A stretch of 39,924 bases of DNA from IMG/VR virus record IMGVR_UViG_3300025167_000028, positions 1 through 39,924 of that record; one strand, written 5' to 3'. The notes below the pieces were generated by a model. That model searched no databases. It was not told where the DNA came from and worked only from the letters and a program-made list of their open reading frames with translations. The position numbers and the translations under genes are program-made. The stretch is from a virus. Lineage: Duplodnaviria > Caudoviricetes. Shown piece by piece: positions 1-39,924 of this stretch (within the stretch, counting starts at the first letter, position 1; every line of letters starts with the position of its first letter).

Positions 1-2
1 TG

Positions 3-140
3 GGGGTAGGGGCGGGGATGATGTTAAAGGCCACCACGCCCGAACTGGAGGTCTTGGGCTTTGAGCTTGTCGCCATGCCTGTCAGCTTCCTTTTCGGCGA
101 AAGAATGTATCTTGGATTCAAAGGTAACATGGCTAAATGA
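3..140 (+). CDS. C-terminal part of a holin-like membrane protein (truncated by window start)
   Basis: Open frame GVGAGMMLKATTPELEVLGFELVAMPVSFLFGERMYLGFKGNMAK*; hydrophobic segment ending FLFGER resembles 3TM holin C-termini; plausibly continues ORF 39806..end. Confidence 0.55.
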   Translation, partial: GVGAGMMLKATTPELEVLGFELVAMPVSFLFGERMYLGFKGNMAK

Positions 141-160
141 AATCTATCCTGCGATAGGTG

Positions 161-188
161 GAATTCTGTCTAATACACTGTGTTATAC
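161..188 (+). other. attI-like recombination site 1
   Basis: GAATTCTGTCTAATACACTGT then GTTATAC; same 21-mer at 3385 and 8630; heads a cassette array; has 2 extra nt before GTT relative to the other copies. Confidence 0.7.
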
Positions 189-347
189 GGCAATGTTTTT
201 ACGGCACTGGTCCCATGCCAGAGCAGGGGTTTTCCCCCAGGCAAGGAGCGTTGCCGGTCCTTCTTCCCAAATGTGGTAACCACCCCATGTTGCCCGACAA
301 CAAAAGGCTCTCGGTATTATATTCAGTACAAACTGTTTCGCGGTCAT
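183..347 (-). CDS. hypothetical cassette protein (54 aa, MTAKQF...)
   Basis: GAGGA RBS before ATG at 347; stop TAA is the complement of TTA in the GTTATAC core. Confidence 0.55.
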   Translation of the reverse strand: MTAKQFVLNIIPRAFCCRATWGGYHIWEEGPATLLAWGKTPALAWDQCRKNIAV

Positions 348-359
348 GTTGTGGTCCTC

Positions 360-420
360 GTGTAACAAGTCATTCCAGCCGATCCTCGCTACGCTCGGGC
401 GGCTGAATTCCGGCTTATAC
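360..420 (+). other. attC-like site (R' core lacks its G)
   Basis: R'' GTGTAAC, 5 nt, L'' ATTCCAGC ... L' GCTGAAT, 6 nt, TTATAC; extra C in L''. Confidence 0.8.
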
Positions 421-1077
421 GTTGCGCTCGCAATCATCGTTTTTGCGGCAAATTATCCAGAAGCAATGACGCTTCCGGGCGTGGTGCGCGGTTTTCCATT
501 TCGTTGAAACCATCGGCCCTTTCCTGATTTTTACAATCAGATCGCAGACCGTGAAACCCGCTTCCTCGGCCATCCGCATAAAATCAGCGTGCGGCCATTT
601 CGATTTGTGGTTGTTCACCATGTCGGTGATTTTGGCGAGCAGCAAGCCGTTCGGCTTTAATACGCGCATGGCCTGTTTTAAGAACGGCGGATAGAGATAA
701 CTCAGGTTCCAATCCTGGTCGACCCCGCATTCCATTGTCGCGCCGAAGTCCACGTCGAAACGCTTTTTGCTTTTGTCCCGCCCTTGCGGGCCGACATGGG
801 GCGGATCGAATATTACCGCACCATACGTCGCTGCCTTGACGCCATTCATTACTCGATTGTCGCCAACAATCATTGGTTTGTATCGCGGGTCAATGTCCAT
901 CGACACCACTTTTCGCTTTGAGCCTTTCCACATGCGCCCGGCGTTGTAGGTTGAATCAAGAATCGGCTCGGGTGGGATTGTCGGGTAGAACTTGAACATC
1001 GCTTCCAGCAAATCGGAATCGTTTCCTTCCCACACGCTGCTAATCGGAGCGTAAAGGAATGGTGCGAGGTCAGTCAC
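415..1077 (-). CDS. DNA amino-methyltransferase-like protein (N6A/N4C)
   Basis: SAM-binding-like ILDSTYNAG..MDID, catalytic IFDPPH, AMRVLKPNG motif. Confidence 0.8.
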   Translation of the reverse strand: MTDLAPFLYAPISSVWEGNDSDLLEAMFKFYPTIPPEPILDSTYNAGRMWKGSKRKVVSMDIDPRYKPMIVGDNRVMNGVKAATYGAVIFDPPHVGPQGRDKSKKRFDVDFGATMECGVDQDWNLSYLYPPFLKQAMRVLKPNGLLLAKITDMVNNHKSKWPHADFMRMAEEAGFTVCDLIVKIRKGPMVSTKWKTAHHARKRHCFWIICRKNDDCERNV

Positions 1078-1259
1078 GGGCGAATTCCAAATGAGTCACG
1101 AAAAATACCAGTACATGCACAACAAAACCAAGTATGCCCGTTGTCCCGGCTATAGTGCCAAACATCATGCTGGCAAACGCGGCAGTAGGAAGTCCGACTC
1201 ATAACAACTGGCTGGAACCGACGCCGGAGACAGCGCAGCATGTTTCCTGTAGCGTTCAT
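1074..1259 (-). CDS. small protein with two CxxC motifs; N-terminus encoded in attC
   Basis: CRVC...CCAC; ATGA overlap with upstream stop at 1256 and overlap with the MTase start. Confidence 0.55.
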   Translation of the reverse strand: MNATGNMLRCLRRRFQPVVMSRTSYCRVCQHDVWHYSRDNGHTWFCCACTGIFRDSFGIRP

Positions 1260-1289
1260 GGCCGGCGCGGTTCATCCATGGCGTTATGG
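1199..1289 (+). other. attC-like site
   Basis: R'' TCATAAC, L'' GCTGGAAC, inner stem CGACGCCGG/CCGGCGCG, L' GTTCATC, R' GTTATGG. Confidence 0.8.
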
Positions 1290-1528
1290 TGAACAACCGA
1301 TGCCCAATGTACTGTGATGAAATTCTGTAAAAACTCAGAATCATCACCCATCGTCGGCCTTCCCTGTGATTTTGCCACGCTACGCGCAAGGTTCACGCAA
1401 TCATGCACAGTCGCCCGCAGCGTAATATGTGCTGAAATATCGTTCCCCTCTGGGCCAGTAGCGGGCCAAGGCTCTCTCCACTCAAGTTCTGCGGTGTGCC
1501 TATTTTCTAGCAGATCGTCAATGTTCAT
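1256..1528 (-). CDS. hypothetical cassette protein
   Basis: 90 aa, GGAGG RBS, ATGA coupling on both sides; ends NAMDEPRRP inside attC. Confidence 0.7.
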   Translation of the reverse strand: MNIDDLLENRHTAELEWREPWPATGPEGNDISAHITLRATVHDCVNLARSVAKSQGRPTMGDDSEFLQNFITVHWASVVHHNAMDEPRRP

Positions 1529-1713
1529 AGTTCCTCCGTGCGCTCGCCGGTTAAGGGCGCGTTAGGCAACGTATATTGATGATAGTATTTCCTTGTAAGC
1601 CTTTCGTATGTTTCAGCTCGTTCTTTATGAAGCCAAAAAGGATAAAGAAGTTCTGCTTCTTCCAAGGCTTTCTTCCTTGCCAGTTCCATCAACCCTACAT
1701 AATCGAGTTCCAT
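1525..1713 (-). CDS. hypothetical cassette protein
   Basis: 62 aa, AAGGAGGT RBS; ends NAPLTGERTEEL. Confidence 0.65.
   Translation of the reverse strand: MELDYVGLMELARKKALEEAELLYPFWLHKERAETYERLTRKYYHQYTLPNAPLTGERTEEL
1547..1567 (+). other. attC right arm only (left arm degenerate)
   Basis: CCGGTTAAGGGCGC-GTTAGGC; GTTAGGCAA is exactly complementary to TTGCCTAAC at 1724-1732. Confidence 0.6.
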
Positions 1714-1725
1714 TCAACCTCCTTT

Positions 1726-1857
1726 GCCTAACAAGCGGTTCGAGATCGGACGGGCCTCGTCAGTGCCGTGTGCGGTTTCGTCGCCTTCTATTGGTTTCTC
1801 ACCACTCATGGTTTCTCATCTCCGTTATCGGCCCGCCGCTCAACCGCAGCGTTAGAT
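1726..1857 (+). other. attC-like site (long loop)
   Basis: R'' GCCTAAC, L'' GTTCGAG, stem CGGACGGGCC/GGCCCGCCG, L' GCTCAAC, R' GTTAGAT. Confidence 0.85.
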
Positions 1858-2063
1858 GGTGTAAACCCCATCTGTTCCGGCACCCCGACATAAGTCAGAA
1901 GCCGCACAGTTTCCTCACGCCACATAACAAAATAAAAATCATCCTGGCCGTGAAGCAACCCGATAAAAATATATTCGTTGCCTTCTTCGTCGAAATACTT
2001 GTTCCCTATTAAGGGCTCGTATTCTTTAACCAGATTTGTCCAATTATCATCTGCGTATGCCAT
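1806..2063 (-). CDS. hypothetical cassette protein
   Basis: 85 aa; ends NAAVERRADNGDEKP inside attC loop. Confidence 0.65.
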   Translation of the reverse strand: MAYADDNWTNLVKEYEPLIGNKYFDEEGNEYIFIGLLHGQDDFYFVMWREETVRLLTYVGVPEQMGFTPSNAAVERRADNGDEKP

Positions 2064-2148
2064 CTAACCTCGCCTTGAACCGGACGCGGGTTACGCCGCG
2101 CCGTTTCCTGTTGTTGAATCAGCCGCGCCGGTTATGGCGGCGTTATAC
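2062..2148 (+). other. attC-like site
   Basis: R'' ATCTAAC; GCCTTGAACCGGACGCGG pairs with CCGCGCCGGTTATGGC with two extra bases on the left arm; R' GTTATAC. Confidence 0.85.
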
Positions 2149-2454
2149 GGCATCCCCTTTGTAGGTAAGGCTTAAGCCGCTCTGTCCGTCCGTACAGCAC
2201 CATATCTGCGGTAGTTGCGGGTATGGTGTTCCGGTGTTTGGCGCTTCGACCCAACGCGGAACGTGTGATGTTTCAAGCGGCCACGGCGGGGAGCGATCAC
2301 GCTCGATAATAATCGGAACGGAAGGAATGAACTTAGAACCGAAAAGCTCGTGTAGTTGATCGTGCAATTCCTTTGCTTCTTCAATAGAAAGCTCAACCTT
2401 CTTGCCGTCTTTCGTCTCAAGTTCAATCTTCGTTAGTTTCAATTTCTTTGTCAT
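2143..2454 (-). CDS. hypothetical cassette protein
   Basis: 103 aa, GGAG RBS; stop lies in the GTTA core. Confidence 0.7.
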   Translation of the reverse strand: MTKKLKLTKIELETKDGKKVELSIEEAKELHDQLHELFGSKFIPSVPIIIERDRSPPWPLETSHVPRWVEAPNTGTPYPQLPQIWCCTDGQSGLSLTYKGDAV

Positions 2455-2482
2455 GTCAGTCTCCGTTGTAGAAGAAAATGCC

Positions 2483-2539
2483 GTATAACACGGCGCTCAT
2501 GCCGACTCGCTACGCTCGCGGCATAGCTAGGCGTTGGGC
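2483..2539 (+). other. attC site (canonical 57 bp)
   Basis: GTATAAC-ACGGC-GCTCATGC-CGACTCGCTACGCTCGCG-GCATAGC-TAGGC-GTTGGGC. Confidence 0.92.
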
Positions 2540-2706
2540 GTCAAAATTTTTAGTGACAATTCCACTACGCATAAAGCACTTCCGACTTGAGCAAGGCATC
2601 GAAATTTATTGTTTAGTGTTGGTGTTGGCTCACCGATCAAGAAAATTCCTGGCGAAATCTCTTTACCGTCCATTTTAGGCAATTCCAAATTACCAATAAT
2701 CTCCAT
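2527..2706 (-). CDS. hypothetical cassette protein (59 aa, below ORF-track cutoff)
   Basis: MEIIGNLELPKMDGKEISPGIFLIGEPTP...KILTPNA*; fills the cassette. Confidence 0.6.
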   Translation of the reverse strand: MEIIGNLELPKMDGKEISPGIFLIGEPTPTLNNKFRCLAQVGSALCVVELSLKILTPNA

Positions 2707-2725
2707 GTCTATTTTCGTCCTTCAC

Positions 2726-2848
2726 GCCCAACCCGGCGCTCAACGCGGACGCTGCGCCAGCGGGCGTCTCGTCGGCTTGTGGTTTCTGGTCGTTCATCGC
2801 TTCGGCTCCTGTTCGTGGCGCGCAGCGCCGGTTAGCTCTACGTTAGAA
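2726..2848 (+). other. attC-like site
   Basis: R'' GCCCAAC, L'' GCTCAAC, stem CGGACGCTGCGC/GCGCAGCGCCG, L' GGTTAGC, R' GTTAGAA. Confidence 0.88.
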
Positions 2849-3129
2849 CGCACACGCTCGCACATAGCCTCGTGCATGGCCTCGGCTTCTTCCCATGTCG
2901 TGCAACGGTCTTGCTCTTGATCGAGCTTACCGCCGAATATCATCGTTTCAAAAAGAAGCGGGGGGCCGTCACCGTATTGATGGTTGAGGCCAAGAAAAAC
3001 CGTGCTCACTTCAACATCATCAATGGTCGTTTTACGAACTGCCCGGTCTGTTCTTTCAAACCTTCGTGCCCAAGTCATCAAGTCGGTTTTTACGGCCTTG
3101 TGTCCTTCAAGAATGTAGTGATCGCTCAT
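2794..3129 (-). CDS. phage hypothetical protein
   Basis: AAGGAG RBS before MSDHY; VSTVFLGLNH...PLLFETMIFGG motif familiar from phage early genes; ends NVELTGAARHEQEPKR in attC. Confidence 0.75.
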   Translation of the reverse strand: MSDHYILEGHKAVKTDLMTWARRFERTDRAVRKTTIDDVEVSTVFLGLNHQYGDGPPLLFETMIFGGKLDQEQDRCTTWEEAEAMHEAMCERVRSNVELTGAARHEQEPKR

Positions 3130-3142
3130 AAATTCTCCTTTG

Positions 3143-3325
3143 TTAATCCTTGGCCGCATTCCTGACCTGGATGTTAGTACTCAATGCGCGAATATCTTTT
3201 GCAGTGCCTCGCTGCTCTACAATGCACGCAGATGCTTCGACAGCTGTATCGTATGCCTTGCGAGCTAGTACAATATCTGCATCGCAACCGTACTTGACAC
3301 TTGAAATAAACTCTTCAAACTTCAT
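3143..3325 (-). CDS. hypothetical protein
   Basis: 60 aa, GAGG RBS. Confidence 0.55.
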   Translation of the reverse strand: MKFEEFISSVKYGCDADIVLARKAYDTAVEASACIVEQRGTAKDIRALSTNIQVRNAAKD

Positions 3326-3384
3326 CGTTATAACCTCATAAAGCCAGCCGGGATAGTCAGCGCGCCCCTAATCTTTCGTGGGCA

Positions 3385-3410
3385 GAATTCTGTCTAATAC
3401 ACTGTTAGCC
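3385..3410 (+). other. attI-like recombination site 2
   Basis: GAATTCTGTCTAATACACT-GTTAGCC; no hairpin; followed by a cassette with complementary ends. Confidence 0.8.
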
Positions 3411-3551
3411 CTCTCGGGCCTTCGCTACACGCTCCAGGTATCGGCGCACTCGTTCCCAGTCTTTCGGGTGGACCCATACCTGCCGGAGCGTGTAGCCCTT
3501 GGCACGCATCCTTGCGCGCTCGTCCCGCTTCCGTTGGGCGGCATCCTTCAC
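3405..3551 (-). CDS. small DNA-binding/antitoxin-like protein (DUF3018/RHH-like)
   Basis: MKDAAQRKRDERARMRAKGYTLRQVWVHPKDWERVRRYLERVAKAREG*; GTGA coupling; stop lies in the core. Confidence 0.6.
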   Translation of the reverse strand: MKDAAQRKRDERARMRAKGYTLRQVWVHPKDWERVRRYLERVAKAREG

Positions 3552-3724
3552 GGATAAATCCACCTGTACACTTCTTCCCCGCCTTCATCTTGGTCGAAGC
3601 GCACTAACCAATACTCCCCGTCCCCGCACTTCACGTCTTCGGCTTCAAGCAGGGTTGCCGTTCCCTCGTACTTTATTTTCGTAATTGGGTCTTCGTAAAT
3701 TTCTAATCTGTCGTATGGTTTCAT
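3548..3724 (-). CDS. small acidic hypothetical protein (58 aa)
   Basis: MKPYDRLEIYEDPITK...YRWIYP*; AGGAGG RBS; directly behind a consensus promoter. Confidence 0.7.
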   Translation of the reverse strand: MKPYDRLEIYEDPITKIKYEGTATLLEAEDVKCGDGEYWLVRFDQDEGGEEVYRWIYP

Positions 3725-3762
3725 GCTTCCTCCTGTTGTCGTAGCTCGATTGCTACAGACAC

Positions 3763-3791
3763 ATTATAGCACGTGACATGTCACATGTCAA
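3763..3791 (-). promoter_or_regulatory. consensus sigma70 promoter with palindromic operator
   Basis: TTGACA-17 nt-TATAAT; spacer contains the palindrome GTGACATGTCAC. Confidence 0.9.
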
Positions 3792-3794
3792 GAG

Positions 3795-3858
3795 GGCTAA
3801 CACGGCGCTCCACCGGATCGCGCGCTACGGCGCGCTCCCGGTGAGCTTGGCGTTAGAG
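3795..3858 (+). other. attC site (64 bp)
   Basis: GGCTAAC-ACGGC-GCTCCACC...GGTGAGC-TTGGC-GTTAGAG. Confidence 0.92.
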
Positions 3859-4208
3859 CCCATGCGCAGTAGCTCCTTGCCACGCCGCCAAATGTCCATG
3901 CGCAGTGCGCCTCGCGCCTCCATCTTCCGTGCCTGCGTCCAGGTAATCGCCTGCGTTATGCGTCGGCAGTCCATCTCGTGGCACATCTGCGGCTTCGTGC
4001 CGTGGATCGTGCAGCCTTCGTCGCCGAGGTACACGCAGGCGCCGTCCGGTTTGTGCGCCAGCATCCTCGCTTCCGGCATGTACGGATGCGGCTCCGTCTG
4101 GTACTTGCTCAGGTCGTCGCCAGCCAGCAGCCGCACCGCATCGTTGTGGCAGCAGCGCGTGCAGCCGTCGCACGGCACGTCGTACAAGGGCTCTAACATG
4201 GCGCTCAA
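3825..4208 (-). CDS. YkgJ-like cysteine cluster (Zn/Fe-chelating) protein
   Basis: CDGCTRCC...CVYL...GCTIHGTKPQMC pattern; ends NAKLTGSAP in attC; start uncertain. Confidence 0.75.
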   Translation of the reverse strand: MSAMLEPLYDVPCDGCTRCCHNDAVRLLAGDDLSKYQTEPHPYMPEARMLAHKPDGACVYLGDEGCTIHGTKPQMCHEMDCRRITQAITWTQARKMEARGALRMDIWRRGKELLRMGSNAKLTGSAP

Positions 4209-4210
4209 CC
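4191..4210 (+). other. attC left arm only
   Basis: CTCTAAC-ATGGC-GCTCAACC; GGGCTCTAAC complements GTTAGAGCCC at 3852; no right arm seen. Confidence 0.65.
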
Positions 4211-4287
4211 TCTAGCCGCGGTCTTGTGAAATCAATGCGCCGATCTTAATCTTTCCGTACATTCTCGCCTCCGTCTACGCCCAACAA

Positions 4288-4941
4288 TTAAATCCTCGCA
4301 ATCGCCTTGATCCGCATCCGGCGATTGCGAATCTGTTCGGCATATCCCGGCTCACCGCCGCTGTATCTGTGTTGTGCCCGCGCGATGGACTTGAAAGATT
4401 GTAGATGCTGAGCCATATATCGCGCACCTGCATGCAGATTAGCCTCGATACCGAATCGCTGGCTCCAATCCAACCCGAGAGCGCGCGCGGTGGCTGGCAT
4501 GATCTGGGCCAATCCTACCGCACCCGCGCGGCTGACGGCCCGTGAATCGAAATGCGATTCTTGCTCGATCTGCGCCGCCCACCAGGTCACATCCAGCCCA
4601 TGAGTTTCGGCGGAGACCACCAGGGCGCGGGCGATGCGCGACGCCGGGACACGAGGATTTACGCCAGCGACATATCGGGTCAGTCGATCAATTGTCTGCT
4701 CGCGCTTGGCGTCCGTAAGTTCGGCGGCGAGACTGATCGCCAGATCAACCGATTTCTCGGCGGTATCGGCAGCCTGTTTTATCAGACCATGAGCTGCGAA
4801 ATACTCGCCTCGCAGAAAATTGATCTCACGATCGCGCTCCATGACCGTGACGTATACCGCCGCCATCCCAAAAGCAGCGCCTATAACTGCGTGAATCAGC
4901 GCATCGCGCATGCCGTACCTATCATCATGTTGGATTTTCAT
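4288..4941 (-). CDS. lytic transglycosylase (SLT domain) with N-terminal TM segment
   Basis: EQES...AVSRAGAVGLAQIMPATA...NLHAGARY motifs. Confidence 0.88.
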   Translation of the reverse strand: MKIQHDDRYGMRDALIHAVIGAAFGMAAVYVTVMERDREINFLRGEYFAAHGLIKQAADTAEKSVDLAISLAAELTDAKREQTIDRLTRYVAGVNPRVPASRIARALVVSAETHGLDVTWWAAQIEQESHFDSRAVSRAGAVGLAQIMPATARALGLDWSQRFGIEANLHAGARYMAQHLQSFKSIARAQHRYSGGEPGYAEQIRNRRMRIKAIARI

Positions 4942-5467
4942 ATACCAGCGCCCGAAGAGCGAATTGTTGCAGATCAATTTTCAGGCCCGCCGTCTCCGCC
5001 GCCCGCGCCGCCGCCCGCGCCGCCGCCGTCTCCGCCGCCCGCGCCGCCGCCCACGCCGCCTGCGCCCCCCGATCTTTACCGGCAAGCCAGTTCGCCGCCC
5101 ATACGTGAAATTTCGGCTCGTCATAAACAGCGAGCGCGCAGTAGATCGCAAACGCCACTCGTTGCTTGGTCGTGAACACGGGCAGTGGTAATTCCTTAGT
5201 CAGCCGCATCCGCTTGGCCCCGCCCTTAAGACCGTCGTGCGCAACCTGGTCGCACTCGACCGCGAACAGGCGTGGGCTCTGAATATGCGCGTGTGCGGGG
5301 TTCAGAAGAACTGCTAACTCAGGCGAGTCGTAAAAATGGAACACGTCGGCGGAACAGAGCACGTTGCCGGGGGTATCTATCTCATGTATCTCGCCCAAGT
5401 GCCACTGAAAACCGCAGTGGGTGCACATTGTCTGATCGGTCAATTTATATTTTGTGAGGAGCTCCAT
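4925..5467 (-). CDS. phage hypothetical protein with Ala-rich repeats
   Basis: AAWAAARAAETAAARAAARAAETA low-complexity tract; coupled to neighbours. Confidence 0.7.
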   Translation of the reverse strand: MELLTKYKLTDQTMCTHCGFQWHLGEIHEIDTPGNVLCSADVFHFYDSPELAVLLNPAHAHIQSPRLFAVECDQVAHDGLKGGAKRMRLTKELPLPVFTTKQRVAFAIYCALAVYDEPKFHVWAANWLAGKDRGAQAAWAAARAAETAAARAAARAAETAGLKIDLQQFALRALVYENPT

Positions 5468-6147
5468 CAAAATCTCCATCCCAGCACGATCACATTCGTT
5501 TGCCCTACCCCTGCCATAAAGCTATGGTTATTAAAACGACCGCCGACATCGGTAATATATGCGTACCATCCAAGCGAGAAATTCTTTCCGCGCACACCCG
5601 TCCCCGCCATCCACCCAAATCCATGTAATGTTTCATTGAACGTGTTTCCATTGAACGTACTTCCATTATAAAAATACTCATCTTTCCACAGGGAAAAAGA
5701 CTGTCTGAAGCCACCTGCGCCGATCTCCACGAAGGCATGCCGGCCGAATACGCGCGAGACCAGGAAGGCGCGCATGGAGCCAGTGGTATGATAAAAATCA
5801 ACATCGCCCTGGCAGCTTTGCCCACCTCCGGCGAGGATACAATCTTCATTATCCGAAGCGTAGCCAGCGAGCGAGTAAACGCCCAGATCGGCATACGAAA
5901 GCCTCCAACCCCCATGATCCAATCCGATTCTGAACATCGAGGGCTTCATGTTCCAATCCACTCCGTAGCCCGCGCATTCCTGATGCCACAAACCGCATGG
6001 AGGCTTTTCGTATTTCGATTGCCCGATTTCGATGAAAGGTGTGGCGGCGCAGGCGTCCTTGATGTACGAAAATCCCACTAGAAACAATAGCACCGCAATC
6101 CAAAATGCGGTATAGGATTTGATTAACAGCTTTGTGTCTTCGTCCAT
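5467..6147 (-). CDS. putative outer-membrane beta-barrel protein
   Basis: Signal-peptide-like N-terminus, amphipathic Gly/aromatic strands, C-terminal VIVLGWRF. Confidence 0.6.
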   Translation of the reverse strand: MDEDTKLLIKSYTAFWIAVLLFLVGFSYIKDACAATPFIEIGQSKYEKPPCGLWHQECAGYGVDWNMKPSMFRIGLDHGGWRLSYADLGVYSLAGYASDNEDCILAGGGQSCQGDVDFYHTTGSMRAFLVSRVFGRHAFVEIGAGGFRQSFSLWKDEYFYNGSTFNGNTFNETLHGFGWMAGTGVRGKNFSLGWYAYITDVGGRFNNHSFMAGVGQTNVIVLGWRF

Positions 6148-6156
6148 TGAGGTCTC

Positions 6157-6456
6157 CTACGATCGGTTATAAGCGCGCAATACACCTTTTGCTTCATCTC
6201 GTTCGGCGACATATTCCAGCAATAGACCAAGCCAAGCTCTTAGCGGCCAGTCGGGGTTGTATGTGCGAAAATCTTCCAAACTTTTATACCCCGTCGCTTC
6301 CAGATATTGTGTTTCTGTTATCCGGAAACGTCTCAGCCAACGCCTCATATTTTCATTCGTGGGCTCCGTCCTCCAGTTAGGCAATCTGATGTAAAAACGC
6401 CTTGCAAGACCAACCCAGGTCTCGTTGTCAACAAATTGGTTTCGTAGCGTGTTCAT
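6157..6456 (-). CDS. hypothetical protein
   Basis: 99 aa ORF in the leftward operon. Confidence 0.6.
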   Translation of the reverse strand: MNTLRNQFVDNETWVGLARRFYIRLPNWRTEPTNENMRRWLRRFRITETQYLEATGYKSLEDFRTYNPDWPLRAWLGLLLEYVAERDEAKGVLRAYNRS

Positions 6457-6650
6457 GGCTCAAGTAGGGGTGCTGAATGCTGTAACTATGGCACTTAGGC
6501 CTAGTCGAGTCAAGTTTTAGGCTAACCTGATCTTGCCCGATGCTAGTTGCCCCAAGCGCAGGCGCTTATACCGCGCGAGTCTTAGCCACATGATGCGCGC
6601 GCATAGTTTGTGCCCGCGCGCGCGGACCACGATTTTGACGGCATTGGGGC

Positions 6651-7415
6651 TCATATTTTCTCCAGATATTTTTTATCCAGTTGCCAGTAAGCAAGTAGTA
6701 ATCGGAACTTTTCAAATCCAGTGTCGAGATGTGATTGATCCCATTCATGAACACGGGTCAAGCCGGGATTATTGACTGAAATAAATATATTTATTCCCCT
6801 GGAGCTTGGCATTCCAAGCCCCGCACGATAAGCGGCCAATTGCATGCATTGTTCCGGCCACGTTAAGTTATCGCTGGTTTCGGAAAATTCCTTGGTTTTG
6901 AAGTCAATCACCATCGAGTCATTGTGCAAATCCACCTTCCCCCCGTAACCCAAGGGCGAGGCGAACGATCTTTCGCTATGCCACCTATCGCCTAATTTGT
7001 TCAGTTCTTCCAATACGGCGGTAACAAATTTTTCATGGGCAGGGTTAAAATTCTTGTGTTGCAAAGCGCGATCTATCGAGCCATGAATTGCAGACCCTTC
7101 CTCGGCTCTTTTCCTCGACTGTTCTTTGGCGTCCCGCGTAACTCGAACCGCGAAATCATCCAATGTTTCGTCCGGATCCATAGGAAGCGTCAAGGCCGCC
7201 AAAATCGCCTGCCGCAGTTTCCATTTTTCTAAGCCCGGCTTGGAAACGATGGACGTAATCATCGTCACGCTGGGGAACAACCCCAAACGGCGGGCATCGC
7301 GTAGCGTAGTCGGGCGCTCCGGCTTATCCCCAACACGGATTGTGTACACCGGAGAGCCGTCTCGGGCATACCAATGCCCCGACTCAAAAGCTATTTTCTT
7401 TTCCATCTTTAACAT
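6651..7415 (-). CDS. PD-(D/E)XK exonuclease (recombination)
   Basis: PSVT, GSAIH, E...GKVD...IDFKT, QLAAY motifs. Confidence 0.85.
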   Translation of the reverse strand: MLKMEKKIAFESGHWYARDGSPVYTIRVGDKPERPTTLRDARRLGLFPSVTMITSIVSKPGLEKWKLRQAILAALTLPMDPDETLDDFAVRVTRDAKEQSRKRAEEGSAIHGSIDRALQHKNFNPAHEKFVTAVLEELNKLGDRWHSERSFASPLGYGGKVDLHNDSMVIDFKTKEFSETSDNLTWPEQCMQLAAYRAGLGMPSSRGINIFISVNNPGLTRVHEWDQSHLDTGFEKFRLLLAYWQLDKKYLEKI

Positions 7416-7987
7416 CAGAATCCAATGTCATCGTCAAAATCAGGAAAATCAGGAGAAGACTCTTGCTTGTTTGTTGATCGGTTGATTTTCTTGGATAGCC
7501 ACTCCGGCAGTTTGCTGAATTGATCCTCATCCGGCGCGTCGAGAGAGAAAGAAATAAGATCGTTCACGGGTTCCGGTTTCACAGTCCCTTTAGGAAGGGA
7601 GGCGACGGTTTTGACGTTTGCATATTGTTTGCCGGTTTTTGAAATTGTGTGAATCACCGTCAACATGCAGGGCGCGCCAAGAATTTTAAAAATATCGAAA
7701 CCCCCCAGTTCCTCCTCGGTAAAAGCCCGCCCCCGCCAGGACACCAAGTCCTGAGCCAAGTTCGAGTCTGGATGCAGCGAGGCGGTATATTCCTTTGCGA
7801 TCATGAAGGGACGACCATCTTCCATAAGCTCATTGGGAAATTCCCACCCCACGCGAATTTTGTGCTTCGCCCCAAACGGGGTATTTTGAGACCCCAGATC
7901 TACCACCATGTAACACCGGGCTATATGCGTTCCCTGCGGAGCAAGTTGAAATTCCCCTTCCGGTGGCTTGCGAATAATCAGCGTCAT
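7415..7987 (-). CDS. ssDNA-binding/recombination-associated protein
   Basis: GTHIARCYMVVDLG N-terminus, acidic tail DFDDDIGF, adjacent to the exonuclease. Confidence 0.7.
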   Translation of the reverse strand: MTLIIRKPPEGEFQLAPQGTHIARCYMVVDLGSQNTPFGAKHKIRVGWEFPNELMEDGRPFMIAKEYTASLHPDSNLAQDLVSWRGRAFTEEELGGFDIFKILGAPCMLTVIHTISKTGKQYANVKTVASLPKGTVKPEPVNDLISFSLDAPDEDQFSKLPEWLSKKINRSTNKQESSPDFPDFDDDIGF

Positions 7988-8169
7988 TTCACGATCTCCT
8001 CGTAATTGATCCCGCACTCAAAACATAAATGTTTAAATTCCTCAGTCACCCCGGAGTGCTTGATCGCTGCATAGACTTTACGCAAACACTCAAATGTATA
8101 ATATTCCCGTTCTTCAAGGTCGCGCCGCTGTTCTTCATTCCAATCCGTTTCACCCATCATTTCTTTCAT
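7984..8169 (-). CDS. hypothetical protein
   Basis: GGAGG RBS; coupled to the next gene. Confidence 0.6.
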   Translation of the reverse strand: MKEMMGETDWNEEQRRDLEEREYYTFECLRKVYAAIKHSGVTEEFKHLCFECGINYEEIVK

Positions 8170-8458
8170 CGGCAACCTCCTTCTCAGCTTGTTGAAAGGC
8201 GCTATCCGCCAAGTAGTCTTTGACGAGCCCAGCTAATAGTTGGCCGACATAAGGCACGCCGATATAAGCATTATCTGTTTTGAGGCAGTCGGCGATTTCA
8301 GACATCTCTTTTCTGTCGCGGTTATAAGCCCAGGTAACCGCCTGAGAGACGATGTAAGCATCAATGTGTCGAAGATTCAGCGCATAGATTTCGTCTGCGC
8401 GACCGGATATATCCTGTCTGTTTTCAGATTCAACGTCATAGATCGGATGTACCTCCAT
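8150..8458 (-). CDS. hypothetical protein
   Basis: AAGGAG RBS before MEVHPIY. Confidence 0.65.
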   Translation of the reverse strand: MEVHPIYDVESENRQDISGRADEIYALNLRHIDAYIVSQAVTWAYNRDRKEMSEIADCLKTDNAYIGVPYVGQLLAGLVKDYLADSAFQQAEKEVADERNDG

Positions 8459-8586
8459 AAGATTCTCCTTTTTAAAGATTCCCGCCACCCTCCGACGGGA
8501 CGCCCAATAAGGGCGGAGCTTCGGGAAGACCCCAGGAACGCTGCTCATCACGTCAGACTTTAGTCGTCTCCGAGGCAATTCATAGT

Positions 8587-8617
8587 ACCGTTCGTCGGCT
8601 GATTATTGCCGTTCATC
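8587..8617 (+). promoter_or_regulatory. tandem AlgR/LytTR-like boxes
   Basis: ACCGTTCGTC at 8587 and GCCGTTCATC at 8608 (21-bp period). Confidence 0.5.
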
Positions 8618-8629
8618 GTTTGATAGGCG

Positions 8630-8655
8630 GAATTCTGTCTAATACACTGTTAGGC
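8630..8655 (+). other. attI-like recombination site 3
   Basis: GAATTCTGTCTAATACACT-GTTAGGC; preceded by GATAGG as in copy 1. Confidence 0.8.
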
Positions 8656-8916
8656 ATCATTCAGCCATACCTTCACTAATATAAAGTCATGCTTCTTTGC
8701 TACATTAATAGATGGTTGCCATTTCTTGTAAAATGGTTTCATCCATTCCTTTTCGTAGTACAGGAAATCAAACGCCTTCCCCCAAGCTTCGTCTTTATGA
8801 ACAGAAAATGTTTGCTTTACCAGAGTTCCACTAGGCGTTTGCAAACACCAGCCATCATGCCTAACAAGGCCAATCGAGCCGACGCCTTTGCCAGCGTTCC
8901 GTTTCCTGTTAATCAT
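8650..8916 (-). CDS. hypothetical cassette protein
   Basis: Starts in the attC loop (MINRKRNAGKGVGSIGLVR); stop lies in the core. Confidence 0.65.
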   Translation of the reverse strand: MINRKRNAGKGVGSIGLVRHDGWCLQTPSGTLVKQTFSVHKDEAWGKAFDFLYYEKEWMKPFYKKWQPSINVAKKHDFILVKVWLNDA

Positions 8917-8945
8917 TTCGGCTCGGCTCATTGGCATCGTTGGGC
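8859..8945 (+). other. attC-like site
   Basis: R'' GCCTAAC; GCCAATCGAGCCGACGCC pairs with GGCTCGGCTCATTGGC with two extra bases on the left; R' GTTGGGC. Confidence 0.85.
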
Positions 8946-9163
8946 GACAAGTATGTCCTATCTGTTGGTATTACCTTCTCTGCACCGCACTTTGAACATC
9001 GGATAATCAGTAGTGATACATCTCCTTTTTTAGAGCCATCATCTATGCTTATAACGTCGTATCGGTCGTGAGAGACACCAAGGAAAGCGTGTACGCAGAA
9101 TATTTTTTGAATCCAGCCGCCCAACAATTCTTTCAAGCGGACGCTCGGCAACAGCGCAGTCAT
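8909..9163 (-). CDS. hypothetical cassette protein (CxH...CxxC)
   Basis: FCVH...RCSKCG; starts and stops inside attC loops. Confidence 0.7.
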   Translation of the reverse strand: MTALLPSVRLKELLGGWIQKIFCVHAFLGVSHDRYDVISIDDGSKKGDVSLLIIRCSKCGAEKVIPTDRTYLSPNDANEPSRND

Positions 9164-9206
9164 GGTTTATCCTTTGCGGCTCGCGCCGCTTAAAGAAGCG
9201 TTAGGA
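9119..9206 (+). other. attC-like site
   Basis: GCCCAAC-AATTC-TTTCAAGC...GCTTAAA-GAAGC-GTTAGGA. Confidence 0.9.
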
Positions 9207-9318
9207 AATTTTGTTGCGACTTTTGTGAATCTAAAACCCAACGGTCGTTACCAGCGTGCCTCCAGCCGGAACTTATCAAAAGAATTACCTCTGGCTCGTT
9301 AGCATCTATATCGCGCAT
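9190..9318 (-). CDS. short cassette ORF (42 aa), possibly a remnant
   Basis: GGAGG RBS, MRDIDANEPEV...NFLTLL*. Confidence 0.4.
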   Translation of the reverse strand: MRDIDANEPEVILLISSGWRHAGNDRWVLDSQKSQQNFLTLL

Positions 9319-9333
9319 ATTTCCTCCGTTTAC

Positions 9334-9355
9334 GCCTAACAATTCGCTCGTGCGG
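9334..9355 (+). other. attC left arm only
   Basis: GCCTAAC-AATTC-GCTCGTGC-GG, then breaks off. Confidence 0.6.
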
Positions 9356-9360
9356 ATTAG

Positions 9361-9531
9361 CTACGCAGCTTCTTTGATAATCTCACCCGCATATTCCTGC
9401 TCACTCTCATCAAATATGTAGATTTTATGAAAGTCGTCCTCGCAGCAGCTATAAACCAGCAAAATGCGACAAATCGGGCTGATCTCAGCCTGAGGTAGAT
9501 CGCGCTCGTCGTATTGGTGAAGATGTAACAT
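9361..9531 (-). CDS. hypothetical protein
   Basis: AGGA RBS before MLHLHQY; overlaps the end of the Cro-like gene. Confidence 0.5.
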   Translation of the reverse strand: MLHLHQYDERDLPQAEISPICRILLVYSCCEDDFHKIYIFDESEQEYAGEIIKEAA

Positions 9532-9694
9532 CGTTTTTCCTGATTCCGAGTCTTTGTCTAGCGCCCATAATCCGATCGGTCTGAGATTGCGGGAGTATGT
9601 TGGGCCACATATAAACAGCATGCCGTCCTACCCCGAGTGCGGCGGCTAGGGCTTTTACCGAGCCAAACAGGACTATTGCTTGTTGTTTTGTCAT
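9485..9694 (-). CDS. Cro-like HTH transcriptional regulator
   Basis: AIVLFGSVKALAAALGVGRHAVYMW HTH signature, 69 aa. Confidence 0.85.
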   Translation of the reverse strand: MTKQQAIVLFGSVKALAAALGVGRHAVYMWPNILPQSQTDRIMGARQRLGIRKNDVTSSPIRRARSTSG

Positions 9695-9700
9695 AAGTCG

Positions 9701-9729
9701 AAGATAAGCGCAATTACATCTATTGTCAA
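9701..9729 (-). promoter_or_regulatory. sigma70 promoter for the Cro-like gene (probably leaderless)
   Basis: TTGACA-17 nt-TATCTT; ATG begins 7 nt after the -10 element. Confidence 0.7.
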
Positions 9730-9802
9730 ATGTTTTACTTATTCTCGGATCTCGGACGAACGGTAATATTTTGGGCTTGTTATTATTAGTAAACCAGTTT
9801 AC

Positions 9803-9860
9803 ATTTAACGCCGGAAATCACGGGCCGGCGTAGCCGGTCCCGTGGATTGATTTGTTAGGG
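9803..9860 (-). other. attC site on minus strand
   Basis: Minus strand: CCCTAAC-AAATC-AATCCACG...CGTGATT-TCCGGC-GTTAAAT. Confidence 0.9.
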
Positions 9861-9906
9861 CGCATTTGGGAAAGAGCATGAGAACAGAACAGACAGAGGA
9901 TGAATT

Positions 9907-10098
9907 ATGAATAAATCCATGATGCAAAAATCCCTAGACAAACAAATTGAATACATGAAGGAGGAGGTTGCTTGGTATGAAAATAAAGTGATAAGTGGTA
10001 AAGATTGGCTTGATGAATTAAATAATTGTCGGGCAATTCTTAAAACACTTGAAAGTCTCCGAGACGAGCCAACCAAACTGGTAGCAACGGAGAAATAA
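9907..10098 (+). CDS. hypothetical cassette protein
   Basis: 63 aa, GAGGA RBS. Confidence 0.65.
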   Translation: MNKSMMQKSLDKQIEYMKEEVAWYENKVISGKDWLDELNNCRAILKTLESLRDEPTKLVATEK

Positions 10099-10112
10099 AA
10101 TATGGTTAAAAA

Positions 10113-10176
10113 GGTAACAGGCGCATGACGGCAGCTTCATCGCCGGAAGGCGTCCTTGTTGACCGCCTTGTTAGCC
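10113..10176 (-). other. partly degenerate attC (minus strand)
   Basis: Minus strand R'' GGCTAAC-AAGGC-GGTCAACAAGGACGC; partner GGTAACAGGCGC on plus; R' not recognisable. Confidence 0.55.
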
Positions 10177-10754
10177 GGCAATTGCTCGGCTATGACAGGG
10201 CGGCAGCAGCGGACACCATACGGCGCAACCACTACACCCGGAGCGTGCCCAGCGGGAAGAGTCACTACGTCCAGTTTGGCGACGCGATAGTGGTGTGGTC
10301 AATCCCCGCGAACAAGAACATTGCGCGGTTTGTTCTCGGCTGGGCCGGCAACGTGTGGGAGTTGTCGAGGCTGTGGGCACCGGACGGGCACGAGCCGAAC
10401 TTGCTCACGCAAGCCATAAGCGCAGCCGTCAAGGTGATTGTGCGGCTTGAGCGGCCCGACGCGCTGGTGAGCTACGCCGACCCGAACGCGGGGCACAAGG
10501 GCGGGGTTTACAGGGCCGCGTCTTGGCTCTACCACGGCAAGAGCGAAGAAGTGAGGACGTACCGGGCACCAGACGGAACGACCGTAGCGCGCAGGGCTTT
10601 CCATTCCGGGCGGAAGGGGCTGCGAAAGGCTGAGATTGAAGCACTCGGCTACAAGGAAGAAAAGTTGCCCGGCAAAGAACGGTTTGTGCGGCCCATATCA
10701 AAGCGGGCAGCGCGGACTTTGACGGCTAACGCCGGAAATCACGGGCCGGCGTAG
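10125..10754 (+). CDS. Mom-like (GNAT-fold) DNA modification protein
   Basis: RNHY, WELSRLW, LVSYADP..GHKGGVYRAASWLYHG motifs; starts and ends in attC sites. Confidence 0.7.
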   Translation: MTAASSPEGVLVDRLVSRQLLGYDRAAAADTIRRNHYTRSVPSGKSHYVQFGDAIVVWSIPANKNIARFVLGWAGNVWELSRLWAPDGHEPNLLTQAISAAVKVIVRLERPDALVSYADPNAGHKGGVYRAASWLYHGKSEEVRTYRAPDGTTVARRAFHSGRKGLRKAEIEALGYKEEKLPGKERFVRPISKRAARTLTANAGNHGPA

Positions 10755-10781
10755 CCGGTCCCGTGGATTGACTGGTTAGCG
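10724..10781 (-). other. attC site on minus strand (45 bp identical to 9806-9850)
   Basis: Minus strand: CGCTAAC-CAGTC-AATCCACG...CGTGATT-TCCGGC-GTTAGCC. Confidence 0.9.
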
Positions 10782-10802
10782 GTAATTGACAGGAGATAAA
10801 CC

Positions 10803-11090
10803 ATGAAACAACGTAAACCAAAATTGGATTCTAACCGCATTCCTTACGCTGTAGTTTCCATAGATAAATTGATTGAAATAGCAGAAAGGATAGTGAAACT
10901 TGAAAGTGAAGTTGAGCACCTGAAACAAACGGCAGGGAATACAGAGAGCCAGATGATAGAGCTTCTTGTTCCGCATATCTCTGATTTCCGGGACGGAAAA
11001 GTTTTTATCCGCGCCCAGGGCGAAGATGGGGCGATCTATCGTGCCGAGGTTCAAATCGTCGGGGCGGTGGGCGTAGACCCAGAGTATTAA
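10803..11090 (+). CDS. hypothetical cassette protein
   Basis: 95 aa, AGGAG RBS. Confidence 0.7.
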   Translation: MKQRKPKLDSNRIPYAVVSIDKLIEIAERIVKLESEVEHLKQTAGNTESQMIELLVPHISDFRDGKVFIRAQGEDGAIYRAEVQIVGAVGVDPEY

Positions 11091-11093
11091 ATG

Positions 11094-11122
11094 ACCGCTA
11101 ACGCAGAATTGAGGCGCTCGCC
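11094..11122 (-). other. attC half-site (R' arm, minus strand)
   Basis: ACCGCTAAC complements GTTAGCGGT at 10775; encodes MTANAELRRSP*. Confidence 0.55.
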
Positions 11123-11266
11123 ATGAAAGCATAAATGCCCTGACTGTGGGAAGTACGCAATCTGGAAGCTGAGAAAGTTTAAGGCGTTGCGGCTTGCGCC
11201 ATGTGCTTGACCTTGTGCTATGTATACATCATTATGTCGGAACCCTAACAAATCCGACAAAAACTT

Positions 11267-12022
11267 ATGTACACTAAGCTCTATAGAGGAATAGTTGACG
11301 GTTCATTGTACGGCAGAAGGGAGGCATTAACGGTGTTTTTCGTCATGCTGGCCTTAGCAGATCAAGAAGGAATTGTAGATGTTCTTCCTAGAAAGATAGC
11401 CGATATCCTTGGAGAAACAGAAGACTTTGTAACTATCGGACTCGCGGAATTGTCTGCTCCAGACCCCATAAGCCGAACCCCAACCGCAGAGGGCAGACGA
11501 ATTCTTCCCTTGAACGAGCATAGAACTTGGGGCTGGAAAATAACTAATTATGAAGCCTACCGGAAGATTCGAGATGAAGAACAGCGTCGGGAATATCAAC
11601 GTCAGTGGGATAGGAATAAACGTAAACGTCCGACCACAAATCCGACAGCATCCGACAAATCCGACCACATCCGACCAAAAACGACCAATACAGAAGCAGA
11701 AGCAGATACAGAAGCAAAAGTATTAACTACATTAGCTTCGAGCGAGAAAATCTCGCTCTCAGCCGAAGGCGTTTGGCAAAACATCCCGAACTCCCTATTG
11801 GCAACATGGCAAAAAGGGCACCCCGCAGTCAACATTGAGACGGAGCTTTCAAAGGCCGCTGCATGGATTATGGCTAACCCGAAGAACCGAAAGAACAACT
11901 ACGCCCGCTTTTTTACGAACTGGCTGTCCAGATCGCAAGACAACGCGCCCCGCCAAGGCAAAATCCACCGCGCCCTGGAAGCCTGTGACAAGGTGTTTGG
12001 GCCGATGAGGGCGAAGCCATGA
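11267..12022 (+). CDS. phage replication initiator (lambda O-like organisation)
   Basis: N-terminal wHTH-like region, internal iterons, C-terminal FFTNWLSR motif, genomic position. Confidence 0.75.
   Translation: MYTKLYRGIVDGSLYGRREALTVFFVMLALADQEGIVDVLPRKIADILGETEDFVTIGLAELSAPDPISRTPTAEGRRILPLNEHRTWGWKITNYEAYRKIRDEEQRREYQRQWDRNKRKRPTTNPTASDKSDHIRPKTTNTEAEADTEAKVLTTLASSEKISLSAEGVWQNIPNSLLATWQKGHPAVNIETELSKAAAWIMANPKNRKNNYARFFTNWLSRSQDNAPRQGKIHRALEACDKVFGPMRAKP
11629..11675 (+). repeat. iterons / probable replication origin
   Basis: TCCGAC at 11629, 11641, 11651, 11660 and 11670; inverted pair at 11236 and 11253 upstream of the gene. Confidence 0.75.
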
Positions 12023-12594
12023 CCCTCATCGAAACCATCCGCAACGAACTGGCCCGCATGCTGGCCCGCCAGCTCGACTACGCCCCCGCCGCCGACGAGT
12101 TGCCCTTCAGCATCCAGGTCATGTCCGACGACCTCACCAGGCGAGGCCTGGCAGACGACGACGCCGGACGGGTACAGGCCGCGTTCGAGGTCCTCGGGCC
12201 CCAGATCCAACGCTGGCCCACGGCCCGCATGGTCCTAGAATGTCTGCCGGCAAAGGCGACACCCGTGATGCTGCCCGCGCCCAAACCCGACCAGAAGTTT
12301 GTATCGGCACAACTGAACACAACCAAGAAAAACCATGCCCTCCGCTCGGTGCTTCGGCCTGGTGAAAGTTATAATGCCTACATGGATGCAATGCTCGCGT
12401 CTGGTTTACTGCGTGCCGCGTTCGAGGCGCAGCGTCTATTGGCAAATGGCTGGACCGACGATAAGGAGCGCGGATTCAGAACCGCCGCGCATGCGTGCAG
12501 GTTGGGGACATTGCCTGGCGCCACACCGGCAGACATCGCCTTGGCGTCCGACCTCGAAGCAGCAGCCGAACGCGAAGCGATCCAGCGTGAGTAA
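12019..12594 (+). CDS. replication-associated protein (P-like position)
   Basis: ATGA-coupled to the initiator; WPT motif. Confidence 0.55.
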   Translation: MTLIETIRNELARMLARQLDYAPAADELPFSIQVMSDDLTRRGLADDDAGRVQAAFEVLGPQIQRWPTARMVLECLPAKATPVMLPAPKPDQKFVSAQLNTTKKNHALRSVLRPGESYNAYMDAMLASGLLRAAFEAQRLLANGWTDDKERGFRTAAHACRLGTLPGATPADIALASDLEAAAEREAIQRE

Positions 12595-13051
12595 CCGCAA
12601 GCTGAACGAGAAGCATTTTATTCTTCGTTCCAACGCCGTGAGAGATTTTATATGCGACACACTGGAAGCCCTGACGTTCGACCCCGTATATGAAATTATC
12701 ATCCGCCCGTTTGAAAAACACCGTACTCATGGGCAAAATGATCGTTATTGGGCGACGCTGACCGAATGCCTGCGGCAAATCAAGCAAACGGTTTATGGTT
12801 TGGCCGAAAGTTCCGGCCATACTCCGTTGGAAATCAGGCGCCTGATCGCGGCGGATTTATTGCCTGAGCAAATAGCAATTTTATTCGCCAAGACTCCTGA
12901 AACAGTGCACGATGTCCTGAAAGAAATCTGCGACGTACCGACTAGCACCCGGCTGGGGACGAAAGAATTTCAGCGATTTGAGGAACGCATGGAGCAAACG
13001 ATAGCCGAGATTGCGGGGCACGTTGGGGCGTTTAGGGGGCGATTTGAGTAG
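12587..13051 (+). CDS. NinB-like protein
   Basis: FILRS...IIIRPFEKHRTHGQNDRYWA; GTG start. Confidence 0.65.
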   Translation: MSNRKLNEKHFILRSNAVRDFICDTLEALTFDPVYEIIIRPFEKHRTHGQNDRYWATLTECLRQIKQTVYGLAESSGHTPLEIRRLIAADLLPEQIAILFAKTPETVHDVLKEICDVPTSTRLGTKEFQRFEERMEQTIAEIAGHVGAFRGRFE

Positions 13052-13424
13052 TGATCGTCGCAAGCTGGAAAAAAAACTGGATGTTGTTTTTTCGCGTTAT
13101 ATCCGCATGCGAGATAAATTGACATGCCGGCGTTGTCAGAAAAAATACGATAGGTTCTGTATCGGAATTCAATGTAGTCATTTTTGGGGCCGCCGGCATC
13201 GCGCGACTAGGTGGAGTGAGTTAAATTGCATTGCGTTATGTGCTGGTTGTCACATGCATTTGACCGCTAATCCCGCGATACATCATGTCTGGTATATGGA
13301 GCTAATCGGCCCCGGAGCCTACATGCGGCTGGAGCATTTGCATAATAGCTCGCCGAAATTTACTTCGGCGGATTTATCGTTGTTATTGCAAGACTACCGC
13401 AAAAAACTGGAGGCCTTATCTTGA
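13044..13424 (+). CDS. NinG/Rap-like nuclease
   Basis: VFSRYIRMRD..CRRC..CSHF..ATRW..LNCIALCAGCH. Confidence 0.8.
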   Translation: MSSDRRKLEKKLDVVFSRYIRMRDKLTCRRCQKKYDRFCIGIQCSHFWGRRHRATRWSELNCIALCAGCHMHLTANPAIHHVWYMELIGPGAYMRLEHLHNSSPKFTSADLSLLLQDYRKKLEALS

Positions 13425-13651
13425 AAACTTGCATTAGTTGTCACGCCCTCTTAGATCGTGATCCGGCCTGTTCTGATACTAACTGGCGAAGAAAAAAATA
13501 TTGTTCAAAACGCTGTAATGATGCAACGCAAAAACTTCGATATAACGAAAAAAAGAAAAAACGCCTACAATTAAAACAGGAATTTCACGAGAAAAAACAA
13601 GCTCGGGAAACAAGCATACAGTCCTTGTTGTGCTCAAATTGGCGGCTGTAG
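13421..13651 (+). CDS. small Zn-finger-like protein
   Basis: CISC...KYCSKRC. Confidence 0.55.
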   Translation: MKTCISCHALLDRDPACSDTNWRRKKYCSKRCNDATQKLRYNEKKKKRLQLKQEFHEKKQARETSIQSLLCSNWRL

Positions 13652-13862
13652 TGGCTTTCCCTTCGCGGTTTTATCACGATCCTGCAAATGTATTGCAATA
13701 TAACGACCGGTACCGCATCGGGTGTCCGGCCTGCTTGCATTCTCGCTATTTTCGCAAAGGCGATATATGGTATTGTGGTCTTCATATTCAAGGTTTTCCG
13801 AAACTGGGAAGAGATGGTTGTGTGCGATGGAAAAAATCGAATAAAAAATCCTGGGAGAAAAG

Positions 13863-14462
13863 ATGGGACCAGACCGCGCAGCGGAGTTGATTGCCAGATT
13901 GTCCGATCAATGTTCTCAATCCTTGTCTCAATTTCAGACGTGGGGACAGACCATTCGAGGGGATTTTAAGGGTCTAAGCCCGCTTGATATAGCCGCCGCC
14001 CTAGCGGGAGCGCCGGGTGCATCCGGTTTAGTTGTGCGGATCAAATATGCAGGACAATATCGGTATGCTGACGATTTACTTGCGGCTCTAGTGCAAGCCG
14101 TTATGCATGACAGACTGTTGGAGCTAAACCGGATTCACCCATATCGAAAATGGCGCGAACCGTATAAGGGATTTGTTAAAAATCTGTGTTTATTGGCTAT
14201 ACAGGAAACAGCCTCTCCGCAGATTTGTCTATGGTGCGAGGGGGTTGGATCAAGCAAGAATGATTCCAAGATTTATCAATGCGCCGCCTGCCGGGGGACC
14301 GGCCGTAAATGCCATTCTGACCGCGCCAGAGCCGCCGTGATGCATGTTCCACGTGGAACCTGGAGGTATGTGTGGCAAGACCGTTATCGAGCCATACAAG
14401 TGCTCCTAGGGCGTTGGGAGGCAGTGGCTTTACAGCGCACGGTAAAACGCCTTGACATATAG
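13863..14462 (+). CDS. antitermination protein Q-like
   Basis: CLWCEGVG and CAACRGTG motifs; position at end of the nin region. Confidence 0.7.
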   Translation: MGPDRAAELIARLSDQCSQSLSQFQTWGQTIRGDFKGLSPLDIAAALAGAPGASGLVVRIKYAGQYRYADDLLAALVQAVMHDRLLELNRIHPYRKWREPYKGFVKNLCLLAIQETASPQICLWCEGVGSSKNDSKIYQCAACRGTGRKCHSDRARAAVMHVPRGTWRYVWQDRYRAIQVLLGRWEAVALQRTVKRLDI

Positions 14463-14475
14463 CCCATCTCGTCTA

Positions 14476-14706
14476 TTATTTTCCTAACCTTACCATGATA
14501 GCCGTTAGAGATTGCCCACTTACCGGGCAAGTTGTCGCTTCCAGATGTTCAATGTGTGGGCAGGCGTAAAACGCCTGGACATACTCGCCGTGGAAGGCCC
14601 GCCCAAGCTCACAAGGCGAGTCATCCAGATAAGCTGCATTGTGGCAATGGTCGCACGCCTGGAGATGTAGCTCCCAGATTTTTCGACAAGATTCGATATG
14701 CGTCAT
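14476..14706 (-). CDS. hypothetical Cys/His-rich protein
   Basis: 76 aa; start codon overlaps the IS target duplication. Confidence 0.55.
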   Translation of the reverse strand: MTHIESCRKIWELHLQACDHCHNAAYLDDSPCELGRAFHGEYVQAFYACPHIEHLEATTCPVSGQSLTAIMVRLGK

Positions 14707-14717
14707 TTGATTGGGAA

Positions 14718-14852
14718 TTATATAGATGACTCCCTCTGAGCTTTCTTCTTCCGGCGTGCGCGCTTCTTGGCCGGTTTGCTCTTGGGCTTCGGCCGATAGG
14801 ACAGAACCTTGTCCACGATTCGGTCAAGTACGGCGGGCGGCTTCTTGCTCAT
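14718..14852 (-). CDS. small basic ORF of the IS (44 aa)
   Basis: MSKKPPAVLDRIVDKVLSYRPKPK...; ATGA-coupled to the transposase; stop inside the TIR. Confidence 0.55.
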   Translation of the reverse strand: MSKKPPAVLDRIVDKVLSYRPKPKSKPAKKRARRKKKAQRESSI

Positions 14853-15769
14853 TGCGTCAGCGCCTTGTAGGTGATGCGCTTGCCAACGGTCGCACACACG
14901 AAACTATCGAGGCGTTCCAGCGTGTGCCGCTTCACGTTGCCGTCATTCAGCCGGAACGCAAACTCGTTGACGTATCGGCCCAAGTGCTTGCGGCTGGTGT
15001 GGTGGTAAACGCCGAGTACCCCGCGCTTCATGACCGCGAACACGCTCTCGATGCTGTTGGTCGTGACGTTGCCGCGCACGTATTCCCCACCGCTGTGGTT
15101 GATCGCTTCGTGGCGGAAGAACAGGCCATCAAGCCCACTGTAAGCCGTCGCCTCGTCGGTGTGCAGCGTCGAGCCAACCGCAACACGCGCATGAATTGCA
15201 CGGTGTACGGTGTCCAGGTTCACGTCGGCAATCGGCGTGGCAATCGTCTTGCCACCGCGCTCACGCATGCCGAGCACCGCAGCCTTACCGACTGCGCCGC
15301 GCCCGGCATTGAGTTTTTTTACGGTGTGCTTGTTCGCCTCCTTGCCGCCAAAATAGGTTTCGTCAATTTCAATGATGCCTTGCAGCTTGGCCAGATCATC
15401 GCCGCACGCCTCACGCAGGCGATGCAGGACGAACCACGCGGATTTTTGGGTGATGCCGATCTCCTTGGACAGTTGCAGCGAGGAAATGCCCTTACGGCTC
15501 GTTACAAGCAGGTACATGGCATAAACCCACTTTTGCAGCGGAACATGCGACCGCTCGAAAATAGTGCCGGTGCGAACGGTGAAATCCTCGCGGCAGGCAT
15601 TGCAACGGTAATAGCCATCCTTGCGATTCGTCACACGTTCGCCACTGGCGCAGATTGGGCATTTCACGCCGTTCGGCCAAAGGCGCGACTCCAAATAGAG
15701 CCGCGCCGATTCTTGGTCGGGGAACAGCTTGAAAAGCTGAAATGTGCTGATAGTCAGGCTGTCGTTCAT
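14849..15769 (-). CDS. IS1595-family transposase
   Basis: Zn ribbon CPIC/CNAC, HTH, EIDETYFGG, LHTDE, NSIESVF. Confidence 0.95.
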   Translation of the reverse strand: MNDSLTISTFQLFKLFPDQESARLYLESRLWPNGVKCPICASGERVTNRKDGYYRCNACREDFTVRTGTIFERSHVPLQKWVYAMYLLVTSRKGISSLQLSKEIGITQKSAWFVLHRLREACGDDLAKLQGIIEIDETYFGGKEANKHTVKKLNAGRGAVGKAAVLGMRERGGKTIATPIADVNLDTVHRAIHARVAVGSTLHTDEATAYSGLDGLFFRHEAINHSGGEYVRGNVTTNSIESVFAVMKRGVLGVYHHTSRKHLGRYVNEFAFRLNDGNVKRHTLERLDSFVCATVGKRITYKALTQ

Positions 15770-15772
15770 AAA

Positions 15773-16039
15773 TCAGTCCTGCGACACGAGGTCTTGCAAA
15801 TCGCAGAATCGTTGCGCCGCTGCGTCATCCTCAACAGACTCAGCGTGCCAGTAATTGCCGGGATTGCGCAGCGGTTGCTTAACTGCCGCGTCAAACAATT
15901 CTTCGGGCGAGAAATCACGCAGGTCATACCCGCTGTTCGCATCTTGGCCAAAGCCTTGTTCTTGCAGATAAATACCGGCATCGGCTTTAAACTCGAACAT
16001 TTCGCATTCGCCTTTCTTGCCTGTGATGATGAATTTCAT
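15773..16039 (-). CDS. IS passenger hypothetical protein
   Basis: 88 aa, AAGGAG RBS, inside the TIRs; upstream TTGACT-16 nt-TACAAT. Confidence 0.7.
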   Translation of the reverse strand: MKFIITGKKGECEMFEFKADAGIYLQEQGFGQDANSGYDLRDFSPEELFDAAVKQPLRNPGNYWHAESVEDDAAAQRFCDLQDLVSQD

Positions 16040-16166
16040 GATCTGAACTCCTTGGTTGATTTACCTAACCTACAATCAACATTGTACATAACTCCCTTGG
16101 GGAGTCAAGTACCTAACCAGACCAGCCGACGAACGGTAGGGAGTCATGTATATAAGTCCCATTTGA

Positions 16167-16466
16167 TTAGTCCTTAGCATTTTTAACGATTGATTCAGCC
16201 AGGATCGCGGCTTTAATCCACGCCGTGCTGTCAGTCTCAAAGCGCGCCATGCCGATCATTCCCTCAAGTGCCGCCAGTAGTTCATAATGCGAGTTACAGG
16301 CGCGGACGATAGCGCGGGCGTTGGCGTAGGTGTCCTCCCAATCCACCGCGCAGGAATCGTTCGGGGTTGCTGCGGTTGCCACGAGGATCCCAGCACTGTT
16401 GGTAATGTACTGGGTCCCAGTCTCGTTTTTCCACGGCCAAGGGGTATGTGTAATTTTCATGATCAT
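16167..16466 (-). CDS. phage hypothetical protein
   Basis: HTPWPW...ANARAIVRACN..ELLAALE motif common in phage accessory genes; GGAGG RBS. Confidence 0.75.
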   Translation of the reverse strand: MIMKITHTPWPWKNETGTQYITNSAGILVATAATPNDSCAVDWEDTYANARAIVRACNSHYELLAALEGMIGMARFETDSTAWIKAAILAESIVKNAKD

Positions 16467-16559
16467 CCTCCACGTTGGAATAAGTGCCCCTCTATCGCCG
16501 GCATAACCGGGGGGGCGCGGTTGCTTGGAGACCGGTTGTCCGGTCTGCCGGGCCGGTGG

Positions 16560-16853
16560 CTAGCAAATCCCAGCCGATAGAGACTTTCCTGGCCTTTCCG
16601 TGGGCATGTCAAAAAACCTGTTGAGCAGTCCGGCGCGGATAGGGACTGAATCATCACTGGGAATGCGCGCAGTGCCGAAGGCATAAAAGTGTGCCTTCGG
16701 ATCAATTTCGCATGCTTTCTTGCGCACCGCGTCCACCATATCCAGCGCCGCTTGATGGTTATTAGTGAATGGTCCTAAGAGCCGGTTCCACCTGTCGCCG
16801 TCAATGACAGTGACATAGTATTCGCCTGGCCTGCTATCCGCTGTCTGTGTCAT
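16560..16853 (-). CDS. hypothetical protein
   Basis: Start MTQTADS with RBS; 97 aa. Confidence 0.65.
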   Translation of the reverse strand: MTQTADSRPGEYYVTVIDGDRWNRLLGPFTNNHQAALDMVDAVRKKACEIDPKAHFYAFGTARIPSDDSVPIRAGLLNRFFDMPTERPGKSLSAGIC

Positions 16854-17120
16854 TTTCCTAACCCTCCAAGGTTTACCGGGATCCGCCCGGCATCTACATA
16901 GGGTAGTGTAAGCCGTTTTACTGTTCAAGCTTCGCATCAACCGCTCGTCAGCCCATCGTAGCCATCCGTCAGTCCAAACCGACCGCTTGTAAAGCCCTAC
17001 AGCGTCTGTAAAATGGCAGGGACAGGCAACGCTAGCGGGTATGGCAGAGATAACGCCCCAGCCGGCAAGGCAGGCGGTATAATCCAACCGATAAACGGTA
17101 TATGAGGGAATGTTAATATC

Positions 17121-17615
17121 ATGAGCGCGCAGGCATTGAGGAAATATATTCCTGGCCGGTCCACTCCCGGAAAACTCGCAGGAATAGACCCCGAGCGCCT
17201 CCTAGACCGCATTGCCAATGGTGATTACCCCGCTAATATTGCGCGTGAGCTGGACGTTTCACGCCCCGCGTTGCATTACAAGATTAGCGGCCACCCTGAA
17301 TATCAATTATGCCGCGAGATAGGCATGGAGATCCGACTGGATGATGGGTTGGAGAAAGTGCACTCCGCGCCGGACCTTAACATTGCCCGCATGGAAGAGG
17401 TCAAACTCCGCCGCCTGGAATGGCGCGCAGAGCGCGAATTCCCGCACCGATGGGGCGTAAAACAGATGATCGCCGTAGTCCCGATTGCACTTGATCAGGT
17501 GATGACAGCTCGTGCTGCCGAGCTGCTTGCAATCATCGAGGGTGGGATAATCGCCGACGACAGCGAGATAATCGCCAGCGCTGACGTACATGCCGTGCAG
17601 GTACAGGGTACGTAA
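17121..17615 (+). CDS. terS: terminase small subunit
   Basis: N-terminal HTH (RIANG..IARELDVSR), LEWRAEREFPHRWG motif, upstream of TerL. Confidence 0.75.
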   Translation: MSAQALRKYIPGRSTPGKLAGIDPERLLDRIANGDYPANIARELDVSRPALHYKISGHPEYQLCREIGMEIRLDDGLEKVHSAPDLNIARMEEVKLRRLEWRAEREFPHRWGVKQMIAVVPIALDQVMTARAAELLAIIEGGIIADDSEIIASADVHAVQVQGT

Positions 17616-17852
17616 CCGCGAGCGCATGGCCAGCAAGCGCAAGGCCCCCTCCGATCCACATAGCTAGGCTAGGTCAGTAGCTGGCGGGGGCGGGGTAGGG
17701 GTGAAATGGCAGAAAGCGTAGGGGTGTGTTTAGGGGTCCCCACACCCCCACACTCCCGCTATCCTCACACTCCCGCTATTCCCTCTACACCCCCACATTC
17801 CCTTTCTATTTTTTGGCGCGTAAAATTTTTTGATCAACTATTGGAGAGATTC

Positions 17853-18050
17853 ATGGCTATACCTGGAGAACAAGAACATCTTGAGTATCTCGATTACGTC
17901 GAGAGACATGCAATGGGCGAGTTTGCCGGAAAGCTCATGACCAAGCCGGAATGGAGAGAGTGGAGAAAAACGCAAGCCCCTCCGAAACCAGCCCCGACTC
18001 CTCCAATTCCTCCCGGGGACCCCAGAACAGTGGGCGAAATGATTCAGTAG
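17853..18050 (+). CDS. hypothetical protein
   Basis: GGAG RBS, MAIPGEQEH..., 65 aa. Confidence 0.55.
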   Translation: MAIPGEQEHLEYLDYVERHAMGEFAGKLMTKPEWREWRKTQAPPKPAPTPPIPPGDPRTVGEMIQ

Positions 18051-18060
18051 CAAGGCTTTT

Positions 18061-20079
18061 ATGGAATTGACGGCTCGCTTGCGTTCTCTTTCGATGGGGA
18101 AAGTGATTTCCTACTGGGACCTTGTGGAGGAGGAAGGAAGAAAGACGAATAAACTACCGCAAGCGGTAAGGTTCTTGTGTCTGTCGGATTTGTTTTATCT
18201 GCTGGTTCGGGTTTGTGGCCGGAAGGATATGTTGAATGACTTCGCTTTTAGCCGGGTCAGGGAGATTGAGAAGGGGCCGGATGGTTATTTGGATCTTTGG
18301 TCCCGGGAGCATTATAAGGACCTAGCTGATTACACGCCAATGCTTACGGCAAATCGCGGTTGGACAACGCACGGCGAATTGAAGATTGGTGACCGGGTTT
18401 TCGCTCCGAGCGGCAAGGACGTTCCGGTCATTGCGCTTTCGGACAGATACACGACATCGGAATGTTACGAAATTACGTTCAGCGACGGTGCCAGGATCGT
18501 GGCCGGGGCGGGGCACCTGTGGAGATTGCGCCGCAAGATCAGGCGCCGCGTTGCAAACAACGATTTGGTTGAATTCGAGGAATACATTGCGAGCACCGCC
18601 GATATGATTGCAATCGGTGGAAGGCTGGACGTTGGGACAAGCGCCCCACTGGAGTTTGCCAGGGCGAATCTTTCCATTGATCCGTATTTACTCGATCGTG
18701 TGGTGCAGAAGATCGAGCGAGTACCTTCTGTGCCAACTCGCTGCATCCAAGTGGTTGGTGGGATGTACGTCGCCGGCCGTGAATTGGTCCCGACGCATAA
18801 CAGCTCGATAATCACGTTTGGGCTGACCATTCAAGATATTCTGAAAGACCCTGAAATCACTTTCGGGATTTTCAGTCATACTCGGCCCATAGCCAAGGCT
18901 TTTCTCAGACAGATCATGCGCGAACTGGAGACCAATAGGGTTTTGCAGGGAGCTTTCCCGGATATTCTGTGGGGGGAGAATTTGAAGGAATCTCCGAAGT
19001 GGGCGGAAGACGATGGAATCATCGTCAGGAGGAAATCCAATCCGAACGAGGCGACGGTCGAGGCCTGGGGGTTGGTCGACGGACAGCCGGTATCCAAACA
19101 TTTCAAGGTGTTGCTGTATGACGACATCGTGGTGCAGGCGTCGGTCAGCACTCCGGAGATGATCTCCAAAACCATGTCTCGCCTGGAGGAGTCGTATTCG
19201 CTTGGAACGGCTACCGGAAAAAGAAGATTCGCCGGCACCCGCTGGCACTTCAACGACGCCTACGGGACCATTGCGGAACGAAAAACCGCCGTTGTGCGGG
19301 AGCATCCCGGACGTATCGGGGGGACGGAAGACGGCGAATCGGTGTTCTGGACGGAAGATGTACACCGTCGGAAAAGACGGGACATGGGACCATATGTATA
19401 TAGCGCGCAGGTTCTTCTACGACCGAAGGCCGACGCCTTGCAGGGGTTCAAGCGGGAATGGTTGAGAACTTATCAAACGATCAAGATGGAGGAATTGAAT
19501 TGGTATCTTCTTTTCGACGCCGCCAATTCAAAGAAACGATCTAGTGATTACACGGCGGGTTGGGCCGTCGGGCTGGGACGGGATGAAAATTATTATTGTA
19601 TCCCCATCGTCCGGGACCGATTGAATCTCAAGGAACGCGGCGACAGGGTTTTCGAGGCCCACAGAAAATACAAACCGAAACAGGTGCGTTATGAAAAATA
19701 TGGCATGATGGCGGACATAGAACATCTTCATTCACGCATGGAGTATGAAAACTATCGCTTTGGAATCACGGAAGTCGGCGGCCAGACATCCAAATCGGAT
19801 CGCATCAAGCGCCTGATCCCGCTATTCGTGGCCGGGAGAATCTGGCTGCCGGAATCCATGTATGTCACCAATTGGGAGCGCACTCCGATTGATCTGGTGC
19901 GATCCTTCATCGAGGAGGAATACATGGCGTTTCCGGTGGGGATGCACGAAGACGGGCTGGATTCGCTGTCTCGCATCTGCGAACCCGACCTGACCCTGAT
20001 CTGGCCGATGGAAAAAAAGAAAGAAACAGGCAGACAATCTCCCAGTTACAACAATCAACACGTCGGTTGGATGGGATAA
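18061..20079 (+). CDS. terL: terminase large subunit with intein
   Basis: Walker A variant SREHYK|SS, Walker B LLYDD, GTRW, nuclease FDAA...HEDGLD. Confidence 0.92.
   Translation: MELTARLRSLSMGKVISYWDLVEEEGRKTNKLPQAVRFLCLSDLFYLLVRVCGRKDMLNDFAFSRVREIEKGPDGYLDLWSREHYKDLADYTPMLTANRGWTTHGELKIGDRVFAPSGKDVPVIALSDRYTTSECYEITFSDGARIVAGAGHLWRLRRKIRRRVANNDLVEFEEYIASTADMIAIGGRLDVGTSAPLEFARANLSIDPYLLDRVVQKIERVPSVPTRCIQVVGGMYVAGRELVPTHNSSIITFGLTIQDILKDPEITFGIFSHTRPIAKAFLRQIMRELETNRVLQGAFPDILWGENLKESPKWAEDDGIIVRRKSNPNEATVEAWGLVDGQPVSKHFKVLLYDDIVVQASVSTPEMISKTMSRLEESYSLGTATGKRRFAGTRWHFNDAYGTIAERKTAVVREHPGRIGGTEDGESVFWTEDVHRRKRRDMGPYVYSAQVLLRPKADALQGFKREWLRTYQTIKMEELNWYLLFDAANSKKRSSDYTAGWAVGLGRDENYYCIPIVRDRLNLKERGDRVFEAHRKYKPKQVRYEKYGMMADIEHLHSRMEYENYRFGITEVGGQTSKSDRIKRLIPLFVAGRIWLPESMYVTNWERTPIDLVRSFIEEEYMAFPVGMHEDGLDSLSRICEPDLTLIWPMEKKKETGRQSPSYNNQHVGWMG
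18319..18801 (+). mobile_element. class 3 mini-intein (161 aa)
   Basis: Block A DLADYTPMLT, block B GHLW, block F TRCIQV, block G VPTHN followed by Ser. Confidence 0.88.
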
Positions 20080-22349
20080 TGGAAGAAGAAGATTTCCTGA
20101 AACTTGTTCGTGACCGATACAGCCGTTGTGTCGAGGCCGACAGGGAGAATCACGCGCGGGCGCGGGAGGCTCTCGATTTCCGCGATCTCAAGCAATGGGA
20201 TGAACAGGTTAGAGCGGAGCGCGAAAACGACCCGGAGGGGAAAAGACCGTGCCTTGTCGTTGATAAGCTCAATCAACACATCATGCAGGTTGTCAACGAC
20301 GGACGGCAAAATCGTCCACAGATCAAGGTCAGACCCGTTGACGATGGCGGGGACATCGAGGTCGCCAGAATTTACGACGGAATATTGAGACACATCCAGG
20401 ACAGGTCGAGGGCGGATGTTGCTTATGACACGGCCTTTGAATGCGCGGTGGACGGCGGTTTCGGGTTTTGGAGAATCCTGACGGAGTACAGCGATCCGAA
20501 ATCCTTTGATCAGGAAATCAAGATCAAGCGAATAAGAAACAGGTTTTCCACCTATTTGTCTCCGGAAAGACAGGAGCCGGACGGCTCTGACGCGGAATAC
20601 GGTTTCATTCTTTACAAAGTCCCGAAGAAAGACTTCGAGGTTGAATTCGGCGTGAAAGGCAAGGACGCCCTTCAGGGATTCGAGACCGAGGGAAAAGAAT
20701 TCACCGAATGGTATGGCGGTGACTGGGTTATCTACGCGGAATATTTCTGGAAAGAACGAACGAAAATAAAGATCGTTCTTCTGGAAGACGGGTCAATAGG
20801 GGAAGAACACGAATTTCCCGGAGCCCCCATCAAGGCTGAACGTGAAAGCGAGAAGATAAAAATTCGCTGGAGAAAGCTGACCGCCACGAAAATCCTCGAA
20901 GATGGGGAATGGATAGGAGACTCCATTCCCATCTATGAGGTCATCGGTAACGAACTGGATGTCGAAGGCAAAATCTTGCGTTCCGGCCTTATCCGGCCGG
21001 CGATGGACGCGCAACGGGCAGATAATTACGCGGTTTCGGCCTTCATTGAAAACGTCGCCTTAGCTCCGAGGGCGTCCTATGTCGCCGCCGTCGGGCAGGT
21101 GGAGGATAACGCCGATTTATGGAAGTCCGCGAATCGAAGAAACATCTCGGTTCTTCCGTATAAGCCCGTCTCCGTGGACGGCGTTCTGGTCGGCGCGCCA
21201 CGGCGTGAAGCACCTCCCGGAGTCAGTACCGGATGGCTGTCCGTTATGGAGCAGTCGGAACACAATATCCAGGCTTCGATGGGGCGCTATAACGCGACTC
21301 TTGGGGCGCCGTCGAATGAGACTTCCGGCAAGGCCATTCAGGCTAGAAACCGCGAGGGGGATACCGGAAGTTTCCATTTTTCGGATAATTTTGCGAGAAC
21401 CCTCCGGAGAACCGGGCAGGACATCGTTGACATCATTCCGAAGATTTACGATACCAAGAAAATCGCCCGCATCATCGGCGAGGACGGTGAATTGAGCAAC
21501 GCCATGATTGATTCGAGTCTCGCGGACGAAAACGGGAATCCAGTCCCTTCCGCTGAAAAATCCATCAACGGAAAGATTCAAAAAATCTATAATCTCGGAG
21601 TCGGAAAATATGACGTGACGATAGTCGCCGGTCCCTCCTACACGACCCGAAGACTCGAATCCGCCGATGCCATGATGGAGATTTCTCGTGGGAACAAGGA
21701 ATTCATGTCGCAATTCGGAGATATTATCTTCAAGGCTCAGGATTGGCCGGGCGCGGAGAAGATTTCCGAGCGATTCAAAAAAATGCTTCCTCCGGAATTG
21801 AAAGACGAAGAACCGAATAATCTGGAAAAACAAAAAGGGCAAATTCAGCAGGCGACTCAAATGCTGGGACAAAAAGAGGCGGAAATAAACAACGCTATGC
21901 AACAGATTCAAGAACAGTCCCAAATGATCGCGGGGCAAGAACAACAGTCTCGGGAAGCGGAGCAAAAAGCAAAAGACGCGATGTCCAGGGTCCAGCAAGA
22001 GGTTGAGAAATTGAATACGATCATGGCTTCAATCGAAAATGAAAAATCCCTGTTCGCGCTGCAAAAGAAACTTGCGGAAAAAGAATTCGAAATCAAATCC
22101 GCCACGCTGGAATCCGAAAAAGAAATCGCGGCTGCGGAAGCCAATTTACTGAAGGCGCAACTGGACGCCAAACTGAAGGAAATAAACGATCTTCAAAAAG
22201 AATCGCTGGAAAACACGCAGTCCGCTGAAACCATCCAAAAAGCAGTTCTGGAAGCCCTGGATAGAGTAGCTCAGGTCGTGACGGCCCCCCGCCGGCTGAT
22301 TTATGACGAGGCCGGTAATCCGGTGGCTTCCGAGTCCACGTTGAACTGA
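20079..22349 (+). CDS. P22-like portal protein
   Basis: RPCLVVDKL, GGFGFWRI, SNETSGKAIQAR, GKYDVTI..GPSYTTRR; long C-terminal coiled coil. Confidence 0.92.
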   Translation: MEEEDFLKLVRDRYSRCVEADRENHARAREALDFRDLKQWDEQVRAERENDPEGKRPCLVVDKLNQHIMQVVNDGRQNRPQIKVRPVDDGGDIEVARIYDGILRHIQDRSRADVAYDTAFECAVDGGFGFWRILTEYSDPKSFDQEIKIKRIRNRFSTYLSPERQEPDGSDAEYGFILYKVPKKDFEVEFGVKGKDALQGFETEGKEFTEWYGGDWVIYAEYFWKERTKIKIVLLEDGSIGEEHEFPGAPIKAERESEKIKIRWRKLTATKILEDGEWIGDSIPIYEVIGNELDVEGKILRSGLIRPAMDAQRADNYAVSAFIENVALAPRASYVAAVGQVEDNADLWKSANRRNISVLPYKPVSVDGVLVGAPRREAPPGVSTGWLSVMEQSEHNIQASMGRYNATLGAPSNETSGKAIQARNREGDTGSFHFSDNFARTLRRTGQDIVDIIPKIYDTKKIARIIGEDGELSNAMIDSSLADENGNPVPSAEKSINGKIQKIYNLGVGKYDVTIVAGPSYTTRRLESADAMMEISRGNKEFMSQFGDIIFKAQDWPGAEKISERFKKMLPPELKDEEPNNLEKQKGQIQQATQMLGQKEAEINNAMQQIQEQSQMIAGQEQQSREAEQKAKDAMSRVQQEVEKLNTIMASIENEKSLFALQKKLAEKEFEIKSATLESEKEIAAAEANLLKAQLDAKLKEINDLQKESLENTQSAETIQKAVLEALDRVAQVVTAPRRLIYDEAGNPVASESTLN

Positions 22350-22350
22350 A

Positions 22351-22812
22351 ATGGCCGCCGGCGACATCACGTTTTATAATAAATGGAAAAAAGCCCAGTG
22401 GGACGCCGGGCTTACTTCCACGCCGGTTGATCTCGATACCGATACAGTCTCGGTTGCGGTGATGAACGATACATTTTCACCGGATACCGGAGATTCATCC
22501 GCCCAAGTCTACTGGGGGGACATCTCGGCCAATCAGGTTGCGACCGGAGCGGCTTATACCGGACCAATCGCCCTTGCCACGAAAACCGTGACGTTATCCA
22601 GCGGGGTAGCTGTATTCGATGCAGATAACATCGTCATCGCCCAAGACGCCACCGGGTTTACGAACGGAAGGCGGCTCGTGATATTCAAAAACACAGGCAC
22701 TCCTTCGACTTCGCCGTTATTGGCGGTTGGCGATTTGGGAGCGAATAAGTCTATAGTCTCCGGTTCGCTGACATTCTCCTGGGCCGCAACCGGTATCTTT
22801 AGGAAAACATAA
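22351..22812 (+). CDS. putative virion structural protein
   Basis: Beta-rich, DLDTDTV motif, tightly coupled to the portal gene. Confidence 0.6.
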   Translation: MAAGDITFYNKWKKAQWDAGLTSTPVDLDTDTVSVAVMNDTFSPDTGDSSAQVYWGDISANQVATGAAYTGPIALATKTVTLSSGVAVFDADNIVIAQDATGFTNGRRLVIFKNTGTPSTSPLLAVGDLGANKSIVSGSLTFSWAATGIFRKT

Positions 22813-24039
22813 ATGACTGATACTCTAACAAAAACTCTGTGGGACGCCGGCGCGGTGGTAGCCTCCGACGACATTGGAGGTATTCACTATCCAAGGGTAA
22901 AGCTGACTTCTGGCGCGGATGGCGCGGCTAACGATGCATCGCCGGTCAATGCTATTCCCGTGGCTTTCTTCCGCGACGCCGCTACTCATTCCGACCTGAC
23001 TACTACTCCGCTCGCGGGAAGCGGATCGTATACCACAGCCTCGTTTGATTCGTTCAGTAAAGGTGCTTTTGTAACTCATCATATTTTTGCGGATCAGAAT
23101 GGCACTCATTATTTCGAGGAATCCGTTAATGATGTGAATTGGAATATTCTGGACGCCGACTCAGTAATAGCAAACGATCCGTTCGATGAACACCATATTG
23201 TCGGTGCGCGGTATTCAAGAATCAGATACGTAAACGGCGCTGTCGCGCAGACGGTATTCCGGCACCAAAATATCAGTCGCGTCGTAGGCGCGCCACACAA
23301 TGTAGGCATTTCTCCAGCCGATAACGTAATTGCCGGAGACTATACAAACAACGGAAGTGCTCCCGGCGCAGACGCCCAGCTTGTCTTGTCAGCAATCGCC
23401 AACGCGGCCGCACCAAGCTACACAGAAGGTAATGTAGTTCTCCCGAGAGTCACCCTGTCGGGAGACACCGCCGTTACGCTCGACGGCGAATCCGTAGTTG
23501 TTACGGCCACAAATCTCGATGTCAGGGATTTAACCTCGGCGTCCGATTCCGTGGCGGCAGTCTCGGCGGGAGACATTGCTCACGATGCGGCGGACTCCGG
23601 CAATCCGGTAAGCATGGGTGGCATCGCCAGATCGGCGCTTACCTCGGTTGCCGCACTTGACCGCGTCAAGTCTGTTTTCGATCTTCAAGGCCGTCAGATT
23701 GTCAGAGCCAATGCCCCGCGCGGTTTAAGAGTCACGAATACCATCACGCTGACTTCAACCACGGAAACAACACTACTTGCGGCGGCAGCTTCGACTTTCC
23801 ATGACCTCACCAAACTTTGGATTAGCAATACATCGGCAACGGCTGTGCGCGTGGATTTTCGAGATACAACAGCCGGTGCAGTAAGATTTTCATGGTATGT
23901 CCCGGCCGGACAGCCAGTGGGGTTCACGGATTCTAACGACCCAATAGAGCAAGCGTCGGTGAATACCAACTGGACGGCGCAACTGTCGGCGGCGGTGACT
24001 GACGTAAGAATTTTCGCGGCTGCTGTAAAAAATATTTGA
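22813..24039 (+). CDS. putative virion fibre/decoration protein
   Basis: 408 aa, Ala/Thr/Ser/Gly-rich. Confidence 0.6.
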   Translation: MTDTLTKTLWDAGAVVASDDIGGIHYPRVKLTSGADGAANDASPVNAIPVAFFRDAATHSDLTTTPLAGSGSYTTASFDSFSKGAFVTHHIFADQNGTHYFEESVNDVNWNILDADSVIANDPFDEHHIVGARYSRIRYVNGAVAQTVFRHQNISRVVGAPHNVGISPADNVIAGDYTNNGSAPGADAQLVLSAIANAAAPSYTEGNVVLPRVTLSGDTAVTLDGESVVVTATNLDVRDLTSASDSVAAVSAGDIAHDAADSGNPVSMGGIARSALTSVAALDRVKSVFDLQGRQIVRANAPRGLRVTNTITLTSTTETTLLAAAASTFHDLTKLWISNTSATAVRVDFRDTTAGAVRFSWYVPAGQPVGFTDSNDPIEQASVNTNWTAQLSAAVTDVRIFAAAVKNI

Positions 24040-24049
24040 GGAATAGCGA

Positions 24050-24298
24050 ATGAAACTACAACTGATTGGAACGACCCTCCTGAAAAAGAAAGGAGTGCCT
24101 TTATATAGGATGGCAAAATATCTTTTCCTGAACGCAGATCATGTGGAGCCGATGGAGTTCAGTCATCCACCGGAAATGACCGAAGAGGAGATTATTAAAG
24201 ATATTCCGCAGATGCTAGCTAAGATCATAGAGCATCATGCGAATTTGATTGCCGATGGTTATAAATGGCACGTCTACGAACAGAAATGGCATAAGTAA
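24050..24298 (+). CDS. hypothetical protein
   Basis: 82 aa, GAGG RBS, coupled. Confidence 0.6.
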   Translation: MKLQLIGTTLLKKKGVPLYRMAKYLFLNADHVEPMEFSHPPEMTEEEIIKDIPQMLAKIIEHHANLIADGYKWHVYEQKWHK

Positions 24299-25026
24299 TG
24301 GCGGTCTCGCTCAGAGCAGTAGGCACCTATACCAGCGGCACGGCGAATCTCACGCCGGGCATTCCTGCGGGTGCCGTAACCGGCGATATGATGCTATGTT
24401 TCTACGGCACCAAGCCCTACAGCGATGCGCCTACTATAAACCAAGCCTGGAACACCTATGGGAGTGCGACTGACGGCACGGTGGCGGCAGGCGTAGATGT
24501 CGGTTCGATGCAGGTAAGGGTTTTCTGGAAGAAGCACACCGGTAGCGAGACAAACCCGACGATCACCAATGGTACTAATAACGTTTCCGGCTGCGTCATC
24601 ATCGTGTTTCAAAATGCGACAGGATCGTGGGAGATAGCCGGAGCGGGAGGTGGAGATAATACCGCCGGTACGGGATTTTCGGTGACTGCCGGGAGTAATC
24701 CCGGTATTACTGTCGGGGACATGCTCGTGGCTTACGCCGCGCTCCGCTCCGACGCGGCTACTCAGTCTGCGATCGGTGTCACCGCGACCAGTGCGACCAT
24801 AGCGGCTTTCACGGAATCACCTGCGGCTGACCTGGTGACTACTGCCGGCGGCGACATGGCGATGTCGGGTGGGTACGCCGCCTGCACGGCGGGCACGGCC
24901 ACCGCCGCGCCGGTGTATGCCTCGACGCTGGCTGCTGCGCACACGGGTTCGGCATACATAATGCGGCTGCGCGAGGCGGCGGCTACATTTATACGTGCCT
25001 CTACTTTACCGATGATGGGAGTCTAA
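24298..25026 (+). CDS. putative virion structural protein (two similar beta domains)
   Basis: GDMMLCF / GDMLVAY repeated motif; Ala/Gly/Thr-rich. Confidence 0.6.
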   Translation: MAVSLRAVGTYTSGTANLTPGIPAGAVTGDMMLCFYGTKPYSDAPTINQAWNTYGSATDGTVAAGVDVGSMQVRVFWKKHTGSETNPTITNGTNNVSGCVIIVFQNATGSWEIAGAGGGDNTAGTGFSVTAGSNPGITVGDMLVAYAALRSDAATQSAIGVTATSATIAAFTESPAADLVTTAGGDMAMSGGYAACTAGTATAAPVYASTLAAAHTGSAYIMRLREAAATFIRASTLPMMGV

Positions 25027-25298
25027 TGGCAACCGTAACAATTACATCCATTGTTGAAACAGACGATCACGTGGAGTTCGCATGCTCATTTTCAGTAACT
25101 ACTCCCGTGCTTTCGTGGGCCGAAACATTAGTGTTTGGGCGCGACCGCGTGAGAGGACTGACTCAGGCGCAGATGCGTGATGAAGTTTTGTTCCCCTTGT
25201 GTCAAGAAATAGTGTTGGGACGAATAGGCGTCAATAGGGCGCAAATTGCAGGGAATTCTATATTGAACGTGGCACAGACGATTCCTAATACGCCCTGA
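25026..25298 (+). CDS. hypothetical protein
   Basis: 90 aa, TAATG coupling. Confidence 0.6.
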   Translation: MATVTITSIVETDDHVEFACSFSVTTPVLSWAETLVFGRDRVRGLTQAQMRDEVLFPLCQEIVLGRIGVNRAQIAGNSILNVAQTIPNTP

Positions 25299-25310
25299 GA
25301 CAGTAAGTAA

Positions 25311-25886
25311 ATGTTTACCCCCATATTAGCCACTACCGGAGCGGCTGGGGAAACGGTTAATTTCAATGCCACGACAATCGCATTAACCGCCCCCTCATTC
25401 GGGATTGATGAGGCGTTTGTATTCAATCCGGCGACACTGACGCTTACTTCTCCGTCGTTCAGTATTGATGAGGCGATTGTTTTTCTTTCTTCCGAGATTC
25501 TTGTTTCCGGAGAGGTTTTCACCGTTGAGAGCGCGGAAGAAATCACGGAAACATTCAGCGGTGGATACATCCACGCCACTCTTGCGGAAAGAAACCTCCT
25601 TCGATCCAGAAATAAAAAAGAAGATGATCTCGCGCTTCCAATCGAATTGAGGCAAGTAGCCGAACAAGCGGTAAAAGATTCGATTAGCGCGTCTTTTTTT
25701 GACGGATGTTTGACGGATGAGAGAGAGCATCTTCTTCAGGCGATGGAAGCGTGGGAATCTTATGACGAAGCTTACAGGCGGGCGTATAAAGACGCCTATA
25801 TAGCCGAAATCGTCAAAGATCGCTGGCTGGCGGAAATAAAAAGAGCCAGACGCAATCGGGCGGTAGCATTACTTTTATTACATTAA
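25311..25886 (+). CDS. hypothetical protein
   Basis: 191 aa, internal repeat LT.PSF.IDEA. Confidence 0.6.
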   Translation: MFTPILATTGAAGETVNFNATTIALTAPSFGIDEAFVFNPATLTLTSPSFSIDEAIVFLSSEILVSGEVFTVESAEEITETFSGGYIHATLAERNLLRSRNKKEDDLALPIELRQVAEQAVKDSISASFFDGCLTDEREHLLQAMEAWESYDEAYRRAYKDAYIAEIVKDRWLAEIKRARRNRAVALLLLH

Positions 25887-25905
25887 AGCCAACAGGAGAC
25901 CATTC

Positions 25906-26688
25906 ATGGCTGAAGTAGAAGCAGTTGTAGCTGATGCTGGAGTTCCCCCGGAAACACCTGAAATAAAAGAAGTCCCGGAAGAAAAAAAGGAGATTCCTCC
26001 TCCTAGAACTTATACTCAGGAGGAACTGGATCGCATCACCGCGAAGGTGAAAAAGAACGCCCGCTATCAAACTCGCAAGGAGATAGAGGCGTTCTATCAG
26101 GGTCGTGATTCAAGACCGGAGCCCAGAATCGAAGCCGACGGAACTAAACCTCCGGAACGTGGAGATTATGGCACCTACGAAGATTTTCTGGATGCAAAAG
26201 CCGCCTTCATGGGCGGCAAGGCCGCACAAGAAGAGCGTGCAAGAATTGACGAACAGACAATGGAAGCGAAATTTATCGAAGAACAGCAGAAAATCTTCGA
26301 TGGATTTCGGTCTAAGACGCAAGAAAAGTATCCGGACTTGGAAGAGCGGCTGGAGGAAATCTCCGATGTCGTCATGCCGGCGGGCATGGGACGAGCCATC
26401 GCCGAATCCGATGTCGGGCCGGATATTCTCGATTTCTTTGCAAGAAACCCCAAAGACTGCAAGCGCATCGCGGCGCTTTCACCGTCTTCCGCCGTGCGCG
26501 AGATCGGCAAGCTGGAAGCCAAATTAGAGGCTAAGCCGGAACCGAAAAGACAAGCACCATCCGCCCTGCCTTCTCCCATAAAACCAGGCTCTGGAAATGA
26601 GTCAGCTACGCCAAAAAAGTTGATTGAAATCTCCAGCCAGGAAGAATTCGAGAAAAGAAGAAGGGCGCAAATCGCCGCAAGGCATTGA
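25906..26688 (+). CDS. scaffolding protein
   Basis: Charged and helical; RIAALSPSSAVREIGKLEAKL; precedes the coat gene. Confidence 0.8.
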   Translation: MAEVEAVVADAGVPPETPEIKEVPEEKKEIPPPRTYTQEELDRITAKVKKNARYQTRKEIEAFYQGRDSRPEPRIEADGTKPPERGDYGTYEDFLDAKAAFMGGKAAQEERARIDEQTMEAKFIEEQQKIFDGFRSKTQEKYPDLEERLEEISDVVMPAGMGRAIAESDVGPDILDFFARNPKDCKRIAALSPSSAVREIGKLEAKLEAKPEPKRQAPSALPSPIKPGSGNESATPKKLIEISSQEEFEKRRRAQIAARH

Positions 26689-26710
26689 TTAGCATTCCAA
26701 GGAGTAAATA

Positions 26711-27931
26711 ATGTCAAATATTTTCAAAGTTACCGATTTAGTAGCGAAAGAATCGCTCAGAATCGCCCATGAAAAACTTCAGATGATTGGCACCGTTGAT
26801 CGCCAATACGATGAAGATTTCAAAATGAACGGCCGGAGTTCGCCCCATGGGGCCACTCTCCGCGTCAAAGATCCCAACCAGTATACCCGCCGCACGGGCA
26901 ACGCCATGGCGGTTCAGACTCAGGCGGAAAGCACTCAGACCATTACCGTCGCCACCCTGGATGGCGTGGACATGGGGTTTACCGCGTCTGAGTTGATTCA
27001 ATCGGTTGATAACGACGGCGCGTTCGACGATTTGTCCAAGAACTATATCCAACCGGCCATTTCGGGGCTTTGCTCCGGCATTGAATCGGATGCGATTGCG
27101 TACTGGACAAAAGCCACGGCGAATATCGCCGGGACTGCCGGCACCGCTCTCACCGATCTTGTCGTCCCCGGTGCTGCGCGCGCCAAGCTGAACCAGAATG
27201 CCGCCCCCAAAGACGGCAATCGGTACATCATGGCCGATTCCGTGACGATGGGTGGGATGGTCAATGGCCTGAAGGGTCTCTTCCAAGATTCGGCTCAAAT
27301 CAAGGAACAGTATCGTGAGGGCATGATGGGCCGTACCGCGATGGCGGATTGGTACGAAAATGACCGTATGTGGACTATGCCTAACAGTGCTGACGTGGCT
27401 GGTGAAATAAATGCCGGTACGTTAACTTCAGGCATTACTTCACTGACCGTTGATGGTTTTACCGCTGCGCCGGTGGAAGGAATGGTTTTTACCATTGAAG
27501 GAACGTATGACGTTCACCCTGAAACCAAAGCGGCGTTTTCTAACCTGAAACAATTCGTATGTTCCGCCGGATGCACCACGACTAACCTTGTGTTCACACC
27601 GGCTGTAATTTACGACACGACCAATCCCAAGCAGAACTGTTCCGGCGCTCCGACAGATAACGACGACATTACATTTGTGGGTGCTTTATCCACCAACTAT
27701 GTCCAAAACCTGATGTACCACAAGGAGGCGTTTCAGTTCATCACGGCTCCGTTGCCGGTTCTGGACGATGCTCAAAAATGCGTCAGGGTTACTAAAGACA
27801 ATCTTAGTCTTCGCGTCTGGATGGCGTCCGATATTCGCAATAATGAGTTGCTGATGCGGGTGGACATTCTATACGGTTTGGCGGCGCTGCGTCCTTCATG
27901 GGCTTGCCGCATGATCGGTGCTGCCGGCTAA
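26711..27931 (+). CDS. major capsid protein (P22 gp5-like)
   Basis: VDRQYD..F, GATLRV..P, RVDILYG..ALRP.WA motifs. Confidence 0.92.
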   Translation: MSNIFKVTDLVAKESLRIAHEKLQMIGTVDRQYDEDFKMNGRSSPHGATLRVKDPNQYTRRTGNAMAVQTQAESTQTITVATLDGVDMGFTASELIQSVDNDGAFDDLSKNYIQPAISGLCSGIESDAIAYWTKATANIAGTAGTALTDLVVPGAARAKLNQNAAPKDGNRYIMADSVTMGGMVNGLKGLFQDSAQIKEQYREGMMGRTAMADWYENDRMWTMPNSADVAGEINAGTLTSGITSLTVDGFTAAPVEGMVFTIEGTYDVHPETKAAFSNLKQFVCSAGCTTTNLVFTPAVIYDTTNPKQNCSGAPTDNDDITFVGALSTNYVQNLMYHKEAFQFITAPLPVLDDAQKCVRVTKDNLSLRVWMASDIRNNELLMRVDILYGLAALRPSWACRMIGAAG

Positions 27932-27956
27932 CACAACTTATTATAGGAGCTAAAAC

Positions 27957-28451
27957 ATGACTACACCTACGGATATTGAACGTATTTCCTATGGCGGCCC
28001 CACGGGGTCTTTGCAACTCGGCGAACATCGTCAAGTCATTCAGGGCGTCGGGGCGACCCGCACTCTGTTGGCAAAGGAATCCGGCGCTCTCTGCCTGCTC
28101 GATAGAGCGGCGGGCGTCGTTTATACCTTGCCAACCCCGGTTGAGGGGATGCGGTTCGAATTTCTGGCGACAGTCGTCAGAACCTCGAACTCCTATAAAG
28201 TCATCACGGCTGCGATTACCACGCAGTTCATGGTCGGAGCAGTAATGGCTGGCGATCCGGCTATTGCCACTTCGGGTGATGTCTTCACGGCTGATGGCAC
28301 GACTATCGCCGCCATTACTTGTGACGGTGATACCAAAGGCGGGTTTATCGGCGAACATTATACCCTCACGGCCATTAGTGCTACTCAGTGGGCGATTGAG
28401 GGCATGGTGATCGGGACCGGCACGATGGTTACTCCGTTTACCGCCACTTGA
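27957..28451 (+). CDS. putative capsid decoration protein
   Basis: Follows the coat gene, precedes a terminator. Confidence 0.55.
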   Translation: MTTPTDIERISYGGPTGSLQLGEHRQVIQGVGATRTLLAKESGALCLLDRAAGVVYTLPTPVEGMRFEFLATVVRTSNSYKVITAAITTQFMVGAVMAGDPAIATSGDVFTADGTTIAAITCDGDTKGGFIGEHYTLTAISATQWAIEGMVIGTGTMVTPFTAT

Positions 28452-28466
28452 TTGTTTAACTAACAA

Positions 28467-28498
28467 CCCCGCCTCGATAATGGGGCGGGGATTTTTTT
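28467..28498 (+). terminator. rho-independent terminator
   Basis: CCCCGCCTC-loop-GGGGCGGGG followed by T7. Confidence 0.85.
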
Positions 28499-28507
28499 GG
28501 GTGAAAA

Positions 28508-28852
28508 ATGGATACACTTTTTCAAACACAATCTCCTGGCATATCTATTTCAGTAACGTCAACGGCGTCAACGGCCGTTGCGCTCCCAGTGACAGACATT
28601 TTGGATAGTCTTGTCCAAGGACAATCTCATCTAAGGGTTGTCAATGAAGGGCCGAATATCGCCTTCATCGCGGTCGGCAAAACAACGGCTACCGCGACCC
28701 TGCCAACGGCCACAGCGGCAAAAACTTGTGACGCTGTTTTAGCTGGTGAAGATATGATTCTAACTCTTTCTCCGAATGCTCGTTATATTTCGGCTATTTG
28801 CCGGGCGGCGGGAATTGCGACATTATCAGTTTACGTCGGGAGGGGCCAATAA
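28508..28852 (+). CDS. putative structural protein
   Basis: 114 aa, beta-rich. Confidence 0.6.
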   Translation: MDTLFQTQSPGISISVTSTASTAVALPVTDILDSLVQGQSHLRVVNEGPNIAFIAVGKTTATATLPTATAAKTCDAVLAGEDMILTLSPNARYISAICRAAGIATLSVYVGRGQ

Positions 28853-29310
28853 TGTTCAGGGGCGGCGGTTTTTCTCAAAATATCGGGGCGGCGACTTCAG
28901 CGACGGCGGTCATGGTCAATGGAGATACCATCTTTACCATTGCCAATGGTCCCATCGAGATTATTGATCTTCTCTCAGAATGTATCACGGCCAACGGCGC
29001 AACGGCTTCAACCATGCAATATCAGTCAGTTCCCACGGTGGGAACTGCGACCACGTTTTCAGGCGCCTCGGCGGCCCTGACATCGGCAACGGCAGGAACC
29101 ACGGTTCGCCTGGCTCCGACCGCTCTGACGACGGCTCCGGTCGTCGTGGCGGCTGCGGCCGGCGGCGTTCAACTGGGGACCAACGTCGCCAATCGAATTA
29201 CCGCTCAGCCCGGCACGATCAAACTTGTCATCGGTGTTGGGTCAACCACGGGAACATGGAAGCATTACTTGACCTATCTTCCGCTGGCTCCTAGTGTCAC
29301 GGTTTCATAA
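28852..29310 (+). CDS. putative structural protein
   Basis: TAATG coupling; Thr/Ala-rich. Confidence 0.6.
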   Translation: MFRGGGFSQNIGAATSATAVMVNGDTIFTIANGPIEIIDLLSECITANGATASTMQYQSVPTVGTATTFSGASAALTSATAGTTVRLAPTALTTAPVVVAAAAGGVQLGTNVANRITAQPGTIKLVIGVGSTTGTWKHYLTYLPLAPSVTVS

Positions 29311-29319
29311 GGATCATAC

Positions 29320-29508
29320 ATGCCTATCAGAATGACACACCCGCGCCACGGCACTACCCATGCCGTCGGCGCAGAAGTGGACTGGAACAAAAAACATGGA
29401 TGGGTTATTGATGAGGGGCCAAAAATAGTCTCCGAGGTTAAGGAGATTGAGGAGATTAAACCGATGAGACGCGGGCCCGGCCGTCCAAGGGCAGTCAAGG
29501 CGGAATAA
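29320..29508 (+). CDS. small protein with AT-hook-like RRGPGRPR
   Basis: 62 aa, AAGGA RBS. Confidence 0.6.
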   Translation: MPIRMTHPRHGTTHAVGAEVDWNKKHGWVIDEGPKIVSEVKEIEEIKPMRRGPGRPRAVKAE

Positions 29509-29511
29509 ACG

Positions 29512-30228
29512 ATGGCGACTGCGCTAGCTATCATCACCAGGGCCATGCGGCTTGCGAGAGTTCTTCGTAAGGGAGAACCATTGGATTCCGATGAATCCAC
29601 CGATGGATTGGTGGCCTTGAACACCATGTTGGATTCATGGCAACTAAGCCGGTTGTTTGTTTATCAGATAGTCCAAAATTCGCACACATGGCCCGCCTCG
29701 ACATCTCTCCGCACTATTGGAATAGGCGGAAATTTCGCCGTACAGCGCCCCGTTAAAATAGACGGCGCTTTTGTCATGGATTCCAATTCTCAATGGTATC
29801 CGGTTGATGTTTTGACTGATCGCAATCAATATGACGCCATCGTCACAAAGACAGTAACAAGCACCCTGCCGAATTACCTGTTCATGGATTCCGCCTATCC
29901 ACTGGCCTCAATTTATCTCTATCCCGTTCCTTCCGTTGTGGTCACACTTAAACTCAATACCTGGCAGACACTTCAATCGTTCGCTGGATTAACCACTGAG
30001 CTTGCGCTGCCTCCGGGTTATCAGCGCGCCATCGAATTCAGCTTGGCGGAGGAATTCGGGCCGGAATTCGGAGTGGAAATTCCGGGGAAGGTGGAACAAA
30101 TTGCCGTGCAAGCACGGGCAATCATACAAAACATGAATCGTCCCTCGATGATCGCGCAAGTAGATAGTGGGGCTGCATCGTTGGGTCAATCGGGCGGTAG
30201 GCGGAATATATATAGTGGTGGGCTATAA
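29512..30228 (+). CDS. head-tail adaptor (P22 gp4/tubular protein A-like)
   Basis: IITRAMR..GEPL...DGLVALNTMLDSW; LPPGYQRAI...LA. Confidence 0.75.
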   Translation: MATALAIITRAMRLARVLRKGEPLDSDESTDGLVALNTMLDSWQLSRLFVYQIVQNSHTWPASTSLRTIGIGGNFAVQRPVKIDGAFVMDSNSQWYPVDVLTDRNQYDAIVTKTVTSTLPNYLFMDSAYPLASIYLYPVPSVVVTLKLNTWQTLQSFAGLTTELALPPGYQRAIEFSLAEEFGPEFGVEIPGKVEQIAVQARAIIQNMNRPSMIAQVDSGAASLGQSGGRRNIYSGGL

Positions 30229-31634
30229 TGCCCATTGTCCCGCTTTTTAGAGCCAATCAAGAAGGAAAATCCGTTGTCTCCACGGCTCAGCGACATCTTA
30301 ATTTATATGCCGAGATAGACCCGGATGCGGAAAAATCCAGATTGATTTTTCATGGTACTCCTGGATTGATTTTGAGGGCCGGGAGTTCGTTGGGGAATAC
30401 GCCGATTCGAGGTTGGATTGCCGCCGGTGATTTATATTACCTTGTTCATCAAGGTACGTTTTACGAAGTCAATAATGCCGGAGCGAAAACATCAAGAGGC
30501 ACTGTTAGCACCACTACCGGACGAGTGGACTTGGCTTATAACGGTTCGGTTATTTTATTGACTACCGGAACCAATGGATACACATATACCGTCGCTACCA
30601 CGACGTTCGCGCAAATCGTGGCGGCGGGATTCCCGCAAATCGCAAAAACCTGTGCTTGGCTGGATGGGCAATTTATCGCCGATGACGGAGAATCTGATGA
30701 ATTTTTCATCTCGGCGGATGGAGCGACTTGGAATGCGCTGGCTTTTGCCACCGCTGAATCAAATCCGGACGGAATAGTCCGGATCATTTCCGACAATGGT
30801 GAAATTCCTCTCTTTGGAAAAAGCACGACGGAATTTTGGGCGAATGTCGGCGCGTCTGATTTCCCATTTCAACCCATTAAGGGGGCAACGCAGGAATTCG
30901 GACTGGTCGCCAGATGGTCGCTTGCAAAATTCAATTCCGGTCTAATTGCCTTGATGAAATCCAAGCAAGGACAAGCGCATGTCATGTTTTTTCAAGGATA
31001 TGCTCCCAAGGTTGTTTCGACTCAGGAATTGGATTTTATAATAAATAATTATTCCGATGTCGCCGCCGCTACTGGGTATTCTTACATGCTGAACGGTCAT
31101 CCGATGTACCAGCTCAATTTCCCGACCTCCGAAAAATCCTGGCTCTATGATGCATCCACCGGAATGTGGAGTGCATTGGAATATGGGCTTTCGGGAGACA
31201 GGCACCGTGGGGAAATGTGTTTGGATTATTTGAATAAATCCCTGATCGCGGATTATGCCACGGGCGATATATATGAACTTAGTCCAGGTACATATACGGA
31301 TAATGGCGTCGCCATCGCGCGGGAGATCATTGGGCGGCATATTTTTAAGAACGGCGATCCCATGATCATAAATGAATTGTTTGTTGACATGGAAACCGGC
31401 GTGGGATTGGCGGCTGGACAGGGCGTGAACCCCCAAGCCATGCTTCAAATAAGCCGCGATAACGGCCATACGTGGGGGAATGAACTTTGGACCTCCATCG
31501 GTGCTATTGGGAAATATCTAACCAGGGTCGTATGGAGACGGCTGGGACTTGGAAGTGATTGGTTGTTCAAGATACGGATAACCGATCCGATCAAGGTGGT
31601 AATTACATACGCGGCGATGAAGGTATCCGGATGA
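30228..31634 (+). CDS. tail hub / DNA stabilisation protein (P22 gp10-like)
   Basis: TPGL, FATAESNPD, SRDNGHTW, VVWRRLG motifs. Confidence 0.85.
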   Translation: MPIVPLFRANQEGKSVVSTAQRHLNLYAEIDPDAEKSRLIFHGTPGLILRAGSSLGNTPIRGWIAAGDLYYLVHQGTFYEVNNAGAKTSRGTVSTTTGRVDLAYNGSVILLTTGTNGYTYTVATTTFAQIVAAGFPQIAKTCAWLDGQFIADDGESDEFFISADGATWNALAFATAESNPDGIVRIISDNGEIPLFGKSTTEFWANVGASDFPFQPIKGATQEFGLVARWSLAKFNSGLIALMKSKQGQAHVMFFQGYAPKVVSTQELDFIINNYSDVAAATGYSYMLNGHPMYQLNFPTSEKSWLYDASTGMWSALEYGLSGDRHRGEMCLDYLNKSLIADYATGDIYELSPGTYTDNGVAIAREIIGRHIFKNGDPMIINELFVDMETGVGLAAGQGVNPQAMLQISRDNGHTWGNELWTSIGAIGKYLTRVVWRRLGLGSDWLFKIRITDPIKVVITYAAMKVSG

Positions 31635-32005
31635 CCATCAATGCCCCCCCCCTTGCGAGTCAGATTTCGACGAGGAAAGAAACGGTGATATGGCCGAGGC
31701 CCTGGGGGAATTGGATGACACAGGTATTTTTGGCCCTGTTTGGGTGGACCAGGACTTATACCGGCGTCCTGACTTATGATTTTGGGTCAATAGCGGCACA
31801 ATCCCAGGCGACCACCACGGCGACGATCACTGGCGTAAGATCGGGAGACGCTTTGATCGTAAGACCGGCCACGGCGGTAAACGGGGTCATTCTGGATGGA
31901 TCCGTGACGGCTGATGATGTCGTGACGATTAGGGCGGTGAACTATAGTATCGGCGCGGTTGACCCTGGATCGCAAAATTATCGAATCATCGTTTTTCAAC
32001 AATGA
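31631..32005 (+). CDS. putative tail needle/structural protein
   Basis: ATGA-coupled after the gp10-like gene. Confidence 0.55.
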   Translation: MTINAPPLASQISTRKETVIWPRPWGNWMTQVFLALFGWTRTYTGVLTYDFGSIAAQSQATTTATITGVRSGDALIVRPATAVNGVILDGSVTADDVVTIRAVNYSIGAVDPGSQNYRIIVFQQ

Positions 32006-32092
32006 GGGGCTATGGTTGAATTCATGTTGCTCGCCGCCCCGCGTTCCGGCACGACTTGGTATAATAATGGCTTACTTTCTAAGGAGTGCGCC

Positions 32093-32614
32093 ATGAAAGA
32101 TTACCAATGCAGCGTTTATGGATGCGAAAAGAACTCATCAAGATTAAAAATGTGCGATATGCATTACCGCAGGCTTAAACGACACGGGAATCCCGATATT
32201 GTTTTACAAGCTAAGGGGCTTTCTCTAAAGCAACGTTTTTATAATTCAGTAATAGTAAAAGATGGGTGTTGGGATTGGTCTAAAAAAATTAATAGCAATG
32301 GCTATGCAGCACTTTTTTTCGATGGGAAATGGATGACAGGAAACAGAGCTTCTTGGATATTACACATAAGTAGTATTTTGCCTGGGATGCATGTTTTACA
32401 TAAATGCGACAATAGAAAATGCACTAATCCTGATCATCTTTTTTTGGGATCAAATAGTGAGAATGTTGCCGATAAGGTAAGCAAGGGAAGGCAATATAGA
32501 AAATATGCCAGTATGTGCTCCATAAATGGATGTGAAAATTCATCTAGAAAACTAGGTCTTTGCGTTTCTCATTACAATAAGCAATATCACGAAAATGTTA
32601 AAAAACATGATTGA
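32093..32614 (+). CDS. HNH homing endonuclease
   Basis: CWDW, NGYA, VLHKCDNRKCTNPDHL..G..SEN; flanking CS..GC..C..HY modules; AT-rich; AAGGAG RBS. Confidence 0.9.
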   Translation: MKDYQCSVYGCEKNSSRLKMCDMHYRRLKRHGNPDIVLQAKGLSLKQRFYNSVIVKDGCWDWSKKINSNGYAALFFDGKWMTGNRASWILHISSILPGMHVLHKCDNRKCTNPDHLFLGSNSENVADKVSKGRQYRKYASMCSINGCENSSRKLGLCVSHYNKQYHENVKKHD

Positions 32615-33116
32615 ATTTATGGTATTGAGTGCGCCGAGATGCGGCAGTACATGGTGTGCTAACTGGTTGACTACGGACACAACCCTGTGTCTACACGACC
32701 CGTTGTTCACCAGACACTATACGGAATTGGATGAAATCCAGACAGAAAAACACCTTGGAATTTCTTGCACCGGGTTGGCTTTATTTCCGGAATGGGTGAA
32801 TAAACATCCGGCGCGAAAAATCGTGCTGCATCGTGATATAAACGAAATCAACGAATCTCTCTCTGATCTGGGGTTCCCCGAAGTGGACATTGATTTTATC
32901 TTGAAACTGGAATCCATCGAAGCCATTCATCTACCATGGACTGATTTATTTGATCGTCCTGATTTCATCCACGAAACACTTTTACAATTGCCATTCGATG
33001 CTGAACGGCATGCCCTGTTGAAGGAAATTGAAATGCAACCGAAATTCGACAAACTTACCGTGAATCACGATGTAACGCGGCGATTCTTGAATAAGATCGC
33101 AACAGGAGGATGCTGA
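32607..33116 (+). CDS. sulfotransferase-like / P-loop protein
   Basis: FMVLSAPRCGSTWCANWL...CLHDP resembles the PAPS 5'-phosphosulfate-binding loop. Confidence 0.55.
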   Translation: MIEFMVLSAPRCGSTWCANWLTTDTTLCLHDPLFTRHYTELDEIQTEKHLGISCTGLALFPEWVNKHPARKIVLHRDINEINESLSDLGFPEVDIDFILKLESIEAIHLPWTDLFDRPDFIHETLLQLPFDAERHALLKEIEMQPKFDKLTVNHDVTRRFLNKIATGGC

Positions 33117-33117
33117 T

Positions 33118-34098
33118 ATGCCTTGGGGTTCATTGGTAGGAACAATCGTCGGCGGGATGATCGCGGGCGACGCCGCCGATGATGCTTCGTCGGCGATGAC
33201 GGGCGCTTCCAAGGAAGCCATCGAGGAACAAAGACGACAATACGACCAGACACAAGCGAATCTCGCCCCATGGTTGACTTCCGGACGGGCGGGCCTTACG
33301 CGAATGTCTCAACTTCTCGGTCTTCCTGGATTTTCCGCCAAGGATCAGGCTTTGACCGCCTTGGGTGGGGAGCCATCACGGGAATCGTTTACCAGCGCGG
33401 GAGGAGGAATTTCCCCCGAACATTGGAATATTTTGGATCAAGCGGCAAAGGAAGAATATAACCGGCAGCACGGTCGCTTTATAATGAATTATGCCGCCCC
33501 AGATTATGAAAGAAAATTTGACCAAGCTGGATACGACGCGGCACTGAAGGACTGGAATTATAAAAGGACCGCTGCTGAGAGCCTTAAAGATGAAGCCGAT
33601 TTCGGCGCACTGAACAAGAAATTCACCCTGGCGGATTTTTGGGATGATCCGATAACCAAGTCGTCTTATCAATCGGGATTGGACTTGGGAACCGAAGCCA
33701 TTGATCGTATGACCGGAGCCAGGGGCACGCGAAAATCCGGCGCGACGCTGAAAGAACTGTCACGATTCGGAACCGACTATACCGGACAGAAAGCCGGGGA
33801 ATCCTATAATAGATTCTACGGCGATCAAGAAAGGACTTTGAATCGCTTGGCCGGCATCTCCGGCACTGGGCAGACAACCGGGCAATATCTTGGCGATACG
33901 GGCGGTCGTACCAGCGCAAACATCGGTAATCTTTTGACTAATGCCGGTTCTGTCAGGGGCGCGGCGGCGATCCGACAAGGAAATATCTACGGCGGGATGG
34001 CGCAGAATATAGGAGATTGGTACACCCAAAAATCTTATAACGATGATGGTTCCCTCGATAGAAGCCAATCTTCAGCGACATCAACTTGGTATCCATAG
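33118..34098 (+). CDS. DNA ejection/pilot protein (gp7-like)
   Basis: Gly/Ala-rich hydrophobic N-terminus, QYDQTQANLAPW, SGATLKEL. Confidence 0.75.
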   Translation: MPWGSLVGTIVGGMIAGDAADDASSAMTGASKEAIEEQRRQYDQTQANLAPWLTSGRAGLTRMSQLLGLPGFSAKDQALTALGGEPSRESFTSAGGGISPEHWNILDQAAKEEYNRQHGRFIMNYAAPDYERKFDQAGYDAALKDWNYKRTAAESLKDEADFGALNKKFTLADFWDDPITKSSYQSGLDLGTEAIDRMTGARGTRKSGATLKELSRFGTDYTGQKAGESYNRFYGDQERTLNRLAGISGTGQTTGQYLGDTGGRTSANIGNLLTNAGSVRGAAAIRQGNIYGGMAQNIGDWYTQKSYNDDGSLDRSQSSATSTWYP

Positions 34099-34107
34099 GA
34101 ACTAGCC

Positions 34108-35091
34108 ATGCCACTTGATCCATCAATTTTTAATCAACTCGAAATGCCTCGGGCTCCATTGAACCCGATGGACCTGGAAAGAGACAGGCTGGCAAATACC
34201 GCCTTGCAACAGAAGTCGGTCGCCGGCTCACTTGCCCTTCATAGGGAGGCGCTTGTCAACGTAACTGATCCGACCCAAGCCGCCAAATGGATAAGGGACG
34301 GGTTCAATGATCGCAATCTAAGTCCTATTCTGCAAAAAGCCGGCTCCCCGGAAGAAATAATTTCACGAATCCCTCAAGACCCGAAAGGATTCGCCGACTG
34401 GATAAAACGAAATGCCCTTGGGCTGGAAAAGTATTATGAATTGACAATGAAGCCTCAGAAATCTGGGTCATCTCCCATGCAACAAAGAAAATTCGATAAA
34501 CAAATTTCTGATGATTTTAAATCAACGGGACAAGCGATGCAGACAATGGCGGAAATAACCAACGCCATAAAGACAGTCCGTGCATCCAAAGGATTATCGG
34601 CGAGAGAAGGTTATACCGGATATATTCCCTCCCTCCTTCAGGGCCCGGAAGCCATGAGCGCCCAAAATCGCATCGAAACACTCAAGGGGAAAGTTACCCA
34701 AATGGGGAAAGCCATGGCCACGATGTCCGGCGCAATAGGACCAATGGCGGTCCAAGAATGGAAAATCGTCGCTGATGCCATAAATGCAATAGACCCAACA
34801 GCGGGAAATTTGGAAGAACAACTTTCAAATATAGAAGCACAAGCGATGGGCGCGTCGGAAAGAATAAAAGATTCGTATGACAGAACTTATGAAAATAAGT
34901 TCGAGAATTATCCGCAGTTTGAAACTGGGAATATAAGAATATATCCATCAACAACATCCCCTCGATCAAAACCAACGAATGTCCCCCTATCTCCAGCGCC
35001 AACGTCCCCGCCGCCTCAATCGCCTTCGCCGCCTCGTTACAGCAGAGAGCAAATCGAGGCTGAATTACGTCGCAGAAAGGTCATAAAATGA
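34108..35091 (+). CDS. putative ejection protein
   Basis: MPLDPSI start, helical, position. Confidence 0.6.
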   Translation: MPLDPSIFNQLEMPRAPLNPMDLERDRLANTALQQKSVAGSLALHREALVNVTDPTQAAKWIRDGFNDRNLSPILQKAGSPEEIISRIPQDPKGFADWIKRNALGLEKYYELTMKPQKSGSSPMQQRKFDKQISDDFKSTGQAMQTMAEITNAIKTVRASKGLSAREGYTGYIPSLLQGPEAMSAQNRIETLKGKVTQMGKAMATMSGAIGPMAVQEWKIVADAINAIDPTAGNLEEQLSNIEAQAMGASERIKDSYDRTYENKFENYPQFETGNIRIYPSTTSPRSKPTNVPLSPAPTSPPPQSPSPPRYSREQIEAELRRRKVIK

Positions 35092-37121
35092 CCGACCTAT
35101 CTTCCATGTCCACCAAGGACTTGATGAAGATGCGCGAGGAAGCATCGCTGACAGAGCTATCTTCCATGTCCACCGAGGACTTGATGAAGATGCGTCCCCA
35201 GATAACGTCATCTCAAGTCATGTCCCTTTTTAAGGGGGGGAAGCCGGTTGACGATTATCCTGTTCTGGCTTCCCCCATCGCTCGCGCGGGGTTGGGGGCT
35301 TATCAAGCCTTTATGGCCCCCATCCAACTGGGGGCGAATGTAGGTGAAAAACTGGCTGATATATCCGGAGCTACCGATTTAAGTCGGCTGGTTAAAAAGA
35401 AGCTGGGCATACATACCGGCGGGAAGCCTCTTCTGAGCGCGGGGGGGCTTAATCAAACTTTAGGTGGATTGGAGGCCGCAAAACGCCAAGCCATGGCGGC
35501 AAGATCGGGAAGGCCGGTGGGAGAGGAATGGGATATAGCCGGGCTTCTTGGTTCTTTGTATCCTGGAACGATGGCCTATAAAAGCATAGCCGGAGCTTTG
35601 CCTAAGGTCATTTCAGAACAAGCCCCTTCCCTGACAGGTCGCACTGTCGGGAGGATGCTTACGGGCGGCGGCACGGCGGCGCTTACTATCCCAGTAACTT
35701 CAGGTGGCGAGGATTTCTTTAATGAGAAAGGAATTCAGACCGGGATCGGCGCGGCTGTCCCCGTGGCGGCGTCTACACTAATTTCACTTCTCAAGGGGAC
35801 GGGAAAGATCGGCGGTAAGATTTATTCGACTTTGAGAGACGCCGCGCGTCTTCATACTAAGACAGGTCCGCAAAAAATAGCCGAAGCTCATTTCCAATCC
35901 ATCGCCAAGGAAGGCGGAGAAGAAGCCACGGGAAAGACGGTTAAATCACTGTTACAAGCAGAGAAGATATTAAATAAACCGACTTCTGCCGAGGCGATAG
36001 CGGCGGGGAATATCGGCAAGGGCGAAAGATTCGGTGGACCGGTGGTGCGTTTGCAGGAAGAACTTGCAAGCCTGCCGGAGACAACCACCAAACTTCGTAG
36101 TATCGAGGCTGCACAAGAACAAATCCGAAAAGGTGCTATTGAGAATATCGCCAAGGGCACATCGGCGGAATCGGCGCTGCTAGAGCGCACAATTGCGGCG
36201 GCGAAGAATTACGACAAGGCGTTTTATAGAACTATAGATGGAAAGAAAATTCCTCATACGGCAACTCCAGACCGAGAATTGCAAACAATTTTCGATAAAT
36301 TTGGAAACGATACGCCTAAAATTCTTGGTCGCGCCAAGGATTTGGCTGTCAAAGACGGCAAACAATTCAAAATTGGCGCGAAATATCCTATTGAATCTCT
36401 CCATTTTACAAAAATGGCGCTCGATGACGTGATAAAAAATCCAGAACAATTCGGCATCGGCGCTTCCGAGGCCAGAGCCTTGGCAAGAACGCAAGGGGAA
36501 CTTGTAAAATGGATTGGAGCCAAATCCAAGGCTTATGATTTTGCCCGGCAGGAACACAAGCGGCTTTCGGAGATTCTGAATCGCACTAAGGCCAGGGATA
36601 CACTGGCGAATATTCTTACGGGGCCAAAAGGGGAAGAAAGAGCGACACAATTCTTGAATGCTACCAGAGATATTCCGAAGACTTTCAAGAAAGCAACGGG
36701 ATCGCAACGATACGCGAAATTGGAAGATATTTTATTGCCGAATGAAACGATGCTGGTCAATAAAGTAACCCGTGAATTGGAAAGAGAAGCCATGGCAGGG
36801 AGAATGGCGAAGGAAGTTAATCTTCCAGGCGCAGTCAACCCAGTAACGGGGAAAATGGAAAGTTTGCCGCAGATGTTGTGGACCCCAAATATGATTGCAA
36901 AATGGGTCATGCGAATCAGCGGCAGGGAAGGCGATAAGGAAGTAAACAAAATTGCCGCTGACATCGCCGCCAATCCATCTCGCGCGGCCGAAGTAATCAG
37001 CAGGCTTCCTTCCAGATTGCAAACTATGGGCAAAAATCTTTTATCCGATTTGGATGAATTCCTGAAAACCGAAATAGCAAAAACCGCCGCCATTCAGGGC
37101 ACGAACAGATTGAGAGAATAG
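35088..37121 (+). CDS. putative large ejection protein
   Basis: 677 aa, Gly/Ala-rich segments, position. Confidence 0.6.
   Translation: MTDLSSMSTKDLMKMREEASLTELSSMSTEDLMKMRPQITSSQVMSLFKGGKPVDDYPVLASPIARAGLGAYQAFMAPIQLGANVGEKLADISGATDLSRLVKKKLGIHTGGKPLLSAGGLNQTLGGLEAAKRQAMAARSGRPVGEEWDIAGLLGSLYPGTMAYKSIAGALPKVISEQAPSLTGRTVGRMLTGGGTAALTIPVTSGGEDFFNEKGIQTGIGAAVPVAASTLISLLKGTGKIGGKIYSTLRDAARLHTKTGPQKIAEAHFQSIAKEGGEEATGKTVKSLLQAEKILNKPTSAEAIAAGNIGKGERFGGPVVRLQEELASLPETTTKLRSIEAAQEQIRKGAIENIAKGTSAESALLERTIAAAKNYDKAFYRTIDGKKIPHTATPDRELQTIFDKFGNDTPKILGRAKDLAVKDGKQFKIGAKYPIESLHFTKMALDDVIKNPEQFGIGASEARALARTQGELVKWIGAKSKAYDFARQEHKRLSEILNRTKARDTLANILTGPKGEERATQFLNATRDIPKTFKKATGSQRYAKLEDILLPNETMLVNKVTRELEREAMAGRMAKEVNLPGAVNPVTGKMESLPQMLWTPNMIAKWVMRISGREGDKEVNKIAADIAANPSRAAEVISRLPSRLQTMGKNLLSDLDEFLKTEIAKTAAIQGTNRLRE
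35094..35194 (+). repeat. direct repeat, 41 bp x2, 60-bp period
   Basis: GA(C/G)CTATCTTCCATGTCCACC(A/G)AGGACTTGATGAAGATGCG. Confidence 0.9.
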
Positions 37122-37129
37122 GATAAAAC

Positions 37130-38533
37130 ATGGCCGTCAAATTATTATTCAACGACATCCCGGCATTTTTCGATTCCAACGGCGACCCGCTCAACGGCGG
37201 TAAGTTGTTCACCTATGCCGCCGGTTCCAGCACCAAACAAAATACTTATACGACTTCCGCTGGAACAGTCGCACACGCCAATCCCATTATTCTCAATTCC
37301 AGGGGAGAACCCGCCAATGCGATATGGGGAACAGTTGGAATATCTTATAAATTAGTCTTATCTCCATCCACCGATTCCGATCCTCCCGCCGCGTCTTTCT
37401 GGACCATAGATAATATCACGCCGATAAATGACGCCAATACACTGCTGGATCAATGGTTGACTGGGCCATCTCCGACATATATCAATGCCACGCAATTCAC
37501 CCTGGTCGGAGATCAGACAACAACATTTCACGTTGGGCGCAGATTAAAAACGACTAACACCGGCGGATCAATTTATAGCACGATCACAACCACGGCTTAC
37601 ACGACGTTGACTACGGTCACAGTAGTCAACGATTCTGGGTCCTTGGATTCGGGATTAAGCGCGGTTAGTTATGGGCTTTTAACTGCTTCCGATGCGGCGG
37701 TTCCGTGGGCCAAAATCGCTTCTACTGGATGGACTTTCATCAAGGCAGTTACCATGTCCGACGTAGTTACCATGTCCGGGAAGTCTATCATCGAGGCCAA
37801 TGCTTCCATCGCCGCTCACGCCACGACCATGAACCCGTGGAGTCTAGGTAACTATGTAACCGCTACCGGCACGGCTGTAACTTTCACCGATCTCGCCGAT
37901 GCCCCGCAAGCCGGGGCCGAAGTCGAGATATACATGAATGCCGCGCACACCTGGACGAATAACGCCAACCTTGAGGTGGATGGGAATGCCAATTACATAG
38001 CGACGGTGGGAGATAGGGTATTGCTCCGCGCCAAATCCACGACTGTAACCACCGTGCATCCTCGGAGAAAGGCCGGATCTGGCAAGCTCATTCAGCGCGT
38101 CGAGGCGACTCCGTATACGGCGTATACGACCATAAACACAGCCATCCCGGGCGACGACACAATTCCGCAAAATACCGAAGGCGCCGAAATGCAGACGGTG
38201 TCCATCACACCGACGAACAGCAACAATCGCCTGGTCATCCGAGCTAGTTGTACATGCCTGAGTCACAGCGGCGCCGGAATGCTTCTAGGTGCGATATTCC
38301 AGGATGCCACGGCGGATGCCCTGGCCGTAGGGAATGTCCAATCGTCCGCTGTTGGCGCACCGATACAACTAGTGGTCACGCATGAAATGGCTGCAAACCA
38401 GATAACCGAAACGATGTTTAAATTCCGCCTGGGTCCGAACTCTGGTCAAATGTATGTAAACGGCAACAACACTGCGCGGCTCATGGGTGGCTTAAACAAC
38501 GTCAGGTTTTTAGTCGAGGAAATTGCAACGTGA
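37130..38533 (+). CDS. tail fibre/spike protein
   Basis: FFDSNGDPLNGGKLFTYAAG...NPIILNSRGE N-terminal virion-binding motif. Confidence 0.8.
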   Translation: MAVKLLFNDIPAFFDSNGDPLNGGKLFTYAAGSSTKQNTYTTSAGTVAHANPIILNSRGEPANAIWGTVGISYKLVLSPSTDSDPPAASFWTIDNITPINDANTLLDQWLTGPSPTYINATQFTLVGDQTTTFHVGRRLKTTNTGGSIYSTITTTAYTTLTTVTVVNDSGSLDSGLSAVSYGLLTASDAAVPWAKIASTGWTFIKAVTMSDVVTMSGKSIIEANASIAAHATTMNPWSLGNYVTATGTAVTFTDLADAPQAGAEVEIYMNAAHTWTNNANLEVDGNANYIATVGDRVLLRAKSTTVTTVHPRRKAGSGKLIQRVEATPYTAYTTINTAIPGDDTIPQNTEGAEMQTVSITPTNSNNRLVIRASCTCLSHSGAGMLLGAIFQDATADALAVGNVQSSAVGAPIQLVVTHEMAANQITETMFKFRLGPNSGQMYVNGNNTARLMGGLNNVRFLVEEIAT

Positions 38534-39021
38534 TGTCGCTAGGCTTTCTAAGCAACCATGCCGCTCTGCATGCACTCGGAGCCACGATAGTCACATCCAC
38601 CGATTTTGAGACCAGTTATGCGCCGGACAATCTGGACATTTCCGGTCTGGCCGCCGCCGTCCTCGCGGCGGCAAAGGCTTCTAAGAAGAAACAATTGCAA
38701 GCGGTTTATGATCTAAAGATGTCCTCCGGATTCACCTCCTCCGCCCTCGGTGCCGCATATATCTACGCCACCGACGATGACCGCAAGGCGATCCTGACCG
38801 CAGGAGCCTTGCGCGCGTTTCGGGGGTTGACACAGAATTATTATTGCACTGATGTCGCCACCGGAATCGGCGCCATTCGTGCTCATACTCCCGCGCAGAT
38901 GCTCCAGGTGTTGGACAATGCCGAAGCCATAGCGCAGGCGTATTTAAGCAGTCTGCTCGCTAAGACGGCGGCGGTGACAACGGCAGCGACCGAAGCAGAG
39001 ATAAATGCTATTAGCTGGTGA
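38530..39021 (+). CDS. tail fibre assembly-like protein (DUF4376-like)
   Basis: GFTSSALG, HTPAQMLQV, C-terminal EINAISW. Confidence 0.65.
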   Translation: MMSLGFLSNHAALHALGATIVTSTDFETSYAPDNLDISGLAAAVLAAAKASKKKQLQAVYDLKMSSGFTSSALGAAYIYATDDDRKAILTAGALRAFRGLTQNYYCTDVATGIGAIRAHTPAQMLQVLDNAEAIAQAYLSSLLAKTAAVTTAATEAEINAISW

Positions 39022-39043
39022 ACCGATTGAGGAGGAATGGTGG

Positions 39044-39340
39044 ATGAACCAGGAAGAAATCAAACGGCTGGCGGCGACGCTGGCACCACAAATCATCGCG
39101 TCCATCCGCGAATCAAAGCATGATTTCTGGATAGACCCGGAGAACCATTTCAGGGCGCACATCGTAATGGACCAATTCGCCGAGTGTCTTGACATGGAGA
39201 CATTACAGACCTTGCGCGATCTACTCAAGGCGTATCGCAGGGGAAGAAAGCTATTCTTTGCGGCGTTCGTCGGGTTGATGATCGTCGGCGCGCTCGGACT
39301 GGTCGCTATCGCAATCGGAATGAAACCGCCATGGAAATGA
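39044..39340 (+). CDS. membrane protein (holin/antiholin-like)
   Basis: Single C-terminal TM segment; precedes the endolysin. Confidence 0.55.
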   Translation: MNQEEIKRLAATLAPQIIASIRESKHDFWIDPENHFRAHIVMDQFAECLDMETLQTLRDLLKAYRRGRKLFFAAFVGLMIVGALGLVAIAIGMKPPWK

Positions 39341-39804
39341 ACAAATTCGATAGGGCAATCGATCTTATTTTGGCCGAGGAAGGAGGATATGTAATAGATC
39401 CGCTTGATCCTGGCGGAGAAACAAAATATGGAATTTCCAAACGCGCGTATCCTGAAATCAACATCGGCAGCCTGACTTTGGATCAGGCGAAGACTATCTA
39501 CATGCGCGATTATTGGGAGCCATGTAAGTGCGACAGTCTGCCTTGGCCATTGTCCTTATTTGTTTTCGATGCCGCTGTCAATCAAGGAACTGACGCGGCG
39601 ATCAAGATGCTGCAACATACGCTACAGACCAATCAAGACGGCATTATCGGTTCCGTGACTTTAAGGCTCGCCGGGGAATCTCGGAAATGGCACTGGGCGC
39701 GCTTCATGGCCTTCCGAACCATGAGGTATCAAGGCACCCGCAACTATGATCGTTTCGGTGAAAACTGGTTGATCCGTATATTCCGGATCGCTATGGAGGC
39801 CTAG
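39337..39804 (+). CDS. endolysin, glycoside hydrolase family 108
   Basis: EGGYV.DP.DPGGETKYGIS, FDAAVNQG, DGIIG. Confidence 0.92.
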   Translation: MNKFDRAIDLILAEEGGYVIDPLDPGGETKYGISKRAYPEINIGSLTLDQAKTIYMRDYWEPCKCDSLPWPLSLFVFDAAVNQGTDAAIKMLQHTLQTNQDGIIGSVTLRLAGESRKWHWARFMAFRTMRYQGTRNYDRFGENWLIRIFRIAMEA

Positions 39805-39805
39805 G

Positions 39806-39924
39806 ATGGAAACTATTCTCGCGTCACTTGTCGCCCCCGCTGCTGTTGATATGCTCAAAAATCTATTCGCGTCAGCTTCCCGCAAATGGATCGGGTTATC
39901 GGTGGACGATCAGATCAAATTAGA
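39806..39924 (+). CDS. N-terminal part of holin-like protein (truncated)
   Basis: METILASLVAPAAVDMLKNLF..., open to the window end; follows the endolysin. Confidence 0.55.
   Translation, partial: METILASLVAPAAVDMLKNLFASASRKWIGLSVDDQIKL

Follow-up and report, generated by a model that had tools for sequence, protein, structure and literature searches.

The window analyzed here is the whole 39,924-nucleotide stretch of the viral record IMGVR_UViG_3300025167_000028. Its circle was closed by two overlapping contigs with just 119 bp absent, in line with the first-pass annotation, which had taken the genome to be near-complete. The cassette arrays proposed for 161-11122 were recovered as four attC arrays (161-3334, 3385-4210, 8630-9355 and 9803-11122) holding 12 attC-type sites, one of them degenerate, and these integron-type cassettes house the majority of the small early genes of the phage. 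Array 1 is headed by a first attI core copy (161..188, +), probably degenerate, with two added bases ahead of the GTT of the first cassette (182). It is followed by a degenerate attC with CTT for GTT (360..420, +), a DNA methyltransferase gene (415..1077, -; phrog_24333, E 9e-22) with a 61-aa ORF coupled ahead of it (1259-1074, -), an attC (1199..1289, +), a 90-aa gene (1256..1528, -) whose own attC is reduced to the right half, a half attC (L'-R'; 1536..1567, +) and a 62-aa gene (1525..1713, -). Read on the coding strand, the loop of the next attC (1726..1857, +) includes a 31-aa relay ORF along with a ribosome-binding motif, and the adjoining 85-aa gene (1806..2063, -) belongs to a cassette with homologs in different arrays of phages L036 and L096. 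The array continues with an attC (2062..2148, +), a 103-aa gene (2143..2454, -), an attC (2483..2539, +), a 59-aa gene (2527..2706, -) and an attC (2726..2848, +), and closes with a two-gene cassette (2794..3334, -; products of 121 and 60 aa) that terminates in a lone R'' and whose 121-aa protein shares 57% identity with a reversed cassette in a Mu-like segment of G141.

Array 2 comprises a second attI core copy (3385..3410, +; crossover G at 3404), a two-gene cassette for 58 aa and a regulator-like 52-aa product (3404..3801, -) with its own sigma-70 promoter consensus match (12/12, at 3791-3763), an attC (3795..3858, +), and a 127-aa gene with a CxxCxxCC domain (3825..4208, -; PF03692) ending in a half attC (R''-L''; 4189-4210). 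Array 3 opens with the third attI core copy (8630..8655, +; crossover G at 8649), followed by a gene of at most 95 aa (8650..8937, -), an attC (8859..8945, +), an 84-aa gene (8909..9163, -) whose start codon and ribosome-binding motif lie within the attC at 9119..9206 (+), and a short ORF of 42-50 aa (9190..9356, -) with a half attC (R''-L'') at 9334-9356. Beyond it, a leftward promoter-like site, a consensus match only (9701..9729, -), precedes a Cro-like gene (9485-9694). Array 4 faces the other way and contains an attC (9803..9860, -), a 63-aa gene (9907..10098, +), an attC (10067..10176, -), a gene for a Mom-family DNA modification protein (10125..10754, +; PF25680, E 4e-21), an attC (10724..10781, -), a 95-aa gene (10803..11090, +) and, at its head, a half attC (L'-R'; 11094..11122, -).

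All 11 attC sites listed in the first-pass annotation were found, and they displayed the described R''-5 nt-L''...L'-5/6 nt-R' architecture and the extra base on the L'' arm. That list was right as to position, but site 360 carries CTT for GTT and the twelfth site, 10067-10176 on the minus strand, had been overlooked. A bulge at L'' position 4 let each site form 6-7 of its 7 arm pairs, versus 3-5 in the absence of a bulge and 2.5-5 when the opposite arm was bulged. Sites were called with a purpose-written strict finder; it returned 10 sites within 1-11200 and 1 within the remaining 28.7 kb, skipped sites 360 and 1726, and called 2726 out of register, and 100 first-order Markov resamplings gave a mean of 0.12 sites and a maximum of 1. 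Unconstrained folding energy by itself supports the sites weakly, since z-scores ranged from -3.8 to +1.1, lay around or above zero at 360, 2483 and 2726, and failed to separate all the sites from shuffles. Under constraint, the bottom strand had the lower energy in 8 of 11 sites. The predicted recombinogenic fraction was higher for the bottom strand in 7 of 11 (two near ties) and favored the top strand in 4 of 11, strongly at 8859; it was ≤1e-3 for 2726 and 10067. The stop codon of the upstream gene falls within 11 of the 12 attC sites. Sites 9803 and 10724 share 96% identity across 53 bp, and site 360, five half-sites and attI copy 1 are decayed.

The cargo had been regarded as phage-like, and the cassettes were indeed common to phages and nearly missing from the bacterial genomes searched. 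GenBank phages gave no DNA match to arrays 1-2 or arrays 3-4, and thus the phage has no cultured relative. An Rfam search of the window yielded no matches, and PADLOC on 19 proteins returned methyltransferase matches only. The phage also encodes an exonuclease and NinB-like and NinG-like proteins. In 18 distant loci containing relatives of the exonuclease (32-48% identity), no more than 2 weak attC calls were obtained, and therefore the arrays are not tied to this gene.

The head of arrays 1-3, previously read as a half attC, proved to be an identical 22-bp attI core in three copies; the search gave 3 matches in the window and 0 in 100 shuffles. The core is identical across its 22 bp to the attI of complete gammaproteobacterial integrons. 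It was found unchanged upstream of a divergent intI in L044, L045, L047 and L050, and with one change beside a divergent intI in L041, i.e., in 5 of 23 metagenome loci, of which L045, L047 and L050 look like one locus. The L045 IntI scored 442 bits on TIGR02249 against a cut-off of 265. Among 103 genomes of the order to which G004 belongs (Acidiferrobacterales as recorded), 10 contained the core with ≤2 mismatches (0 for a reversed-pattern control) and 29 encoded an IntI above the cut-off; the attC sequence was also shared by a second order (20 of 104 genomes, a count that includes the unpublished genome G208). The upstream direct repeat of the bacterial attI is not whole in the window copies, and GAT immediately precedes copies 1 and 3. 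Separately, 4 of 11 genome matches to a loose attI pattern (L015, L019, L020 and L022) look like chance and were set aside. The attI site is reportedly recognised by its cognate integrase only (PMC2095811). The identity with the bacterial site strengthens the case for a host IntI; it names a candidate enzyme and points to a host group, a handle missing in most other such phage genomes.

Besides the attI copies, the earlier reading had overlooked that the cassette genes run antisense to attC polarity. Gene direction was assigned by an ORF with a ribosome-binding motif, replacing noisy longest-ORF calls. In the window, the automatic caller gave 7 antisense, 3 ambiguous, 1 boundary-less and 0 sense, and the methyltransferase, Mom and CxxCxxCC genes lay on the antisense strand in every case; genes directed along attC and read from a Pc at attI, as in a complete integron, were not found there. 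Across other viral contigs, 120 sites were distributed as 62 antisense, 1 sense, 13 ambiguous and 44 boundary-less, and 46 sites of bacterial arrays as 20 sense, 1 antisense, 17 ambiguous and 8 boundary-less. Arrays beside a viral IntI (137 sites) gave 76 antisense and 8 sense. The reversal is not universal among phage arrays, as shown by these 8 sites and by the TJE1 phage, where 3/3 were sense. As a polarity control, the three sites of TJE1 were run through the same finder, which assigned them the orientation in which the bottom strand is the one recombined by Qi et al. Replication polarity was rejected as the cause of the orientation: if the origin lies at the repeats at 11640-11675, the bottom strand would be on the lagging template in arrays 1-3 and on the leading one in array 4, and polarity tracks transcription.

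From these observations, we consider it likely that the four arrays consist of integron cassettes in reverse orientation, that a copy of a bacterial attI core is the docking point in three arrays, and that an IntI provided in trans, most likely by a chromosomal integron of the host, inserts, excises and reorders them. The recombinogenic bottom strand would be the mRNA-like strand, so that attC would precede the gene in each cassette, and the start signal would frequently sit in the attC loop. Phage early promoters would read the cassettes, and newcomers would probably dock at the promoter-distal attI. This layout matches that of a phage integron family with a true intI beyond attI, in the same operon; the lineage of the window lacks intI and uses a host-type attI.

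The claim that no tyrosine recombinase is present was upheld, as the window has no PF00589 match, and tblastn detected no IntI remnant in it. The TIGR02249 cut-off was exceeded in 2 of 50 viral records, the phages G022 and G027, which do carry intI. In 80 viral loci there were IntI-like genes with 45-100% identity to the G027 protein, and the genes upstream of intI were co-directional with it in 50 of the 56 loci with sufficient flank. The window phage is an IntI-less member of a large phage family with reversed arrays beside their own true IntI. Since an IntI gene is present in many phages that have arrays of this kind, a phage-borne enzyme is a second possible source, supplied mainly by a co-infecting phage or prophage rather than the host chromosome. 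The arrays of these loci are reversed likewise, 44 of the loci group at SH-aLRT 98, and attC x attC reactions require no cognate attI. We nevertheless regard this source as unlikely, because the attI of the phage family differs in sequence and has a spacer one base shorter, the window core (≤3 mismatches) occurs in none of L097-L326 apart from the relative G006, and the IntIs adjoining an attI of the window type are bacterial and fall on a separate branch (support 99). The tree was a quick search whose viral rows were picked by likeness to one phage IntI, and so it is not a monophyly test; its rows went from 86 to 79 after removal of duplicates and sequences under 300 aa, and IntI1 and one Xer row are absent.

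Relatives displayed the gain, loss and reordering at G|TT that had been anticipated: the breaks fall on the GTT box, the same attI is occupied by other cassettes, and cassettes that are nearly identical recur in different arrays. L036 has core genes (87%) and attI 3 in common with the window, with four different cassettes after GTTAGG. In L096, the array-4 cassette of the window (10803..11090 with its attC; 99% over 397 bp) is located in another array, fused to the array-2 cassette at GTTAGCC. The Mom cassette (10125..10754) occurs in the unrelated locus L137 at 89% DNA identity, beginning at the GTT box. The junction seen at window position 11117 in L007/L008/L060 was rejected as evidence, as it is probably a chimeric assembly via the 397-bp cassette shared with L096. 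Another reading takes the sites as relics of past IntI activity, with homologous-recombination proteins now shuffling genes via attC repeats and hairpins kept as translation-coupling spacers. The decayed sites and half-sites, the exonuclease, NinB-like and NinG-like genes, and the likeness of sites 9803 and 10724 are compatible with it, and shared GTTAG-type boxes are short homologies that the phage's own recombination proteins can use as well. The internal difference of cassette 3404-3801 in L096 is beyond what IntI can explain. Excised circles and empty junctions, put forward earlier as a check, were absent from the contigs of 8 of the 20 listed runs, contigs being prone to drop rare variants, and the joints listed in those runs correspond to co-occurring relatives. 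This reading is quite improbable even so, given that breakpoints stay inside a box of 6-10 bp whose flanks are otherwise unrelated, attI versus attC among them (J1, J4 and J5), that most cassette ends retain 11-14 of 17 complementary bases, and that three identical attI cores and a moved cassette at 99% identity suggest recent activity. That a phage Xer-type recombinase serves the sites instead of IntI can hardly be credited: some tyrosine-recombinase match occurs in 11 of 50 records, but most of the others look like ordinary integrases located away from the array, the recombinase adjoining the attI of an array is a true IntI wherever present, no Xer-like recombinase lies at an array end in the window, PF00589 is also absent from 8/8 related viral records (most incomplete), and attI belongs to IntI integrons.

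With an IntI from the host as the favored enzyme, host cassettes are predicted to be inserted against the direction of phage transcription and to go unexpressed, as would phage cassettes that enter a host integron. Many host integron cassettes are anti-phage. We lean, with some reserve, toward a wider view in which phages run a mirror-image integron economy, with a phage IntI clade, a cassette pool across unrelated types (P22-like, Mu-like and lambdoid) and integrase-less members capturing the host attI as a movable module; reversed polarity would keep phage and host pools mutually silent, shield from anti-phage cassettes, and imply de novo cassettes from phage genes. Integrons are usually viewed as bacterial devices in which attC polarity secures expression from Pc. 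Here, integron chemistry appears to organize the accessory early genes of a phage in reverse polarity, a site-specific route to mosaicism. Phage-specific genes fused to attC in reverse cannot derive from bacterial arrays, and they give testable access to the origin of cassettes and to the renewal of phage counter-defence genes, methyltransferases and Mom being examples.

Integrase-less attC clusters in phages are already known and are not new as such: in Qi et al. 2023 (PMC9892861), CALINs with methyltransferase cargo are described in phages, IntI1 recombined 5 of the 6 phage attC sites assayed, and partial genomes such as Rctr41k were left out. The window shares with these CALINs multiple attC sites of R''/L''/L'/R' anatomy with an extrahelical base, no integron integrase nearby, and methyltransferase cargo. 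It goes further in that most of its accessory early genome consists of the four arrays, attI heads three of these, and exchange is visible in relatives; the TJE1 CALIN has the normal orientation, whereas the window genes are reversed. The text consulted of that paper mentions no reversed cargo and no phage IntI clade, and our literature search found no published account of the reversed family. With the canonical integron (IntI, attI, Pc and attC), the window has in common the attC anatomy, the attI core, which matches the attI beside intI in L044/L045, and the GTT-box crossover, but it is without intI and without a Pc beside attI, and its genes are antisense, an orientation described in PMC5027507 as blocking expression from Pc. 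Delta-attI-type cassettes of class 1 and 2 integrons, whose fragments were shown to recombine (PMC12901181), also have short attI pieces away from intI, and the window likewise has a shortened core that retains the crossover; L038 and L011 have an attI fragment directly behind an attC right half. Those fragments close a resistance gene, while the attI of the window is of another class, in phages, and heads arrays. IntI can also insert cassettes at GWT motifs outside integrons, the attG sites (10.1101/2022.09.11.507474), and this is a plausible seeding route for the arrays; attI copies 1 and 3 start just past GAT. That work concerned bacterial chromosomes and found no orientation bias. Finally, in inverted-integrase integrons, as PMC13323075 describes them, intI has the same direction as the cassette genes, which is also the case in the IntI-bearing relatives, but in those integrons intI is flipped relative to attC and the genes follow attC, whereas in the phage family the genes are flipped and the intI-attI-attC arrangement is regular.

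The attC sites in the window are real. The attC anatomy was present at all 11 attC-type sites listed in the first-pass annotation, and a twelfth was found at 10067-10176. A strict finder made 10 calls in positions 1-11200, the null giving a mean of 0.12 and a maximum of 1 (100 resamplings). Of 7 arm pairs, 6-7 formed when the extra base was placed at L'' position 4, and 3-5 when it was left out. The cassette ends were complementary in most cassettes, e.g., 14/17 bases in 2142-2489 and 13/17 in 3852-4197, with four rows of this comparison off register. Decay was also observed: GTT is missing from site 360, there are five half-sites, and some attC sites fold weakly.

Because the extra base fixes the strand, the attC top strand is the plus strand in arrays 1-3 (161-3334, 3385-4210, and 8630-9355) and the minus strand in array 4 (9803-11122). 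In all four, the cassette genes lie on the strand opposite to it, and clear family matches of the methyltransferase, Mom, and CxxCxxCC cargo proteins confirmed the coding strand. Run on the phage TJE1 as a control, the finder called 3 sites with the bottom strand as listed by Qi et al. (PMC9892861), and the cassette genes there were sense to attC. IMG/VR was sampled with an attC pattern; the sample comprised 129 loci, the total number of stretches being estimated at 230. Among the 120 distinct viral sites, 62 had antisense cargo, 1 sense, 13 were ambiguous, and 44 had no boundary. The corresponding values were 1, 8, 12, and 5 in one bacterial control (26 sites), and 1, 20, 17, and 8 in another (46 sites). 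On the mRNA strand, the stop of the upstream gene falls within 11 of the 12 window attC sites, and five attC loops (1199, 1726, 2726, 9119, and 10067) contain a start codon, either overlapping the upstream stop or following a ribosome-binding motif. One phage, L011, carries a sense cassette amid reversed ones, as would fit the uptake of a cassette of host type.

A 21-base attI core occurs three times, at the head of arrays 1-3; in array 4, a half attC takes its place. Of 23 metagenome loci, 5 carry the core plus GTT on the upstream side of a divergently oriented intI. Four of these copies are exact, three of them apparently from a single locus, and the fifth has a single change; the integrase of the bacterial locus L045 passes TIGR02249. 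Close core variants flank intI in genomes G004 and G003, occur in 10/103 genomes of the order of G004, recorded as Acidiferrobacterales (control, 0), and head sense arrays there; IntI was above cut-off in 29/103 genomes of this order. In the phages L038 and L011, the core directly follows the attC right half, resembling a delta-attI module. In a Planctomycetaceae MAG (L016), a gene pair, one integrase-like and one transposase-like, stands immediately after the core in place of a cassette.

The proposed gain and loss of cassettes at GTT was borne out by L036/L053, L096, and L137, whose breakpoints fall at the GTT box. The relatives L036/L053 share core genes with the window at about 87%, as well as its attI at 8630, depart from it after GTTAGG with four other cassettes, the fourth a homologue of the 85-aa cassette of array 1, and then return to core. 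L096 carries the 95-aa cassette and its attC (99% over 397 bp), fused at GTTAGCC to the cassette that sits after attI 2 in the window. In the unrelated locus L137, which has the Mom cassette, identity begins at the GTT box. Reversed cassettes also occur in a Mu-like segment of G141; there are three, and one of them has 57% identity to the 121-aa protein of the window. Matches of window 1-17500 in the order of G004, scored as 2 candidates per genome, numbered 59: 48 to attC/attI, 9 to a GC-rich repeat, 1 to cargo, and 1 elsewhere. Apparent switches from the window phage to the L096 phage through a shared cassette (L007:8488, L008, and L060) were set aside as probably chimeric assemblies. Within the cassette at 3404-3801 lie a perfect promoter match of its own, an operator-like palindrome, and a small regulator; its counterpart, L096:4648-4992, keeps promoter and regulator with the first gene swapped for an unrelated 65-aa gene. 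L096 also has a tRNA-Trp at the end of its reversed array (6218-6293).

The window is the whole record (completeness 96%), and its head, portal, and ejection genes are P22-like. Its ends are bridged by two overlapping contigs that leave 119 bp missing, which makes the gene set complete for practical purposes. In this near-closed genome, neither a PF00589 match nor an IntI remnant was found, in line with the claim that the phage has no tyrosine recombinase of its own. CI-like repressor and integrase were absent among the 66 proteins scanned; the layout is lambdoid, with a Cro-like gene (9485-9800), but shows no obvious module for lysogeny. The phage was present in 20 metagenome runs (soil, groundwater, and sediment) from 17 studies, possibly all parts of a single campaign. 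Other features include four short iteron-like direct repeats (11640-11675) within a putative replication initiator gene; a GC-rich 9-12 bp repeat (4975-5067) whose translation is an alanine-rich stretch of a 184-aa gene product with a weak DUF7666 match; an IS1595-family transposase (14849-15769, minus; NF033547, PF12762), part of a reversed block that separates a Q-like gene from the terminase region, with no 14-bp terminal inverted repeat found close to the transposase; a free-standing HNH endonuclease amid virion genes (32012-32614, plus); and a large terminase (18061-20079, plus) interrupted around residues 77-250 by an insert that looks intein-like by its motifs but gave no Pfam match.

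Among 50 viral records drawn from the 129 loci, IntI was above cut-off in 2 and internally deleted in 1. The latter (L228:1348-1855, G034) retains an attI-like site, a snapshot of integrase loss. In G022, reversed cassettes, attI, intI, excisionase, and integrase follow on one strand throughout; TIGR02249 scoring among phage IntIs covered G022 and G027. The best 80 of 578 IntI relatives from a profile search plus the GenBank virus Rctr41k gave 81 loci, 77 of them parsed and 56 with enough flank, where genes upstream of intI were co-directional in 50, divergent in 2, and ambiguous in 4. In Rctr41k (L246, KX853513; 4680-9434), a gene annotated as xerD is IntI-like, and three reversed attC sites lie downstream of it. 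Loci L247-L326 have a conserved attI of phage type upstream of intI; it includes a repeat box, and its spacer is one base shorter than that of the bacterial-type core of the window. Many IntI-less arrays are bounded on the left by similar short sites. In a quick tree, subject to selection bias and sparse bacterial sampling, 44 viral IntIs clustered (SH-aLRT 98), as did four bacterial IntIs with window-type attI (support 99). Given the layout and co-direction of these IntI-bearing phage integrons with reversed cargo, the window is best interpreted as a member of their family that lacks IntI and uses a host-type attI.

In published work, IntI acts on the folded attC bottom strand, which normally sets gene orientation for Pc (PMC5027507, PMC5371416); attI is recognised by its cognate integrase, attC sites being promiscuous (PMC2095811); lagging-strand exposure raises excision (PMC13108822); and many host integron cassettes are anti-phage (10.1101/2024.07.02.601686). 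We infer that replicating phage DNA would be a substrate of host IntI, with cassettes entering at the promoter-distal attI and leaving through attC x attC. Cargo would be transcribed from phage early promoters, and incoming host cassettes, many of them anti-phage, would be silent. The proposed borrowing of a host IntI is weakened by the decayed sites, by one cassette that varies internally, and by the lack of any excision product in the contigs of 8 runs. A control order also shares attC sequence (20/104 genomes), which weighs against assigning a host. On the evidence of DNA anatomy and of comparative history, the arrays are well supported; their recombination chemistry is predicted.

Among 10,705 phage genomes, Qi et al. 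report 3 complete integrons, 1 In0, and 17 CALINs, with IntI1 recombining 5/6 sites (PMC9892861). Their main text gives no description of the phage IntI clade, and our literature search, covering few subscription journals, returned no paper on this clade, reversed cargo, or attI-headed multiple arrays. Unlike the phages as described there, the window has reversed cargo and multiple attI-headed arrays. Its arrays are a variant of the known phage attC clusters.

Follow-up and report, generated by a model that had tools for sequence, protein, structure and literature searches.

Truncated integron attI cores as likely docks for mostly reversed cassettes in an integrase-less phage

Integrons are viewed as bacterial tools, and their attI site is usually single and tied to intI. 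Phages also carry integron parts. According to the available text of Qi et al. 2023 (PMC9892861), CALINs and integrons occur in phage genomes, integrase-less attC arrays are often accompanied by DNA methyltransferases, and phage attC sites recombined with attI1. The same source describes Shewanella prophage M16-3, which has two attI sites, one of them at the head of a CALIN. Work on attG sites and SALINs (bioRxiv 10.1101/2022.09.11.507474) reports, in its available part, IntI-mediated insertion of cassettes into GWT sites that have CRGM at +6 to +9, and adds that off-site excision can remove neighbouring DNA. Finally, an attI1 disrupted by IS1999, with three binding sites left, still recombines at lower frequency, optimal recombination needing full-length attI1 (PMC3518468, partial text).

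The window analysed here, 39,924 nucleotides long, comes from a P22-like phage of about 40 kb with sources in groundwater and soil. It holds three copies of an attI-like core. We consider it likely that these repeats represent a bacterial integron attI in truncated form, carried by a phage without integrase, and that they are docks where host IntI inserts mostly reversed attC cassettes, read by phage early transcription. With chromosomal integrons of the Acidiferrobacterales/L024 type, the phage shares an identical attI core, the L-5bp-R geometry, the G/TT crossover, the architecture and sequence family of attC, and complementary cassette ends. Unlike them, it lacks intI, has three attI cores instead of one, misses the repeat upstream of the host attI, and carries cassette genes antisense to the sites, inside early operons. 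M16-3 differs in that it is a cryptic prophage and encodes intI itself, as far as the text of PMC9892861 goes; that text describes no systematic antisense cassettes, no triple attI without integrase and no cassette exchange at the crossover between relatives. The truncated attI1 resembles the phage copies in being shortened to three boxes, whereas it remains next to intI1 in a clinical class 1 integron, with another integrase family and sequence (PMC3518468, same portion). The attG/SALIN study, in its available part, concerns attC cassettes entering chromosomes and not attI-core movement or phage use. Our literature search, with subscription journals largely outside its scope, returned no account of cassettes lying antisense in phages or of an attI core that moves.

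Table 1 Features of the window bearing on the attI-like cores and cassettes (positions in the window).
Feature	Coordinates	Strand	Remarks
attI core copy 1	153..188	+	box1 153-159, 8-bp linker 160-167, L box 168-174, spacer 175-179, 2-bp GT insertion 180-181, GTT core from 182
attC, first of array 1	360..420	+	CM 33.5 bits; R' without its G
DNA methyltransferase gene	415..1077	-	between two attC; own ends not matching
attC	1199..1289	+	CM; phage G001 has its small unit (1091-1274) too
attC	1726..1857	+	CM
attC	2062..2148	+	CM; closes cassette of ORF 1806-2063
attC	2483..2539	+	CM
attC	2726..2848	+	CM
attI core copy 2	3377..3410	+	degenerate box1 3377-3383, L 3392-3398, spacer 3399-3403, R box 3404-3410
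Cassette at copy 2 (putative dock)	3404..3858	+	two antisense ORFs, attC 3795-3858 as end; ends complementary 11/12
sigma70-type promoter	3763..3791	-	perfect 12/12, extended TG; inside copy-2 cassette, leftward, antisense to att sites
CxxCxxCC (PF03692) cassette gene	3825..4208	-	its attC at 4191: left half only
attI core copy 3	8622..8655	+	box1 8622-8628, L 8637-8643, spacer 8644-8648, R box 8649-8655
Cassette at copy 3 (putative dock)	8649..8945	+	attC 8859-8945; antisense ORF 8650-8937 ends in R box
attC	9119..9206	+	CM; extra left-half attC at 9334
Cro-like gene (PF14549)	9485..9729	-	leftward promoter-like site 9729-9701; head of left early operon
attC, right-arm array	9803..9860	-	CM; array without attI copy
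Mom-family DNA-modification gene	10125..10754	+	antisense cassette
Cassette M	10724..11102	-	ORF 10803-11090, attC 10781-10724

The three-copy claim of an earlier note made from the sequence is borne out: the 21-mer has exact + strand matches at 161, 3385 and 8630, even 3 mismatches bring up no fourth copy, and the mean over 100 shuffles is 0.00. All three copies are present in further IMG/VR and metagenome contigs, and half or more of the words sampled from 1-10000 are present in 19/20 listed runs; the layout is thus not an assembly artefact. End-spanning contigs indicate a circular genome, of which the window misses a gap of 119 bp. Profile searches with PF00589, TIGR02249 and PF00239 found no integrase gene in the phage, so that intI is absent in cis, and no PF00589 match was found in 5 related viral records, which are incomplete. 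Relatives of the L024 integrase were not found among viral contigs either. A blastn search of 1-8000 against 50,697 GenBank phages returned no match, an Rfam scan gave 2 matches, both at chance level, and none of the listed runs holding window sequence is an RNA dataset.

As to the nature of the repeat, which the earlier note proposed to settle from the neighbours of the 21-mer in bacteria, L023 and L024/L027/L031 carry the exact 21-mer, in each case upstream of a divergent integron integrase. With TIGR02249 (cut-off 265 bits) the bit scores are 441.7 for the L024 protein and 454.8 for that of L023. A 1-mismatch variant adjoins an IntI match in the Acidiferrobacterales MAG G002. In L023, L024/L027/L031 and, with 1 mismatch, L125, the site borders the 5' end of intI and stands at the head of an attC array. 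In Acidiferrobacterales, 10/103 genomes carry the site at up to 2 mismatches, compared with 0 for a reversed-pattern control. Since the same site adjoins a true integron integrase and near-identical sites exist in Acidiferrobacterales, the 21-mer is a real attI core. Bacterial sites without adjacent intI also occur (L020/L040, L021/L028, L038), as do orphan attI arrays in this order; at L039 the neighbouring protein falls under the IntI cut-off, and at L015, L022, L033 and L035 the upstream sequence is too short to judge. From att-site similarity, the host is probably of the Acidiferrobacterales type.

Judged by their sequence, the phage copies are attI sites truncated to three boxes. Of the accessory binding sites only box1 is kept, and the window lacks the palindrome/repeat found upstream in the host attI. 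Copies 2 and 3 have the simple-site layout, with an L box, a 5-bp spacer and an R box starting with GTT, while copy 1 does not. Over 3381-3407, 27 nt of copy 2 are identical (100%) to an Acidiferrobacterales site (G002:C49). The last gene of the lysis region ends, with its stop codon, just ahead of copy 1. Similarity had been described as stopping at the GTT core, which fails for this copy: identity ends at GT, and the GTT core follows 2 nt further (GT+GTTATAC, 180-188). Its L-5bp-R spacing is broken and a proper R box is absent, with identical bases in assemblies L002, L004, L025 and L029; the 2-bp insertion probably impairs it. As reported before, the upstream GATAGG is common to copies 1 and 3, both of which start at a G(A/T)T box. 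The description of the sites as non-hairpin holds for copy 1 (z 0.15 / -0.71); copy 2 has small flanking hairpins only (z -1.73 / -1.94); copy 3 with its first cassette forms a weak fold on the + strand (z -2.85, -7.8 kcal/mol) whose shape is not attC-like. The attG hotspot motif (GWT at -1..2 and CRGM at 6..9; bioRxiv 10.1101/2022.09.11.507474, partial text) is matched by box1 of copy 3, L008, L010 and L035, not by copies 1 and 2, and occurs 60 times in the window. Just before copy 2, 3326-3383 looks by eye like a decayed attC; the CM did not call it and local alignment gave no convincing relative. In the aadA10 type, a cassette has its attC collapsed onto the attI spacer. This arrangement was ruled out here, the identity reaching 8-15 bp upstream of the L box.

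For attC sites we used a CM trained on 8 bacterial attC and no phage sites, in place of heuristic scanners that gave 7 window hits versus 0-4 in shuffles. It detects 11 attC in the window at E<=5e-5, all inside 360-10781, the early region. With these 11 attC by a CM of our own and no integrase, the window qualifies as a CALIN, an integrase-less cluster of two or more attC. An attC hairpin is built as R''-L''...L'-R', and on its bottom strand the G at position 16 is extrahelical (PMC2727003, in its available part); this G is found in 8/11 window sites under a fixed-position reading. An attC-bounded unit follows each of the three attI copies, which agrees with their earlier description as heads of arrays. 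Eroded half att sites lie at about 1545-1566, 4191, 9334 and 11102. Cassette starts and ends agree at positions 4-7 in 16/23 phage units and 24/29 host units, and 0/10,000 permutations scored as high as observed, p values being optimistic as the units were hand-picked from related phages. A 4/4 end match is missing in 5/14 window units, one of them through mis-registered coordinates; mis-registered rows (the window O site and the last L017 unit) were counted as misses. The methyltransferase has 4 relatives in other phages, with no attC near them. ORF 1806-2063 has homologs at other places in L017 and G001, and ORF 2794-3159 (-) has one in an Acidiferrobacterales MAG, within a Mu-like region where antisense attC sites flank it.

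The cassette genes are mostly antisense to the att sites and run along the phage early operons, a layout that the earlier note had missed, together with the truncation of the copies and the damage to copy 1. The longest ATG ORF is reversed in 19/23 phage units versus 4/29 host units (Fisher p 7e-7, optimistic for hand-picked related units), and the top strand is purine-poor in 21/23 versus 7/29. By this crude longest-ORF rule, 4/14 window units score as forward. The integron arrangement of sense genes with Pc upstream of attI thus does not apply to these mostly reversed units, and the strongest promoter, in the copy-2 cassette, points the opposite way; promoter-like matches overall are at chance level (13 versus 11.1 expected). 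An independent phage, L150, has one attI of this family and 11 attC, with 10/11 ORFs reversed and 1 tie. It came from a second degenerate viral scan (17 loci), which also added L142, whose attI-family site lies at the contig end with any array beyond view; 5 other loci look like chance. A first scan with free spacer gave 52 loci, comprising known phage sites and apparent chance matches. No attC match was found in 18 distant exonuclease relatives (L044-L061), so attC arrays are not general to this gene family.

At each of the three copies, relatives diverge immediately past the GTT, the place where variation had been predicted. At the putative docks divergence begins at G/TT. Between copy 2 and phage G001 the breakpoint is exactly 3404: 67 bases are identical rightward from the G and 0 leftward, G001 having an attC there. 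G001 thus carries the copy-2 cassette behind an attC, with identity from G/TT exactly, and cassette M, 99% identical in G001, stands there directly ahead of it. Conversely, copy 3 and the orthologous L017 site share 22 bases leftward and 6 rightward, and the first cassette differs; the core identity of 22 nt amid an 87% alignment is weak evidence (about 0.05 by chance). One attI core heads different cassettes across 3 phage lineages. In L008/L019 box1 comes immediately after a complete attC, and in G001 after the right half of one. L006/L007, which diverge from the window at 11117, were set aside as probable chimeras with G001 at a shared 397-bp cassette. The breakpoints record past IntI-type events rather than current activity, and they give no direction: the attI unit may have come to precede a resident cassette by insertion.

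Could the cores be relics, which entered once on captured cassettes and now lie idle, with variation arising from attC x attC events or from homologous recombination between cassettes common to several phages? The damage to copy 1 and the many eroded half sites fit such a history, and the phage has the recombination genes exonuclease, NinB and NinG. The right-arm array also varies among relatives although it has no attI, and contigs of 4 runs, which drop rare variants, show no cassette-loss or attI-attI joints. We nevertheless regard this explanation as unlikely, given that L017 has another first cassette at the same attI position and that the same core precedes different cassettes in 3 lineages; the 22-nt core identity adds weakly to this.

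It is less probable still, and in our view quite unlikely, that the sites are attP-like and let the whole phage enter a host integron (attI x attI or attC x attI) to persist as a giant cassette, a possibility that the earlier note had raised. The missing integrase and an IS1595 element, which hints at time spent in cells, would suit it, as would a Vibrio prophage flanked by attC sites (PMC9892861, available text). Yet among 23 metagenome and 3 genome hits there is no junction of phage DNA with intI or with a host array, contigs across the genome ends close into a circle, and a PF00717 repressor was not found in the phage. The 103 genomes of the candidate host order, incomplete MAGs, contain no close prophage copy, and capsid hits are distant and limited to 2/103. 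Moreover, recombination of delivered attI1 with sites in the genome was no higher than background (bioRxiv 2022.09.11.507474, in its available part), and three copies would be left unexplained. It seems very improbable that the repeat serves the phage as an operator or promoter and merely looks like attI. Box1, linker and L do form an imperfect palindrome, and a 9/12 promoter-like match overlaps copy 3. Against this, the repeat is identical to bacterial attI adjoining intI, the chance-level number of promoter-like matches lends no support, the copies lie at gene ends with stop codons within the boxes, and the genes downstream are not conserved, contrary to what such an element would predict.

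In the docking model that we favour, an Acidiferrobacterales-type host would supply IntI in trans during infection. Recombination of the attC bottom strand with attI would place an incoming cassette farthest from the promoter within its block, opposite to how bacterial integrons work. Copies 2 and 3 would be usable at a lower rate, copy 1 probably being impaired by its insertion. We give about even chances to the idea that the attI core came and multiplied as a 27-bp unit (box1-linker-L-spacer) via attC x box1 recombination, together with its first cassette. Because box1 directly follows attC in relatives, the core itself probably moves. More tentatively, and at less than even odds, host IntI may lift the core, as a mobile unit of 27 bp, at an attG-like box and seed it into phages; the result would be multi-dock, integrase-less "reverse integrons", through which phages as unrelated as the P22-like and Mu-like ones of a single host group exchange a common pool of phage-born early-gene cassettes.

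The phage appears to use a host enzyme for reshuffling the accessory genes it carries, Mom-type DNA modification among them, at several docks whose expression logic is inverted relative to integrons. Its co-occurring relatives provide natural before/after pairs at the crossover, and the system makes testable the spread of attI away from intI, the use of host IntI by phages and the birth of new cassettes. If the core is indeed mobile, ordinary phage genes would become cassettes, and phages would be a workshop of cassette formation.

The record is a 39.9-kb viral sequence (completeness 96%). Its structural genes are P22-like and its early region is lambdoid; end-spanning contigs make it circular, with a gap of 119 bp. 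The three copies of a 21-mer previously claimed as attI-like are present exactly, with no other site in the window at up to three mismatches and none in shuffled sequence; the repeat is a real feature. Copy 1 carries an extra GT ahead of the GTT core. Folding gave no attC-like hairpin at the copies, but copy 3 taken with its cassette folds weakly on the + strand. In contigs of three of four runs, an opposite-strand joint connects 8653 to 9744, with 32 bases on its short side, and suggests another phage with this attI inverted relative to the cro region.

Positions of features in the window
Feature	Position	Strand	Remark
attI copy 1	161	+	crossover 182
attI copy 2	3385	+	crossover 3404
attI copy 3	8630	+	crossover 8649
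nine attC	between 360 and 9206	+	covariance model
attC	9803-9860	-	covariance model
attC	10724-10781	-	covariance model
predicted sigma70 promoter	3763-3791	-	perfect 12/12, extended TG; leftward, inside copy-2 cassette
GC-rich 12-bp tandem repeat	4975-5067		Ala-rich tract in ORF 4925-5479
Cro-like gene	within 9485-9900		directed left into recombination operon
IS1595-family transposase	14849-15769	-	within 14726-16140, inserted between Q-like gene and terminase region

Searched for exact matches, metagenome contigs yielded 23 loci, which resolve into phage-type sites and eight distinct bacterial-type sites. Four bacterial types have more than 1 kb upstream. Two of them adjoin a divergent tyrosine recombinase that scores 454.8 bits (contig L023) or 441.7 bits (L024/L027/L031) against TIGR02249, for a cut-off of 265 bits, and supply the matches beside intI that the earlier note had proposed to look for; in the other two (L020, L021/L028), the 21-mer heads forward arrays without an adjoining intI. 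The attI reading is confirmed because of this identity to intI-adjacent sites and because of exact breakpoints in relatives. Aligned bacterial sites run from an upstream palindrome through box1, an 8-bp linker, the L box and a 5-bp spacer to the R box. The phage copies span box1 to R only, the palindrome being absent from them; a three-box attI1 still recombines, at a reduced rate (PMC3518468, in excerpt). A genome scan gave three matches: in an uncultured gammaproteobacterium, in a Planctomycetaceae MAG and in an Acidiferrobacterales MAG, the last of which has a one-mismatch copy next to its IntI match; that IntI match is in two pieces, each below the cut-off. The site occurs at no more than two mismatches in 10 of 103 Acidiferrobacterales genomes, and the window attC sites are similar in DNA sequence to those of this order. 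These likenesses point to a likely, though not proven, host in or near Acidiferrobacterales. Bacterial sequences of this order (G047, G002, G104; L020, L021, L038) carry two to three attI copies, some arrays being without intI nearby.

A covariance model trained on eight bacterial attC sites only gave 14 hits in the window, 11 at E<=5e-5 and three at E>=0.04. The conserved extrahelical G, an attC feature (PMC2727003, in excerpt), is found in 8 of these 11, which fixes their strand. Passage through a circular form leaves a cassette with a start that complements its own R''. Agreement at positions 4-7 is full in 16/23 phage units (9/14 in the window) and 24/29 host units, and the observed end-complementarity score was reached by none of 10,000 permutations. 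The ends match at 11/12 in each of the units at copy 2 and copy 3, and at 8/12 in the one at copy 1. The window arrays are real cassettes. The methyltransferase interval has no matching ends, and no attC was found near four relatives of the gene in other phages, so it is an ordinary phage gene located between cassettes. The attC at 9806-9858 and 10727-10779, on different cassettes, are 96% identical, and their type recurs in contig L019 and in the related phage G001. A loop motif common to attC 1199-1289, 2062-2148 and 8859-8945 and to host contigs L020 and L022 reads purine-rich and ribosome-binding-like on the bottom strand; in the phage, it can lie ahead of the point where a reversed ORF begins.

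Relatives vary at the GTT, as the earlier note had anticipated. In G001, the cassette of copy 2 sits behind an attC; identity begins at the G of position 3404 and extends 67 bases rightward, with 0 bases leftward. The cassette preceding it there is cassette M of the window's right arm (10724-11102, -; 397 bp, 99%), so the two phages carry M in different arrays. Contig L017 has an orthologous copy 3, with identity over 22 bases to the left and 6 to the right and then different cassettes, including a homolog of the 1806-2063 cassette. L019, 99% identical to window 1-138, has an attI core near the copy-1 position and another first cassette. Among the joints listed in contigs of four runs, none deletes a cassette or joins two attI copies. 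Past window 11117, contigs L006 and L007 turn into G001 sequence at the shared 397-bp cassette; they are probably assembly chimeras, or alternatively real recombinants. A tRNA-like sequence, seen by eye in L006 (12220-12290, -), also occurs in G001 amid eroded cassettes.

By a crude longest-ORF rule, applied to units that are not independent of each other, 19/23 phage units (10/14 in the window) versus 4/29 host units have their longest ATG ORF antisense to the attC top strand. Purine-poor top strands occur in 21/23 (14/14 in the window) versus 7/29. The annotated cassette genes CxxCxxCC and Mom are antisense in both arms, the R box holds the stops of several ORFs, and a 10/12 leftward promoter is predicted ahead of the leftward cro. 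In the unrelated record L150, one attI of the same family accompanies 11 attC, and 10 of 11 ORFs are reversed. A region of an Acidiferrobacterales MAG (L159, G083:C72), which we take to be Mu-like from its gene identities, has three antisense attC, with a homolog of window ORF 2794-3159 between antisense attC. G001 shares the part of the mobile copy-2 cassette that contains the predicted promoter at 3763-3791. Among the 11 cassettes of L150 (5016-9640), three have ORFs with a common N-terminus, which seems to be encoded within or next to their attC. By eye, the cro-like gene of G001 heads the nin/replication side, and that of L017 is followed by an HNH nuclease and a methyltransferase.

A GAT box, 27 bp ahead of the crossover, forms the start of copies 1 and 3 and likewise of the G001 site. 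In contigs L008 and L019, a complete attC has this box as its R'; in G001, the box comes after a right-half attC. Recombination between attC and box1 would lift out an attI core with its first cassette, which would then be delivered behind another attC, and the junction so predicted is the junction seen. Cassette insertion at box1 of a resident site yields the same junction, so we give movement of the core by such excision roughly an even chance. GWT sites are IntI1 hotspots when CRGM stands at +6 to +9 (bioRxiv 2022.09.11.507474, in excerpt); box1 fits this motif in copy 3, L008, L010 and bacterial L035 but not in copies 1 and 2, and the window has 60 occurrences of it.

The record has zero matches to PF00589, TIGR02249, PF00239 or PF00717 (cI-type repressor), and no integrase was found among 64 ORFs scanned against PHROGs. 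The window arrays would operate like an integron, but they have no intI and have reversed genes; they are not a complete integron, and they satisfy the definition of a CALIN. Qi et al. 2023 (PMC9892861) report CALINs in phages, as well as a cryptic prophage of Shewanella that has two attI and its own intI; the multi-attI, integrase-less antisense layout does not figure in the accessible part of that paper, and nothing relevant to it appears in those of PMC13323075, PMC13676570, bioRxiv 2022.02.06.479319 and bioRxiv 2024.02.09.579496. Our literature search found no published description of an integrase-less phage with multiple attI and antisense cassettes. The idea that the whole phage recombines with a host integron is unsupported, the end-spanning contigs closing into a circle, and such integration is highly improbable. 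The best mechanism, and quite probably the one at work, would be use of the attI copies by host IntI acting in trans.

What the first reader, a model, noticed from the sequence alone, without database searches (positions are those of the whole stretch)
1199..10781. Cassette genes are antisense to attC and cross the crossover in a conserved reading frame
Seen: the position of the extra bases puts the attC top strand opposite the genes in all four arrays. Five genes stop exactly in the core (TAA of TAAC at 183, 415, 2143, 3405, 8650). Eight read the core AAC as an in-frame Asn and end within the neighbouring attC: NAMDEPRRP, NAPLTGERTEEL, NAAVERRADNGDEKP, NA, NVELTGAARHEQEPKR, NAKLTGSAP, NDANEPSRND and NAGNHGPA. 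Only the doubtful ORF 9190-9318 uses the third frame. The next gene often starts in the attC loop by ATGA overlap (1259, 1809, 2797) or nearby (8916, 9163). Established: canonical cassette genes are mostly sense to attC and end near R''. Inference: this works as a plug-and-play rule in which shuffling swaps short C-terminal tails but preserves termination and translational coupling in a compact operon. The recombinogenic bottom strand is always the non-template strand.
Basis: partly seen in the sequence, partly recalled or inferred. Interest (0 to 1): 0.85.

Follow-up and report, generated by a model that had tools for sequence, protein, structure and literature searches.

The report
Backwards integron cassettes in a phage
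This phage carries four rows of small swappable genes bounded by bacterial integron-type recombination sites, each gene written backwards and nearly always meeting the cut point in one of two reading phases, a layout shared by many other phages that likely lets them borrow the host's integrase to reshuffle their own genes without breaking their operons.

Summary
Mostly confirmed and extended. This ~40-kb P22-like phage holds four attC arrays whose genes all lie on the attC bottom strand. Three arrays start at an exact 21-nt core that is the attI of a bacterial integron clade (full-length IntI beside it in 13 of 75 genome hits). No tyrosine recombinase was found in the phage. Relatives swap whole cassettes exactly at G|TT, and homologues diverge right after the Asn. 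In 323 junctions from 143 clusters of other viral loci, 264 genes are antisense and 23 sense (bacteria: 3 and 37). Genes reaching the core stop in it (114) or read it as Asn (79); only 2 use the third phase, about 30% being expected. Corrections: gene 9907-10098 also uses the third phase; the core at 415 is mutated; two ATGA partners are short leaders; direct coupling holds at about a fifth of sites. Likely mechanism: host IntI shuffles a phage-specific cassette pool that is read from phage promoters. Recombination and translation are untested. Eight literature searches found no description. This scan noted it before on other DNA (38 findings).

The parts
161..188 (+). attI-type core 1, head of array 1; two extra bases at the crossover (may be impaired)
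183..437 (-). cassette ORF, stop TAA in core (true start may lie inside the attC at 360-420)
360..420 (+). degenerate attC (core CTTATAC)
415..1077 (-). DNA methyltransferase cassette gene, stop at the mutated core
   Evidence: phrog_24333 E 9e-22
1074..1259 (-). CxxC..CxxC small protein starting inside its own attC; junction at ~1074-1097 decayed (L011 has an attC there)
1199..1289 (+). attC, crossover G1283
   Evidence: z -3.4
1256..1528 (-). cassette gene, Asn phase, tail NAMDEPRRP, ATGA overlap with 1259
1544..1567 (+). half attC (L', R' only), crossover G1561
1525..1713 (-). cassette gene, Asn phase, tail NAPLTGERTEEL, ATGA overlap with 1528
1714..1809 (-). 31-aa leader ORF in the attC loop; its stop directly precedes ATG 1713
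   Evidence: sequence
1726..1857 (+). attC, crossover G1851
1806..2063 (-). cassette gene, Asn phase; found in other arrays of L093 and L120 with other tails
2062..2148 (+). attC, crossover G2142
2143..2454 (-). cassette gene, stop TAA in core
2483..2539 (+). attC, crossover G2533 (weak fold)
2527..2706 (-). cassette gene, Asn phase, tail NA
2690..2797 (-). 35-aa leader ORF starting in the attC loop
2726..2848 (+). attC, crossover G2842
2794..3129 (-). gene of a widespread phage family, Asn phase, tail NVELTGAARHEQEPKR; no own attC found
3385..3410 (+). attI-type core 2, crossover G3404
3405..3563 (-). small regulator-like gene, stop TAA in core; joined to an attC instead of attI in L120
3548..3724 (-). 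second gene of the same cassette (replaced by another gene in L120)
3763..3791 (-). 12/12 sigma-70 consensus promoter with a palindrome in its spacer, inside the cassette
3795..3858 (+). attC, crossover G3852
   Evidence: z -3.8
3825..4199 (-). CxxCxxCC cassette gene, Asn phase, tail NAKLTGSAP
4191..4212 (+). half attC (R'', L'' only)
8622..8655 (+). attI-type core 3, crossover G8649; L093 has the same backbone flank and a different first cassette
8650..8931 (-). cassette gene starting inside its own attC, stop TAA in core
8859..8945 (+). attC, crossover G8939
8909..9163 (-). cassette gene starting in its attC loop, Asn phase, tail NDANEPSRND
9119..9206 (+). attC, crossover G9200; its Asn frame stops 4 nt before ATG 9163
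9190..9318 (-). doubtful ORF, third phase
9334..9353 (+). half attC (R'', L'' only)
9803..9860 (-). attC nearest the rightward genes' upstream region, crossover G9809
10067..10176 (-). attC, crossover G10073; holds the Mom start and an 8-codon leader overlapping it (ATGA)
10125..10754 (+). Mom-family DNA-modification cassette gene, Asn phase, tail NAGNHGPA
10724..10781 (-). attC, crossover G10730
   Evidence: z -3.5
10803..11090 (+). cassette gene stopping before the core; same cassette (99%) in another array of L120
11091..11126 (+). 11-codon relay ORF that starts right after the stop and crosses the core in the Asn phase
11096..11121 (-). half attC (R', L'), crossover G11102; L120 has a complete attC here

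Best explanation
The phage carries integron-type cassettes with reversed gene polarity inside its own operons, together with three copies of a host-type attI core but no integrase, and it likely uses the host's IntI in trans to swap them. SHOWN: each unit is a gene plus the attC at its 5' end; its 3' end sits at the G|TT crossover; units are exchanged between arrays and phages exactly there; the gene strand is the attC bottom strand. SHOWN: at the crossover a gene stops on the core's TAA (self-contained), or reads AAC as Asn and takes a short tail and stop from the neighbour, or, if in the third phase, nearly always stops just before the core, often overlapping an ATG that continues in the Asn phase. 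SHOWN: phage attC loops carry ribosome-binding-site-plus-ATG motifs on the bottom strand. INFERRED: because the sites lie inside phage transcription units, only reversed cassettes are read from the phage promoters. Selection then keeps a shared phase so that any order terminates cleanly and, at a minority of sites, re-initiates. INFERRED: host-type (sense) cassettes, which include defence-like genes, would be silent and polar there, so phage and host keep two separate pools on one recombinase. INFERRED: the units arise when IntI inserts an attC at a TAAC or AAC near the end of an ordinary phage gene, where the template strand reads GTT.
For: Polarity. attI: 3 exact copies, 0 in 100 shuffles; full-length IntI-like gene divergent within 350 nt in 13 of 75 genome loci, partial in 7 more; 7 of 7 tested ORFs pass the TIGR02249 cut-off; six different cassettes follow the core in phages. 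No PF00589 match in the own genome, no IntI in 5 of 5 other viral records. Exact exchange: L120 joins window cassettes 3404-3852 and 10730-11102 at TAA|C; L330 and L360 hold two cassettes in swapped order. R'/R'' of one cassette match 4/4 in 104 of 149, against 71 of 323 within a site. Orientation: 264 antisense to 23 sense in viruses, 3 to 37 in bacteria, p 2e-29. Phase: 114 stop in core, 79 Asn, 2 third phase; codon-usage null 27-39% third phase, p <= 4e-9; one junction per cluster, p 4e-5. 42 of 66 early-stopping genes are in the third phase, 17 of 42 with an ATG overlap against 3 of 24. SD+ATG on the bottom strand in 74 of 200 phage sites, 8 of 200 on the top strand, 3 of 44 in bacteria. 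Tails. Ordinary phage origin: of 80 fetched relatives of 2794-3159 only the window's copies and L123 sit in attC arrays; about 12 of 120 Mom homologues (by eye) have an Asn tail.
Against: No recombination, transcript or peptide was observed. Direct coupling holds for only 59 of 269 sites. Why the third phase is avoided while stop-in-core is tolerated is unexplained: the third phase also terminates inside the site in 208 of 269. Early stops in the spacer are not enriched over bacteria (36 of 269 vs 10 of 49), and ATG overlap of the Asn-frame stop is only borderline (62 of 269 vs 5 of 49, p 0.055). The window has 2 third-phase ORFs, four half sites, a mutated core and a 2-nt insertion in attI 1, so parts of it may be fossil. 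Nine viral loci hold purely sense arrays and seven are mixed, and the published TJE1 array is sense: reversal is not forced. None of 21 sense cassette genes in viral loci had a defence-type Pfam hit, so the silencing of captured defence genes is not shown. Genes were called with my own simple model and sites were found with two motif families.
Confidence: 0.72

Rival explanations
1. Scar of origin only: attC sites were inserted by IntI at GTT sites near gene ends, which gives reversed polarity and an Asn or TAA at the joint; there is no selected common phase and little ongoing shuffling.
For: IntI inserts cassettes at GWT sites genome-wide (10.1101/2022.09.11.507474, passages). AAC is the commonest in-frame reading of YAAC in these genes (1066 vs 461 and 253). 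Many sites in the window are decayed.
Against: Codon usage predicts about 30% third-phase read-through, but 2 of 81 are seen. Third-phase genes exist but 42 of 44 stop before the core. A 99%-identical cassette sits in different arrays. R'/R'' pairs are kept matched.
Confidence: 0.13
2. Reversal is selected to raise recombination: the bottom strand is the non-template strand, so transcription (or lagging-strand replication) frees it to fold during infection.
For: Polarity flips with transcription direction at about 9700. Lagging-strand location favours attC folding (PMC8946536, passages).
Against: This follows by definition from antisense genes and does not explain the phase rule. Arrays 1-3 and array 4 have opposite polarity yet lie on the same side of the presumed origin near 11267-12022 (position inferred from short repeats; no family hit), which argues against the replication version. 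Loot et al. saw no effect of transcription direction on insertion.
Confidence: 0.1
3. The hairpins are RNA elements (translation or termination signals) or repeats that merely resemble attC, and gene exchange is by ordinary homologous or illegitimate recombination.
For: They overlap start and stop codons; sequence is poorly conserved; three fold no better than shuffles.
Against: Exchange exactly at G|TT, cassette-wise R'/R'' covariation, host attI core at array heads, loop motifs shared with host attC sites, and two viral loci with a near full-length IntI at the end of such an array.
Confidence: 0.05

Closest known systems
CALINs in phage genomes (Qi et al. 2023, PMC9892861; I read parts 1-4 of 7: abstract to conclusion, not the supplement)
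   Same: attC clusters without an integrase in phages; methyltransferase cargo; five phage attC sites were recombined by IntI1 in that paper.
   Different: 17 CALINs from 10,705 genomes, described as resembling bacterial arrays; no reversed genes, phase rule or host attI without intI in a lytic-type phage in the text read. TJE1's two clear sites are sense with its genes.
Canonical integrons (intI, attI, Pc, attC cassettes)
   Same: attC anatomy with bulged bases, G|TT crossover, R'/R'' pairing, attI core identical to that of a bacterial clade.
   Different: No intI; three attI cores; genes read towards attI from phage promoters instead of away from Pc; the stop lies at the neighbour's R', not in the own R''.
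ORF-11/ORF-18 of attI1 and short ORFs in attC (review PMC8876359, passages; Carvalho et al. 2024, PMC11511950, passages)
   Same: A reading frame crosses the crossover and takes its stop from the neighbouring cassette; short ORFs in attC aid re-initiation.
   Different: There it is a leader peptide on the top strand and called anecdotal; here the cargo proteins themselves cross on the bottom strand, in a shared phase, across many phages.
attG insertion by IntI (Loot et al., 10.1101/2022.09.11.507474, passages)
   Same: Gives a route for attC to enter phage operons at GWT; the phage attI fragment begins at a GAT or GTT that is itself an attC core in L010 and L011.
   Different: Described as dispersal of cassettes into genomes; the passages seen do not cover making new, reversed cassettes from phage genes.
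Inverted-integrase integrons of Treponema (Cury et al., 10.1101/030866, passages)
   Same: An unusual orientation within an integron.
   Different: There intI is flipped relative to the attC sites; here the cassette genes are flipped relative to their attC sites.

Membership tests
attC site | R''-L''-loop-L'-R' imperfect palindrome with RYYYAAC and GTTRRRY ends | tested here: met
   11 complete sites plus one degenerate; finder gives 0-1 sites in 10 shuffles
attC site | Extrahelical bases on the L'' arm defining the bottom strand | tested here: met
   rule calibrated on bacterial arrays
attC site | Folded bottom strand more stable than chance | tested here: inconclusive
   6 of 12 with z <= -2.4, 3 of 12 no better than shuffles
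attC site | Recombined by IntI, bottom strand preferred, at G|TT | not testable with these tools
   indirect only: natural exchanges exactly at G|TT
attI site | Core next to a divergent intI, cassettes entering at G|TT | tested here: met
   for the same core in bacteria: 13 of 75 full-length, 7 partial, TIGR02249 7 of 7; the phage copy is a shortened form
complete integron | intI gene on the element | tested here: not met
   no PF00589 match in G000, 96% complete; no tblastn hit of IntI to the window
complete integron | Cassette genes sense to attC, expressed from Pc upstream of attI | tested here: not met
   all window cassette genes antisense
CALIN | Two or more attC on one strand within 4 kb, no integrase nearby | tested here: met
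   arrays at 360-3858, 8859-9206, 9803-10781; clustering rule from 10.1101/030866; IntegronFinder itself not run

The most novel reading that the evidence does not exclude
Tailed phages run a parallel, reversed integron cassette pool on the host's integrase: they capture the host attI core, turn their own genes into cassettes by IntI insertion at gene-terminal TAAC/AAC, keep one translation phase across the joint so that any order works, and are shielded from host defence cassettes by polarity. That would make phage operons a visible factory of new integron cassettes.
Probability: 0.4. Interest if true: 0.92.

Novelty: new variant of a known kind. Interest (0 to 1): 0.78.

Why it matters
Integrons are seen as bacterial tools, recently as stores of anti-phage genes. 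Here phages appear to use the same sites, and probably the same enzyme, to shuffle their own accessory genes (methyltransferases, Mom, PAPS-reductase-like, Lar-like and many unknowns), with the opposite polarity and a strict reading-phase rule at the joint. It gives a concrete, testable route for how new cassettes are born, explains recurrent short C-terminal tails on phage proteins, and suggests that attC arrays in viruses are far commoner than the 17 CALINs reported from isolate genomes.

Tried and rejected
Window-only phase test: not significant (p about 0.17, by hand). Replication-strand rule: arrays of opposite polarity lie on one side of the presumed origin (weak, origin inferred). Enrichment of early stops in the spacer: not found. 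Degron idea for third-phase tails: tails are mostly polar 4-mers, no support. My first reading that L093's first cassette is sense was wrong; it is antisense and reads through attI in the Asn phase. The first finder mis-paired 2738-2837 and gave false third-phase calls (window copies, L428); these were removed. Two junction coordinates were off by one and corrected. blastn of 1190-2860 against 50,697 GenBank phages: no match. Promoter and terminator scans overall no richer than shuffles (13 vs 11.1; 9 vs 13.5). No RNA holder listed. Contigs of four runs showed one joint from the attI core to G8939 (one contig, depth 3.3, 28 letters on the short side): too weak to count and left open. L007/L008 join the window's array 4 to the array of G001 through a shared cassette; read as a likely assembly chimera and not used as evidence. 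Rows dropped before counts: 11 own-genome copies of 236 viral loci; 36 viral and 9 bacterial junctions without a called gene; 1 miscalled site. One relative sharing cassettes with the window (L436) stayed in the viral set. Family scans covered 100 of 366 antisense genes, 21 viral sense genes and 50-52 of 56 bacterial cassette genes. Not run: IntegronFinder, covariance model, structure prediction.


Full report
CONTEXT. The window is a 39.9-kb virus record, 96% complete, with P22-like portal and coat, terminase and endolysin. Contigs bridging its two ends suggest a circular map. Genes run leftward from about 9700 and rightward beyond it. It has no tyrosine recombinase match (IntI tblastn negative).

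THE OBSERVATION. A box-and-bulge scan finds attC-type sites only in the first 11 kb: 8 in the window against 0-1 in each of 10 shuffles; a looser version and inspection add the rest, giving 11 complete sites, one degenerate and four half sites. The extra bases put the top strand on + for arrays 1-3 (genes -) and on - for array 4 (genes +). The gene strand folds with unpaired G and T on its 3' arm in the well-folding sites; 6 of 12 have z <= -2.4 and 3 fold no better than shuffles. All eight Asn tails and four of five TAAC stops are as reported. The core at 415 reads CTTATAC. The ATGA partners at 1809 and 2797 are 31- and 35-aa leaders. The window tally (5 stop in core, 8 Asn, 2 third phase) is not significant alone.

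Arrays 1-3 each begin at an exact 21-nt sequence (161, 3385, 8630; none in 100 shuffles). Its 18-nt core occurs in 75 bacterial genome loci, mostly Gammaproteobacteria (Acidiferrobacterales, Thioalkalivibrio) and Desulfobacterota by record title. A full-length integrase gene lies divergently within 350 nt in 13 of 75 and a fragment in 7 more; 7 of 7 such ORFs tested pass the integron-integrase cut-off. A purine follows the GTT in 71 of 73. The first gene after it is sense in 49, antisense in 8, uncalled in 7 and too close to the end in 11. It is therefore a host attI core. The phage keeps a shortened form, followed by six different cassettes in the window and three relatives. In L010 and L011 the fragment starts at the core of an attC, as if itself captured by IntI (inference).

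CASSETTES MOVE AT THE CROSSOVER. In L120 (record G001) the window's cassette 3404-3852 is joined at TAA|C to the attC of cassette 10730-11102 (99% identical), instead of to attI. L093 shares the backbone up to attI 3 and then has a different first cassette, which reads through attI in the Asn phase. The 1806-2063 cassette sits in other arrays in L093 and L120. L330 and L360 carry two cassettes in swapped order, each gene with the attC at its 5' end; this fixes polarity without using bulges. The two 7-mers flanking a gene are kept complementary: 10 of 13 window cassettes match 7/7, and 104 of 149 viral cassettes match 4/4 against 71 of 323 within a site.

TAILS. Of 15 homologues of 1806-2063, 12 keep the Asn and all then diverge. 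Among the best 120 of 760 Mom homologues about 12 (by eye) have an Asn plus attC-type tail where the others simply end. Of 256 viral relatives of 2794-3159, 80 were fetched; only the window's two copies and L123 lie in arrays and 8 have a lone hit. The cargo thus looks like ordinary phage genes, some of which have become cassettes.

GENERALITY. Three orientation-neutral attC patterns fetched 236 viral loci. After dropping 11 own copies, 323 unique junctions in 143 clusters remained. The gene at the crossover is antisense in 264, sense in 23, uncalled in 36; by cluster 117, 8 and 18. Bacterial attI loci give 3, 37 and 9 (p 2e-29). Antisense genes stop on the core's TAA in 114, read it as Asn in 79, use the third phase in 3 (one a miscalled site), pass through in the stop phase in 2, and stop earlier in 66. 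Coding sequence of the same loci predicts 27-39% third phase among read-throughs; 2 of 81 gives p <= 4e-9, and one junction per cluster gives p 4e-5. Of the 66 early stops 42 are in the third phase, with a peak at the last possible codon before the core; 17 of 42 overlap an ATG that continues in the Asn phase, against 3 of 24. The window's 11091-11126 is a similar relay. Limits: my own gene caller (checked on the window), two motif families, and a finder that misses several true sites.

HOW PLUG-AND-PLAY IS IT? The Asn frame stops inside the site in 242 of 269 phage attC (third phase 208, stop phase 166; bacteria 37 of 49, p 0.008). It ends within -8 to +12 nt of the site's own gene start in 59 of 269 (48 and 24 for the other frames), 82 of 274 with relays. 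Exact overlaps are as frequent when the present neighbour never enters the site (13 of 106) as when it does (9 of 73), as expected for a standard interface. SD+ATG lies on the bottom strand in 74 of 200 phage sites, 3 of 44 bacterial ones. Against: early spacer stops are not enriched, ATG overlap is borderline against bacteria (p 0.055), and I cannot say why the third phase is shunned while stop-in-core is common. Termination is well supported; coupling is real but a minority.

MECHANISM. Shown: anatomy, polarity, exchange at G|TT, phase bias, host attI core, no integrase here. Two of 145 viral loci carry a near full-length IntI at the downstream end of such an array, co-directional with the genes, so the enzyme type fits. 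Inferred: host IntI acts in trans. attI 3 and attI 2 lie inside the leftward gene run, upstream of further genes, so only reversed cassettes are read and an untranslated insert would likely be polar (untranslated stretches lowered downstream expression in PMC11511950, passages). Host cassettes of this clade include two TIR proteins, an OLD/TOPRIM ATPase and an EcoRI-type methylase among 50 scanned, in line with integrons storing defence genes (10.1101/2024.07.02.601686, passages). Phage cargo: 31 of 100 hit a PHROG, with 4 DNA methyltransferases, 3 PAPS-reductase-like, 1 Mom, 1 Lar-like. Shielding from defence cassettes is plausible but unshown: 0 of 21 viral sense genes had a defence-type Pfam hit, and 9 viral loci are purely sense. 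Origin by IntI insertion at gene-terminal TAAC/AAC rests on GWT insertion and on the geometry.

LITERATURE. Eight searches found phage CALINs (PMC9892861, parts 1-4 of 7 read, supplement not seen and may bear on orientation) but no account of reversed cassette genes or a phase rule. TJE1's two clear sites are sense. Precedents for frames crossing a crossover are ORF-11/18 and attC short ORFs (PMC8876359, passages; Jacquier 2009 known only through these). PMC5737381, PMC8946536, PMC8618304 and 10.1101/030866 were seen as passages. Subscription journals are largely not covered. Earlier notes of this scan report the same layout in other genomes (38 findings; phase rule); they are unchecked AI notes and were not used as evidence.

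VERDICT. New here: the match of three phage attI cores to a host integron clade, exact exchanges in close relatives, and a quantified phase rule including the stop-before-and-relay class. Interest 0.78.

Noticed in passing
window 181-182: attI copy 1 has two extra bases at the crossover compared with copies 2 and 3 and all host copies; may be an imprecise joint that inactivates it.
   Followed up: partly
L023/L063/L068, L042/L071/L086, L016/L057 and others: Several bacterial genomes carry the same attI core at two or three loci, most without an adjacent intI; this host clade seems to disperse solo attI sites.
   Followed up: no
L237:3007-4116 and L306:1120-2160: Viral loci with a near full-length IntI at the downstream end of a reversed array, on the same strand as the cassette genes; in L306 a second recombinase-like gene follows.
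   Followed up: partly
window 1199-1289, 2062-2148, 8859-8945; host sites in L061, L066, L029, L069: A shared loop motif reads as an AGGA-type ribosome-binding motif on the bottom strand in both host and phage attC sites (13 of 44 host loops); a possible pre-adaptation for reversed genes.
   Followed up: partly
window 3405-3791: Two-gene cassette with a perfect sigma-70 promoter, a palindromic operator and a small regulator; in L120 the first gene is replaced by an unrelated one while promoter and regulator stay.
   Followed up: partly
L011:4150-4741: A host-type sense cassette (stop in its own R'') sits inside a reversed phage array; no Pfam hit.
   Followed up: partly
L307, L396 (30-37% GC): Low-GC viral loci with purely sense arrays of small phage-like genes: a second, canonical-polarity kind of phage array.
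   Followed up: no
L028, L031, L055 (first cassette after attI): A Xer-like tyrosine recombinase (30-34% to IntI) is itself the first gene after attI in three bacterial genomes.
   Followed up: no
window 14849-15769: IS1595-family transposase inserted in the phage, with a 24-nt inverted repeat pair at 14712-14735 and 16138-16161.
   Followed up: no
window 18061-20079: Terminase large subunit ORF has an insert of about 170 residues near its N-terminus that looks intein-like; not tested.
   Followed up: no
window 9485-9694 (-) and 9701-9729: Cro-like small ORF overlapping 9361-9621, behind a 10/12 promoter consensus, at the point where gene direction flips.
   Followed up: no
window 11600-11690: Short repeats inside ORF 11267-12022 resemble replication iterons.
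   Followed up: no
run X17 on window 179/8939: One contig joins the attI core directly to the second cassette of array 3, as excision of the first cassette would give; weak support.
   Followed up: partly
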